From NCBI GenBank assembly GCA_032718475.1, contig JAUCBJ010001357.1:1-58877 (forward strand): a DNA stretch of 58,877 bases. Reading direction: 5' to 3'. Numbering within the stretch: the first letter of the stretch is position 1; every line of letters begins with the position of its first letter. A program made the position numbers and the translations under genes. A model generated the notes under the pieces. That model had not been told where the DNA came from and made no database searches. It was given only the letters and a program-made list of their open reading frames with translations. Positions 1-58,877 of the stretch are shown piece by piece. Source of the stretch: Nemertoderma westbladi. Taxonomy: Eukaryota > Animalia > Xenacoelomorpha.

Positions 1-1
1 C

Positions 2-1312
2 TGCCTCTGCCTCTGCCTCTGCTGCCTTTTTTGTTGCCTCTGCCTCTGTCGCTGCTGCTGCTATCTTTCTTGCTGCCTCTGCTTCTGCAGCTGCTACTGC
101 CTTTCGATCTTCTATTCGTTTTTTCTGGACTTGTGTTTCCTGGGCTCTAGCGATGCGTCTTTCCTCATCAAATTTAGCTTGATCTTCAGCTAACATCTCA
201 GCATCGAGGTCGTCCAACACACGCTTAGCCCCTGCACTATTAGGTGAAAGTCCATGCAGCCGTCTTCTCAACTCCTCGTCTCCTATGAATCGCTGATAAT
301 CTGACAAATATGTATCAATTGCATCTCTCTTTGGTGGACCTTCTGGTGTTTCTTCGATTTCCACTTGAGAAAGGAGGGCATCAGTTGATTCATCGTAGGA
401 GGGTTGCTCCATCAGCCGGGGTTTCCACTGGGCTGTCTCTTTAACTTCGCGCTCTATTCGCTGGAACCAAGTTTTGACAGCGACTTGCAGAGAAGTGTCC
501 TGCTTTCTTTTCGACGTTTCCTCAAAGGCCGATAGGATCAGTCTAATACGTAAGGTACTTGCACGTATTTGATAACGCAGCTCTTCCTGTTCTTGAGGTC
601 CTAGGGTTTGTCTAAACAGCTGTTCCTGCTTCTGTAAGGAGTTGAAAAATCCCCGCACATATCCTGCTGCGGACTTCTTCCAAACAGCTGGATCCATAGT
701 ATCTTTAGCCACCCCCATCTTGTGTATATCTTCCCAAGTCACTTCTGACAAATCGAGCGGTAATCCTATTCCAGGATTATTCCAATTTGACTCGACGACA
801 GACATCAATTCTTCCCTTGCGTATCCCCAATAACTATCTTGGGTCGATTTCTTGTTTCTCGCCCAATCTTTTAGGTGTTCCTCCACCGAGATCAAGACCG
901 CAGCCATCTTCGCAGTCGGTAGAGTGAGAAGGGGATCAAGGTAAGAGGGATCCAATGTCTCCACTTTGCGTTCGGGGGTCAGCTCTACAGTATCAGAATT
1001 ACTGGAGCTGTCAGATCGCTGGGAAATAGGTTCTGGACCAGGAGGTTGTTGTGGTGGGCCAGCTTCTTCTCGGTTCCGTTTGACCTGGGCCCGAGTGCCT
1101 ATAATAGACCTATGGTGTGTTGACTTGGGATCTAATTCTACTACTAGAGGGGTGACTTTCCTTTCAGTAGGAGGTGAACTGGGCTCTGCCTGAGTCCTAT
1201 CAGTCTTATCACTCCTATCTGAGTCACAGATGGTAGTGTCTGGTGGACTGTCCGACAGGTTCTGTGTAATGTCTGATGGACTGTCCGACAGGTTCTGTTG
1301 TGTGTCAGACAT
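2..1312 (-). CDS. gag: Gag N-terminal region of copy A (partial, open to the window edge, so missing from the ORF track)
   Basis: Manual translation from the ATG at 1312 gives MSDTQQNLSDSP...GTRAQVKR...KRDAIDTYLSDYQRFIGDEELRRRL..., matching ORF 55253..56026. No stop was seen. Confidence 0.85.
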   Translation of the reverse strand, partial: MSDTQQNLSDSPSDITQNLSDSPPDTTICDSDRSDKTDRTQAEPSSPPTERKVTPLVVELDPKSTHHRSIIGTRAQVKRNREEAGPPQQPPGPEPISQRSDSSSNSDTVELTPERKVETLDPSYLDPLLTLPTAKMAAVLISVEEHLKDWARNKKSTQDSYWGYAREELMSVVESNWNNPGIGLPLDLSEVTWEDIHKMGVAKDTMDPAVWKKSAAGYVRGFFNSLQKQEQLFRQTLGPQEQEELRYQIRASTLRIRLILSAFEETSKRKQDTSLQVAVKTWFQRIEREVKETAQWKPRLMEQPSYDESTDALLSQVEIEETPEGPPKRDAIDTYLSDYQRFIGDEELRRRLHGLSPNSAGAKRVLDDLDAEMLAEDQAKFDEERRIARAQETQVQKKRIEDRKAVAAAEAEAARKIAAAATEAEATKKAAEAEAEA

Positions 1313-2689
1313 ATTTTAGTTGTACAGTTGAATGTCTACTGCTATAATCACAGTTAAAGCAAGTCTAGTAATTCAGTAAGACTGTTGGCCTAGTACCGGT
1401 AATTAATTGCAATATATTAGAATACCGGTATACACTTATAGTATATATAAGTATAACAGACTAGGTTTGTCACAAAGTACCGGTATATAATTTTAGCACA
1501 AATATATATAAATATATAATAGGCCTATCGTAAATACCGGTATACAGCTGACACTTATAGTATATATAAGTATAACTATTACTAGAATTAATTAAAGAAT
1601 ACCGGTATGATTTCAGTTCAAATTTATAGAAATAAATATAATAAACCTATTAGAGATACCGGTATATCAATTATTTAGGATAATTGAATTTCTGAAATTA
1701 TAAGTTACTTAGTTACTTGAGTTTACTTTGTTACCGTTATGCAAGCAGTAGTCCAACTGATATTGTGACCTACTTGTTGTATGGCAGGCCTACTGATTTA
1801 TAAATCTTTGGAGTTGATTTATAATATATATATATATATACCCTGATAAGGGATTTCGTTACAAGATTGAAATAGGTGTTACTATTTCCGGCAAAATACC
1901 ACTACACAGAAGCTAAGCGCTTTCAGTGAAGTACTACTTATGGGACACTAAACAGAATAATTCTACTGGCCTACGTTACTTATTTACTAGTTACTTACTA
2001 TTGGTGAGATTACAATCTCTAATAAACACACAAAACGTTACGTACAGCAATTTTTAGGGCAATTTTACAGGGAAACTACTAACCAGTCTAACAAAGGGTT
2101 AGAACTTCTGGCTATTACAACGAACAGGATACTACGGTATTTGAAAATAATGAGCAGAAGTAAATACTGCGTTGTCTAGGTAGGAAAATACCACCGCCTG
2201 ACGACCTACAGCCGTATCGCTATAGGTACAACGTTATGTATCTACGGAGTGTTCCTACCTAGAAGTTAATTACCGCCGTCTACCAGAACGAGCGTGCCTA
2301 TTAACCACTTTACAACACAATAATGCCTACACTAATTACTTTCGGAAAGCACTGTACACTAAACCCTAAATTAGGTACAAGTACTTGTAAAAACAGATAA
2401 CCAGTAGTTAAATATACTTGAACAGTTAAAAGAACCACAGCATCTGCTGGAGTGACCGGGGCACTAAGTCACCAGTCTTTACCTACGCCAAGCAGCCCGT
2501 GTAGTACTGGGGTTAATTTAACTATAACGGTATGTATAACAAACACAATTACTGTAGGAATAAACTTGGGGACATGAATGTTGCGAGTAATCGCATAAAC
2601 TCTGAATAATAAATATTACGCTACCCGTACAGAATACTCAAATAAAATACAAACCAAATGCTGACAAACTACCATTAAGCCTAAATAAA

Positions 2690-3165
2690 CTACAGGATGT
2701 GCAGATTCCGAAACTTGTTAGTGAGTATGCGTGCTAATACGGTAGCGCGGCTTATTCTTTATGGGGGTTGACCTTACAACTTACGAGTTGCCCCAACTTA
2801 CTAACTGGCACCTATCAGACTCTCTACACACGCGGCAATCTCTTCAGACCCAACAACAACTAGGCAACAATCCAGCCTACAAAATATCTAAATAATACTA
2901 TTACGGTATCTGAACAGACTATACAGACAGTACAGTATAAACGCTGACGGACTACTATCAAGCCTAAATAACCACAGTATATGCAGATTCCGAAACTTGT
3001 TAGTGAGTATGCGTGCTAATACGGTAGCGCGGCTTATTCTTTATGGGGGTTGACCTTACAACTTACGAGTTGCCCCAACTTACTAACTGGCACCTATCAG
3101 ACTCTCTACACACGCCGTAATCTTCAAGCCTAACAACAGTCAGACAACAGTCTAGCCTACAATGA
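2690..3165. repeat. ~282-bp tandem duplication in the copy A leader
   Basis: GCAGATTCCGAAACTTGTTAGTGAGTATGCG occurs at 2701 and 2983. The equivalent duplication in copy C lies at about 53350-53900. Confidence 0.85.
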
Positions 3166-3490
3166 TCTGAACAATCTGAGCAGACTTACACGTCTTCTAC
3201 TCAATACTAACTTACACGTGAATAAAATCGACAGAAATAAGTAAACTGTACAGAAGAATGAGGGGTGATCAATCCCTAATCCCCTAGCAGCCCACAATAT
3301 ACACTATATCACAATCGAAATAATACTAATGCACTTGGACAGCAGTACCGGTTATGACAGTTAGGCCTACGGACCTACGGTAATAGTACCGGTTATGACA
3401 GTTGGGCCTACTGACCTACTGGTACCGGTTCTGATGTACCGGTACTTTTCAATCTTATTGCTTACCGCAAATAAGATCGATAGCTATTAT

Positions 3491-4742
3491 TGTACGCGCT
3501 TTTATAGACCTTCAGCAGTTTAACCTGCCGAAATTTATATGTCTTTATTGATAAACTGCCTTTTATAAGATGACAAGATTTAATACAAAAACAAACCAAA
3601 AACATTAGCCGAAGCCAGTCCATGCGCGTCCAAATGACCCGTTTATAACACCGGGAGACTGGATTCGTGGGCTTAAATTTATTTGCGGTCAAGCCTACTG
3701 TATTATTCGATTGATTACTAATATATAATCTCTTACAAATATTATTCACTTTCGGGAAATATTAGCAGTTCCTTTTAGGACGTGGCGCTCTACCTATGTA
3801 AACAGAGTTATGACTGATACTACACACAACGATATGGCTTAAATTTCAAGCATAGGGCGCATTCTTTAGGAATGCTTTATTATCAGATTCAATCACTTTA
3901 CAATCACGCACGCTACCGGTAACGCACAACACTGCTCACTGATATGCCGACAGTTACTGACTTTTATCAGGTATAAAGAGATATGCACTGGACTCAGGTA
4001 GTGTCTGTCAAACAACATTAGATTCACTACAAACACAATAATAAAGTCGCAATTGTTGTACATAACCCTTCTCTCTAACCTGTAGTGTATCAAGGATATT
4101 GGGAAAATTGTGGGTTGATTATTGATATTCTTCAACTAATAACATCCAATTATACTGATACAAAATTACAAACAGTAAAAGCAGTATGACGGTAGGTTAA
4201 GATACAATTAGATTGCAAGTAATGAGATCAATGAATTAAAATGAGTTGAATGAATTGAATCGTTTGTTTGTTTGGTATGAATCGATAAGATAATAGCTAT
4301 GCTTTCTATAATTTAGCCTACTAATGTTCTTATAAAAAGGCAGAAAACATTTCGCTATTTCAACACGGTCTTAAAACACTGATAATAAAGTCTTAAAATC
4401 CTAACCAAAAGTCCCGTGACTTTAGCTCTCTTATTTTCCAAGAATCCCGTTCAACACATGTAATCAGCAGTGAGACAGGATAATTTCAGTTCAGTAGCTC
4501 GGGATTGGTCGAAATCAGAACTAACTCAACGCAGGGCTATGGGTAACTGGGGCAACCTTCCCAAGCCGGCTGTCCAATCGAACAGCTCAGATTCCTCCTA
4601 AAGGATTCCAACGCCTTGGAGGGGGGAACTGGTTAGCAAAGAAAACAAATCAGTCATATCCCAGAAAAACCTTTACAGTAGGTTTCAGAGTATTTTAGCG
4701 TATGGGGGAAAAACTGGGTTGCGGGGCGAAGGGCCAGTTACA
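3491..4742 (-). repeat. 5' LTR of copy A (~1.25 kb, TGT...ACA)
   Basis: On the minus strand it begins TGTAACTGGCCC (4742) and ends AAAAGCGCGTACA (3491), matching the ends of the B and C LTRs. The 4742 boundary is less certain because the U3 half is divergent. Confidence 0.7.
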
Positions 4743-4826
4743 TCCCACAGAAGCTTTTATAATAACAGATTTGTTTATTGTTGTGTATTGAGGTAATTAT
4801 TTTCAATTTACTTTAAAATTTGGAAA

Positions 4827-5171
4827 ATGGATATTTTAAATGAAAAATGTCCAGTTTGCTATTCTAAGTTATTGCAACATCGAGATTATTATAAGTGTGA
4901 AAATAAACATGCAACTTGCGTACAATGTATTGTACAATATTCCGAAATGAATAATTATTGTTCTAAAATTTGTCCTATTTGTCGCGCACCCATATCTAAG
5001 TTTAATATAAAGTTGGCAAGATACCAACCCTATTATTGGAAAGAGCTTCGCAATATAACTTATATTTCTGCGGAAAGTAATGATCCAGGAGATTTATTTA
5101 CAATATTGGAGAATATTTTTTATAGAAATGTAGTACGACGGTGTTGCTACTATATTCCTTATTTTTTTTAG
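4827..5171 (+). CDS. RING-finger (C3HC4-like) protein, putative E3 ligase, Polinton accessory gene
   Basis: CPVC...C-x3-H-x2-CVQC...CPICRAPI pattern. Confidence 0.75.
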   Translation: MDILNEKCPVCYSKLLQHRDYYKCENKHATCVQCIVQYSEMNNYCSKICPICRAPISKFNIKLARYQPYYWKELRNITYISAESNDPGDLFTILENIFYRNVVRRCCYYIPYFF

Positions 5172-5500
5172 CAGCGAACATAAAAAAATCATTAGCGCGA
5201 AATTCTCAGGAAGTGATTTCCAAACCGCCGATGTTACCTATCATTATTTCGCGTATAAAGATGCTCACCATGCTTGAAATTACATTGAAAATGAGTCTAT
5301 ACTATAATTGGAAATAGCACCTTTTGTTGCAGCGAGCGTCACATACTGTAGTTGTGTCATATGTTAATTAAATATACAGTACTCTAATATTGTAGTTGCA
5401 TCAATTATTGTTATATACATAGTAATGGTGATGGTTTATTGATATTGATATTGATATTATATTATATTGTATTGTTGATATATCTTAATAATAATAATAA

Positions 5501-6181
5501 ATGGCTGACTTTAATTCAGGTCCATATAATTTAAACTTTCAAATGGGAACGAGTATGATAATTTCTGGCCCATCGGGTTCTGGAAAGTCAACATTTGTGA
5601 GCAATTTAATTAAACACAAGAATGGTTGTTTCAACGAAGCCCCCTTGCGAGTATTGTATTGTTACGGGAGCAATCCCCCAACTATTCCTGGTATTACTCA
5701 CCTTTACAAAGGTTTGCCAGAAAATATAGATAGTTTAGTGAATAGTCGAGATTTATTAATTATAGATGATTTATTAACAGAAACTGAGTCCAGTACAGCT
5801 TTAACTGTATTGTTTACTAAGGTAGCTCATCATTCCAATATATTTAGTTGTTTTATAACGCAAAACATGTTTTACGGTGGGAAGCATAACCGCACAAGAT
5901 CAATTAATAGCCATACTTTAGTATTAATGAAAAATCCGCGAGACAGTTTATCGGTTTTAAGTTTCGCGAAGCAGATGTTACCAGGGCAGACCAAATTTTT
6001 AGTAGATTCCTATCAAGATGCGACTATTGAACCATTTTCGCATTTCTTAATTGATTTACGACAGGAAACACCCGAACATTTAAGATTTAGATCGGATATA
6101 TTTCGTAATCATAATTGTTACATTAAAAATTACATTGACTATAAACGTAGCGAAAATAATAATAATAATAATAATAAATAA
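5501..6181 (+). CDS. DNA-packaging ATPase (A32/FtsK-HerA-like)
   Basis: Walker A GPSGSGKS, Walker B LLIIDD, and FTKVAHH...ITQN, KNPRD motifs typical of Polinton ATPases. Confidence 0.92.
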   Translation: MADFNSGPYNLNFQMGTSMIISGPSGSGKSTFVSNLIKHKNGCFNEAPLRVLYCYGSNPPTIPGITHLYKGLPENIDSLVNSRDLLIIDDLLTETESSTALTVLFTKVAHHSNIFSCFITQNMFYGGKHNRTRSINSHTLVLMKNPRDSLSVLSFAKQMLPGQTKFLVDSYQDATIEPFSHFLIDLRQETPEHLRFRSDIFRNHNCYIKNYIDYKRSENNNNNNNK

Positions 6182-6218
6182 TTAATATTTTGTAACAATT
6201 TTCAATAATGTTGCAACA

Positions 6219-6602
6219 ATGAATAGACTTGTGCAGGAATATCGTAACGAACTGGAATTTCTACGCAGCACTACACCTCAACAAAGAACTTATTTTATTA
6301 ACCATACCGCGAGTAACGAATTAATACGGCTCATTGTAAATACTGCATTAAATGTTCTAAAAGGTAACGTACAATTGACCCCTCATTCATTTAGAAATAT
6401 TCGCCGCTATAAAAAGGTATTGAAATCACTCAACTGTAAAACAAAAAATATATCAAGTTACAGAAAAAAGTTAAGCAATCAATCTGGAGGTATACTACCG
6501 TTTCTAATACCCTTACTCGGTATTGGTGCGAAACTCGCCGCGAGTGCCGGTGCCGCTGCCGCTGGAGCGGCTATTGCGAAAAAAATTAACCGTGGACGGT
6601 AA
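6219..6602 (+). CDS. Small basic Polinton virion protein with a QSGG site followed by a hydrophobic/amphipathic helix
   Basis: LNVLKGNVQL...QSGG/ILPFLIPLLGIGAKL. It lies between the ATPase and the integrase. Confidence 0.7.
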   Translation: MNRLVQEYRNELEFLRSTTPQQRTYFINHTASNELIRLIVNTALNVLKGNVQLTPHSFRNIRRYKKVLKSLNCKTKNISSYRKKLSNQSGGILPFLIPLLGIGAKLAASAGAAAAGAAIAKKINRGR

Positions 6603-6604
6603 TA

Positions 6605-6775
6605 ATGGTTAAAACAGGAGTAACATTTAGAAAATTATATTTAGTATCGAGTAAACCGTTAGCTACTGATTTAAAACCTCAAGATATACCTAGAGTAAAT
6701 ACTACAAAAAGAAAACCCTTTAAAACATCAACTTCAAAAAAAATAATAAAAAAATTTCAGTTGTTTTTATGGTGA
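6605..6775 (+). CDS. Small basic ORF (56 aa), possible Polinton gene or remnant
   Basis: The ATG is 2 nt after the previous stop (TAATAATG). It reads MVKTGVTFRKLYLVSSKP... Confidence 0.35.
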   Translation: MVKTGVTFRKLYLVSSKPLATDLKPQDIPRVNTTKRKPFKTSTSKKIIKKFQLFLW

Positions 6776-6826
6776 TGCCCTTTATAAGAGATTTGAATAT
6801 ACATATTACTTGCGGTTGTCGAAAAG

Positions 6827-7880
6827 ATGCCACGCAAGATGAAACCGATTTTAAGCCGAAGCTTAGACAAAAAACTGTTAAGAATTTATTTAGATCCTTC
6901 ATCCCCTGCGGGATTTGCAAGTATCGCAAAATTAGCAAAAGCCGCAAACATCAAACCAGCTCAAGCTCAGAAATGGTTGAGCGGGCAAAAGACATACTCC
7001 CTTCACGCACCACGTAGACATCATTATCCAACATCTAAATTATTTACGGGAGGCTTAAAAGATATATATATGATAGATCTGGTAGATATGCAGCAATATA
7101 AATCGCAAAATAATAATTATAACTATATATTAACATGTATTGATGCCTTTAGCCGGCTTGCTTTTGCCTATGGTATGAAAACAAAAAAGGGTATTGAAAT
7201 TATTAGTATATTGCAAAAAATATTCCAGAAAGGAAAACCAAACAGAATCGCAACTGATCAAGGGTCTGAGTTTCTAAATAAATCTGTAAGGAAATATTTA
7301 GATACTATTGGTATACAGTATTATGTAATTCAATAGAACATTAAAAACAAAGATGTTCAAAATTTTCACGCAACGGGGAAATAATGTTTGGATAAAAATT
7401 TTACCGAAGCTCATTTATGCTTATAATAGGTCATATCATAGGACAATACAAATGACACCCATTGAAGTTAATAAATTTAATAAAACTGAATTAATGAATA
7501 GATTATATGGGAAATATAGACAGATTAATCACAAGAAAATAAAATTTAAAGTTGGAGATACAGTACGATTATCTATCGCTCGTACTGCTTTTGCTAAAGG
7601 CTATCGAGAACAATGGACACGTGAATTATTTATTATTCATCGGGTCAGATTGGATAGAGTACCAGCAGTAATGTTCGATATTAAGGACAGCGCTGGAGCT
7701 ATAATAAATGGCTCATTTTATTCATACGAACTCCAAAAGGTCCACCCGAATAGTAATATTTATCTTCCGATTGACAAAAATATTGGCAAACTTAAAGAAC
7801 GTGTATGTAATGGGAAAAAAGAATATTTAGTCTGATTCATCGGATCCAAGAAACAGTCGTGGGTACAGCATATTCAATAA
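6827..7880 (+). pseudogene. Retroviral-like (rve) integrase with C-terminal chromo-like tail, disrupted
   Basis: IDLVDM, CIDAFSR, TDQGSEF, YNRSYHRTIQMTP, FAKGYREQWTRE, GSFYSYELQ. A frameshifting deletion lies at about 7330. An in-frame TGA at 7833 falls inside EYLV*FIGSKKQSWV. Confidence 0.9.
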
Positions 7881-8143
7881 GTTTAGGTTTATACTGTATA
7901 TTAATTCATTTTGGTCACATATGTCCGTAATTAATTAATCAATCAATATTAACTCGAATGATATTACTATACTATAGTTCATTCGCTTTAAATAAAGCCA
8001 GTAAAATATTGATCCCTCGCATATACTGTAGAAGCGAAGCGGGAATGAACGTGGTCACAGATGTCTATAATTTAACATTATACCGTACTGTACTGTACTG
8101 TATGTACAAAGGAGTCAAGTAGAGAGCTTAAATAATAATAATA

Positions 8144-9022
8144 ATGGCTGTAGATACATATATCACTCTACTTTCAGATAGCTCATTAAACACTTACCCC
8201 AATAATAACCCTAGCGAGTTTACTGTTGATTTAGCCGAAGAATTATATATTGATCCAAACGCTAAAATTGGACTCGCGGAGATACAATACCAAGCAACAT
8301 ACAGTAATATTACTCTGCAAACTCAAATCTCGCTGTCAATCGGGGTAGATGCAAAAGATGCCAAATTATATAGTTTATTTCCTGGTATGCATAGCTCTAT
8401 TCAAGTCATTATTGATGATATAAATAAACTGTTCAATTCTGAAGCGAAATATAGAGATTTCGAATTCATTTTTAATACAAATAATTCTAGAATTAAATTT
8501 AAATTTCCTAAAAAGTTGAAAAAAATACAATTAAGTCTACGTGGTGATTTAATTCAAATTCTAGGCTTAAAACCGTTATTGGATCAGAATCATCCGGGTA
8601 TTCCGAATTGGGATATATACAGTACCACTACAGTGGATGAATTAAGCAATATAGAACAGCCGATATTAATTTTAAATTATAGTGGACCAAAAATTTCGGA
8701 AATTGGGATTTTAGATTTTCCAGCTCCCACAAATATTACTCGTAATAAAGATACTATCTTCATATATACAGATATTATTAAGAGCTCATTTGTTGGTGAC
8801 GCTTTAGCACCGCTCTTAAGAACCTGTCCTTTAACACAATTAAATCGAAAATATATTAATCACGAATACGAGAGCATTTGCTATTACCCATTGTTGAATA
8901 AAAAACTAAGAACAATCTTAATTACTTTACGTGACGGCCAAGGTGAATTAATTAATTTCAGCGGAGGTCGCACTGTTATAACACTTAAGTTAATACGCGG
9001 TGGTGGTGGTGGTGATGGATGA
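8144..9022 (+). CDS. Minor capsid (penton-like) protein 1
   Basis: YITLLSDSS..YPNNNPSEF, IGLAEI, IYTDII..SFVGDALAPLLR, LRDGQGELINF.GG..VITL. Confidence 0.85.
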   Translation: MAVDTYITLLSDSSLNTYPNNNPSEFTVDLAEELYIDPNAKIGLAEIQYQATYSNITLQTQISLSIGVDAKDAKLYSLFPGMHSSIQVIIDDINKLFNSEAKYRDFEFIFNTNNSRIKFKFPKKLKKIQLSLRGDLIQILGLKPLLDQNHPGIPNWDIYSTTTVDELSNIEQPILILNYSGPKISEIGILDFPAPTNITRNKDTIFIYTDIIKSSFVGDALAPLLRTCPLTQLNRKYINHEYESICYYPLLNKKLRTILITLRDGQGELINFSGGRTVITLKLIRGGGGGDG

Positions 9023-9860
9023 GCTCTACGTTAGACTACCAAGTAACTCCTGTCCAATTGATTTTCCTCGTAATACTGCTAGTAATTATCAGATAAATTT
9101 CCATGGCGCCTTACCTATAAATCCAAACGAAAACTGGGTGGTAGGTATAAAAAGTATATTTTACTTAGCCACATTGCCGTCCATGTATAACAATGTAGAG
9201 AATGTTATTTTATTAAAAAAAGGGAAAAAAAATTTTGAGGATACACTTCCATCTGGTTTGTTCTACAGTATCAATGACATTATAGATTATTTTAACACTG
9301 GGGCGTTGAAAGATAAATTACAAATAGTTGAAAATACTCAGCAAAATAGGTTGCAATTTATTTTAGGGAAAACTGTACGAGAGTTATTTATAGGTCAACA
9401 ATTAGCCTATTATTTTGGAATTACTGAAAATAATCTCGGCGCGAATTTAAATCCAAATTTTAAAATTATTTTGAAGACGAAAAATAATATAAAGGGTTAT
9501 TTAATAAAGGTTATCGGAAATGAAGAAAAAGCTTACCAGATGGTATTTTTATGCCCTCATCCACCCAATTCTATTCCAGAACCTAAATCGAACATGTACG
9601 TGACTACTAATATAATTCAAAATGAATATATTAATGACTTTGGTTTAGCCTTACTTCGTCGTGTCGCGATACCTGATGACGTGAAATATGGTAGTGTAAT
9701 AAATAAAGAATTTGTCAAGGATACAATTCATTATATCCCTGTAAAAAAATCATATAAGATAACATACATTCATATTGAAATAACAGACAAAGAAGGAAAA
9801 GATTTGAATTTTGAATACGGAACAACTTCAATTACCTTACACTTTAAACGAATAAATTAA
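9015..9860 (+). CDS. Minor capsid (penton-like) protein 2, a divergent paralog
   Basis: YVRLPSNS...FPRNTASNY, WVVGIKSI, YVTTNII...LLRRV, HYIPV, ITDKEGKDLNFEYGTTSITLHF. The ATG is at 9015. Confidence 0.82.
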   Translation: MDELYVRLPSNSCPIDFPRNTASNYQINFHGALPINPNENWVVGIKSIFYLATLPSMYNNVENVILLKKGKKNFEDTLPSGLFYSINDIIDYFNTGALKDKLQIVENTQQNRLQFILGKTVRELFIGQQLAYYFGITENNLGANLNPNFKIILKTKNNIKGYLIKVIGNEEKAYQMVFLCPHPPNSIPEPKSNMYVTTNIIQNEYINDFGLALLRRVAIPDDVKYGSVINKEFVKDTIHYIPVKKSYKITYIHIEITDKEGKDLNFEYGTTSITLHFKRIN

Positions 9861-9861
9861 A

Positions 9862-10425
9862 ATGGATTCCGATTTATTTCAAAGATACAGTAAACCTCAA
9901 TATGGTGGTGCAGACTCTAATCTTGCTGTTTTTAAAGGCGGTAGAAGTACGAGAGGCTCGACGCAAGTTCCTGTTTTTCGAGGTGGTTCATATATTGACC
10001 CTTACGGACAACAAATTGGTGCATTTGGTCCAAACTTAAAACAACGTCGTTTTCAACGTTATCGTAGAGGTATGTTGCGAACAAATCAACACGGGGAAGG
10101 TATATTTACAGACGCTTTATCTACATTGAAAAAATTTGGTAAGCCATTAGCAAAAAAAGTGTTACAAAAAGCTTTACCATTTACCACAAAATTTATGAGA
10201 CAACACGTAATACCAAAAGGTAAGCGGGTCTTACATCAGCAGGCTAATACGGTTATTAATAAAGCATTAAATAAAATGAAACCATCCACAAGATCGGTTG
10301 TAGAAAAAGTTTATAGAGACTTAAAGCGACCTACTAGACCAATGTCTATGAACATACATCATCGACGTAGTAAAAAGAGAAAAATAAAAGGCAAACTGAA
10401 ACACTGCGAAAAAAGTATTTTTTAA
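9862..10425 (+). CDS. Basic core/membrane-active virion protein with multiple xGG/GxG protease sites
   Basis: QYGG, FKGG, FRGG, QHGEG/IFTDALSTLKKF, a basic tail ending IF, and a position immediately upstream of the major capsid gene. Confidence 0.72.
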   Translation: MDSDLFQRYSKPQYGGADSNLAVFKGGRSTRGSTQVPVFRGGSYIDPYGQQIGAFGPNLKQRRFQRYRRGMLRTNQHGEGIFTDALSTLKKFGKPLAKKVLQKALPFTTKFMRQHVIPKGKRVLHQQANTVINKALNKMKPSTRSVVEKVYRDLKRPTRPMSMNIHHRRSKKRKIKGKLKHCEKSIF

Positions 10426-10427
10426 TA

Positions 10428-11687
10428 ATGTCAATTATTAAGGAATTAGATTTATTTTCTACACAACCAATACAGACTGAATTTAAAGCAAAGCATTATG
10501 AAACAATTTACCCAGTATCCAATCTCAGAAGTGAGTCTAGGGAAGTCACGTTCCTTGTACCAAGATCCAATGAATTCTATACGAAACTGCAAGATGCGTT
10601 ATTAATTACAAAATGTACTGTACGGTGGGATAGACGACTTGAAAACTCCCATATTTATATGTTGAATTACCCCGCTGGAACTATGTGGAGTGATATTAAA
10701 ATAGACCTTAATGAGAAGCAGGTTGAAAATAGCAATAACCATTATTTCTACAAGTCGTACTTATCCAATTTACTATTTAGAACATATGAAACTAAAAATG
10801 GGCTACTGGGGGCGGGTGGCTTTCATCAGCCTTTATCCGAACACGGAAATGAAATTGATCCTGGTGTGCATCCTATTGGCGATGCCTTTAGTAAACAAAT
10901 GCAATTTGTAAGTGGATTGACAATTGATTTTGATACTGAAACTAAAATAATACAACCCGGGTATGATTTAAGAATGCATTTTAGAAAAGTATAAAATTCG
11001 TTTATTTTTAAAATCACTCCAAACGCAAACGCTGTGACAAATCTTCGGCTAGAATTAGATGAAGTAAAAATCCTAATCCCTAGAATGGAGGTTAATCCCG
11101 TAATAGAAAGCAGTCACCTAAAAGGTTTAGAGAGTTACGATATTGAATATCAATTTCAAAAAAAGGAGGTTACAACATTTACTATTCCCGCTCAAACCAC
11201 AAATTACACCCAAACAAACATATTTGATGGTAAAAAACCCAAATTAGTTATTATTGGTTTTATAACAAATAATTCATATTCGGGAGAATTAATTAGCAAT
11301 CCCTTGAAATTTGAACATTTTAACCTTAGATGCGCGGAAGTGATTGTAGACGGTCTTCCAGTAGGTGGTGTAATATACGAGCCTAATTTTACAGATGGAA
11401 CATATATTTTTGAGTATACACAATTAATGAAGAACATTAATACATATATTAATGGTTATGGGGGTAATAATATAGACCATGAAACATACTTAGGTAATTG
11501 TCCACTCATATCCTGGGACCTAAGCGCCGACGGCTATGTTAGAGATCCGCAACCATCGATATATACTAATGGACAATTAAAATTAAGATTTGCCGAACCG
11601 TTGGTTGAGACCATAAATGTAATCGTTTTTAATATTTATGATCAATCATTAAGTTTAAATAGCAGGAAAGAAATACATATTGATTAA
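10428..11687 (+). pseudogene. Major capsid protein (double jelly-roll), ~419 codons with one in-frame TAA at 10992
   Basis: ELDLFSTQPIQT..YETIYP, NHYFYKSYL..LL, PKLVIIGF..N..YSG...NPLKFEHF, WDLSAD, LKLRFAEPL. The two ORF-track pieces share a frame. Confidence 0.88.
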
Positions 11688-11689
11688 GT

Positions 11690-12142
11690 ATGTTATCTAC
11701 AGAGGACCTTGATATGTTTCCAGTGGGTGGTCACTATTTGGAGGCGTTTCCATCTAATAAATTACCTAAATTAGATAATAATAAGCGGAGAGACTATGGG
11801 TTAATAGTAAATACCGATAAAGAGCATCTGCCCGGGGTTCATTGGATAGCTATATATATACGAGATAATGAGGCTGAATTATTTAATTCGTTTGGACCAA
11901 AATATCCAAACAGATGTATCGAAAAATGGCTTGAGAAAAATACAGCAAGGTGGCGTACTACTCGGAAACAATTTCAAGACCCCAGGAGGACCACATGTGG
12001 ATTATACTGTCTTTATTACTTGGTAAATCGAATTCACACAAACTATCCAATGAGAGCGTTTACAAATAATGTGGAAATAAATGAAATAATATTATATAAA
12101 TGGCTTGTTAATTATTATAAAATAAACCAACAAACGTTGTAA
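11690..12142 (+). CDS. Adenain-like cysteine protease (capsid maturation)
   Basis: IVNTD...PGVHWIAI, FNSFG, QFQ.....CGLYCLYYL. Confidence 0.9.
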   Translation: MLSTEDLDMFPVGGHYLEAFPSNKLPKLDNNKRRDYGLIVNTDKEHLPGVHWIAIYIRDNEAELFNSFGPKYPNRCIEKWLEKNTARWRTTRKQFQDPRRTTCGLYCLYYLVNRIHTNYPMRAFTNNVEINEIILYKWLVNYYKINQQTL

Positions 12143-12173
12143 TTAATCATTTAACTTTTGTTTATCAGATAAA

Positions 12174-12716
12174 ATGGATAATATTATTTTTGTTGATTTT
12201 CAATATTATAAGATAGACAATTAGGAATATCCGGTAGTATTTAAAGAATTTGCTATATTCGATTCTAATTACACCAAAACTAATGTAAAGACGTTTTTAA
12301 TTAAAGGCCCACCTAATATTAAGTTATCAGCATTAGATGTAGCTCACGTAAACAATTTACGAGACATGACTTCGCATTTACCTTGGGATTACGGTGACAT
12401 TTCACAAGATGACTTTAAAAAATACATGAAGAGACATTTAAAATATAAAAAAAATATACATGTATTTGGGTTGATGAAGCAGGCAATATTAGTTTCCCAA
12501 CTTGATGTTCTCGCACCAAATTCGATGGAGAAATTGGGGATATATCGACTATATTACAACTATTTAACCCCCTGTCGCTTCCACGATCAATTAACTACAG
12601 TAGAAGATAAATGTAGTTTCCACTTAAACACAAGGGATAACTGTCTGCGGTACTGCTCAGCGAAAAGGGTTAGAGGGTATGTAACGAAGCGTTTAACTGA
12701 GTCAGGTGATAAATAG
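12174..12716 (+). pseudogene. DEDD/RNase H-fold nuclease-like Polinton protein with Cys/His-rich tail; in-frame TAG at 12222
   Basis: Extended translation MDNIIFVDFQYYKIDN*EYPVVFKEFAIFD...FLIKGP...HLPWDYGD...VFGLMK...C..H...C..H...CS. Confidence 0.55.
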
Positions 12717-13140
12717 AAAGAAATAACTGCGGTGGAAGATGTACTCGTACAGTAGGTTTACTCTAAGCTTGTAATGTGGTGGGATATAATATAATTTTAT
12801 TTTGGTGATGATCTTGATGTTAATATAAAAATATAATAAAATATAATTTTTTTACAACAAGTTCTCTAAAAAGAATCAATTGCGCTAGGTAAACCATACA
12901 CATTTAACAATATGATGTAGATGTAACATGTACAGTAAGTATTCTTGACATCATTCTAATATAGTTGTACTGGTATTGCGAAACATCCTATACATCGCAA
13001 ACTAATAACACATACAGTAGTTGACTAGTGATATAACTTTAGTAATATTAGTCAGAAATGCAACATAATCTGTATAGGATGTAATGTTAACCTGTTGGTA
13101 CCAGTACTGATAAATTCAATAATTTATTATAGCCCTAACC

Positions 13141-13918
13141 ACAACTGCTATCCACTTTATCAGTACCGGTAGTGTTTTACTCTTCCAACACTGTAGTCAC
13201 GGTCTACTGGTATCAGTACAGCAGTAATCTGTTGCAATAGCATACCGCTGTCGTGACCTGGATTACATGCAGGGGTCTCACATATAGGGATTAGATCACC
13301 TACCCAAACAATACAGTACTGCAGTACTGTCACTGTTGTTGTAACAGTATAGTCAGATAGAGCATACTGATTTCCTTTGATTAGCATTGTACCGCAGTAC
13401 CGGTACTACAGTATTAATGTAACAGTACCTGCAGTAACAAACTAAGCCAATGTATACAATATCGTGAGCCAGTTACAATCAGATGTGTACGCAGTCAGCC
13501 ACACTGCGGGGATGCGGACAACCTCACAGCTAGCCTCGCAGCTCCAATCTACAACTGTCATCCACTTTATCAGTACCTGTAGTGTTTTACTCTTCCAACA
13601 CTGTAGTCGCAGTCTACTGGTATCAGTACAGCAGTAATCTGATACAATAGCATACTGCTGACATGACCCGGATTGGTCGCGTGGGTCTCACATACAGGGA
13701 TTAGATCCCCTACCCAAACAATACAGTAGGCCTACTGCAGTACAGTCACTGTTGTTGTTGTAACAGTATAGTCAGATAGAGCATACTGATTTCCTTTGAT
13801 TAGCATTGTACTGCAGTACCGGTACTACAGTATTAATGTAACAGTACCTGCAGTAACAAACTAAACCATTGTATACAATATCGTGAGCCAGTTACAATCG
13901 GATGTGCGCGCAGTCAGC
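13141..13918. repeat. ~410-bp tandem duplication
   Basis: ACAACTG..ATCCACTTTATCAGTACC begins at both 13141 and 13551, and the two copies stay colinear. Confidence 0.9.
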
Positions 13919-14010
13919 CTTGCAGCCAGCCTCGCAGCCAGCCTTGCAGCCAGCCTCGCAGCCACCCTCGCAGCCAACCTCGCAGCCAGCCTCGCAACCA
14001 GCCTCGCAGC
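13910..14010. repeat. 12-bp minisatellite (GCAGCCAGCCTC)n, ~8 copies
   Basis: Read directly from the sequence. Confidence 0.9.
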
Positions 14011-14125
14011 TACTACCAGCTAGGCACGCAGTCAGCCCGTGAGAGTCATACTTATTCAAACGAGGTTAGTTTTCCCTAACTACCAATAGATCGATTGAAA
14101 AATAATAATGTTTAATTTTCACCTT

Positions 14126-14680
14126 CTAATCATCAATATATTCTACACCTAAAGTCACAACACCAAACATTAATAAATAATTAACCAGTTTATTAAATAT
14201 AGGGTAATAAATGTGAAATTTGCTAGGTGAACACATTAAAGTACATTTACCAGTATGAAAGCAGCAAATGACTACGGTATTATTTATTCTTATTTTGCAA
14301 TTATTAAAAATTTCAGGTTCATATATAACTTGAAGTTGTACATTATCAAAGACAACATAAAACCCGGTATTGTTTATCAATAACCTATAGACTACAGACT
14401 TAATACTAAAAATATAAGTACATAAATTAACAGATTTTAAAATCAAATTAATACTTGTTTTATCAAATATATGCTTTTTTACTTTTTGGAAATTATACTT
14501 ACTACCTAATAATGTAATACGACCATTTTTAAATATTAATAATGTGGCACCAAATATCTTATATATAAACTGATTTGGTTTGAGTATGTGTTTACCAGAT
14601 AATTGATTTTTTAATTCTTTAAAATTAATCGCTGACACTTGCTGGCAACTTACATTCTTATTAACTATCTGATAGTTCAT
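14126..14680 (-). CDS. TATA-box-binding protein (TBP)-like protein
   Basis: Two half-repeats: ATLLIFKNGRITLLGSK and IYEPEIF...VICCFHTGKCTL, compared with TBP LIFxSGKxxxTGAK and YEPELF. Confidence 0.72.
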   Translation of the reverse strand: MNYQIVNKNVSCQQVSAINFKELKNQLSGKHILKPNQFIYKIFGATLLIFKNGRITLLGSKYNFQKVKKHIFDKTSINLILKSVNLCTYIFSIKSVVYRLLINNTGFYVVFDNVQLQVIYEPEIFNNCKIRINNTVVICCFHTGKCTLMCSPSKFHIYYPIFNKLVNYLLMFGVVTLGVEYIDD

Positions 14681-17600
14681 TGTTTGGCTCCCGATAAATA
14701 GGTATATTGTTTTTTTTTACGGGTTTTTCAACCTTTGTTTGATAGTGACCCCAGGGAAGTGAATAATTTTTATTAACCCAATAAAGTTTATCGTCAAATG
14801 CGCTGAGAGCAAACTTATCTCGTGCTACAGTATACACTTTGTGTAATTGACTCTGAAATTGATGCGTTTCCTTGGAAATTTCTTCGTTATCCTTATATGC
14901 TCTTAAATAATTTTCGTGGCAAATTTTTTTATCCACGACAGCTCTTGTTATTCCTTTCGCCCGTCGTATATTGGATTCATTCCATTCCAAAATTGAATAT
15001 AACTTTGGTCTTAAAAATACAGCTTCCTTAATCTCTCGCGAGGCTAGTTCGTCTTTGCAGTAATAAAGTCTGGATTTATTTTTATTGCTGTAGAGAGGGT
15101 GATCCTTGGGGTAATTGGATGTATCTAGAATATTATTTTTAATTAAGGCTTTTAAGAAATTACTCTGCGATGTATTATAGTAACAACCTATTAAAGAGTC
15201 CGTATCTGATGCTACAATTTCAATACGACAGTTTAATTCTTTCTCAATAGGTAGTAATTTATTATAGTACAACTCATACATATCCAATTTAGCCAAGTCC
15301 AAGACAGTGCTACCAATAAATATAGGCTTATCGAGAGTTACAGAGTCTTTTACTAATAAGTGTCCCGATAAGGAATTGGTATAAATCATGAAATTTTCGT
15401 GATTTATGCGTTTGACGAATTGATCGCATTTCTCATTGCTATTAGCGATACGAAAGTTGCATCGGTCTCGTATCTTCTCTATCGTTTTTCCAAATAACGA
15501 ATTATTCAGCAATTTCGCGACAGCTGTTTTAATGTAACTTTTTGCTAGTCGCCTTTGATTAATATTAAAATCTATATAGGGTTTAAATACAAAGTCTTGA
15601 TGTAAAGAATACAATTTATGGAGCTTAGTAACAATTAAACCTTGTTTTATATAAAATTTTAACAGTTTTAAATTTACATGATAGAATTCTTTATCGAATT
15701 GTATCAACATAAGTTTTGGAGCACACATCTTATACTTGCTATTAGTACCTCTTTGTTTACATACATGATTATATTGTTCCCTCATATATGGTGAAAGCAT
15801 TGTCTCATTTATACTTAAATGTTCTGGGGCTAAGGGTAGTTCTAATGTACGATCATGAATATCTTTGGGATATTTCAAATCGCAAATTAAGAAAAACCCA
15901 ATATCCCCTTCAGTATCAAGATTTGTTAAATAGTTTATTAGTTCTTCTGGAGCGGCATTCTCTAAATATGTAACGTTGACTTGTTCAAAACCTGAAACAG
16001 GTAGCTTTTTACTTAAATTACCCGAATACAAGGAATTGAAATCAATATTAAAAATATGACACTCTTCCTTGCTTGGATCATAATTATCAGTATCTGGTAT
16101 ATTTGATTCTATGTAATGCTTTCGACAGAATGAAACCCCACCCCTAATTGATTTTTCAAAATCTCTATATGTTTGGTAATCTTTTATTAATTCTATTTTA
16201 CATTTATTGTATTTCAGGGCGCAATCATAGGTAAATGACGCGATACTACAGTAAAAAACCACTTCTAATTCGTAGTTTTGTCTACATACTCTCCTAAAAT
16301 TCTCAAATATATCAGCGAGAAGACAAACATTGAGTTTTAAGTATGCTAAAAGATAATCTTTGAGATTCATGCAGTCGAATTATATCCATGATGCGTTGGC
16401 AAAACTATATTCCTCGGGAGTACAGGTATTTTGTGTTAATTTACTATAAAATTTGTCTATTGATGGTAATTTCGAATCATTGAATTTATTTAAATCTGTC
16501 AGATACTCGTAGTGAAATATACCTTTTCGTTTAATTGTTGCATTATTTAAATTCGGATAAAAATATTTCATTTGCTGTTCAGTAATTGGTAGAACTGATG
16601 TTATATCCTCGCTGTCTATATCATTTGTTGAACAATCAACTAAAGTACTTAGGGAAAAGGATAAAAATTGATATGTGTCTAAGACACGTAGCTCAATTTT
16701 TGTATTTGTGTCTTTCACCGGTATATGTATACTCAGTGAAATATACCTTTCAGAATTTTTAGGGATCACCTTTATATCCCAATCGGAATATTTATTGTTG
16801 CAAAACCCAACTTGCAAAAGAAAATGCAAATCGTAGTGATTGCAGTTGTGTGCAGCGAGTATATACATGTGTCGTTTCAACGATAAAGAGTGGTTACATG
16901 CGTTACAAGCGGCCGCTATATAGTTACCAGTAATATGTGAGTGATGTTTGTTTTTCTCAGATTTATCCTTAAATAAAACATTGCAATAAAAGCAAGTTTT
17001 AGCTTTCCAAAAACTTAACTTATCTACATCATTAAGTATCATCTTCTCTCTCGTGTGAGTTTCTGACCACTTATATAATTGGGTGATGTCATTATATACA
17101 GAGTCTAAAAAATCTTGAATACAGTTGTTGTCGATTGTTTTTGCAAAGGTCTTCAAATAAAATTTTGGTGGATTGATTAATTCGGTACTAGGAATAATTA
17201 AATAACTTACAGCGCATGGAATATGATTCTGAATAAATTTACTGTTGCTGACTGGCTCCAAAATAGATTCTATGTCAAAATATATTACAAACAATGCTGG
17301 TAATGTTCTGTCTAAATTTCTAAAGCTAATGTGAGTTCTTTTTTCAGATGGTAGCTTCTCAACTTGACTTTTTCCTCGATAACAAGCAAGACGGTGACGT
17401 TCTAGAACATCCTTGCTGTAAAAAGGAGACAAACACCGTTCACAAAATTTCCTACCTCCAATATGCTTACCTCTTGTATTCATCATCCGATTCAAGTTAG
17501 TTATGCAAACATAATGTGATTGTTTTGATTTATTCTTATTTTTTACAAGTAATATATTCAATAACTCGTTATCTGGAGTGATTTTACTAAATGGTGCCTG

Positions 17601-18674
17601 TCTTAATATAGATACTCGATTGTTGTCGTAGAGTAATAAATTAATTATATATGCTGAATTCTGTTTTTCAAAAAGTTTAATTGCAAGCTGCCATTCTGTT
17701 GGATAATCTTTGTTCCCGTTGTCAAAAATAAAATGATTCATGTAATCTGTGTACTGCAAAGTACGGTTTTTGTGATCTTTCACTTTGCTACTAAATTTTG
17801 CGGCCATAATAGCCCATTTGAAACAGTCATTATCAGCCGTTTGTATATTTATAACACATTGTTTACCTGATAGAGCCTTAGGTAACTCCATATAACCGTG
17901 TCCCTTATATAGTAACGACCTACACTTAGATTCAGCTACTTTAATTTCCATTCTTAATAAAGATTTAACGCGCCACCCTGAGCCACGAGTGTTAAACATG
18001 GCTATTTTTTGAATTAATTTTTCTAGTACATACTCAAACCATGTGTCAAAACTTTCATGTGAATCTATGGTATTAACTGAACCACCTGAAGAACTAAAAT
18101 AGAAAGTTTCTTCTTGGTCACCCTCTGAAAAATGTGATCGATACATGAGTATATTCACACCTAGCCAGGGTCTAACCACATTCATTTCGCTAAGTTTTCC
18201 TAATAATAAGTTTTTAATGTGAGGTAGAATATGAACTATCGACGAATGAATATCAGGAAAATCTTCATCATTCAGAAGATTGTAAACATAGATTTCTAAA
18301 CGGTTATCGTGTGCGGCTCATTCGAGGCTAAAAATTGATGGACCTTGACCAGATTTCAGTCTTTTTCTAGATGCGACAGTATTGTTTTGGTTCGCTCGTG
18401 GTCTAACATGATAATAAAGTTAGTGACAGTCGTGACGTAAATAATTCACATATAAATACTCTTTATTACAAGTAGGGCAAGTTTTTTCATACACATAAAA
18501 CTTCATTTCTTTACATCCCGTAGTTGATTCATGTCGTTTGCATATTTCTTCTGTAGGTGTGAAAACATGACACTTAAAACAAGAATAACCTTCAAAATGT
18601 GACCTTAGGTGGCGTAAATAATTACGTTTAGAAATTTGAAGAGGACAAAATGCACATTTCAATTGTTTATCCAT
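14661..18674 (-). pseudogene. polB: Protein-primed DNA polymerase B (~1337 codons) with N-terminal Zn fingers and EndoVII-like domain; three in-frame stops
   Basis: ORFs 18420-18674, 16380-18185 and 14661-16370 share a frame, with stops at 18420, 18318 and 16380. Motifs: RGSGW, YFDIE, HNCNHYDLH, SIRGG, DFNSLY, KLLNNSLFGK, SDTDS, RPKLY, AKGI. Confidence 0.92.
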
Positions 18675-19219
18675 CTCTTTATTATCCTAAAAACAAATTA
18701 AAATTAATATGAATATTGTTATATATAATCAAAAAAATTCATAAGCTACTCAACCCAAATAAAATATAATATCTAAACTTTAATTGTGGTAATATTTTCA
18801 GAATGAGCTCGATTGAATCAGATGAGCTCTTTATATATATTTCAAGTTTCTACTTATGCCAACCAATCATAAATAACAGTTACATTGGAAACTAATATCA
18901 TAAATAAAGTTGCTTTTACAACTGAATTCTTTATAATAAAATCAAGTCTAAACAAAGATGTGCATAATGCGTTTTTAATTTTCATTGATAAAGTAGGTTT
19001 TACATGCTAATGTTTTATTATGGTGGTGTAATCTCACGCATTTACATGCGAATGTTTTATACCTAATCCCATGCTCACATTAAATATAAACTATCACCAA
19101 TATTTACTCAATAAAGTCACCTTTACATGTAAATACTTTATAATAATCATGCTTTGTGTTAAAAAGTTACCTTTACTAGTTAGTGTGAAACTGAAAAAAA
19201 GTCTCTAGTAAATAATAAA

Positions 19220-20263
19220 TCAATCTGATACTGTTTTTATATGTTCCTTATTGTAATCTGCTACCTCTTCACTTGCTTTTGTAACTTTTATTTTCTTTGT
19301 AGGTATAGAATCATTGTTGGGAATGGAAGATGTTTGAGATGTAGATCTGCGCTTTCTATCACTCGATGTCTCTTCGATGTATGTCTTTGGATTAAATGTG
19401 GATGAAAGTACTTCTGGAAATGACTTATTAACCTTAAACTTCCAAGTTGGTTGATATAGAATCGCGAAACCGTCTGCTATATCAGTTGATGAAACCTTTA
19501 ACATCATATCGTAGAGAAACTCTATATGTGGTATGTCTTTATCGTAATGTAACTGTAAATATTTGCTTTCCTTGTCTGTAATAATTACTTTTTTTTCTTG
19601 TACATTTATTTTTACTTTAAGTCGGTCAGATAAAGCTTTATCGCTCGTATCTAGCTCTGAAAAGACACCTTCGTTACTAATTTCATAATTTCATTCATAC
19701 CACAATGAATTTACTTCCGATGCTGTTAAGTTAAACCCATTATAATACCTAAGACCAATAGCATCAGAATATCTAGCTGAAATCTCCCATAGTCCCATAT
19801 AAGTCGTTCCTTTATATTTACTTACAAAACCAACAACAGATGGGTTGGTTAAATTAACAACAGAACACTGATTTATTATTTCGAGTGGTGGTGATAACAA
19901 TTCTAATATTTCTGTCTTACTCTGAAGCAATAAATTAATGAGTGATTTGTTTAGAATTTGACATTTGCCTTGCTTCTGAATATATACGTTTTCAGTAATA
20001 ACGCAGGTGGAAATATTTAACTTTCCTCTTGTAAATTCTATATTAGGATAAATATTACCTCTTGAAACTGATGATTCCTTTTGTCGGTTGATTAATATTT
20101 CTAAGATGTCTAGAATGTAGAGTGTATCCCAGTAAGAGAAGCACGTTGTTACATTGCTATCGCTTGTGTGTAATATAAAGTACTTGCCATAAACAATACT
20201 ACAGGTATATTTATTACATGTAAATTTCCAAGTATTGTTTGAACTTTTTTTAAATAAATCCAT
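19220..20263 (-). pseudogene. Polinton protein with a PC4-like ssDNA-binding/coactivator segment (~347 codons, in-frame TGA at 19691)
   Basis: The two ORF-track pieces share a frame and the linker is open. VVGFVSKYKGTTYMGLWE...GFNLTASEVNSL resembles PC4 (VxxFKGxxYIDIRE...GIxLxxEQWxxL). Confidence 0.55.
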
Positions 20264-21111
20264 AATTAGAATGAAAACTATTTTGAAAAATAAAAAAACT
20301 AAATAAATGATTATTAGATTGTAAAACTTCGGTTTATATGCTTGCTTTATTACAACAGAGTGACTTACAGTGAATAATATAGTAGTTTCGTGTAACAGAT
20401 GCAACGTGTACAGCTAAAATTATTACATTAGCGTGAGTTAGAGAGTGAAATAGCAGTAACGAGTAACAGATGCAACGTGACCAATGTTAGTCCTATCAAT
20501 CTAACTTATATTCAACTTAGTTGACCGACCAGTCACATATATACATCGATAAAAGAAATCGATTATTATTAATAGTCGAATTAATGTATTCTATGCTATA
20601 GTAATTATGTTAAGGAACTAGAATCTATTTATAAACATCTGCTACCAGTGATGAAGATGAAGAATTCAATGGCTATGGTATAACTCAGATATTTATTGCC
20701 TTTTTCTCTCGTGGTTGGATGGAAGAGTGTGTGGAGAATTGCGGTAAAACACTAGGGTACAGCAACGTGGAGAAGTAGCGGGTGGGTGGATAGGAAATCA
20801 TTGAGTTGACAACAATCAATCAATAACAAACAACACTAAAGAGAGAGGGAGAGAAAAAGTGAAAGGAAGAGTAACCATCATAGCTACGGTAGGTATACGA
20901 ATGGATGGTTAAGTTAGGCTACGTACTGTACAGTACAATATCATATCATATCATCGATTGAATATTTTTTGAATATTCTTTTTCTCTCGAGGTTGGGTGG
21001 AAGAGTGAGTGGTGAGTTGTGAGGAGTTATAACAGTCCCGAGTTCGAACCCAGTTGAATATTTTGTTATCTGAAAAATTGCAAAATTAAATTTAGTTACT
21101 GGTGAAAATTT

Positions 21112-21450
21112 GTAGAAGTTACCTGTAGACACCCCTAGCATCTGTAAAATAAAGGTTGGTGAATATGAAAATACTGGTTGCTGAAAAATAGCGATTTGAA
21201 AAATAGTAGAAGTTACCTGTAGACACTCGTAGCACCTGTAAAATAAAGGTTGGTGAATATGAAAATAATGGTTGCTGAAAAATAGCGAAATGAAAAATAG
21301 TAGAAGTTACCTGTAGACACTCGTAGCGCCTGTAAAATAAAGGTTGGTGAATATGGAAATACTGGTTGCTGAAAAATTGCGATTTGAAAAATAGTAGAAG
21401 TTACCTGATGCTAAGTGTAGACACCCGAACACCTGTAAAATAAAGGTTGG
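21112..21450. repeat. 94-bp subterminal tandem repeat (~3.5 copies) in the presumed right TIR of the Polinton
   Basis: AGTTACCTG occurs at 21117, 21211, 21305 and 21399. Confidence 0.9.
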
Positions 21451-21544
21451 TTATTGGACTGAGTACTAGCGTTGGGTGACTAATAACACCTCTAGCGGAA
21501 GATGCGGGAACTTGAGAAGTTGCCATGGTTACGGATGAAATGCT

Positions 21545-21683
21545 GACATCTGATTGGTTGAAATAATAACGACCATTGGAAAAGGTTGAAATGGTGGCTT
21601 CTGATTGGATGGAGTACTAAAATTGGATGGTAATGATGGGCTATGGGTGACCATGGCGCCGGTTCACACAATTGTATACTACT
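21545..21683 (-). promoter_or_regulatory. Polinton terminus / putative protein-primed origin with two CCAAT boxes
   Basis: Terminal AGTAGTATAC on the minus strand. CTGATTGG occurs at 21550 and 21601. Confidence 0.55.
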
Positions 21684-22297
21684 GATACTCTTCCCACGAC
21701 CACCTCCCTGATCCAACAAACATCTAGGGACTCCCCAACGTAACAGCGTCTGGAGTGGGTGTGTGACTATATTATTTATGTTTGTTTCATTATTTTTATA
21801 CTTATGTATGTATTATTATGTAATTTTATTATAATCGTTTTCTTTAATTTTATTTAGTAGAATGTTATTTTAACGATTATTTAGTAGATTAGTGCAATAT
21901 ATATTAGTGTTTATTACTTAATTACTTATATATTATATATTTAGAGCGACGGCGAGAAATAATTCTTTTTCTCTTTCCTTACTGTCCGTATTACATTACA
22001 AATACGTAACTACAGTAAGATGAAATATCCGTACTTATTAAAGTACAATAAAGCTCCTACTATATTCAAGTATTATTTGGTAAAGTAGAGTATTAGGAAT
22101 GCAAAATTCAGATCCTCGTGTCTCGGCTAAACCAAGCTCTGGGTAGACCTTGGAAACGACTTGCCTCTTCTCACTGACATTGCTTTGTGCGATATTGCTC
22201 TCATACCGTATATTAAATAATACATATAGTAGCGTGATGTCCCTTTAACAGTAGCGTATAACGCAAAATAAATCTGTTAAACCCTTTGACCATCTGT

Positions 22298-22570
22298 AAT
22301 TCTAGTCGATTAAGATATCGCGGCACCCACCGATATACTTGAAAGACAAAATTCTAGAATCAGTGGTTAACGTCCCCAGACAAGTTCTGGAATAAACTGG
22401 TGCCCATCCTAAATATTAACTATTAATATTTATAAAATCTGTCAAATTTTAGATCCTTTAAAATTCTAGTCTATTAAGACATCGTAGCACTTACCGATAT
22501 TTTTAAAAAGACCAATTTCCTAGAATCAAGGATCCTAGTCCCCAGACATGTTCTGGAATAAAATTGTGTC
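22298..22570. repeat. Diverged tandem duplication (~165-175 bp period) in the copy B spacer
   Basis: AATTCTAGTC.ATTAAGA.ATCG...CCCAGACA.GTTCTGGAATAAA occurs twice. Confidence 0.75.
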
Positions 22571-23381
22571 TATTTAATATTAAATAATAAAATTTACGGG
22601 AATAAATTTAAATTCATATTTTAATGAATTTGATAAATTGTCATTTTTATACAATTTATAACTTTCCCAAAATTCCATTAATTAATAGATCATGGGAGCG
22701 GAGATTTACCCTATTAAGTGTATTAGTGTGCGAGAATCTCCAATATATAGTCAATAGCCGATAAAATTTATAAAATCATGTATAAAGGGGATATTGACAA
22801 TTAAAGAATTACTATTAAATAGCATCCCAGATCTGTATGCATGAGAATTACCCTAATTCTACCGCTAGCTTTCCATAATGTCACCATAGCAACAACCACG
22901 CTAGAATTAGAAGTGAGTTAAAAGAACAATAGAAAGCTTACCCCATTGAATAGCATAGGGAATAAATAGCACACTGCTAGTATCCAAGGATACATAATAA
23001 TAACGTAGCATTCTGGAAGGCACTTGACTAATGGACAAATGGCCCGAATGTGTACAATTTGTGACAGTTGTGTGGAATTTGTGCATTTATAGGTGAATGT
23101 TACTACTAAAGTGTATTTACAGTAGCGAGTCGCAATTGTGAAAGTAGCCCTAACTCTGCAGCAAGAACCTGAAGTAAATCTAAGCCTTTGGGATGGACAG
23201 TGGAGTGACTTGTGCCGGTTATCGTTGTCGTTGTGTAGCTACTACGTTGGCGAAAACACAGCGACGACGGTACATCGGCGCTGAGGATCTTGCACTGTCC
23301 GGGGGCAGAGAGGGGTAGGCAGCGACGCCCGCTAGCCTAAATATAAACTCATTATAATATTGATAAACTCATATAGCAGAT

Positions 23382-26300
23382 ATGACTGAGTTGATAGAAG
23401 ATGATCTTGGTATCAGGGAGCGATATACTCTACCTTTACAAGCGTTTGTTGATAGCTTGATACGCGGCGACGCTGGTCCAACTACTACGGAGGACGATGG
23501 TCGTTATATCGAACCGCCAATGTCCCAGGAGCAACTTACGCGTGAATTGGACTATAGAAAATTCACCGCTCGCTATACGCATCGTAATGGTACGTATATG
23601 GACTTCTTAACTACTGGCCATCCTATCTATTTACACGATACGGATGATGTAGACACCGAAAGGGAAATGGTTTTATTTAAATATCATACCCAGCGGAGTC
23701 GGAACGATAAACCGAGAATAGAACACGAGAATTCTATTCGAAACAGACTCGAAAGGGAAGATGTTGAAGAGCCGGATAAACGCAGCGACTTCAACGATTA
23801 TCTGGAATTCCTGAGAGAAACATATCTCAATATTGCCAGTCAACAAAATCTAGAAACTCGATATCCTCAAGGTATACATCATGACCCTATGATAGAACTG
23901 AAACGACTCTATTTCACTATGATGTATCTTACCGCCGATTGACCGCTACCTGTCGTCCCAGATAGCTTCGAACAGATGGAGGAATATTGTAAAACTGGAG
24001 AACGATCACCCGCGTTTCCCCTGCAGGACGTGCGTCTTTGGTATTACTGCGACAAATGCCCTAGACCCAATCAGCAAACGGAAAGACATAAACATCCGCG
24101 GAGACGTTGCGCTAAACACAGTTTTACACGATATACTTATGGGAGTTTCGAGCGAAACCTGTTCGATATATCACCTACGCTCGCTCGACTCAAACGATCC
24201 TTAAATAAACCGATGATCAGAGTTCCGGAATACTCGGTCAGACCTCCTCATTCCTCAGTGAGACCTCAAACGCTTGATCCTAATAGTATAACGGATCCCC
24301 CTGAACTGTACTCACTATTTAAAGATCTTGTGTTACCCGAACAATTAATCGGTGGCACTCAGGTAGTGGGCTCTCTAGATATTCGCCAACCCTACCTAGC
24401 CGGATTAGGACGCGGTCATCTAATATCGCCGTTTAACCCGTACAACCGTCCAGGCTTAACCCCGGTACAACCCGTTACCGAAGTCGAAGAGAGTGTTGTA
24501 CGAAACGCGTTAGACGCTATTCGGCAGAAGATCGGAAAGGGAACTTACGATTGTTTAGAGAAACGCAAATTGCAGCAACAAGTCCAAGCGGTGAAAGAAT
24601 TAGCTTTACCCCAGTTCGATAGAGAAATCCAGAATCGCGAGGAAGACATCGAACGTGGACGAACCTACTCTCTACAAGAGTTCCTAGACGAGCGTTTACA
24701 ACAACAAGCGGAGGAAAATCGGCTCGAGGAGAAACACATAGAAATGGATGAGAGAGAAGAAGCAGCTTTAGCCCAGCCGGCAGCTCAAATCCTTATGACA
24801 GATCTCTATTCTAAAACCATCATCCATCCTTAGATGGTTCCCCATTTCGGAGACAAACTCTTCGCCACGGCACAGCCTCAACCGGTTGATATCAACCTAA
24901 GATCTCAAGATCTTATCGCTGACGTTCCCATGTTGCAACGTCTGCCAATCGAGGCCGCTCGTGTCGATGGTATACTTGTTGAACCTCCGGACAATAGAGC
25001 GGATCTTGTCCGTCGTATGGTACACGAGGTTAACATACGCGCTAGACCTTTACCGAACTCGTTTTATGGGATCAAAGATAACCCTTATTATGTCAATCTA
25101 ATGCAATATTACATGGTAAAACCGGAAGATCCTACACATAGTCTGAGGTTTCTACCACTAATAAATCCTCTCGATCTTGTCGAACTCGAACAACTGCAGA
25201 AACATCTGGATCAGTTAGTCAAAGTAAACTCATTTCGAAAACCCTATAATGTTTCCAGAATAGAGAAAGAGACAATACCTCCGTATAATCTTGATGGATT
25301 CATCAAAACTCGATTAGTAAACTGGAATCTCGATGTGTTATTCGAGGAGGAAAGAATACAACGATATGGAGATGTAGAGACATATACTATACAATATTTA
25401 AAGTATAGAGATCTACCTAATGCTAGCGAATGCGCTACCTTATGGCATCCAGTGGGAATGACTCTAGAAAACGCCACTAAAGAGTGGAATGAGACTCTTA
25501 ACGTTATCGAGATGTATGGAGTTGTCACCTACGATAACGAAGGTAGCGTTCCGGTTGGAGAACTGGGAACTACGCGAATGATACATATACGAGGACTAGC
25601 TGGTTCTACCCACGTATTTACTCGAGCGTGTTCCGATGTGATTGATTATTCTTTTGAGACCCTTACCGAGATACAAAAGAAACTCCGACATGGACAATTC
25701 GAACTCGCGCAGCGTTACGTCACCGACACCGAGCGCAAACCGGCCATGGGTATCGATGGATCGATGTTACCCCAGCCCGTGCTCGAGATGTTGTTTAACG
25801 AAAGAATCCTTAAAATCGGCTCAGCTGTTTATGGAGATCTCCAAAACGACTTTCGGAACATGGAGAACATTCCATACCCTTTCGTCGATACTCAGCTGAT
25901 TGCTCCCTGGGCAGAAGGCCGAGGTTTCTTCCGCACTATGTATGCAAATACACCCAGCGGCATTACTAAAGTACAACGAACCTCCATCGGACATCTTGCC
26001 TTTCAAGAATACGGATGGAATTTCAAGGTTGGAAATCCTATCAACTACCAACAAGTATATGGAGATCATTATTCTCGATTATACTTTGACGGACCATTGA
26101 CCGCACCTGGCGCCGTATATAGCTTTATGAGAGTTCCACTTCGTCCCTCCTTAGCTATATACACGATCTTTGAAAACGCCGCACTTGCCGGTTGGCTAGC
26201 CGATGTGTGCAGTCGTACCATACGCGCCCATCCCTTAATACATGGAACCAAACTCGCCAAGCTAGATGAACACAATAAATTCATCCGCTTCGAATGTTTC

Positions 26301-27638
26301 AGGCGCTTTCTGACTCCGTTCCGTAACATTGATAGTCAGTTCAAGGACCGCGCCCTGACCAAACTCAGCCTAAGAGACTCAGCAGCGGAGAAGTTAGACA
26401 GCGCGGGATTCACCCTTTTCAAGGACGTTTGTATACAGAACTTACATTCATCTGTTATACAAAGACCTCGAATACCCACGGGTTATTCTGTCATGGAAGT
26501 TCAGACAGTGGGTTCGCTTGCGGAGACAGCCGCACCTATCTCAGCTATGCAATTGGAAGACGAACCAATATGCTTAGAATCTGAGGAGATTCAGCCTACA
26601 GCGCCCCGGAGCAGCGATAACGACTATGTCTTGGAATGGTATCAAGGTCCACAATGTCTCACCGCATACGATTATCGGCACGCCAACTATATTTCTCGAA
26701 AACATTGCCAATTATGCGCATCGAGAGATCATTTCACCCCTATGGACTCAGACGTACCCTGCTCCTATTTCCATGAACAACCGATGATGGAGATCTATTG
26801 TGCGTATTGCAGACTCAATAACTCGCACATTTTTGCAGTCTGCCCCCAATTTATGACTCAATGCCACCACTGTCAACTTAAAGGAGGACATGCCAGTTTT
26901 AATTGCCCTTTTAACCGCGATCTGGAAAGAGTAGCTGAGATGATTACCCTGCGTTACATCCGAGCTTGGGAAGCGAATGCGGATTTACATTGTGAGTCAC
27001 GCCATCGCTATTACCCTGGACGCGCCTACGAGGGAGTTTACGCGTTCCATCCTTATCTATTCGCGTCTGTTGAACAAAAAACACGCACACCGAGTTACGA
27101 ACTAATGAAGCGTGTTGGTGAGTGTATTTCCACCAAATTTGTTCGAAAATATCTCAGGAACGTCAATCCTAACGATATTAATTCATACCATTTGATCAAT
27201 TTCATCCGTCAAGACCCTGAGTATGGCGATTTATTTATCAACTCGCACCCTGAGTTACAGGAAGTATCTCGACGGCCCTACGAATATCGAGCCCGAGAAT
27301 GCGAGCTGGAAAGAACCATTAAACCGAGGAAGTTTCTCACCACTCACGGTCCACCTACCGCTATTGTCCAGACGACTCGTCAGGGACCAGTAGGAGCTGC
27401 TGTCCTAAGACGCCCCCTAAAGGCTGTTAGACCTCGCTCCACTGAAGTTGATATCGATCAACCAGGTACCTCGACCGGCGGATACACAGATCGTAATCCT
27501 AAACCTTCTGATGCAATTGTATTGCACCCTTCACCCAGGAGTTATAGCCCTCCTAGTAAAGTGGCTCGCCCTAAAGAGAAAAGGACTCTTGCTATCCTCA
27601 AAAAACTGCGTAAACGCCGTCCGCGTAAGAAAGACTAA
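23382..27638 (+). pseudogene. Extra ORF of the LTR element (~1418 codons, two in-frame stops): coiled-coil, DnaQ/WRN-like 3'-5' exonuclease, three CCHC zinc knuckles, basic NLS-like tail
   Basis: Three ORF-track pieces are in one frame (TGA at 23940, TAG at 24831). Motifs: VVTYDNEG, LPQPVLEMLFNERILKIGSAVYGDL, FVDTQ, AIYTIFE; CQLCx4Hx9C, CAYCx5Hx4C, CHHCx5Hx4C; KKLRKRRPRKK. Confidence 0.75.
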
Positions 27639-27708
27639 CTGTTTAGAGTATTTTTATATTTTAGAAACTGTGATTTTTTATTTTTTTTAGAATTAAATCC
27701 CATTTTCT

Positions 27709-27716
27709 GGGAGCGG
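27709..27716 (+). other. Polypurine tract of copy B
   Basis: GGGAGCGG lies immediately before the TGTAAAGG LTR start. Confidence 0.7.
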
Positions 27717-28915
27717 TGTAAAGGCTTTTGCGGAATTAGCTGGTTATTTTTCCCGCAAAGTACTCTGTAGGTGTTTTAACGGACATAAAAAACCGTTTCC
27801 TTACTGTACCGGTGTTTTAGTGGACATAAAAAGCCATTTCTTCTGTATGTGTACTTTAGCGGACATAACTAGCGATTTTATGTCGCAATAAGCCAAAATC
27901 CTCTTGATACAGTATAGTTACCATGACGACATCTAACAGCTGATATGTACACGTGTAACTTTTCCTTTGTTTCTTTGTTCGGTCAACCAATCAGGGCGAT
28001 TCTCATGTTATTTGTACAGAAACCTCCGGGAAATCGCGCAATGCATTACGGTTTATGTTTACCTTTTTTCCTGATGCCAGAAGACCAGCTGTGGAATATT
28101 TCTGTGTTTCAGGCTTTAGCAAAACATTAGTAGGCTTTGATCATAGAAACGTATAACTGTTATCTCATATCACAAGTCAAACGCAACATATCAAACGAAT
28201 CACACTTGTCATATGGTCATATCTCATACAAACACCGCATTATTTTACTGCTATTTACTGTCGGTTATTAATTATATCAGTTGATGGAATATTGTTATAT
28301 TTGGATAATATCGATAAATAATCATAAAACCCCAATCTTCTTGATATACTGAATGTAAGAGACTGGTTACATATAACGATTGCGACTTACATTAAAGTGG
28401 TTTTGGAGTGAATCTAATGCTATTTCATAGGCACTACATGTGTCGGTTGCTGTTCTCTTTATATGTGAGTAAAATTAGTGAAGGTCGGCAGATCGGTGTG
28501 CAGCATTGTGCGGTAGTGTGCATGACTGTGACAGATAACAAAGCATCTCCTAAAGAATGCGCCTTATACGTGAATCATTAGCCATCCCGTTGTGTTTAGT
28601 GTAAGTCATAACTCTGTTTACATACTTAGAGCGCCACGTCCTAAAGGAACTGTTGATATTTCCCGAAAGTGAATAATATTTGTCAGAGATTATATATTAA
28701 CGATCAGTCGAATAATACAGTAGGCCTACACCGCAATAAGGTCAGAGCTTCCGAATCCAGTCTCCCGGGTATATCCAGCGGGTGAATGGTCGCACATAGA
28801 CTGGCTTCGGCTAATGTAGTGTATCAAATACTCGTCATAGGCTAAAGTCGATTTATAACCTAGAAGACACCTAAATTTGGCAGGTTAAACTGCTAAAGGT
28901 CTGAAAGCGCGAACA
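27717..28915 (+). repeat. 3' LTR of copy B (~1.2 kb, TGT...ACA)
   Basis: Colinear with 51904-53069. Homology stops at GCGCGAACA. Confidence 0.9.
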
Positions 28916-29715
28916 TATATTTCACTTTCCAGTATTCTCCCATGTGAAGAATACCCTTCAAATAATTTGTGGTGATGTGAAAGAAACAACTAATGTCTAT
29001 GTTCGCCCATTGCATCTATTGTCCCGTTATCATTACTATTTATTATTATCATTTATTATCCCTCAGATAAACGCGGTTGGTATTGTTGGTTGGAACTGCT
29101 TTTGATTCTATATTTAATGATGTAAATTTTTCAGTTAGTGGAGATTTTCGGGACGATACAAACCAATAACAAACAACCTAACAGATAACTGAATGGACAT
29201 AATATTATTAAGCTAAATGCTGGTTTATTCGTTTATTTTTATGTTACATTTATCGGAACCAAACTGCACCTAAAACTATCTGACTACATGACTATGTTGT
29301 AATACCTTCTGATTTTCAGTGGTCTATATTCTGATATTAGACTAATTTTAATTTCGTTCCCATGGTACCGTACCCAATATTGGCAGGAGGCAGTGAAGGG
29401 TAATATTCAGTTAATCCGCATCATATCGGTAAGTCAATTATTAAATAAATTAAATTGTTTCAGAGAATAATAATTAATGTAATTAATTCATATAAGTGTT
29501 ATTTATTATTACTTACTATGGTACGTGGTACGGTACTGAATTAGACCCTAGGCCTAACTAATTAATTGAACGTGTTGTAATAAAAGAAGTCTATTAATTA
29601 ATTACCTGCAATAATATGCCGGTTATCTTTACAGAAATCCACAGCGTCGATGTGGCTCCCAGATCCTTCAATCCGGTTGATAACCTCCCCAGTTACAGAA
29701 TTTATTATATTATAT

Positions 29716-30452
29716 TTATTTATATATATTCTCCCCAACAGCATCGATCCTCAACCCGTTGGGACTCAATACGATCTTCCGGACCTCAGGAGTTGCTTCC
29801 TGTCTCCACAAGGTCTCCCCTGTACCAACAACGAAGCGATGGATCATCCCTCCCTCACTTACCGACACCACAGTCTCCCCATCCGGACCCCAACACAGAC
29901 CCCAGACCCTCCCACTGTGCCCCCGGTATTGGTACAACAGCTCCCGGGTTCCGGTCCGCCAAACTTTTACTGTTCTATGCCGCGAACAGCTGGCCAACCG
30001 GGACCCGTTCGAGTCGAACCGAATACATTTAACCCACCCAGAATGCCCCACCCAGTTCGTAACCTTATAGTTCCTACCAGTTATTGATATAATAGAAATC
30101 CCCCCGACGTCCCCACATGTTGCTATGACGTCCCGGTTGGAGGGATTTATATCTATTCCCGCTCTACCCTCCCCCTCACCAACCACTAACTCCCACCCCG
30201 GTACCTCCACTACGACCCTCCAACCGCTCGCTTCCCGCTCCCAGACAGTCACCGAACCCCCAAGGTTCCCGAGGCAACGCGGTTCCCGTCCGTAGAAACC
30301 GCGACTGTGTAGTAATCGATAGAACCTCCGGATCGCGGTAGATATTCCTTTTCGTAGAGAGTCGATGAGTTTATGATACAGGGGAGGTTGTGAGACACAA
30401 AGACAAACTCTTCGGTACCCGGGATAAGTTTGAGATCCCGGATCGCCGCCAT
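29716..30452 (-). pseudogene. WD40-repeat protein (~245 codons), with one frameshift in a G homopolymer
   Basis: VAVSTDGNRVASG..VTVW, GHSGWVKCIRFDSNGSRLASCS..RTVKVW, GHSGRVWGLCWGPDG. Adding one base in the C5 run at 30257-30261 joins the two ORFs. Confidence 0.8.
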
Positions 30453-30768
30453 TGTTAGGGGAATTATTGAATCTAAAAGATAAAATAACATTTAACTATA
30501 ATTTATTCTTCTTAATCGAATATAATTATATATAATAAAGGGGGGGGGGGGGGGGGGGGGCGCTACCGGGCCCCGAAATCTAAATCTAATGGAATATATG
30601 TTATAGTACTTTTTTCTTTTATCATTTTTAGGCCTTTTTACATCACTCATAGGAAAGTACAATGTTATTCCCGTGCTCTGCCAGAAATGGCAACCATGCC
30701 TCAAAGAATAACTATTATACAGTGTTGTAGAAACCACTGTAACCCCGTATGCCGGCCATGCGTGTTAA

Positions 30769-30882
30769 TTAATTATAAATGATTTGTTGTGGGGTGGGTG
30801 ACTGCGAATAAATATATGTTATAGTATTTTAACATATATTTATTCGCCGTCACCCACCCCACAACAAATCAATTATAATTAA
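30769..30882. repeat. Near-perfect ~114-bp palindrome (foldback/MITE-like)
   Basis: GATTTGTTGTGGGGTGGGTGAC.GCGAATAAATATATGTTA pairs with TAACATATATTTATTCGC.GTCACCCACCCCACAACAAATC. Confidence 0.85.
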
Positions 30883-32400
30883 ATGTAATGGAACGTTGGG
30901 AGGAGTTTAACGGTTAATCCAACTAACAGTGTTTATGTTGTAGTCACGACGAGCCGCCGAGAGTTTATTGTGTGTGAATAACAGATGTTGTCCTCACGTA
31001 AGTTTGAAGATGATATTTGGTTAATATTTATTTTGAACTAGAATATAATACCTACTTAGTATTTATATATTAATTTGAAATATTATTGTATTTGTGTGTA
31101 GAATACGTATCAAATTATCGCAATACGTATCAGTTTCGAAAGAAAACAAAACAATAAACCGGTCTATATAAAGCTCAACAAGGAAACTCCAGTTGGTGAG
31201 GAATCCCTGCCTGCCTGCTAATATTATCAACCTTTAATACAATTTACTAGCGTGATGGCCCCTTATCCACCACGTATACTGCAAGCTAAACTGCCGATAG
31301 GTAAGGGTTGTATCGAGTACAATTTATAAACAAACAAATATAAACAACAATTTATCCTAATTTTCCCACTAAAACAAATTCTGTATATTTCTATACACCG
31401 CACCGCTGTCGACGGTAGTAAAAGGAAGGAAACTATACGCAATACTAAACCTGGTTATCTCGTGGATGAATTTGCCGATATTCTCTAATTTTCACTTCTA
31501 CTCTGTAAAGTAACTGTATGAGTGTCAAACTAATGATTGTGAGAGAGATGATTAGCTATCTAAATACCCAAATACATTTATTTCTGGACAGTGAATAATG
31601 CTGTAGCTGAAACTTGGTATATAAGCTTACTCACCCCCAACAAAGTCAAAATAATTTAAGATGAAGTGAAATGAATATTAGTATCCCAATGAGACCCAAA
31701 CCTAAGCCAAAACGATGAGCGCTGATACCAAATATATATCAACACTCTCCCCCCTTTGCACTTCCGTGCTGCCTGTGGTTATTATGATGGGGTATCCCGG
31801 TTCAATTTGGCCCAAACCCAAGTACAGGAAATAGTTAAAGCACCAGTTAACCTAATGGAATTGTGTACATCAACCTAATGAGACCCCCCTCCCCTTGTGG
31901 CTTGCCCAGTCCAACTTACTGCCCTTATGTTTCACTCGTGTTGTGTAACATCATCCATCCATTTTGGGCTCCTGCAGTCGGCCGGTACGGCTCGACCTCC
32001 TCACTCCATAATTATATTAGACGGAGAATGCGCCTCTCATGTTAAAACAATGGGGTTTTAATTCCGAACCGATCGCTGGATGTCTTTATCGCATACTGAT
32101 TTGCAAAATTACCAACACAAACAAATAATTGGGTTAATACATATCTATAGGTACGAATACATTTAACGGTACAAAATCAGAACTTGGATATAAGATAAAT
32201 TCAATACAAATGATCTGAAACAAAATTCAATATAAAATCTTGAAGAGTAATAAGAATATAGGTCTGTTTTGCAACCATATAATAACAAAACTGGTTTTTA
32301 CCGGTTCCAGTAAGTTCTCGTTGACATTGCATAAAATTCAGTAAACCGGTTTTTACTTGGATATGAGTAGCTACTAGCTTTCTTATTCGTCCAACAAACA

Positions 32401-34589
32401 GGGCATTTGTAAAACGAGGATACCAGCAAAATCCGCGGATCCTGTTGCGGATACCATAGAAGCAATGACGGATCCCAGTAGGATCCGCGGATCCTAGAAA
32501 CCACGGATCCGCGGATCCAATAATAGTCTATGGTATCCGCATTATACAAATTTGTAAAACGCGGATCCCATAGAAAACCATTAAGGCAGCGGATCCCATA
32601 GACATCATTGAATAACCTTTACATGTCTCTTATGGTGTCCGCTGTTTACAAATTTGTAAAGAGCGGATCCCGTTCATTCAATGCAAATACCGGTACAGTA
32701 GTTAGGCCTTAATTATGTAGTTAATAATAATAATAAGCGAGCATATATTCATATAGCATATATATAGCATATATACTGTCAGACTGTAGCATATATTCGA
32801 CAAATATATTGATATACAAAATAAACTAAAATATCACTGTATTTTTTTTATATAAATCACGAATATAAACGAGACCAAACAGTAAATTACAATAATAATA
32901 TAATATATAACATCTTGTGTACTGTACATCATGCCCTGGAATACAGTCTCATAATTAATTAACTACTAAAGTCTTACATAATACAAATCTTAATGAGATC
33001 GCTTTGGACGACCATATCCAGCTATTTCTCATCTACATTCAGCATATTTGGAATCCTTGTTAATTAAGTCTACCACCTATTTCACAGTAACCAACGATTG
33101 CTATAAGGTTGAGGAAAAAGGACTGGTGCAATATCGACGGAGACACTTTTTAAACGATTGCATCTAAAGAATGAAAGTGAGAATAAAAATTATGATTCAC
33201 ACCGCTAAAGGGTGAAAAGTGGCGAAACTATTTTGACTTTGAGTTATTCTTTTCATGATACAAATTAACAGGAAGATGACATAATACATAATTTATAAGT
33301 AAGACCTCATTAAATTTCAATTTATTAAAGAAATTAATACTGATAAATAAATAATTTTTTTATTAATTAACTTAATTACCGTACCTATTGTATCATACAT
33401 AATAATATTTTACCAGATTAATTATTAGATTTAAAATTATATCTAGGGCCTGAAGCGGTTAATTTTTCAGTCAACCGGTTAACCATTTCCAATTAACCGG
33501 TTAAAAAGTAGAAATGTTTGTGGTACAATGGTGCAACATACATACTACGGTACATACTATGAAACTGAAAGTTATATCGCTGACAGTCCCTAAACTTAAG
33601 CTACAGTACCGGTATGTATATTTTTATGTAAGCTAAGCTAAGAGGTATCCGTCCCTACTTGCAATACTGTTAAGTGCCTCTATTGCTCTATTGTGATAGA
33701 GCCACCGGTACTATAGTGTATGTATACTGTACTGTAGTCCTACAGCTGCATACAGTACAAAATGAATTTCTGAAACATCGCAATGGGAAATAAACATTAA
33801 TTAAAATGGTAACATACAGGTAATAAAACTGGTAACAGAACCTGAAAACCTCAAAATGGGACATTAAGCCGGTTAACCGGTTAATCAATTTATAACCGGA
33901 TAATTTGAATTAACCGGTTAACCGCTTCAGGCCCTAATTATATCATATTAAAGCTGTGCCAATTACCGTACCTATAGGCCTAATAAATAATATAAAAAAA
34001 AATTAAACAAAAAATTAACAAGCTATTATATCTACATCATATAGCCTATAAACAAAAGTCAATTTTATACATCAAGAGACTGTAAGGTAAATAAAACTAC
34101 CGGTATTTAATTTAATACCGGTCGAGGAAAGAATTAAGTGCATTTTTTAGAATACAATGACGCATATACGATATATACGTGTCTTTTTATTCTAAAAATT
34201 ATTGCACTTAATTATTTCCTAGAAACCCTGAATCTTATCCCTTAATCTATATGCTTAACTGTTAACTAACTACATAATTAAGGCCTAACTACTGTACCGG
34301 TATTTGCATTGAATGAACGGGATCCGCTCTTTACAAATTTGTAAACAGCGGACACCATAAGCGACATGTAAAGGATATTCAATGATGTCTATGGGATCCG
34401 CTGCCTTAATGGTTTGCTATGGGATCCGCGTTTTACAAATTTGTATAATGCGGATACCATAGACTATTATTGGATCCGCGGATCCGTGGTTTCTAGGATC
34501 CGCGGATCCTACTGGGATCCGTCATTGCTTCTATGGTATCCGCAACAGGATCCGCGGATTTTGCTGGGATCCTCGTTTTACAAGGGTAC
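32401..34589. mobile_element. Non-autonomous MULE/Foldback-like DNA transposon with ~320-bp TIRs
   Basis: 32407-32723 is the inverted copy of 34267-34583. The flanking direct repeat CAACAAACA (9 bp, extendable by 1-2 bp) is at 32392 and 34590. The TIRs are rich in GGATCC and CCGCGG. Confidence 0.8.
33444..33936. mobile_element. hAT-type MITE (493 bp) nested in the MULE-like element
   Basis: TIR TAGGGCCTGAAGCGGTTAA, 8-bp TSD ATTATATC on both sides, and subterminal AACCGGTT motifs. Confidence 0.9.
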
Positions 34590-34881
34590 CAACAAACAGA
34601 TAAATGGCCAATCACAGCGCCCTTCTTATCACCTACATGGAATGGGCCTGGCGCATGCGCATAACTGAACAGTATCTAAATCAATTTAGAAGAGCCACCC
34701 GTTTAGGTATAAAATGTATGAGTACAAAATATATGAGTTTTTTCCTGTATTGCTACTGCAGTACGTACAGAGTTTAACATTGTGTTTAGTTTAACATCCA
34801 TAGATTGTATAAATTATTAAGTAATTAAACAGGACTAAGGATGATCCAACTCTATAGCAAATGGAGCGGAAAAAATGAATT

Positions 34882-34953
34882 CGCCACCAGCGGGGATCGA
34901 ACCCGCGTCTCCCGATAAACGTCCAGGTATGCTAACCACTACACCACGGAGGC
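34882..34953 (-). ncRNA. tRNA-like Pol III unit (pseudo-tRNA/SINE head), minus-strand copy
   Basis: A box TGGTGTAGTGG, B box GGTTCGATCCC, followed by a T6 terminator. Confidence 0.65.
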
Positions 34954-35029
34954 TCCTGTATCTTGCTATTTCAATAGCAACCGTAAGGTGGCTTATCACC
35001 TATAGCAAATCATTCGGAAAGATGCAGGA

Positions 35030-35101
35030 GCCTCCGTGGTGTAATGGTTAGCATACCTGAACGTTTATCGGGAGACGCGGGTTCGATCCCCGCTGGTGGC
35101 G
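35030..35101 (+). ncRNA. tRNA-like Pol III unit (pseudo-tRNA/SINE head), plus-strand copy
   Basis: 72-nt cloverleaf with atypical anticodon loop ACGTTTA, one acceptor-stem mismatch, and T6 downstream. Confidence 0.65.
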
Positions 35102-36737
35102 AATTCATTTTTTCCGCTCAATTTGCTATAGAGTTGGATCATCCTACGTCCTGTTTAATTACTTAATAAATAATTAATTTGAAATATTTCAACTGAATAT
35201 TAATATAACTAGACGGGTGCATCAGTGGACTGTTGGTGTTTGCAATTAGATGGAATTCATATAAATTAATTTAAAAATTTCAAACTTGTTTTTCTCGGTG
35301 GTGCCAAATTTTGGTGCAGCACCAAATTTTTAAATATGTCAATTTTGTAAATTGATTGTTTGAATCTGTTTTTCACGCAATAGGGGTTTTTTGGGTTTCT
35401 GGTTTCGATAGAATATTCAGTATACGAGTTTCACCAGACGTATCAAACTTGTATTTTTCGGTGCAGTTTTGCAATTTTGGTGCCAGCACGAAATTTTGAA
35501 AATCCTTTCAATAGTTCAATTGCTTGTGACAACTTATTTCTCGCGTTTTAGAGGTTTATGGTTTATCTTAATGCAAAAGCCTTGTTTTTTTTCTCGGGAA
35601 AAAAAACTTCCAGGGTAAAAATATTTGTTCTAGAACATTATTTTTTCAATAACAAATAGCTGACATTTTTCTTGAACATTTAAAGAATTATTATCTAAAA
35701 TTAATTTGTGTTCATTTCGATCGTTCATTTGATTAAATTGCCGACTTGTTTTATTTTATTTGAACATAATATTATATTTGTTCCAGTTACCATTTAAAAA
35801 CTAAATAAAAAATATTTTAAAAATGCTGCAAAATTTTCAAAAAACGCTCACACATCGGGCTATGCTAAAGTGCCCCTTCAATATTACCCCTGTTTTATTG
35901 TTGACAACTGTTCTATTCCTATTAGCTATAAAAGTAACATAATTTTATAAGTATTTAAATTTGTCATTAATAGAAATTGTTTCCAACTTTATAACATAAT
36001 TTATTACCAGGTTATTTAGTTATTTTACGAGTTATTTACCCGAGGGACATGTTATAGACCCGAGGCGAAGCCGAGGGTTTATAACTGGCCCGAGAGCAGA
36101 TGTAGGTGAGAAATGGAGCCGATTGCACCGTAACATTTTTTTATTTTGGTTTTATATGGTTGGTGAAGCACAGCGCTGTTTGTAGGGTGACACGAGGTAT
36201 TCATACTTATTTGACATTGTAACGGGTTTGTAGTCGTAAAGTATGTGAAAGAGTCATTTTGAGTGAGACGGCCGGCTTTTCTAATCTTAACTATTTTTGT
36301 TTCTACCATATTTACTTCCATTCCGTTTCAAATGTTGTAACTTATTAAGGTATAATTGTTCTATTTCATGGCAGTGATTGCAAGAAGGTGTATTCTGAAA
36401 ATTTTCCAAATTTTTTTTACAATATTATAATGGATAGCTATTACTTTACTAAATCAGTAACAGTATTAGTTTGTTAAGACTCCGCCAACTTCGTGGCTCG
36501 CCTGACGACATTAATTAATCAAACGGATCTAGGACACTCCCCCACCCCCCCCCCCACCCCCGCAGTTAAAGTGTTGAAATTATTCTGGGTGCATCAAAGC
36601 AATAAACAAAAGTTAAAGATGGTTACAGGACAAGTTGTATCTAGACAAGTTTTTTCAAAATTATAAAAGAAACATTTTTATAGTCAAATTTTGTTTGTTT
36701 TTCTTTTAATTCCTTTAATTCGTTTAATTTCTTTTAA

Positions 36738-36872
36738 TTGGGGGCTGCCGCCCCCAAACCCCCGCTTCTTTTCTTGGGGGCTGCCGCCCGCAAACCTCCG
36801 CTTCTTTTCTTGGGGGCTGCCGCCACCAAACCCCCGCTTCTTTTATTGGGGGTTATCGCCCCCAGACCCCGG
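36738..36872. repeat. 36-bp GC-rich minisatellite, 4 copies
   Basis: TTGGGGGCTGCCGCCCCCAAACCCCCGCTTCTTTTC, with G5 runs at 36740, 36776, 36812 and 36848. Confidence 0.9.
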
Positions 36873-37298
36873 CATTTCCCTGAGTGCCCGTGGTGAAAGA
36901 CTTAAGACCATTTTGAAATAATTAATTCATGTTTGTATCATCAGATAATAAATTGACTAAGCCTAAAGTAGGAGCTGTATTGAATGTTAACCAATTTAAT
37001 ATATAAATTACTACAATATTATATAATTCAACAAAATCCTATTAAAAATATTGCAAGTAACCAGGAAATTTAATATGTAGTGTGTATAATATCTATATAG
37101 TATGTATAGTAAGTAATATGTATATCAATATGTAATGCTGAACACAGAATACAGGTCAACGCATGTCGATTTTACCCTGGAGAGATATAATTTTGATTGC
37201 AACAATAATATTCATCCCCATCTGCTACAATTTGAAGAAGACTATTACATAATAATACCTATAATTAAAACAATTAATTATTATAATTCTATAGTTAA

Positions 37299-38812
37299 CC
37301 CTTTCAGTACCAAGCTTTTTCAAAAACCGTATTTGATGCGCCAATAAAAATTTGGTTGTTATTTAGAAAAAGTGTAAGTCCTATGAAAAAATGATGAAAG
37401 TCAAAGTTGTTGAGAATCATATACTTAGTCGAATGGAAAAAAAAATTTCAATTTTATTTATAACTAATATTATTTATAATTAAATAGGTAATAAATTTGG
37501 CTATTTAAGAAAAATGTAAGTTCTATGTAAAAATGATGAAAGTCAAAGTTGTGAAGAATCATAGACTTAGTCGAATGGTAAAAAAAATTAAATTTTATTT
37601 ATAACTAATATTATTTATAATTAAATAGGTAATAAATTTTGCTATTTAAGAAAACTGTAAGTCCTGTGTAAAAATGATGAAAGTCAAAGTTGTAGAGTAT
37701 CATATACTTACTCCAATGAGGAATGAAATATCAATTTCATTTATAACTAATATATTTATAACGAAACTGTCTCTTTATAGAGGTACCGGCTGACCGGTAC
37801 TGTAGGTGGTAGTTGGTGTACGAAAGAATGACCCTCAAGAATGTTGGAACATTTATTTCTATATTATGATTTATTTTTAAATTTTGATGTCAAGTCCTCC
37901 ATGACCGATAGCTCACTCGGTAGAGCACCTGAATTCAGATGTGAAAGTTGTGGGTTCAATGCCGGAACATGGATTGTCTTTTTTTTTTAAGTTTCGTTCA
38001 CAGCCAGCCAGTGCGTAGTGTAGGCCTATTATAGGCCTGCCGTATCTAAAACTACCAGAAAACGAGCATATGATATGGCCTGTAGTTTTTCCACATACAT
38101 TAGGGCAGTAGTGTTTAGTAACAGATGCAAAATTTGATTTGGTGAAAAGTAATGATGAATGACCAACTAACCAAAACATTTAGACATTCCAAAAGGAACT
38201 TTCCATTTACTTGGTAATGTTTACTCAATCTATAACCAAAACACTAAACATCCATTAAAAGTGAAATAGTTCTGAATGTCACGGTATCATTCAGCGAGCC
38301 AGACCTCTCTATTTTTAAAGTGCAGAAATTGTTTAAAAAAAACTTTCATCAACAAAAGTGACAACCTAGTTTCAGTTCATGTCGCTTTGGCCACTAAATA
38401 TAACCAAAGCACTAAACGCAACCATCTAAAATCAAATAAGTTCTGAATGTTATAGTACCATAAAAAGCGATTCAGACATCTCTATTTGATAATCTGCTGA
38501 AGTGATTTTAAAACGTATGTACAGTACCAATCCTATGTAATAAGCAGAATGCAGAAATGCACTACTGTATTGGCTACAATTTGGTGGCTGCAGTTTGTAA
38601 TTGTCACACAGTCTGATAGGTCCCAACCATGGTTTAGGTTTTTGAAATTTTTTTTATAGATTTTCTTATGCGCCAGATAAATTTGAATGGTGCCACTTAT
38701 GCGCCAATGGCAACTAATCACCCATAGATACATATTGAATCTATGGCTCATACATGCGAGCCAAGGCGCCTATTGACGTGGCTCGCATGGGTGAGCCATG
38801 GTACTGAAAGGG
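37299..38812. mobile_element. Non-autonomous piggyBac-like element with an internal ~143-bp x3 repeat
   Basis: TTAA|CCCTTTCAGTACCA ... TGGTACTGAAAGGG|TTTTAA (14-bp TIR, right TSD degenerate). AAAATGATGAAAGTCAAAGTTGT occurs three times in 37385-37695. Confidence 0.8.
37903..37992 (+). repeat. Degenerate tRNA-derived SINE-like fragment inside the piggyBac-like element
   Basis: A-box-like TAGCTCACTCGG, B-box-like GGTTCAATGCC, and a downstream T run. Confidence 0.5.
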
Positions 38813-39073
38813 TTTTAATAAAAACAGTATATAATTCCGGGGATGGAATTTATAGGTCATCTAATATAATTAATTGTTTAAAGATTAGCAAACAATACGA
38901 TGTAATTGCATTGATAAAACCCATAAATAAAACTTGGATATAAAATGTAAAATCGGGATGTAAAAGATCACTTTCTGAGCTACGAAAGGAAAATTGGATA
39001 CAACTTATCTGGATACAAGCGGTCCGTTTACCTTACAAAATGAAAAATACGAATGTGCGAAGTTAAGATCAGT

Positions 39074-39278
39074 CGGGGGGGAAGTGTCCGCGGGGAGGAA
39101 GTGTCTGGGGGGGAAGTGTCCGGGGGGGAAGTGTCCTACTTGAGCGGGGGGGAACTGTCCGGGGGGGAAGTGTCCGCGGGGGGAAGTGTCTGGGGGGGAA
39201 GTGTCCGGGGGGGAAGTGTCCTACTTGAGCGGAGGGGAACTGTCCGGGGTGGAAGTGTCCGGGGGGGAAGTGTCCGAA
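39074..39278. repeat. ~15-bp G-rich minisatellite (GGGGGGAAGTGTCC)n
   Basis: Read directly. A variant unit containing CTACTTGAGC recurs twice. Confidence 0.9.
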
Positions 39279-40200
39279 CACCAATCAAAAGATATTAGAT
39301 ACTACTGATTAATGTAGTAAGGAATGTTGATTGGCTAATCGTATAGCTATTCTGATAGGCTGGCCAGATGGTGTCATATAATTATTGGCCAAGGGAAAGG
39401 GCGAGGGGGGGGGGGGTGGGGGGATGGTGGGTTAACATGTGTTAACCACTCCTATCATATTGGTTACTAGGGTAACAGGCACTGTTCACCAACTTTGCTA
39501 TACAAGGTCCAATATTATTATGATTGCTTAGGCTGAGCTATTGGCAAGAAATATTTATCGTATTTAATATTACAATTATCTGCCTATTGGTTTACAAACA
39601 CGAATCTCTCATGTAGAATTCTGACGGATATATATTAATTTAATCACCATTTATAAAATATTACTGAGATAATATAAATGTTATACCGATATACTAAAAT
39701 GTATCCTTATTTAGTGTTTCATAGCTCTTATTTATATATTTTAACTTGTACCTATAATAATTTTATTGTTTTGGTTATACATTGTCTGGGTTTAGAATCA
39801 GCCTTTCTGTAACCTGAGTTTTATCTGAAAACCTGACATATTTCACATGGCGGTAAACTGCAAAGTGAAATACAACAGCAGAAAGTCTAGTAAACATGGA
39901 CCTTGATTTGTACAGATAGTGGTGTAAATTGACGGGAAGTGAAATAAAGTCGCGTTTATTGTTTTGGTTAGGAAACAGCTCCCCTTAATGTTTTAAATTA
40001 ATATAAATAATTTTAAAAATAGTTTTAAATAAAATTAAACTAATTTTTCAAACCCACTAAATACATAGTTGTTGTTTTTGGTCGTTTTGCGCCACTGACT
40101 CGATTTTTTACAGCTCAAACTATATTATAATCATTAATACAGGTTTATATTATTTTGTATACTATTTTACGAAATTATATAAACTAAACTAAACTAAACT

Positions 40201-40610
40201 TTTTAAAACGGAGGTGAGACGTGGACACTGACTAAATCACTTGAACAACGAATTGATGGTTGCTACACAAGACTCCTGAGGGCAGCCCTAAACATCACCT
40301 GGAGACAACACATAAAAACGCCGTGCTTTATGGTACAAAACCACCTGTATCAACCACCCTCCGTGAACGCAGATTAAGATTCAGTGGGCACCGCTGGCGA
40401 AGTAAAGACGGGGTCATACCAGATCTACTTTTCTGGCGACCAACTCATGGAAAGCGTAGTCGTGTCCGACCGGCCATAACATATATAGATCAGCTTGAAA
40501 GGGATACTGAACTTGGGAGAAACGAAATTGCGACAACTATGGAGAATCGGGAAGCCTGGAAGGATCTCATTTCCACTATCCGAGTTCGCTCGACCTAGTA
40601 GTAGTAATAG
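40201..40610 (+). mobile_element. 5'-truncated RTE-clade non-LTR retrotransposon (RT thumb/C-terminus)
   Basis: ETWTLTKSLEQRIDGCYTRLLRAALNITW..., RRLRFSGH..R, LLFW.P.HGKRSR.RP, a (TAG)n tail, and TSD TATATAAACTAA at 40176 and 40611. Confidence 0.88.
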
Positions 40611-40794
40611 TATATAAACTAAGTTATTGTTTAAAAAACGTAGTTATATTAATTGCGTAGATATATATAATTAAATATTGTAAACACTTTGACAACTTGT
40701 TGGTTAGTTTATTGACAAAAGTAGCTTGATAAATTACGTGCGTACAGCATAAATCAATTAATAACAACATAAACTACAAAGCTTCTTTTATGTT

Positions 40795-43002
40795 ATGGCG
40801 GAATCAAACTCATACAAAATTACAGGAGATGGTAAACAATTATGTCTGATAATAAATATTACAGATTATCGCGGTACTAAATACTCTGTGCGACAGAGGA
40901 GAAGGGTCATCACATGATGTAAAAAACATTAAGGAAATATTTGGAGGCAAGTTGGGTTGTGAGATAGTAGAATATAGAGATGAGAAAGGTGAAGTGAAGA
41001 AGAACATAACAGATGATGAGTTGATACAATTCCTAACTGAATTTCGTAATCAGAAACAATTAAATGACATTGAGTGTCTTATTTGTATTCCTTATGAGTC
41101 ATGGAATTGAGGGTAAGCTTGTTTGTTCCAACAAAGTAACAGTACCTATAAAAAAAATTGTGGAACTATTCTCAACAGAATGTTTGGCACTAAGTGGTCC
41201 GGTTCCAAAACCTCGGATATTCTTTGTAGAAGCCTGCCAGTCCAACCCTTATCCAGACTTCGATTTAAATTTCGATGATCGTATATTTGAACATACAGCT
41301 GTAGCAATCGGTTGCAGTCCAGGTGAGACTGTTACCAATGTACAAAGACCAGGGGTCGACTTTCATACATCTATGTTTGTAAAGTAGTTAACAATATCCT
41401 AAATAAAAAAACAGCTGGGGATGATGTTAAAGTGGATTTATTACCAGTGTTGAGGAATTATAACATTGTGCATCGAGGTACAGATGAAAATTCTATTATA
41501 TCACATCCACAAATATATGACTATTTAGCAAAATCAGTACACCTTTTAGAATTTGTTCCACAAATTCCACCTGATTTTCCGCGCTGGTTAATTCCAAAGG
41601 TTCCCAATTATCACATTCCCCGCCCCGACATGGTAGACAAAGTTAGAAAGGGTCTGAATGAGCTGAAAGGTCAACCAGGTTGGGTAGTTATATCGGGAAT
41701 GGCTGCCATAGGGAAAACAACTTTGGCAATCGATTCAGTAAACGATGAAGTTTTTATAAATAAATACCCTCATGGTATATATTGGCAACACATTGGGCCA
41801 TTGGGAGTCGGTCCTGTTGGAGAGAATGCTCTCGTGCAGAAAATGAAAGAAATGCATTTAATGATAGATGAATCATCTCATCAGTTAGTCAGCCAGTTGT
41901 TCAGTATTAAGAGCTGCACAAGTGCTTTAAATAATATTATTAATAAGAAACCTCGTTGTTTGATTTTATTAGATGATGTTTGGGATAAATTTGTAATCCA
42001 AGCTTTCAATATAAGTTGCCCTATAATGGTAACTACTCGTGACATAAAATCCATTCCTTCAGATTATCCAAATGTATCATATATTTGTGTAAATGATGGG
42101 CTAAATGCCGCCCAATCTGAGAAACTACTCAGAATGTGGACTAGGCCCTGAGTTTATAATGTCAGCAGAAGCAAGAAATGTGATGAGAAAATGTTATGGC
42201 TCCCCATTGGCAGTGAATTTGGTTGGAGCTGTAAAAAGCGACAACTCTGAACTAACTTGGCAAGATATTGACGAATATCTGCCCGAATTAGATGGAACTG
42301 ATGCTGGTTTGGACTACGATAAATCAATAACTGCCACAATAAAACTTAGTGTTGATTATCTAACGCCAAAACTTAGAGAACTTTATATTAAACTAGCTGT
42401 TTTTGGGCAAGTTGGATGTCACGAATTTACAAGTGAAATAGTTGCTTTTTTAAGTAATTCAAATATTGGAGGTACACGATTATCGTTAAATCAACTGGTG
42501 AATAAATCACTTCTATCTAATAATTCTGAATCAAAACTTTGGTCTTTACATCCACTGCTTATGGCGTTTATTGAAAGACAAAAAGAAACAACTGAGACTC
42601 ATCGGCAATTAGTTGAAAATTATAAACCTTTTAACTTAAAATCTGGAGTGGATCCAAAGACATTAGACAAATATATGTTTGAATACCTGGCTAATCATAT
42701 GGCGAAAGCAACTCTCTGGGAAGAAAGACACCAACTACTAACTAACATTCTTTGGATTAAATCAAAGATTAAGTTCAGTGGACCTGCGAATCTTATTGCT
42801 GATTACGAATTGGCTGACCAGAAACTTTCGGAAGACCAAAAAGCAGAACAGGAAATATTCCGATCGACAATCCGTCGACTATGTGCGAACCTCACTGGGA
42901 CAGAAAGGTGCGACATAATTCAAGTCGGATTGATGGCTCCAAAAACATCGGGATTTTACAAAATGTCACGGGAAATCGCAGTTCAAGAGTTATGCAATGA
43001 TG
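40795..43002 (+). pseudogene. Caspase (peptidase C14)-APAF-1-like NB-ARC/helical-domain fusion; a single large exon with four 1-nt frameshifts
   Basis: Caspase part: CLIIN, REGSSHD, FLMSHG, KPRIFFVEACQ. APAF-1-like part: LKGQPGWVVISGMAAIGKT, LILLDDVWD, VTTRD, CYGSPLAV.LVGA, LVNKSLL, LH, WIKSKI...GPANLIADY, DIIQVGL. Splice donor G|GTAAGT at 43003. Confidence 0.82.
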
Positions 43003-43454
43003 GTAAGTGTGCAAACTAAATATGTAACACACTGTATAACCTACATAAAAATGTATAGAAGTAAGTGAGAGACATTGAGCTGAATTATAAAATTCGCACA
43101 ATCTATCCCAGTAACATACTATGGAATAATACGTAGTTAATGGATAAGGTGTAAGTTACCCATTACATGAGTGAGTTTCCACTCAACAGTCTTTCTAATA
43201 GTTATTTAATTAGTTTTAATGACGAAATGCATATCATTTAACAATAATTAAATAATTAACAATATACAACAAGCGCACTGACCGTCCAATAGTTGCATAA
43301 ACTTATATAACAGATAAACTCAAATACATAATAATACCCAACATTATTGATTAATGTAGATGGTATAATATTAATTAATGTAGCACAGAATATACTGTAC
43401 ATAAGTTTGTAAAATCTAAGTTTACGTAACTTCTGAGCGACTCAGGGCAATGTT

Positions 43455-43865
43455 ACAGGGGACTGTTAACTTAATCTGGAGATTGTGCGACATGAGACGG
43501 AGTCTGTTAACTCAATCCGGAGATTGTGCGACATGAGACGTAGTCTGTTAACTCAATCCGGAGATTGTGCGACATGAGACGGAGTCTGTTAACTCAATCT
43601 GGAGATTGTGCGACATGAGACGGAGTCTGTTAACTCAATCCGGAGATTGTGTGACATGAGACGGAGTCTGTTAACTCAATCCAGAGAGTGTGCGACATGA
43701 GACGGAGTCTGTTAACTCAATTCAGAGAGTGTGCGACATGAGACGGAGTCTGTTAACTCAATTCAGAGAGTGTGCGACATGAGACGGAGTCTGTTAACTC
43801 AATACGGAGATTGTGCGACAAGAGACGGAGTCTGTTAACTCAATCCGGAGATTGTGCGACATGAG
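43455..43865. repeat. 41-bp satellite array 1 (~10 copies)
   Basis: Unit GAGACGGAGTCTGTTAACTCAATCCGGAGATTGTGCGACAT. Confidence 0.95.
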
Positions 43866-46800
43866 CACACCACCCTTGAGTGGACATCTTGGTGAAGAAA
43901 AATGAACGCGAATTCTGTTTGCATATTTGGGTTTTTTGCCCAGAGTCAAAAAAATATAAAACGAAAATATTTCACGGACCTCTTTTAAGATTATTTAATA
44001 ATTTAATTATTAACTAATATTAATACTATTAAATCCATTAATAATAAATGAAAGTACTTAATACTTATTCTGTTACGTTGGTAATGTTCCCTAGAGTGAA
44101 AAAAATGTTTAACAAAAATAATTGGTGGAGCCCATGATTAATTATTTTATAACTAAATAATTAAAAAATAATATTATTGCTTGTCTTTAAACTTAATTAA
44201 CATTGAAAATACATAAAGCCCTGTGTCAATGTTGCTGCATATCTTAAACATTAAATGAAAAACATGTTTAGTCAACCTGTAATAATTTACTATTTAATAA
44301 TTAATTAATAATTAATATTAGAAAATTACAGATAACACAAATTATTGAATTGACTAATCTGCGTAAACTCAAATTATATTTAAAAGTTATTGAAATACAC
44401 AAAAATCTGATTCCAAAAACCGGAAATTACTACTTAAAGTTCGTTGGAACCATCAATAAAGGTATAATAATATGTTTATACTATCTAATTTAAATGGTTG
44501 GGTAAATTCTAAGCCCGCAAGTATTCTTAGCCCGCGGGTATTCTTACCCCGCGAGTTAGTAAAGGAGTAGGTTAGTAAAGGACCACGTTTCAGAGGCGTA
44601 CTGGGGGAACCAAAATAATAAACGTTATAGTTTTGCGGGCTAATAATATCCACGGACTAAGAATACTTGCGGGCTAAGAATACCCGCGGGCTAAGAATAC
44701 CCACGGGCTAAGAATACTCGCGGGCTAAGAATAATTGCGGGCTAAGAATACCCACGGGCTAAGAATACCCACGGGCTAAGAATACCCACGGGCTAAGAAT
44801 ACCCGCGGGCTAAGAATACCCACGGGCTAAGAATACTCGCGGGCTAAGAATAATCGCGGGCTAAGAATACCCACGGGCTAAGAATACCCACGGGCTAAGA
44901 ATACCCACGGGCTAAGAATACCCACGGGCTAAGAATACCCGCGGGCTAAGAATACCCACGGGCTAAGAATACTCGCGGGCTAAAAATAATCGCGGGCTAA
45001 GAATACCCACGGGCTAAGAATACCCACGGGCTAAGAATACCCACGGGCTAAGAATACCCACGGGCTAAGAATACCCGCGGGCTAAGAATACCCACGGGCT
45101 AAGAATACTCGCGGGCTAAGAATATTCGCGGGCTAAGAATACCCGCGAACTAAGAATACCCACGGGCTAAGAATACTCGCGGGCTAAGAATAATCGCGGG
45201 CTAAGAATACCCACGGGCTAAGAATACTCGCGGGCTAAGAATACTCGCGGGCTAAGAATACCCGCGGGCTAAGAATACCCACGGACTAAGAATGCTCGCG
45301 GGCTAAGAATAATCGCGGGCTAAGAATACCCACGGGCTAAGAATACCCACGGGCTAAGAATACCCACGGGCTGAGAATACCCACGGGCTAAGAATACTCG
45401 CGGGCTAAGAATACTCGCGGGCTAAGAATACTCGCGGGCTAAGAATACTCGCGGGCTAAGAATACCCACGGGCTAAGAATACTCGCGGGCTAAGAATACC
45501 CGCGGGCTAAGAATAATCGCGGGCCAAGAATAATCGCGGGCTAAGAATTCCTGAGACCATTTAAATATGTTATTTTTAATATCAATTGGTTGTTATGACC
45601 AGGTCTAACTAAAGTTTAACCATGGCAAGCATAATAATAATGTTATATAAATCAATTAAATGTTTGGCCAAAATGTAATTAGGCTAAGTTACATAATTCA
45701 ATAGTCTATATATATTATTATTACTATTACGTAATTTATTAAGAAGTAAATTTATCATAATTTAGTAGTTGTACTAATGCATGTCTAACAACTGATAGAA
45801 ACATATAGTAATATATATTAGTATGTATGTAATAATATACGTATTATAAACATAATAAGTACTGGTACAATTTCAAAAATAAAATAACCCATGATGATTT
45901 CTGCCGGACATTGTGATTTATTTTCTTAGGTAAAACAAAAAAGAGGCAGATGGGGGGGGGGGGGGGGGGGGGTGTTGGTTGACTGTGTGGATGGTAACAA
46001 AATTCATCCCGTTCCGGTGTAAAATTTACTCAAATAACAACAGATTACTCCAAATATTTAACAGTAGCCTAACATGTTAGAACGTGCCATGCCACTGTAA
46101 CCTGCTCATCTCCCTTAATTTGTAATTTAACATTGAGAAGATGTGTTAATTCACGCAGATTTGATTTATGCCCTGTTCCACCCCTCTCCTGCCTTAAAAT
46201 AAGACTCCCCTATTATGGTTAATTATCACTTTAAAACATCAGACAGTATAATTTGAAGGATGGATATGATATTAATGATTGTATATTATATAACAAATTG
46301 ATTGATTGATCTACAATAAAGTTTATAGTTTCTATAATTCTGATTTTTGATAACAGATGATCGAATATTTCAATAATTTCATACGATATACAGTAAGTTA
46401 CAACATTTGAATTTTAGATCTTATGCAGTAGGCCTATTATCACTTCAATAATAATCAAAGTTAAACGGCAATTTTAAAAAATTAATTAATTATTTAAATA
46501 ATAAATAATTATAGACCGACTCCACCATATTCCTAATTCAATATTTCCAACTTCAATCAACAATATGAAGTTTTACTTTATGTACTTAGAATGTTAATTA
46601 AATTTAAATGCAAGTTAATGTTATTAAAAATATTTATTATTTAGTAACTAAATAATTACAAATGGGTTCCATCAAAAATTGTTGTTTAACATTTTTTAGA
46701 CATCAGACAACATTGCCAACGTAACACCTTAATTAGTTAGTCCGTTCATTTAAAATTACTGGATTTAATATTATTAATAATAGTTAAAAATTAAATTATT

Positions 46801-46936
46801 TAATAATTTTAAAAGGGGACCGCAAAAAATTGTCGCTTTTTATTTTTTTGACGCAGGGCGCAAAACCTTACTCAAATATTCAAACAGAATTGGCGTTCAT
46901 TTTTCTTCACCAAGATGTTCACTCAAGGGTGGTGTG
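43866..46936. mobile_element. Non-autonomous CAC..GTG TIR transposon (Chapaev/CMC-like), copy 1
   Basis: TIR CACACCACCCTTGAGTG.ACATCTTGGTGAAGAAAAATGAACGC, imperfect over ~300 bp. 4-bp TSD TGAG taken from the satellite unit. Confidence 0.8.
44496..45558. mobile_element. GG..CC element with 8-bp TSD carrying a 17-bp satellite (GGGCTAAGAATACCCAC)n, copy 1
   Basis: TSD ATTTAAAT at 44488 and 45559. About 3 inverted units on the left and about 54 direct units on the right. Confidence 0.8.
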
Positions 46937-48334
46937 TGAGACGGAGTCTGTTAACTGAATCCGGAGATTGGGCGACATGAGACGGAGTCTGTTAACTCAA
47001 TCCGGAGATTGTGCGACATGAGACGGAGTCTGCTAACTGAATCCGGAGATTGGGCGACATGAGACGGAGTCTGTTAACTCAATCCGGAGATTGTGCGACA
47101 TGAGACGGAGTCTGTTAACTCAATCCAGAGATTGTGCGACATGAGACGGAGTCTGTTAACTCAATCCGGAGATTCTGCGAGATGAGACGGTGTCTGTTAA
47201 CTCAATTCAGAGAGTGTGCGACATGAGACGGAGTCTGTTAACTCAATCCGGAGATTGTGCGAGATGAGACGGAGTCTGTTAACTCAATCCGGAGATTGTG
47301 CGACATGAGACGGAGTCTGTTAACTCAATCCGGAGATTGTGCGTCATGAGACGGAGTCTGTTAACTCAATCCGGAGATTGTGCGAGATGAGACGGAGTCT
47401 GTTAACTCAATCCGGAGGTTGTGCGAGATTAGACGGAGTCTGTTAACTCAATCCGGAGATTGTGCGACATGAGACGGAGACTGTTAACTCAATCCGGAGA
47501 TTGTGTGAGATGGGACGGAGTCTGTTAACTCAATCCGGAGATTGTGCGACTTGAGACGGAGTTTGTTAACTCAATCCGGAGATTGTGCGACATGAGACAG
47601 AGTCTGTTAACTCAATCCGGAGATTGTGCGACATGAGACGGAGTCTGTTAACTCAATCCGGAGATTGTGCGACTTGAGACGGAGTCTGTTAACTCAATTC
47701 AGAGATTGTGCGACATGAGACGGAGTCTGTTAACTCAATCCGGAGATTGTGCGACTTGAGACGGAGTCTGTTAACTCAATCCGGAGATTGTGCGACATGA
47801 GACGGAGTCTGTTAACTCAATCCGGAGATTGTGTGAGATGGGACGGAGTCTGTTAACTCAATCCGGAGATTGTGTGAGATGGGACGGAGTCTGTTAACTC
47901 AATACGGAGATTGTGCGACAAGAGACGGAGTCTGTTAACTCAATACGGAGATTGTGCGACATGAGACGGAGTCTGTTAACTCAATCCGGAGATTGTGCGA
48001 CATGAGACGGAGTCTGTTAACTCAATCCGGAGATTGTGCGACATGAGACGGAGTCTGTTATCTCAATTCAGAGAGTGTGCGACATGATACGGAGTCTGTT
48101 AACTCAATTCAGAGAGTGTGCGACATGAGACGGAGTCTGTTAACTCAATTCAGAGAGTGTGCGACATGAGATGGAGTCTGTTAACTCAATTCAGTGAGTG
48201 TGCGACATGAGACGGAGTCTGTTAACTCAATTCAGAGAGTGTGCGACATGAGACGGAGTCTGTTAACTCAATTCAGAGAGTGTGCGACATGAGACGGAGT
48301 CTGTTAACTCAATACGGAGATTGTGCGACATGAG
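46937..48334. repeat. 41-bp satellite array 2 (~34 copies)
   Basis: Same unit as array 1. Confidence 0.95.
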
Positions 48335-51300
48335 CACACCACCCTTGAGTGGACATCTTGGTGAAGAAAAATGAACGCGAATTCTGTTTGCATATTTGGG
48401 TTTGTTGCCCAGAGTCAAAAAAATATAAAACGAAAATATTTCACGGACCTCTTTTAAGATTATTTAATAATTTAATTGTTAACTAATATTAATACTATTA
48501 AATCCATTAATAATAAATGAAAGTACTTAATACTTATTCTGTTACGTTGGTAATGTTCCCTAGAGTGAAAAAAATGTTTAACAAAAATAATTGGTGGAGC
48601 CCATGATTAATTATTTTATAACTAAATAATTAAAAAATAATATCATTACTTGTCTTTAAACTTAATTAACATTGAAAATACATAAAGCCCTGTGTCAATG
48701 TTGCTGCATATCTTAAACATTAAATGAAAAACATGTTTTAGTCAACCTGTAATAATTTACTATTTAATAATTAATTAATAATTAATATTAGAAAATTACA
48801 GATAACACAAATTATTGAATTGACTAATCTGCGTAAACTCAAATTATATTTAAAAGTTATTGAAATACACAAAAATCTGATTCCAAAAACCGGAAATTAC
48901 TACTTAAAGTTCGTTGGAACCATCAATAAAGGTATAATAATATGTTTATGCTATCTAATTTAAATGGTTGGGTGAATTCTTAGCCCGCAAGTATTCTTAG
49001 CCCGCGGGTATTCTTACCCCGCGAGATAGTAAAGGAGTAGGTTAGTAAAGGACCACGTTTCAGAGGCGTACTGGGGGAACCAAAATAATAAACGTTATAG
49101 TTTTGCGGGCTAATAATATCCACGGACTAAGAATACTTGCGGGCTAAGAATACCCGCGGGCTAAGAATACCCACGGGCTAAGAATACTCGCGGGCTAAGA
49201 ATAATTGCGGGCTAAGAATACCCACGGGCTAAGAATACCCACGGCCTAAGAATACCCACGGGCTAAGAATACCCGCGGGCTAAGAATTCCCACGGGCTAA
49301 GAATACTCGCGGGCTAAGAATAATCGCGGGCTAAGAATACCCACGGGCTAAGAATACCCACGGGCTAAGAATACCCACGGGCTAAGAATACCCACGGGCT
49401 AAGAATACCCGCGGGCTAAGAATACCCACGGGCTAAGAATACTCGCGGGCTAAGAATAATCGCGGGCTAAGAATACCCACGGGCTAAGAATACCCACGGG
49501 CTAAGAATACCCACGGGCTAAGAATACCCACGGGCTAAGAATACCCACGGGCTAAGAATACCCGCGGGCTAAGAATACCCACGGGCTAAGAATACTCGCG
49601 GGCTAAGAATACTCGCGGGCTAAGAATACCCGCGGACTAAGAATACCCACGGGCTAAGAATACTCGCGGGCTAAGAATAATCGCGGGCTAAGAATACCCA
49701 CGGGCTAAGAATACTCGCGGGCTAAGAATACTCGCGGGCTAAGAATACCCGCGGGCTAAGAATACCCACGGGCTAAGAATACTCGCGGGCTAAGAATAAT
49801 CGCGGGCTAAGAATACCCACGGGTTAAGAATACCCACGGGCTAAGAATACCCACGGGCTAAGAATACCCACGGGCTAAGAATACTCGCGGGCTAAGAATA
49901 CTCGCGGGCTAAGAATACTCGCGGGCTAAGAATACTCGCGGGCTAAGAATACCCACGGGCTAAGAATACTCGCTGGCTAAGAATACCCGCGGGCTAAGAA
50001 TAATCGCGGGCCAAGAATAATCGCGGGCTAAGAATTCCTGAGACCATTTAAATATGTTATTTTTAATATCAATTGGTTGTTATGACCAGGTCTAAAGTTT
50101 AACCAGGGCAAGCATAATAATAATGTTATATAAATCAATTAAATGTTTGGCCAAAATGTAATTAGGCTAAGTTACATAATTCAATAGTCTATATATATTA
50201 TTATTACTATTACGTAATTTATTAAGAAGTACATTTTTCGTAATTTAGTAGTTATACTAATGCATGACTAACAACTGATAGAAACATATAGTAATATATA
50301 TTAGTATGTATGTAATAATATATTATAAACATAATAATTACTGGTACAATTTCAAAAATAAAATAACCCATGATGATTTCTGCCGGACATTGTGATTTCT
50401 TTTCTTAGGTAAAACAAAAAAGAGGCAGATGGGGGGGGGGGGGGGGGGGTGTTGGTTGACTGTGTGGATGGTAACAAAATTCATCCCGTTCCGGCGTAAA
50501 ATTTACTCAAATAACAACAGATTACTCCAAATATTTAACAGTAGCCTAACATGTTAGAACGTGCCATGCCACTGTAACCTGCTCCTCTCCCTTAATTTGT
50601 AATTTAACATTGAGAAGATGTGTTAATTCACGCAGATTTGATTTATGCCCTGTTCCACCCCTCTCCTGCCTTAAAATAAGACTCCCCTATTATGGTTAAT
50701 TATCACTTTAAAACATCAGACAGTATAATTTGAAGGATGGATATGATATTAATGATTGTATATTATATAACAAATTGATTGATTGATCTACAATAAAGTT
50801 TATAGTTTCTATAATTCTGATTTTTGATAACAGATGATCGAATATTTCAATAATTTCATACGATATACAGTAAGTTACAACATTTGAATTTTAGATCTTA
50901 TGCAGTAGGCCTATTATCACTTCAATAATAATCAAAGTTAAACGGCAATTTTAAAAAATTAATTAATTATTTAAATAATAAATAATTATCGACCGACTCC
51001 ACCATATTCCTAGATCAATATTTCCAACTTCAATCAACAATATGAAGTTTTACTTTATGTACTTAGAATGTTAATTAAATTTAAATGCAAGTTAATGTTA
51101 TTAATAATATTTATTATTTAGTAACTGAATAATTACAAATGGGCTCCATCAAAAATTGTTGTTTAAAATTTTTTAGACATCAGACAACATTGCCAACGTA
51201 ACACCTTAATTAGTTAGTCCGTTCATTTAAAATTACTGGATTTAATATTATTAATAATAGTTAATAATTAAATTATTTAATAATTTTAAAAGGGGACCGC

Positions 51301-51413
51301 AAAAAATTGTCGCTTTTTATTTTTTTGACTCAGGGCACCAAACCTTACTCAAATATTCAAACAGAATTGGCGTTCATTTTTCTTCACCAAGATGTTCACT
51401 CAAGGGTCGTGTG
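48335..51413. mobile_element. Non-autonomous CAC..GTG TIR transposon, copy 2 (tandem duplicate, period ~4.47 kb)
   Basis: Near-identical to 43866-46936, with the same TGAG TSD and the same nested element. Confidence 0.8.
48966..50045. mobile_element. GG..CC element with 17-bp satellite, copy 2 (17 bp longer than copy 1)
   Basis: Same ATTTAAAT TSD and termini. Length is 1080 bp versus 1063 bp. Confidence 0.8.
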
Positions 51414-51903
51414 TGAGACGGAGTCTGTTAACTGAATCCGGAGATTGGGCGACATGAGACGGAGTCTGTTAACTCAATCCGGAGATTGGGCGACCTGAGA
51501 CGGAGTCTGTTAACTCAATCCGGAGATTGTGCGACATGAGACGGAGTCTGTTAACTCAATCCGGAGATTGTGCGAGATGAGACAGTGTCTGTTAACTCAA
51601 TTCAGAGATTGTGCGACATGAGACGGAGTCTGTTAACTCAATCCGGAGATTGTGCGAGATGAGACGGAGTCTGTTAACTCAATCCGGAGATTGTGCGACA
51701 AGAGACGGAGTCTGTTAACTCAATCCGGAGATTGTGCGTCATAAGACGGAGTCTGTTAACTCAATCCGGAGATTGTGCGAGATGAGGCGGTGTCTGTTAA
51801 CTCAATCCGGAGGTTGTGCGAGATGAGACGGAGTCTGTTAACTCAATCCGGAGATTGTGCGACATGAGACGGAGACTGTTAACTCAATCCGGAGATTGTG
51901 TGA
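51414..51903. repeat. 41-bp satellite array 3 (~12 copies), cut by LTR copy C
   Basis: The array ends mid-unit at GATTGTGTGA|TGTAAAAG. Confidence 0.93.
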
Positions 51904-53069
51904 TGTAAAAGCTTTTGCGTAATTAGCCGGTTATTTTCCCCGTAAAGTACTCTGTAGTTGGTTTACTGGGCATAAAAAGGCCGTGTCCTTACTGTACTGG
52001 TGTTTTAGAGGACATAAAAGCCATTTCTTCTGTATTTGTACTTTAGAGGACATAATCCGCAATTTCGGGACGCAATAAGCTCGATACTCTTGAAAACAGT
52101 GTCGCTACCATGACGACGGCTAACAGCTGATATTGCCACGTCGACATTTCTTTGTTTCTTTGTTCTCTCGTTGTTCGGTCGACCAATCAGAGCGTTTTTT
52201 GTCTCTGTGTTGGAGGTGGATACAGAAACTCAGGAATTCAGTGTTATGTTTTTGCCCAGAGCCTAAGAACACCGGCTTTTGGCACCTCCGTGTTTCAGTC
52301 TTTAGTCTTACATTAGTAGGCTTAATTATAGAACGTATATCTGTTATCGAGTTAACGAGTTACCTTATCAATGCTTACTAAACATATCATGCATATCTTA
52401 CTTAACATTACTGCTTTTGCTGTCGGTTATTCATTATATTTGTTGATGGAAGATTATATTTGGAATACTGATCAATAGTCAGACACCCAACCTTCTTGAT
52501 ATACTAAAGGTTAGAGAGACCGGTTACAGATAAACGATTGCGACCTATGTTAAGTGGTTTGAAGTGAATCTAATGCTATTTTATAGGCCCTACATGTATT
52601 GTCTGTTATTCTCTTTGTATGTGACTAAAATTAGTGAAGGTCGGCAGATTGGTGTGCAGCATTGTGCAGCATTGTGTATGATTGTGACTGATAACAAAGC
52701 ATCTCCTAAAGAATGCGCCATATACGTGAATCTATAGCCTTTTCGTTGTGTCTAGTTTAAGTCATAACTCTGTTTACATATTTAGAGCGCCACGTCCTAA
52801 AGGAACTGTTAATATTTCCCGAAAGTGAATAATATTTGTCAGAGATTATATATTACGATCAGTCGAATAATACGGTAGGCTTACACCATCAATCATTAAG
52901 CTTCCGAATTCAGTCTCCCGGGTATATCCAGCGGGTGAATGATTGCGCATAGACTGGCTTCGGCTAATGTAGTGTATCAAATACTCGTCATAGGCTAAAG
53001 ACTATATATCATCTAAAAGACATCCTAATTTGGCAGGTTAAACTGTCAAAGGTCTTAAAAGCGCAAACA
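51904..53069 (+). repeat. 5' LTR of copy C (~1.17 kb)
   Basis: TGTAAAAGCTTTTGCG...GCGCAAACA, colinear with 27717-28915. Confidence 0.9.
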
Positions 53070-55252
53070 ATAACAGATATTGCTTCTGGATTGCGGTGTA
53101 AGCAATCTAGTCGAAAGTACCGGTCGACCGGTAACCAGTAGGCCTGACTGCCTGATCATCCGGACCGGTACTTACACGTACAGGTACAGCAGTATTATTC
53201 GATTTTGATAATTATATACCGGTAGGCCTTAATAATTAATCAGGGACTGCAGCCCTGGTTTTTTATTGAGATTTTACTTATTTCTGTCAGTTTTATTTAT
53301 TTGTAGGCCAGTATTGAGCAGAAGGCGTGTAAGCTTGCTCAGTCTATACAGACAATTGTAGGCTGGACTGTTGTTGTCTGGCTGTTGTTGGGTCTGAACG
53401 GATTGCAGTGTGTGTAGAGTCTGTCCGATAAAGTACGGTTAGGAAGTAGGGGCAGCCAGAGCTGTAAGGTCAATCCCCACCTAAAGAATAAGTCGTACTA
53501 CCGTGTTAGAACGCATACTAACTAACCATTTTGGAATCTGCACATACTGTAGTTTATTTAGGCTTGATAGTAGTCTGCCAGCGTTTGGTCTGTACTTTGT
53601 TTGTGTAGTCTGTACGGGTAGCGTATAATTTTATTTAGATAATTTGTAGGCTGGATAGTTGTCTGACTGTTGTTGGGTTTGAGGAAATTTCGGTGTGTGT
53701 AGAGCATCTGTCCGATCAAGTGCTAGTTGGGAACGTAGGGGCTTCAAGTGCTGTGAGGTAAACCCCCTGTGAAAGAATAAGTCGTACTACTGGGTTAGAA
53801 CGCATACTAACTAATCATTTCGGAGTCTGCATATACCGTAGTTTGTTTAGGCTTGATAGTAGTCTGTCAGTATTTGGTCTGCATTTTGTTTGAGTGGTTT
53901 GTACGCGTAGCGTAATATTTATTATTCAGAGTTTATGCGATTATTCGCAACATTCATATCCCCAAGTTTATTCCTACAGTAATTGTGTTTGTTATACATA
54001 CCGTTATAGTTAAACTAACCCCGGTACTACATCAGGGCTGCTCGGCGTAGGTAAAGACTGGAGATTTTATGCTTTGGTCACTCCGGCAGATACCGTGGTT
54101 CTTTTAGCTGTTCAAGTATTTTTAACTACTGATTATTTGTTGTACAAGTACTTGTACCTAATTTAGGGTTTAGTGTACAGTACTTTCCGAAGGTGATTAG
54201 TGTGTAGGCAGTATATTTGTGTTGTAAAGTGGTTAATAGGCACGTTGGTTCTGGTAGACCGCGGTAATTAATCTCTAGGTAGGAACACTCCGTGATACAT
54301 AACGTAGTACCTATAGCGATACGGTTATAGGTCGTCAGACGGTGGTATTTTCCTATCTGGACAGCGCAGTATATTTACTACTACTTATTATTTTCAAATA
54401 CCGTAGTAACCTGTCCGTTGTAATAACCAGATATTCTAACCCTTTGTTAGGCTGGTTTGTAGATTCTTGTAAAATTACCCTAAAAATTTCGTATTTGTAA
54501 ATTTTTGTGTTTATTTAGAGATTGTAATCTCAACCCGAATTGTACGTAATTTGTAGTATTAAGTAACTTAGGTAAATTAGAATTATTTGTTTTAGTGTCC
54601 AACAAGTAGCACTCCACTGAGAGCGCACAGCTTCTGTGTAGTGACTCCCCCCAGAAATAATAACATTTATTTCAAATATTGACAAAACCCATTTTAAACG
54701 GGTATATATATATTATAAATCAACTCAAACGATTTATAAATAGTAGGCCTGCCATACAACAATTAGGTCTCAATATCAGTTGGACTACTGCTTAAATAAC
54801 GGTAATAAAGTAAGTAAAGTAACCTTACCAAGTAACCCTTAAAAATTCAGAAATTCAATTATTTAAAATAATTGACATACCGGTATTTACGATAGGCCTA
54901 TTATCTTTATTTCTATAAATTTAGGCTGAAATCATACCGGTATTCTGCAATTAATTCTAGTCCAGAATTATACTTATATATACTATAAGTAGGCTGTATA
55001 CCGGTATTCACGATAGGCCTATTATATATTTATATATTTGTGCTAAAATTATACCGGTATTCTGTAACAAACCTAGTCTGTAATAATACTTATATATATA
55101 CTATAAGCATACCGGTATTCTAATATATTATATATATCACGCTACACTGAGTAGCAGTATCGGTAATTAATTGTTAGGCTAACAGTGATACTGAATTACT
55201 AGACTTGCTTTAACTGTAATATAGCAGTAGGCATTCAACTATACAATCAAAC

Positions 55253-58200
55253 ATGGCTGACACAAGGCAAACTCTGTCAGATAGTCTCCTAGAAACAACA
55301 GCCTGTTTCTCAGATCAAAGTGTAGAGAATCCCAGACCGAGGTCTGAAACCCCTCATACTGTAAGAAGGGCGACCCCTGCAGTGGTTGTGTCAGAACCTA
55401 GGTTGGTAGAAGCGATTTCGCAATTTGCGAAGTTAGTGAAGCGCCGTTGGTCTGCCATAGGCACTCGGGCCCAAGTCAAGCGGGATCAAGAAGCAGCTGT
55501 CAAACAGCAGCAACATCCTAGCCAAGAACCTAGTTTTCAGCGGCCCGATAGCTCCAGTAGTTCGGATACTGTTGAGCGGACGCCCGAACGCGGAGCGAAG
55601 ATGGCGGATAAGGTTTATGATGAGTGGCCAACCTATGAAGAATCAACCGACGCCACTTTTTCTCAAGAAGAAAGCGAAGTGACAGCAGAGAAACCGCATA
55701 AGAGGGATGCTATTGATATCTATCTGTCAGACTATCAACGTTTCTTAGGTGATGAAGAGTTGAGGAGAAGGTTGGACGGACTTAACCCTAATAGTGAAGG
55801 AGCACAGCGTGTGCTTGACGCCATCGACGTGGATAGGTTAGCAGCGAACCAAGCTAAATTCGATGAACAACTCCGCATCGCTAGAGACCAAGAAGAAAGG
55901 GTGAAGAAGAAACGCATAGAAGACAGAAAGAAAGCAGCAGTAGCAGCTGCAGAAGCCGAAAGATCTCCTGCTCGGACAGATGCAGGAGACCGTTCAGCAA
56001 TTCAAGGGCACAGTAAGGGAAAGTAGGTTAGAGTTGCAAGAAGTGCAGCAAAGTATCGCGCTAGAACGCGATAAATTAGTAAATACACAAAGGGGTATAC
56101 CACCACCCCCTGTAACAATGTGTCAACCTGTTAGGTCTGAAGTATCTCATGCGCAAGGTGTGGAGCCTACACGCATCTATACTGCTAGCAAAGTAGAAAC
56201 TCCTATAGTGAACCCTATTAAGGGTAATTATAGACCTGTTGATAATGACATTCCCTATAGACCTGATCATAATCCGAGAAATTTATATACCGATAACTCG
56301 ATATTAAATAACACGATGGCCCAAGAAAGTTTTACGCGTCAAATGGCTAGAACCGAAGCCCGGCAAGCGGTAAAGGTGGGAGAGATAGTCAAGTTCAATG
56401 GAGATGAGATGAAATGGTTGCCTTTTAATGAATATTATAAAGATAACATACAGAACTCTGTACTATCTAATGGAGAGAAACTTAGATTCCTCATCGAGTG
56501 CTTGGAAGGATCTCCCAAGTTAATGGCGTTAAAGTTTATTGGACATCCAGACGGATTAAGACAAGTTTGGGATACACTAAACATCAGGTATGGTAATAGG
56601 AATAACATAGCTAGGTATTTGTATGCAAAATTAATGGCGCCCCGAAAGTTTCTTAGCAGCGGGATTATAGAGTTTTCCGATGAGATTCAGGAGATCTGTA
56701 GACAATTAGATTGGCTAGGTAAGTCTCATGAATACCAGAATTATATGGTTGTAGGAGCCTTAGCATCTACTTTGCCCAAGGGTGGAGTAGGTACACGCTG
56801 GGACAAGAAAGTGTTATATATGATGGAACAACAACGACGAGACCCTACCATGGCTGATCTCATGTCATTCTTAGATGGAGAAGTGAAATTACAGCTCCTA
56901 AGGCAGTCCAGAGAGAAGACACTGGAAAACAAGGTAAGTGAGAAACCCGTTTCTAGGAGAAGGGTAACACCAGTGTGTTATACAGACGACGGCGAAAGCC
57001 AGACTTCTCAAGGAGAGGATAGCGGGAAAGACACTGAAAGATCTTATTATGTCAATAAAACGCCTAAAGACCAGGTAAGTAAATTCAAGTCTCGAACCAA
57101 TGACAGGAGAGAACAGGTAAGAAAAACTCCTCCTACGTCTCCCAAGAGAATTCAGGTGAGAAAGCCCGAGGAAAGAACGAACGTGCACCACACAGCACAT
57201 GTTAAAGTAAGTAACATCAAGCCCAAATGTGTGCTGTGCGATGGGCCCCACCGTTTAAGTGCGTGTGATGAATTCCTGAGGAAATCACTAAAGGACAGAC
57301 GTGAAGTCATGTGGGATAAGCGGTTGTGTTATAATTGCCTCAGACGAGGACACCAACGGCGAACCTGTTACTCCGACGTAAGGTGTGCAAAGTGCGGCGC
57401 AAAACATCATATCTTGTTGCACACGGAATTCGAACGAAACAGCCCGAGTCAGGTAAGTGAGTCCGAACTACATGTCCAATTCAGTGATGTGAACGACACT
57501 GACCAATATTCTGAGATGGAAGGATTCTATACGGACGAATTCTCCAACGAAAACGAATCCTGTTACCTAACAAATACCGCAGTGTATCGAGCACTTACGT
57601 ATGAAAAAGACACCGACAGCGAGCCCCCCCTAACTACTTCTGACAGACAACCATCTTGGAAAGCACCACCTTCCAATGTAGGAATCCGAGAATTTCCTGT
57701 AGTACAGGTAAGGGTCCACGGACCTAAAAGGAGTTATGTAGTGAACGCCCTCCTTGACTCCGGTAGTACAGGAACATTCATCGACAAAGAACTAGCCGAA
57801 GACATCTTTGCTGGACAACCCAAGTTCCGAACTAAGCTAAACATGTCAGGAATTATGCAGGTTTGGAAATCTACAGTAATCAGCAGATTATTATGTAGGT
57901 GCGTTGTCCACCCCCCAGGATGAACTAGGAGAACACAGCATAAGGTCAGTAAAAATGTTAGCGATAAAGAACTTCGCGACCAGCCAAGTGGAACCTTATA
58001 ACTGGGATGAGGACGATTTCACCCAGCAGTTTGAAATACCTAGATTCAACACCGATTACCCTGGAGTCCAAATACTCATCGGTCAAAATGCGCATGAAGC
58101 GCTCGAGACATTGGAGAAACGGCCTGCTCAACCGCAACCTCTACAAGTTTATGCGGGAAGAACTAGAGTAGGTTGGTACTTTACTGGCCCTTCTCGTAGA

Positions 58201-58659
58201 ACCCTTATGGAAAGATTACCAAAAAAACAGGTATATCAATTAAGTGAACGGGAAGTGGAGAGCAGTGAAGTTGACGACCCAACTGAGGGAACACCATACT
58301 CCTCAGATAATGACGACATCAACTCCAATGTAGATCAATGGAGACATTGCCCCGAGACGATCAATCTAGCCGACATCGCCTCCAGAGGAGCAACTCCTCA
58401 AGAACTTACAGATACTCCAGACTGGTTAGGTGAACCCGACTTCCTAAGTAAAGAAGATGAATGGCCTCCCCATCTTAACCCGGCGAAGATTAGACAGGCC
58501 AAGGGAGCGGAGAAAGTAACACAACCACTCAATCGCCCAGCTGGTCGTTTATGTTTACCGGAAAGAGACCGAAAACTGTCCGGAAACTATGGAAGGCAAG
58601 ATACTCTTCCCACGACCACCTCCCTAATCCAACAAATATCTAGGGACTCCATAACGTAA
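55253..58659 (+). pseudogene. gag: BEL/Pao Gag (DUF1759-like, triple CCHC)-aspartic protease polyprotein with RNase H and integrase C-terminal remnants; frameshifts near 55960 and 57880
   Basis: FNGDEMKWLPF, EKLRFL..CLEG, L..RYG, CVLC..PH....C, CYNCL..GH....C, CAKCGAKHHILLH, ALLDSGSTGTFI, ILIG, TRVGWYFTGP, WRHCP..NLADIASRG...W...PDFL...WP, LNRPAGRLC. Confidence 0.88.
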
Positions 58660-58877
58660 CAACATACGGAGTGGGTGTGTGACTACATTATTTTATATTT
58701 ATTTTATTATTTTATATTATGTATGTATTATTATGTAATTTTATTATAATCGTTTTCTTTAATTTTATTTAGTAGAATGTTATTTAGTGATTATTTAGTA
58801 GATTAGTGCAATATATTAGTGTTTATTACTTAATTACTTATATATTATATTTAGTGCGACGGCGAGAAATAATTATT

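Follow-up and report, generated by a model that had tools for sequence, protein, structure and literature searches.

A third gene for a probable zinc-knuckle 3'-5' exoribonuclease in a high-copy, likely BEL/Pao LTR element family of Nemertoderma westbladi

The 58,877-nt Nemertoderma westbladi contig analysed here (the window) contains an LTR element whose third gene, ORF3 (23382..27638, forward strand), is a probable zinc-knuckle 3'-5' exoribonuclease gene. From its sequence, ORF3 very probably combines nucleocapsid-like knuckles with a DEDDy-type domain whose site is D-E-D-Y-E. The element family is likely BEL/Pao and probably numbers hundreds of copies or more. It is possible that the product is a trans-acting, probably nuclear exoribonuclease that works against host silencing or RNA surveillance, a reading to which we give a rough probability of 0.35.

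ORF3 within its element family

The copy that contains ORF3 (copy A, forward strand) starts in the window with the 3' tail of pol (21684..21743, stop codon at 21741-21743). Its gag-pol is missing from the window, as the end of a Maverick, at 21683, cuts into this pol tail. The stretch 21684-21967 is 91.6% identical to a second pol tail at 58600-58877, which belongs to sister copy C. A polypurine tract (PPT)-like tract followed by TGT (21752..21762) lies 8 nt past the pol stop, is also kept in copy C, and could be either a central PPT or the start of a relic LTR. The pol tail is followed by a 1.6-kb AT-rich non-coding spacer (21744..23381), as the longest open frame in 21684-23400 has 52 codons, and a search of the spacer for a relic LTR or further LTR similarity found none (best E 0.35). 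A TATAAA at 23342-23347, 34 nt upstream of the ORF3 ATG, is a candidate internal promoter. Downstream, a PPT (27709-27716) begins 70 nt past the end of ORF3 and is followed by a 1199-bp 3' LTR with TG...CA ends (27717..28915), which contains a self-primer-homologous site (28153-28163) and is 80% identical (920/1152) to the LTR at 51904-53069. Contig depth drops to flank level past 28968. LTRs with TG...CA ends and a PPT are in keeping with BEL/Pao, and the placement of ORF3 inside the element, between the pol tail and the PPT and 3' LTR, stands as originally predicted.

The gene spans 1418 codons, which in copy A are split by stops at 23940 and 24831 into three abutting same-frame ORFs of 186 aa (ATG at 23382), 296 aa, and 934 aa, with the terminal stop at 27636-27638; the original prediction had read them the same way. 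At both internal stops, more than 99% of the depth carries a sense codon in 4/4 DNA runs (contigs from 3 studies). In other copies, ORF3 is a single uninterrupted frame, maintained between pol and the PPT and LTR. Programmed readthrough of the stops was considered and rejected because the other copies lack them. Frameshifting indels make up 0/11 of those listed inside ORF3 (p=6e-5), and gaps are found in 3 of the 23 ORF3 pieces listed vs 5 of the 6 non-coding ones (p=0.0025), counts that cover 12 of 87 indel rows and 32 of ~108,000 non-independent contig pieces and that compare ORF3 with AT-rich spacers, which acquire indels more easily. The frame is preserved in contig pieces that are ~83-89% identical, and the 26 listed differences, which fall at the three codon positions as 10/6/10, are mostly private to the decayed copy A.

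Depth at both ends of ORF3 is at LTR level, depth at its centre is below that of the ends, and contig joints that skip 2555-2805 nt delete the nuclease and retain both ORF3 ends. No GT..AG ends indicating introns were present at the 15 joints listed (73 further joints exist), and no bridge between the ORF3 stop and the PPT occurs among the contig pieces listed. Two ways in which ORF3 might have been foreign to the element had been raised at the outset. A one-off insertion is unlikely in a high-copy family whose other copies keep the frame, and a separate nested element finds no backing in the window, where no terminal repeats belonging to ORF3 itself were found. A hydropathy scan detected no transmembrane helix that could act as an env anchor (19-residue maxima per ORF piece of 0.46, 0.97, and 1.19), which agrees with the earlier judgement that the product does not resemble env. 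These observations support ORF3 as a family-wide part of the element that is not env-like.

Sister copy C (51904..58877, forward strand) is made up of a 5' LTR (51904-53069) with a self-primer site (52337-52347), a primer-binding site (PBS; 53070-53080), a 2.2-kb leader, a frameshifted gag (DUF1759, PF03564, E=3.9e-12) with a triple knuckle ending in CCHH, and then an aspartic protease (E=2e-4). Past the protease lie stretches with no Pfam match that we take to be RNase H-tail-like and integrase-tail-like. The Gag and protease are of BEL type, and copy C is tied to copy A by its pol tail (92%) and LTR (80%). Sister copy B (1..4761, reverse strand) has an LTR (3491-4761) with its self-primer (4290-4300), a PBS (3480-3490), a leader, and the start of gag. 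No RT or integrase core was detected in any element copy within the window, and membership of the clade is indirect because copy C has a BEL/Pao gag and no RT. The original assignment of the element to BEL/Pao is likely to hold and comes from sister copy C, as copy A itself has no gag-pol in the window.

Priming appears to be unusual. Neither of the 5' LTRs (copies B and C) is followed by TGG, and the 18-nt PBS for tRNA-Arg/Gly was not found at either. In 2/2 copies with a 5' LTR, the 11 nt that directly follow this LTR are a perfect complement of an 11-mer inside it, self-complementarity that arose in 19/20000 and 23/20000 shuffled LTRs. The site is homologous between the copies, both of its two differences are compensated, there is no cross-match, and the primer 3' end sits at the LTR/PBS border. 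For Tf1-type elements, one account asks that the PBS be complementary to at least 10 nt of the element's own 5' LTR (PMC6317226), and here the match is 11 nt. The family would then have no tRNA primer site and a candidate Tf1-like 11-nt self-primer instead. Since the self-complementary 11-mer replaces a tRNA-type PBS, the element is best termed BEL/Pao-type and not a textbook member.

The putative nuclease domain, knuckles, and basic tail

The N-terminal ~700 aa of ORF3 (23382..25475) are acidic and contain no domain recognised by sequence inspection or profile searches; the sequence shows Cys and His residues clustered near 24045-24120 and, near 24560-24780, a helix-like stretch that is charged. 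This is followed by what is probably a 3'-5' exonuclease domain of DEDDy type, RNase D/WRN-like (25476..26213), identified by remote sequence comparison, which falls wholly in the unbroken 934-aa piece of copy A and so could be assayed as encoded there. The motifs on which the nuclease was first proposed, VVTYDNEG (25521), ILKIG (25806), FVDTQ (25881), and YxxxE (26160-26174), are all in place, and GDLQND lies at 25833. The predicted catalytic residues are D 25533 and E 25539 of ExoI, D 25836 of ExoII, and Y 26160 and E 26172 of ExoIII. The proposed DEDDy assignment is probable from the comparisons below, except that the last acid is E instead of D, and nuclease activity may be reduced as a result.

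An exhaustive search of 1.84 billion proteins returned one homolog of ORF3, termed P0001, and a word-index protein search found no other. P0001 shares the nuclease, knuckles, and basic tail with the window protein at 26-31% identity and is encoded on one 9449-bp contig; it may be a cellular gene. No loci related to ORF3 were found in metagenome, viral, or prokaryote contigs, and matches in plasmids and phages were at chance level or absent. In the ESM Atlas, the domain scores 0.93 to PF01612 clusters, and each of the 10 best named matches belongs to the PF01612 family or clan. The RNase D model TIGR01388 matches the domain with E=0.004. When the window protein and P0001 were paired, HHalign against a 12-sequence RNase D/PolA-exo profile gave 88% (E=3e-6, score 45; 40 column shuffles score at most 19), with a significant local match of 47 columns only, around ExoII, and the window domain alone gave 22%. 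The ExoII Asp and the DT motif that follows it are placed by both the TIGR01388 and the HHalign matches.

In global alignment, ExoI, ExoII, and ExoIII of P0001 fall on those of RNase D, and a pairwise alignment carries the motifs over to the window protein. Placement of ExoI is transitive and of low confidence (DNE in the window protein, DVE in P0001, DTE in RNase D); MAFFT misaligned the window ExoI to P0001, and its position comes from the separate alignment of these two. The ExoIII YxxxE is found in the window protein and P0001 and aligns with the YAAAD of RNase D in global mode only. The AlphaFold check that had been suggested yielded two models of low confidence (pLDDT 30.5 and 29.6). No exonuclease match was obtained with the window protein in Pfam, PHROGs, or PDB sequence searches, or with part of P0001 in the PDB search, and the match of P0001 to PF01612 reached no better than E=0.2. 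The first two ORF3 pieces matched nothing in Pfam, NCBIfam, or PHROG, the third matched nothing in Pfam, and no HRDC domain was matched in 26190-26699.

Three Cys/His knuckles follow at 26706..26906 (zf-CCHC_3, E=0.012) and are common to P0001 (E=8e-5). The prediction of three CCHC knuckles holds for those at 26799 and 26862, which are CX2CX5HX4C; the knuckle at 26706 is aberrant, CX2CX4HX9C. The P0001 knuckles are similar to retroviral nucleocapsid at E=1e-4 and to Air2 at E=0.064, and similarity between the ORF3 knuckles and the element's own Gag knuckles was not significant (best E 0.09). The protein ends in the expected basic tail, a Lys/Arg-rich stretch (27600..27635) that looks NLS-like, with 14 K/R among the last 30 aa. 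The C-terminus of P0001 is basic as well.

Possible roles of the ORF3 protein

The putative ORF3 enzyme probably helps the element to handle or shield its own RNA. We propose that the product is translated from a separate subgenomic RNA, as the 1.6-kb spacer and the TATAAA 34 nt before the ATG would suggest. Judging from the anatomy of the protein, the knuckles may bind RNA and the basic tail may bring it into the nucleus, where the nuclease would trim or destroy element RNAs and so keep them from entering small-RNA silencing or RNA surveillance by the host. Nuclease-deleted copies could then spread using protein from intact copies; the nuclease-skipping joints and the lower central depth were counted for such action in trans. 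Of these steps, the counter-silencing target is the one of which we are least sure, and it is put forward tentatively. DEDDy genes recur in elements with differing replication modes (PMC5408684, PMC6431247, PMC3706591), which fits a general host-facing role, and suppression of host sensing by a DEDD nuclease is known from a virus (PMC3429428). Counted against the counter-silencing proposal is that the rotifer DEDDy ORFs were not clearly linked to copy number and, within the genome, did not depart from neutrality (PMC5408684).

Alternatively, the protein may be packaged via its knuckles and trim the unpaired 3' overhang of the 11-nt self-primer, leaving a 3'-OH for reverse transcription. The lack of a TGG tRNA-type PBS, the 2/2 self-complementarity with its compensated changes, the position of the primer 3' end at the LTR/PBS border, and the nucleocapsid-like knuckles of ORF3 all point this way. 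However, the protein lies outside Gag-Pol and its tail is NLS-like, and the Tf1 primer is reportedly produced by Tf1's own RNase H (Levin 1996, cited in PMC4600332), which also counts against trimming by ORF3, and we consider this role unlikely. It is somewhat less likely still that a BEL/Pao lineage swapped tRNA priming for the 11-nt self-primer and carries a zinc-knuckle exonuclease that trims it. If true, LTR elements would gain their first example of a nuclease dedicated to primer maturation, and DEDDy genes borne by retrotransposons their first assigned role. The self-primer offers one concrete substrate by which a role in replication can be told apart from one in counter-silencing, and either would explain the repeated capture of DEDDy genes by mobile elements.

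The Glu in place of Asp at ExoIII, shared by the window protein and P0001, could also mean that the domain is weak or dead and acts as an RNA-binding scaffold or decoy that protects or exports element RNA. EXD1 and Maelstrom, inactive DEDD derivatives according to the rotifer study (PMC5408684), would be models for this, and the ~700 N-terminal residues bear no enzyme signature. Nevertheless, two proteins of just 26-31% identity have kept the Tyr and all four acids. Dead enzymes usually lose their catalytic residues, and a pseudo-nuclease is judged quite improbable. Very unlikely, in our view, is a function in polishing or proofreading cDNA, in which 3' bases that are mismatched or were added without a template would be removed ahead of strand transfer or integration. 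ORF3 is separate from RT and integrase, and both its CCHC knuckles and its weak match to RNase D indicate RNA. DEDDy enzymes do include DNA exonucleases, the NLS-like tail would suit a nuclear step, and there is a parallel in the Dada DEDDy domain, proposed to process cleaved 3' ends (PMC3706591). We are just as doubtful that ORF3 is passive cargo, be it a captured host gene, a nested element, or a non-nuclease domain. The domain evidence is remote, P0001 may be cellular, and the bridge from stop to PPT is absent among the pieces listed, but ORF3 has no terminal repeats of its own, is intronless, and ends 70 nt before the PPT, with LTR-level depth at both ends and a frame kept in ~83-89% identical pieces.

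Relation to known elements and proteins

The rotifer elements Juno and Vesta are of the Ty3/gypsy type. DEDDy ORF3s in the env position have been published for these bdelloid LTR elements (PMC5408684), and the original claim of novel cargo was overstated in this respect. DEDDy ORFs are also found in Athena/Terminon elements (PMC5408684, PMC6431247), and the functional guesses in the former account are those of the original prediction. As described there, the rotifer ORF3s are likewise separate DEDDy ORFs downstream of pol that replace env, without a transmembrane domain and with an altered acidic motif; theirs is DEED, and Vesta2 and Vesta5 have a Cys-His-Cys motif. Compared by description only, Nemertoderma ORF3 differs in its BEL/Pao-type host, D-E-D-Y-E site, length of 1418 aa, three knuckles, and high copy number. 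No BEL/Pao element with a DEDDy ORF3 was found in the literature searched, and the features that seem new here are the BEL/Pao host, the length and domain layout of ORF3, and its occurrence alongside a self-priming signature. Earlier exonuclease cargo of LTR elements, to which no function was assigned, came from rotifer families of low copy number; here, in a different superfamily, high copy number and a conserved frame make selection and copy-number effects measurable.

With Belpaoviridae/Semotivirus (PMC8742986), the family shares ~1.2-kb LTRs, a PPT, a DUF1759 gag with three knuckles, a protease after gag, and the position of the third gene. The Belpaoviridae profile lists gag, pol, and env only and an 18-nt tRNA-Arg/Gly PBS (PMC8742986), whereas the present family has a nuclease-like third gene and a self-complementary PBS, and RT and integrase are absent from its one readable pol. 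A PBS directly after the 5' LTR and complementary to the inside of that LTR is shared with Tf1/sushi elements, and self-priming is described for Ty3/gypsy Tf1/sushi, Tcn1, and copia TAR elements, for which the available parts of these accounts mention no exonuclease ORF (PMC4600332, PMC6317226).

Exonucleases joined with zinc knuckles for RNA recognition are also seen among cellular DEDDy and CCHC proteins. A Euglenozoa PF01612+PF00098 cluster scores 0.86 and serves as a lead only; trypanosome RND belongs here. Rrp6 works with Air2-type knuckle partners. Both the Euglenozoa proteins and the Rrp6/Air2-type systems differ from ORF3 in being cellular and shorter.

The ORF3 frame in copy A and across its family

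ORF3 is made up of 1418 codons in a single frame (23382-27638, forward strand) in the env position of copy A, one of three pieces of one LTR family (copies A, B, and C) in the window. As the original prediction had read it, the frame comprises three ORFs; these are of 186, 296, and 934 aa and are separated by stops at 23940 and 24831. Its location inside the element is likewise confirmed, by a pol tail upstream (21684-21967, 91.6% identical to 58600-58877) and, downstream, by a purine tract (27709-27716) that begins 70 nt past the ORF3 stop and a 1199-bp LTR with TG...CA ends. A non-coding spacer of 1.6 kb, in which the longest open frame is 52 codons, separates the pol tail from ORF3. In both copy A and copy C a PPT-like tract and TGT (21752-21762 in copy A) come just past the pol stop, and TATAAA lies ahead of the ORF3 ATG. 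These features suggest that ORF3 was added behind pol as a module with expression of its own. None of the three pieces contains a transmembrane helix, and ORF3 is therefore not env, again as anticipated.

Contigs from four of the seven listed sequencing runs (three samples, three studies) were placed on 21400-29200. Both stop positions are occupied by a sense codon at 99.4-100% of depth in each of the four runs, with 80, 54, 43, and 3 contigs over the first stop and 34, 24, 18, and 4 over the second. The breaks are thus private to copy A. Per-site depth in runs X1-X3 is 1e4-8e5 at the listed ORF3 sites vs 23-60 in three listed flank contigs; we take this only as a sign of a high-copy family, depth itself not being a copy number. 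Among the 12 best-supported of 87 indels, all 11 frame-shifting ones lie outside ORF3 (p=6e-5) and the sole one inside is 3 nt. Of the listed contig pieces, 29 fall within the element (three flank pieces excluded), and gaps occur in 3 of 23 within ORF3 vs 5 of 6 outside (p=0.0025); both sets are selected, non-independent subsets, and AT-rich spacers acquire indels easily. ORF3 is real and family-wide, and it is probably under constraint. Three listed joints jump 2555-2805 nt, losing the nuclease and keeping both ORF3 ends, and depth at the centre is several-fold below that of the ends. Copies with such deletions must therefore be common, although greater divergence could deepen the central dip.

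A candidate exonuclease domain

Against an exonuclease, Pfam returned no family match for the ORF3 protein, PDB sequence searches no exonuclease, and two structure prediction models no usable fold. In favour of one, ESM Atlas features of residues 190-520 matched PF01612 clusters at 0.93, with shuffled proteins attaining 0.9 in 4-10 of 100, and NCBIfam gave an RNase D match (E=0.004). Searched exhaustively, a set of 1.84 billion proteins yielded one homolog, P0001 (648 aa, E=4.8e-6), which is 31% identical over 150 aa of the nuclease region, shares the knuckles, and likewise has a basic stretch at its C-terminal end. The ORF3 domain paired with P0001 reaches 88% (E=3e-6, score 45, 47 columns) when compared with a profile built from 12 RNase D/PolA exonuclease domains of bacteria, for which 40 column shuffles score <=19; the ORF3 domain without P0001 reaches 22%. 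The catalytic motifs ExoI, II, and III of P0001 fall on those of RNase D in a global alignment, and aligning P0001 to ORF3 places D at 25533, E at 25539, D at 25836, Y at 26160, and E at 26172, a candidate D-E-D-Y-E active site present in both proteins. Judged from these matches, the ORF3 product very probably carries a DEDDy-type exonuclease-like domain, as originally proposed.

As to the view that no such cargo is known in Belpaoviridae, no report of a BEL/Pao exonuclease ORF, or of BEL/Pao self-priming, was found in open-access PMC and bioRxiv literature, judged mostly from result listings; the ICTV profile gives gag, pol, and env only (PMC8742986), and the accessible text of PMC3118150 mentions only env. 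Outside BEL/Pao, the rotifer elements Juno and Vesta have published DEDDy ORF3s where env would sit (accessible part of PMC5408684), and the accessible part of PMC6338049 cites DEDDy ORF3 as a known accessory domain.

The LTR family and its candidate self-primer

Copy A is truncated at 21683 by a Maverick/Polinton end (ACTACT), and the gag-pol of copy A would be expected beyond the left edge of the window. Copy B (1-4761, minus strand) appears inserted in the Maverick. In copy C (51904-58877), a 5' LTR 80% identical to the LTR of copy A is followed by a leader of 2.2 kb, by gag (frameshifted, with a DUF1759 match at E=3.9e-12 and three knuckles), and by a protease. We take the three gag knuckles to be of the BEL pattern. 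Past the protease there are only short stretches, which we take to be the tails of a Pao-element RNase H and integrase and for which Pfam gave no match. Since RT is absent from copy C, the putative BEL/Pao membership of the family depends on the copy C gag and the A-to-C link. The copy C pol (57666-58659) runs from protease into the RNase H-tail-like and then the integrase-tail-like stretch, with RT and integrase core missing and its later part in one open frame; copy C is possibly of a gag-protease non-autonomous subfamily.

No TGG tRNA site follows the 5' LTR in either copy B or copy C (2/2). The 11 nt that directly follow the LTR match exactly, in reverse complement, an 11-mer in the same copy's LTR (3480-3490 with 4290-4300, minus strand, in copy B; 53070-53080 with 52337-52347 in copy C), and the 11-mer occupies the same position within both LTRs. 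Two differences between the copies are both compensated, each PBS having no match to the other copy's LTR; shuffled LTRs gave an 11-nt match 19 and 23 times per 20000 trials. The candidate self-primer is contiguous and would require no intron. Complementarity of this kind is the self-primer criterion in the accessible text of PMC6317226, and the signature of copies B and C resembles that of Tf1/Tj1 as described in the accessible part of PMC4600332.

Possible roles and neighbouring elements

The ORF3 protein would probably be translated from a subgenomic RNA. Its knuckles, which resemble nucleocapsid or Air2 knuckles, would bind RNA, and it carries an NLS-like tail. Because nuclease-less copies spread, the protein is proposed to act in trans. 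The favoured reading, at a probability of roughly 0.35, is a host-facing role in which RNAs of the element feeding into silencing or surveillance would be trimmed or destroyed. It is favoured because DEDDy genes recur in elements of differing replication mode, being described in the accessible parts of reports on LTR elements (PMC5408684), Terminons (PMC6431247), and Dada DNA transposons (PMC3706591).

Trimming of the candidate self-primer by the putative nuclease is a more doubtful account of the gene. Slightly less likely still is a catalytically weak domain serving as an RNA-binding scaffold. Processing of cDNA ends by the putative nuclease is unlikely, and equally so is passive cargo.

The Maverick/Polinton (4797-21683, about 4.8-21.7 kb) has integrase and adenovirus-type protease matches, and ATPase, capsid-like, and pPolB-like ORFs were identified by eye; its right end is the ACTACT at 21683 and its left end lies beyond the window. 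The integrase is split, the pPolB-like ORFs are interrupted by a stop at about 16380, and a TATA-binding-protein-like ORF (14129-14716, minus strand; PF00352, E=6e-9, two stretches) lies beside pPolB. Two stretches (41327-43019, plus strand; 29716-30495, minus strand) hold APAF-1-like NB-ARC/APAF1_C ORFs, which are intronless and frameshifted, and a WD40 fragment apart from these; they are possibly apoptosome gene pieces, either retrocopied or carried by a transposon. A satellite block (43450-51903), at whose edge the copy C LTR exactly begins, is built from repeat units of 41 bp and 17 bp and contains inverted segments as well as a duplication of 4 kb (97%). A MITE-like element (32407-34583) has inverted arms of 317 nt that are 99% complementary and no long ORF, and an additional palindrome lies nearby at 34809-35174.

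Follow-up and report, generated by a model that had tools for sequence, protein, structure and literature searches.

The window, that is, the whole stretch of 58,877 nucleotides that was analysed (Nemertoderma westbladi, contig JAUCBJ010001357.1), contains on its forward strand one long exon in which a caspase domain is followed directly by a region resembling the nucleotide-binding core of APAF-1. When the extra letters of five frame breaks were removed, positions 40795-43016 (+) formed a single stop-free frame of 738 codons. The features of the exon, with the basis of each, are as follows:

40795..40797, +, likely start codon (in-frame stops upstream; the caspase core follows after ~5 residues)
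40795..41291, +, caspase large-subunit half, residues 1-164 (Pfam C14, PDB, Atlas)
41292..41545, +, putative caspase small-subunit half, residues ~165-250 (position, length, motif resemblance)
41546..41590, +, proline-rich linker of ~15 residues, the fusion junction (open frame; X4 contig 27)
41591..42260, +, nucleotide-binding NB-ARC domain with the first part of HD1 (Pfam, PDB, predicted model)
42261..43002, +, rest of HD1, winged-helix domain (WHD) and APAF-1 helical domain HD2 (Pfam, PDB, motif counts)
43003..43008, +, phase-1 splice donor GTAAGT (sequence; the last exon letter, G at 43002, is followed by GTAAGT)
40888, 41078, 41330, 41371 and 42141, +, five frame-breaking insertions (absent from the contigs of 4/4 runs)

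A preliminary description of this DNA had proposed four shifts of one nucleotide in the exon. Frame breaks were indeed found there, but they number five rather than four and one of them comprises 4 letters: at 40888 the assembly carries 4 surplus letters, and at 41078/81, 41330, 41371/73 and 42141 a single one. All five are insertions in the assembled stretch with no stop codon among them, and insertions without stops are a pattern of long-read error. Of 8 runs listed, four, all of DNA, cover the stretch, and read support came from their short-read contigs. The four runs belong to three studies, are all under one species label and come from samples other than that of the assembly. The contig evidence was drawn from the 32 pieces listed out of 403, and the gene was covered by overlapping contigs, none of them full-length. 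Across the frameshifts, where a check of the reads had been suggested, each of the five insertions was missing from 95-100% of the contig depth in 4/4 DNA runs. The breaks are therefore most likely insertion errors of long reads, or else private to the assembled haplotype.

The X4 contigs 25, 26 and 27 (40600-40949, 40927-41186 and 41157-41811) tile positions 40600-41811 at a depth of 68-77 and lead from the start codon through His101, Cys146 and the junction to Walker A. They show 2, 4 and 7 differences from the stretch, respectively, all among the differences listed, and those in frame create no stop. The His and Cys codons are identical in contigs 26 and 27, and contig 27 (653 nt) links the catalytic Cys146 to the Walker A/P-loop within one contig. 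The frame across the junction is open in the assembly itself (ORF 41327-42151), which, together with the bridging contig, bears out the earlier placement of caspase and NB-ARC in one frame. An intact caspase-NB-ARC fusion is thus present as DNA whichever cause the breaks have, and the concern that no intact fusion might exist does not hold at the DNA level, as the intact form occurs in other samples. In the assembly, the frame breaks would conceal the gene from automatic annotation.

The likely start codon lies about five residues ahead of the caspase core, so that no prodomain would be encoded in this exon. The sole AG acceptor that keeps both the frame and the first caspase motif (40780) is poor, with 7/20 pyrimidines. 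Another AG, at 40824, was dropped as an acceptor, as its use would remove what we take, by eye, to be that motif. The large-subunit half contains the Arg33 region, His101 (41100), Glu144 (41229), Cys146 (41235) and a short acidic loop, and thus the His-Cys dyad characteristic of caspases (C14A); the SHG motif at 41097-41105 and the EACQ motif at 41229-41240 are located where they had been reported. Pfam Peptidase_C14 matched 41064-41384 (E=2.8e-7) and 40901-41095 (E=0.0055), a PDB sequence search with the caspase piece returned caspase-3/2/8 (E 6e-4 to 1e-3), and in the Atlas the catalytic piece was placed with eukaryote caspase clusters (27/30 matches, best 0.92). The short N-terminal piece alone had no significant caspase match in PDB or Pfam, and the small-subunit half had no significant profile, PDB or Pfam match. 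For this half, likeness to animal caspase motifs was judged by eye, and in a predicted model of residues ~190-445 the small-subunit part had a pLDDT of 46-61 and was uninformative there.

The residues expected to determine substrate specificity were also compared. According to one study (PMC2064784), the Asp-binding S1 pocket of caspases is formed by Arg179, Gln283 and Arg341, and para- and metacaspases have Asp at 283 and Asp or Glu at 341. In the fusion, the Gln283 position holds Glu144, which was read directly, and Arg33 lies near the Arg179 position, offset by one. The Arg341 position presumably corresponds to Met180, assigned by eye from the motif register. Neither the basic Asp-type pocket Arg179/Gln283/Arg341 nor the acidic S1 pair of para- and metacaspases (Arg/Lys type) was found; of Glu and Met, just one is acidic. 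Of the three residues of the Asp pocket, two appear changed. With Glu144 standing for Gln283, and Met180 for Arg341 under the assigned register, the domain has likely lost the ability to cut after Asp, or has it in weakened form. The EACQ motif had been taken as a hint of altered specificity, and the apparent change of the pocket, direct for Glu144 and by register for Met180, points the same way. Judged by its sequence, the domain is closer to true caspases than to para- or metacaspases, and it is not a typical Asp-specific caspase.

The part of the exon after the junction resembles APAF-1. Pfam identified NB-ARC (E=4.2e-16) and APAF1_C (E 2.3e-23 to 2.6e-23), and PDB sequence matches covered APAF-1 residues ~119-280 and ~308-590 (E 8e-25 and 8e-22). 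The NB-ARC motifs comprise Walker A (41696-41719, with Lys305), Walker B Asp391 (41972), sensor-I Arg413 (42038) and GxP (42198). A predicted NB-ARC model, made with a 20-homolog alignment, had pLDDT >90 in most blocks from residue ~80 on, and its top Foldseek match was APAF-1 (1z6t, E 4.5e-14); this likeness adds little, because the alignment was made of APAF-1 homologs. The WHD and HD2 (APAF1_C) that mark Apaf-1-like proteins are both present, the former with a match to the APAF-1-like_WHD family at just E 0.12 and with its His kept. The motif GMAAIGKT at 41696-41719 and the resemblance to the APAF-1 NB-ARC and helical domain were found as described previously, and Walker A is atypical, as had been pointed out: its position 4 is Ala in the fusion and Gly in 37/37 animal-side rows. 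Since the GxxxxGKT frame is retained, Ala at this position is weak evidence of a defect. In the WHD, His583 is kept and the next residue is Pro584, compared with Asp in 29/37 animal-side rows. Both the Walker A Ala and Pro584 recur in contigs whose differences fall at other sites. The nucleotide-switch residues Lys305, Asp391, Arg413 and His583 are all kept.

Both ends of the exon were also compared with APAF-1. A profile built from 30 APAF-1 N-termini found no CARD in the window (best E 1.6). An APAF-1 in the strict sense has an N-terminal CARD (PMC10959488), and within the window the caspase occupies its place, although a CARD exon farther upstream, beyond the window, is conceivable; by sequence the protein is Apaf-1-like rather than a strict APAF-1. 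At the other end, the donor after 43002 is located where the WD40 region begins in APAF-1, and the unspliced frame would stop at 43017-43019, after 738 residues. The X2 contig 16 (42982-43200) shows 1 difference across the donor, and a diverged loose end in X1 (2 contigs, agreement 0.63) starts GTAAG at 42988, in the same phase and 15 letters earlier. The lack of a CARD and the donor at the exon end, both noted in the preliminary description, were thus recovered. No WD40 exon was found in 43003-58877, either by tblastn with 12 APAF-1 proteins or with a WD40 profile, and the exon contained no effector domain other than the caspase. A separate WD40-repeat ORF is present at 29601-30495 (-) (E 4.8e-17); because it precedes the fusion and runs on the other strand, it is not the sensor exon of the latter.

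The surrounding DNA is rich in mobile and repeated elements. Downstream of the donor there are tandem repeats, followed by a BEL/Pao-like element. The repeats at 43463-51900 have a unit of ~4.47 kb (97% alike over 3979 letters) built of 41- and 17-letter arrays. The BEL/Pao-like retrotransposon (53273-58877) encodes DUF1759 and an aspartyl protease, and its 5' 2 kb are 82% alike to 1279-3245 on the other strand. Upstream of the exon, a LINE-like 3' remnant, recognised by eye, occupies 40207-40615; its short TAG repeat ends ~190 letters before the fusion start codon, and a TATA-like run is located near 40662. A Polinton/Maverick-like element at ~4800-20400 contains a P-loop ATPase (5501-6178, +), an rve integrase (6797-7333, +), a C5 protease (11684-12139, +) and a TBP-family ORF (14126-14716, -, E 6e-9), and a TBP-like gene within such an element may deserve attention. 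The same element has a long interrupted frame (14661-18317, -) that had no Pfam match and that carries what we take, by eye, to be a family B polymerase-like motif. A RING-like ORF was recognised by eye at 4797-5171. At 23367-27638 (+), long open frames of 191, 296 and 934 codons follow one another in a single phase; all three had no Pfam match. A 317-letter inverted pair (32407-32723 and 34267-34583, 99%) and a 356-letter palindrome (34814-35169, 88%) are like small non-autonomous DNA transposons.

To place the fusion among its relatives, we searched the NB-ARC piece against 1.84 billion representatives with phmmer and obtained 499 matches. Identity was at most 41% among the 150 matches listed, the top matches had 30-35% identity, and the named ones among them were animal APAF-1. 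Pfam annotation of 37 of the 150 (25 families shown for each) found C14 in P0093 and CHAT in P0051, one each, and P0111 has the order C14-NB-ARC-WD40 with caspase-like motifs recognised by eye. By their clade, P0093, P0111 and P0051 were taken as prokaryote-type. The caspase region of the fusion had no match to any of the 150 listed NB-ARC relatives in a local phmmer search, and pairwise comparison with two prokaryote-type C14 domains remained at shuffle level, with 270/1000 shuffles scoring as well in the case of P0111. Word-based searches for longer proteins gave 0/105 and 0/46 candidates with the caspase piece and 0/699 with the NB-ARC piece, the last being a weak blank in which APAF-1 itself was missed. 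Metagenome scans found no relatives. Since none of the protein and metagenome searches returned a homolog with the same domain order from another animal, the family is so far represented by a single species label.

Phylogenetic analysis associated the NB-ARC with the animal APAF-1 clade. A mixture-model tree of 47 rows (the query and 46 picked from the 150 listed) grouped the query with 32 APAF-1-like rows, 8 of them named animal, and split it from 14 prokaryote-type rows at 100/100. An AU test rejected a clade of the query with P0111 and its sister P0133 (p-AU 0.00165; P0133 joined the constraint after the tree had been seen), and thus common NB-ARC descent with these prokaryote-type caspase-STAND fusions. 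The query formed a long branch in both this tree and a quicker, simpler tree of 64 rows, in which it joined the branch linking the two groups, just beyond the animal side (37 rows). A separate clade of short APAF-1-like NB-ARC fragments (P0002, P0003, P0006, P0007, P0008, P0020 and P0030; 100/99) adjoins Oscarella, and P0008 is also without Gly at Walker A position 4. Because the NB-ARC groups with animal APAF-1 and not with the prokaryote-type fusions, the fusion likely arose in an animal lineage; the simplest reading of these sequences would be a new fusion of an animal caspase with an animal APAF-1 paralog.

Differences among the contigs were used as a record of selection. In total there were 166 differences, of which 40, selected for support, were listed and 38 of these were in frame; alleles, paralogs and assembly errors are mixed among them. 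Synonymous changes made up 17/38 of the listed in-frame differences, compared with 21% expected (p=0.001), third codon positions held 22/38, and 21/38 changed a residue. In the caspase part, 7/8 listed differences alter the residue. A difference at 41917, present in some X3/X4 contigs, would be a stop. Besides the five breaks, the in-frame indels (+6, -9, +3 and +3) were in 4/4 cases multiples of three, and the contigs bearing them, which are ~90% alike to the stretch, point by their sequence to frame-keeping paralogs. Several contigs skip 113-598 letters, which indicates that decayed copies exist as well.

Two alternatives concern how the locus came about. Horizontal transfer of a bacterial caspase-like/STAND fusion would account for 2.2 kb without an intron and for the quick tree that left the query outside the animal rows, and such fusions do exist (P0093 and P0111; PMC3501461, PMC13581612). 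It is very improbable and largely refuted, since the best sequence and structure matches, HD2 included, are to animal APAF-1, the mixture-model tree and AU test oppose it, and the caspase matches animal caspases and not P0111. The locus could instead be a young or decaying chimera, in which an intronless caspase copy was inserted, in frame, ahead of an exon of an APAF-1 paralog within transposon-rich DNA; the family would then be drifting or unexpressed, and the haplotype of the window could itself be a true null allele. The LINE-like remnant ending ~200 letters upstream, the occurrence of stop-bearing and deleted copies, and the Walker A and WHD departures, which fit relaxed constraint, are all in line with such a chimera. 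Against these stand the 738-codon frame, open in samples from three studies, the excess of synonymous differences (p=0.001), the paralog indels that keep the frame in 4/4 cases, and the five breaks, which as insertions without stops fit the pattern of long-read error; we regard a decaying chimera as distinctly improbable.

Two other alternatives accept a maintained protein and concern its working. The caspase domain may be not an effector but a bait or scaffold. The NB-ARC switch would then be tripped, or its signal transmitted, when a pathogen protein such as a viral caspase inhibitor binds or cuts the domain, or when the domain pairs with a free caspase, comparable to the integrated decoys of plant receptors. 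The S1 pocket that looks altered (Glu144 and Met180; pocket as defined in PMC2064784), the strong divergence of the domain (best PDB E 6e-4) and the predominance of residue-changing differences in the caspase part (7/8 of those listed) would be expected of a bait. We consider this unlikely, as His-Gly and Cys are kept and are the same in the bridging contigs, and the domain is in the N-terminal effector position of an exon without any other effector domain. It is also conceivable, and in our view quite unlikely, that the protein has no WD40 sensor, that it ends at the 43017 stop (738 residues) or in a short exon, and that it is activated by CED-4-like release of an inhibitor or by expression alone, with the Pro after the WHD His perhaps loosening auto-inhibition. 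In APAF-1, HD2 is the arm carrying the WD40 propellers, and here this domain is fully kept. A consensus donor follows exactly after HD2, the diverged contig shows a phase-matched GT 15 letters upstream, and the downstream repeats and retrotransposon are what an intron might hold. A sensorless form would, on the other hand, explain why no WD40 exon was found in the following 15.9 kb, and Apaf-1 homologs without WD40 are described in two reports (PMC2246300; BbeApaf-J, PMC11747288).

We consider it moderately probable that the exon encodes a working one-chain apoptosome-like receptor, in which assembly of a ring would switch on the receptor's own protease. From the parts, the frame and the ancestry described above, together with the established biology of APAF-1, we infer the following course. 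The monomer would rest in a closed state on ADP. A ligand would bind a C-terminal sensor, probably WD40 repeats encoded in exons past the donor at 43003, and nucleotide exchange would then open the monomer and allow a ring to form, as in APAF-1. From its anatomy, the caspase would be tethered via the end of its last strand, the usual dimer interface, about 15 residues from the hub, at the site where APAF-1 carries its CARD. With the tether at this position, the ring would join neighbouring caspase domains and dimerise them without CARD recruitment. Instead of classical executioner caspases, the target of the protease may then be a dedicated substrate, within a form of cell death that belongs to immunity or is triggered by damage.

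Comparison with known systems shows which parts of this design are shared. In animal APAF-1 (CARD-NB-ARC-HD2-WD40, acting on caspase-9 in trans), residues ~119-590 are colinear with the NB-ARC, WHD and HD2 of the fusion, whereas the fusion has the caspase in place of the CARD, substitutions of the Walker A Gly (position 4) and of the WHD Asp, and no WD40 in the window. Bacterial Apaf-1 orthologues and metacaspase-NB-ARC/NACHT-WD40 proteins (P0093 and P0111; PMC13581612 and PMC3501461) share the protease-STAND arrangement, their protease standing where the CARD would be, and the same direct mechanism has been proposed for them; PMC3501461 lists metacaspase-NACHT-WD40 proteins and two Chloroflexus metacaspase-NB-ARC proteins. 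Their protease is meta- or paracaspase-like and their NB-ARC belongs to another clade, whereas both parts are animal-type here, and the design is therefore likely convergent. Invertebrate Apaf-1-like paralogs, like the fusion, are lineage-specific APAF-1-type NB-ARC proteins with a swapped N-terminus, and the N-termini named in the accessible parts of PMC2246300, PMC10959488, PMC6321704 and PMC4083563 are double CARD, DD, DED, TIR and glycosyl transferase, with no caspase among them. Across the accessible parts of these four and of PMC11747288, PMC11463336 and PMC3879445, the partners named are CARD, double CARD, DD, DED, TIR and glycosyl transferase, with caspase absent from them, and PMC12373286 offered nothing on the subject. 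The amphioxus TNFR-caspase and LRR-caspase 'shortcut' fusions (PMC2575513) place an animal caspase directly on a receptor and bypass adaptors; unlike the fusion, they are without a STAND ATPase, and their caspase, with QACXG intact, forms the C-terminal part. Fungal NLRs with an N-terminal CHAT or S8 protease (PMC12881547) are eukaryotic protease-effector STAND proteins in cell death, with protease families and a NOD lineage that differ from those of the fusion. No animal caspase-NB-ARC fusion was found in the accessible text of open-licence PMC and bioRxiv papers, and architecture figures, supplements and subscription papers could hold one. The protease-STAND architecture is already published for bacteria.

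We see an even chance that an animal lineage, drawing on a caspase and an APAF-1 of its own, rebuilt a small family of apoptosome receptors that are one-chain proteins and whose protease is not Asp-specific, convergent with bacterial effector-STAND proteins. What defines an animal apoptosome is that a separate caspase is recruited through CARD-CARD contacts, and a caspase-APAF-1 covalently joined in nature would demonstrate that apoptosomes can do without this step. Whether the apoptosome activates caspases by proximity-driven dimerisation or by allosteric contact has long been debated. If the proposed reading is true, the fusion would be a simple system for this question, in which nature itself tests if simple dimerisation by a ring is what activates caspases when there is no CARD disk. 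It would also extend the protease-STAND design, which is published for bacteria and fungi, by an animal case that was reached independently. A caspase that has an altered S1 pocket and is controlled by a STAND switch would further imply a substrate, and a death or immune pathway, as yet unknown in this lineage.
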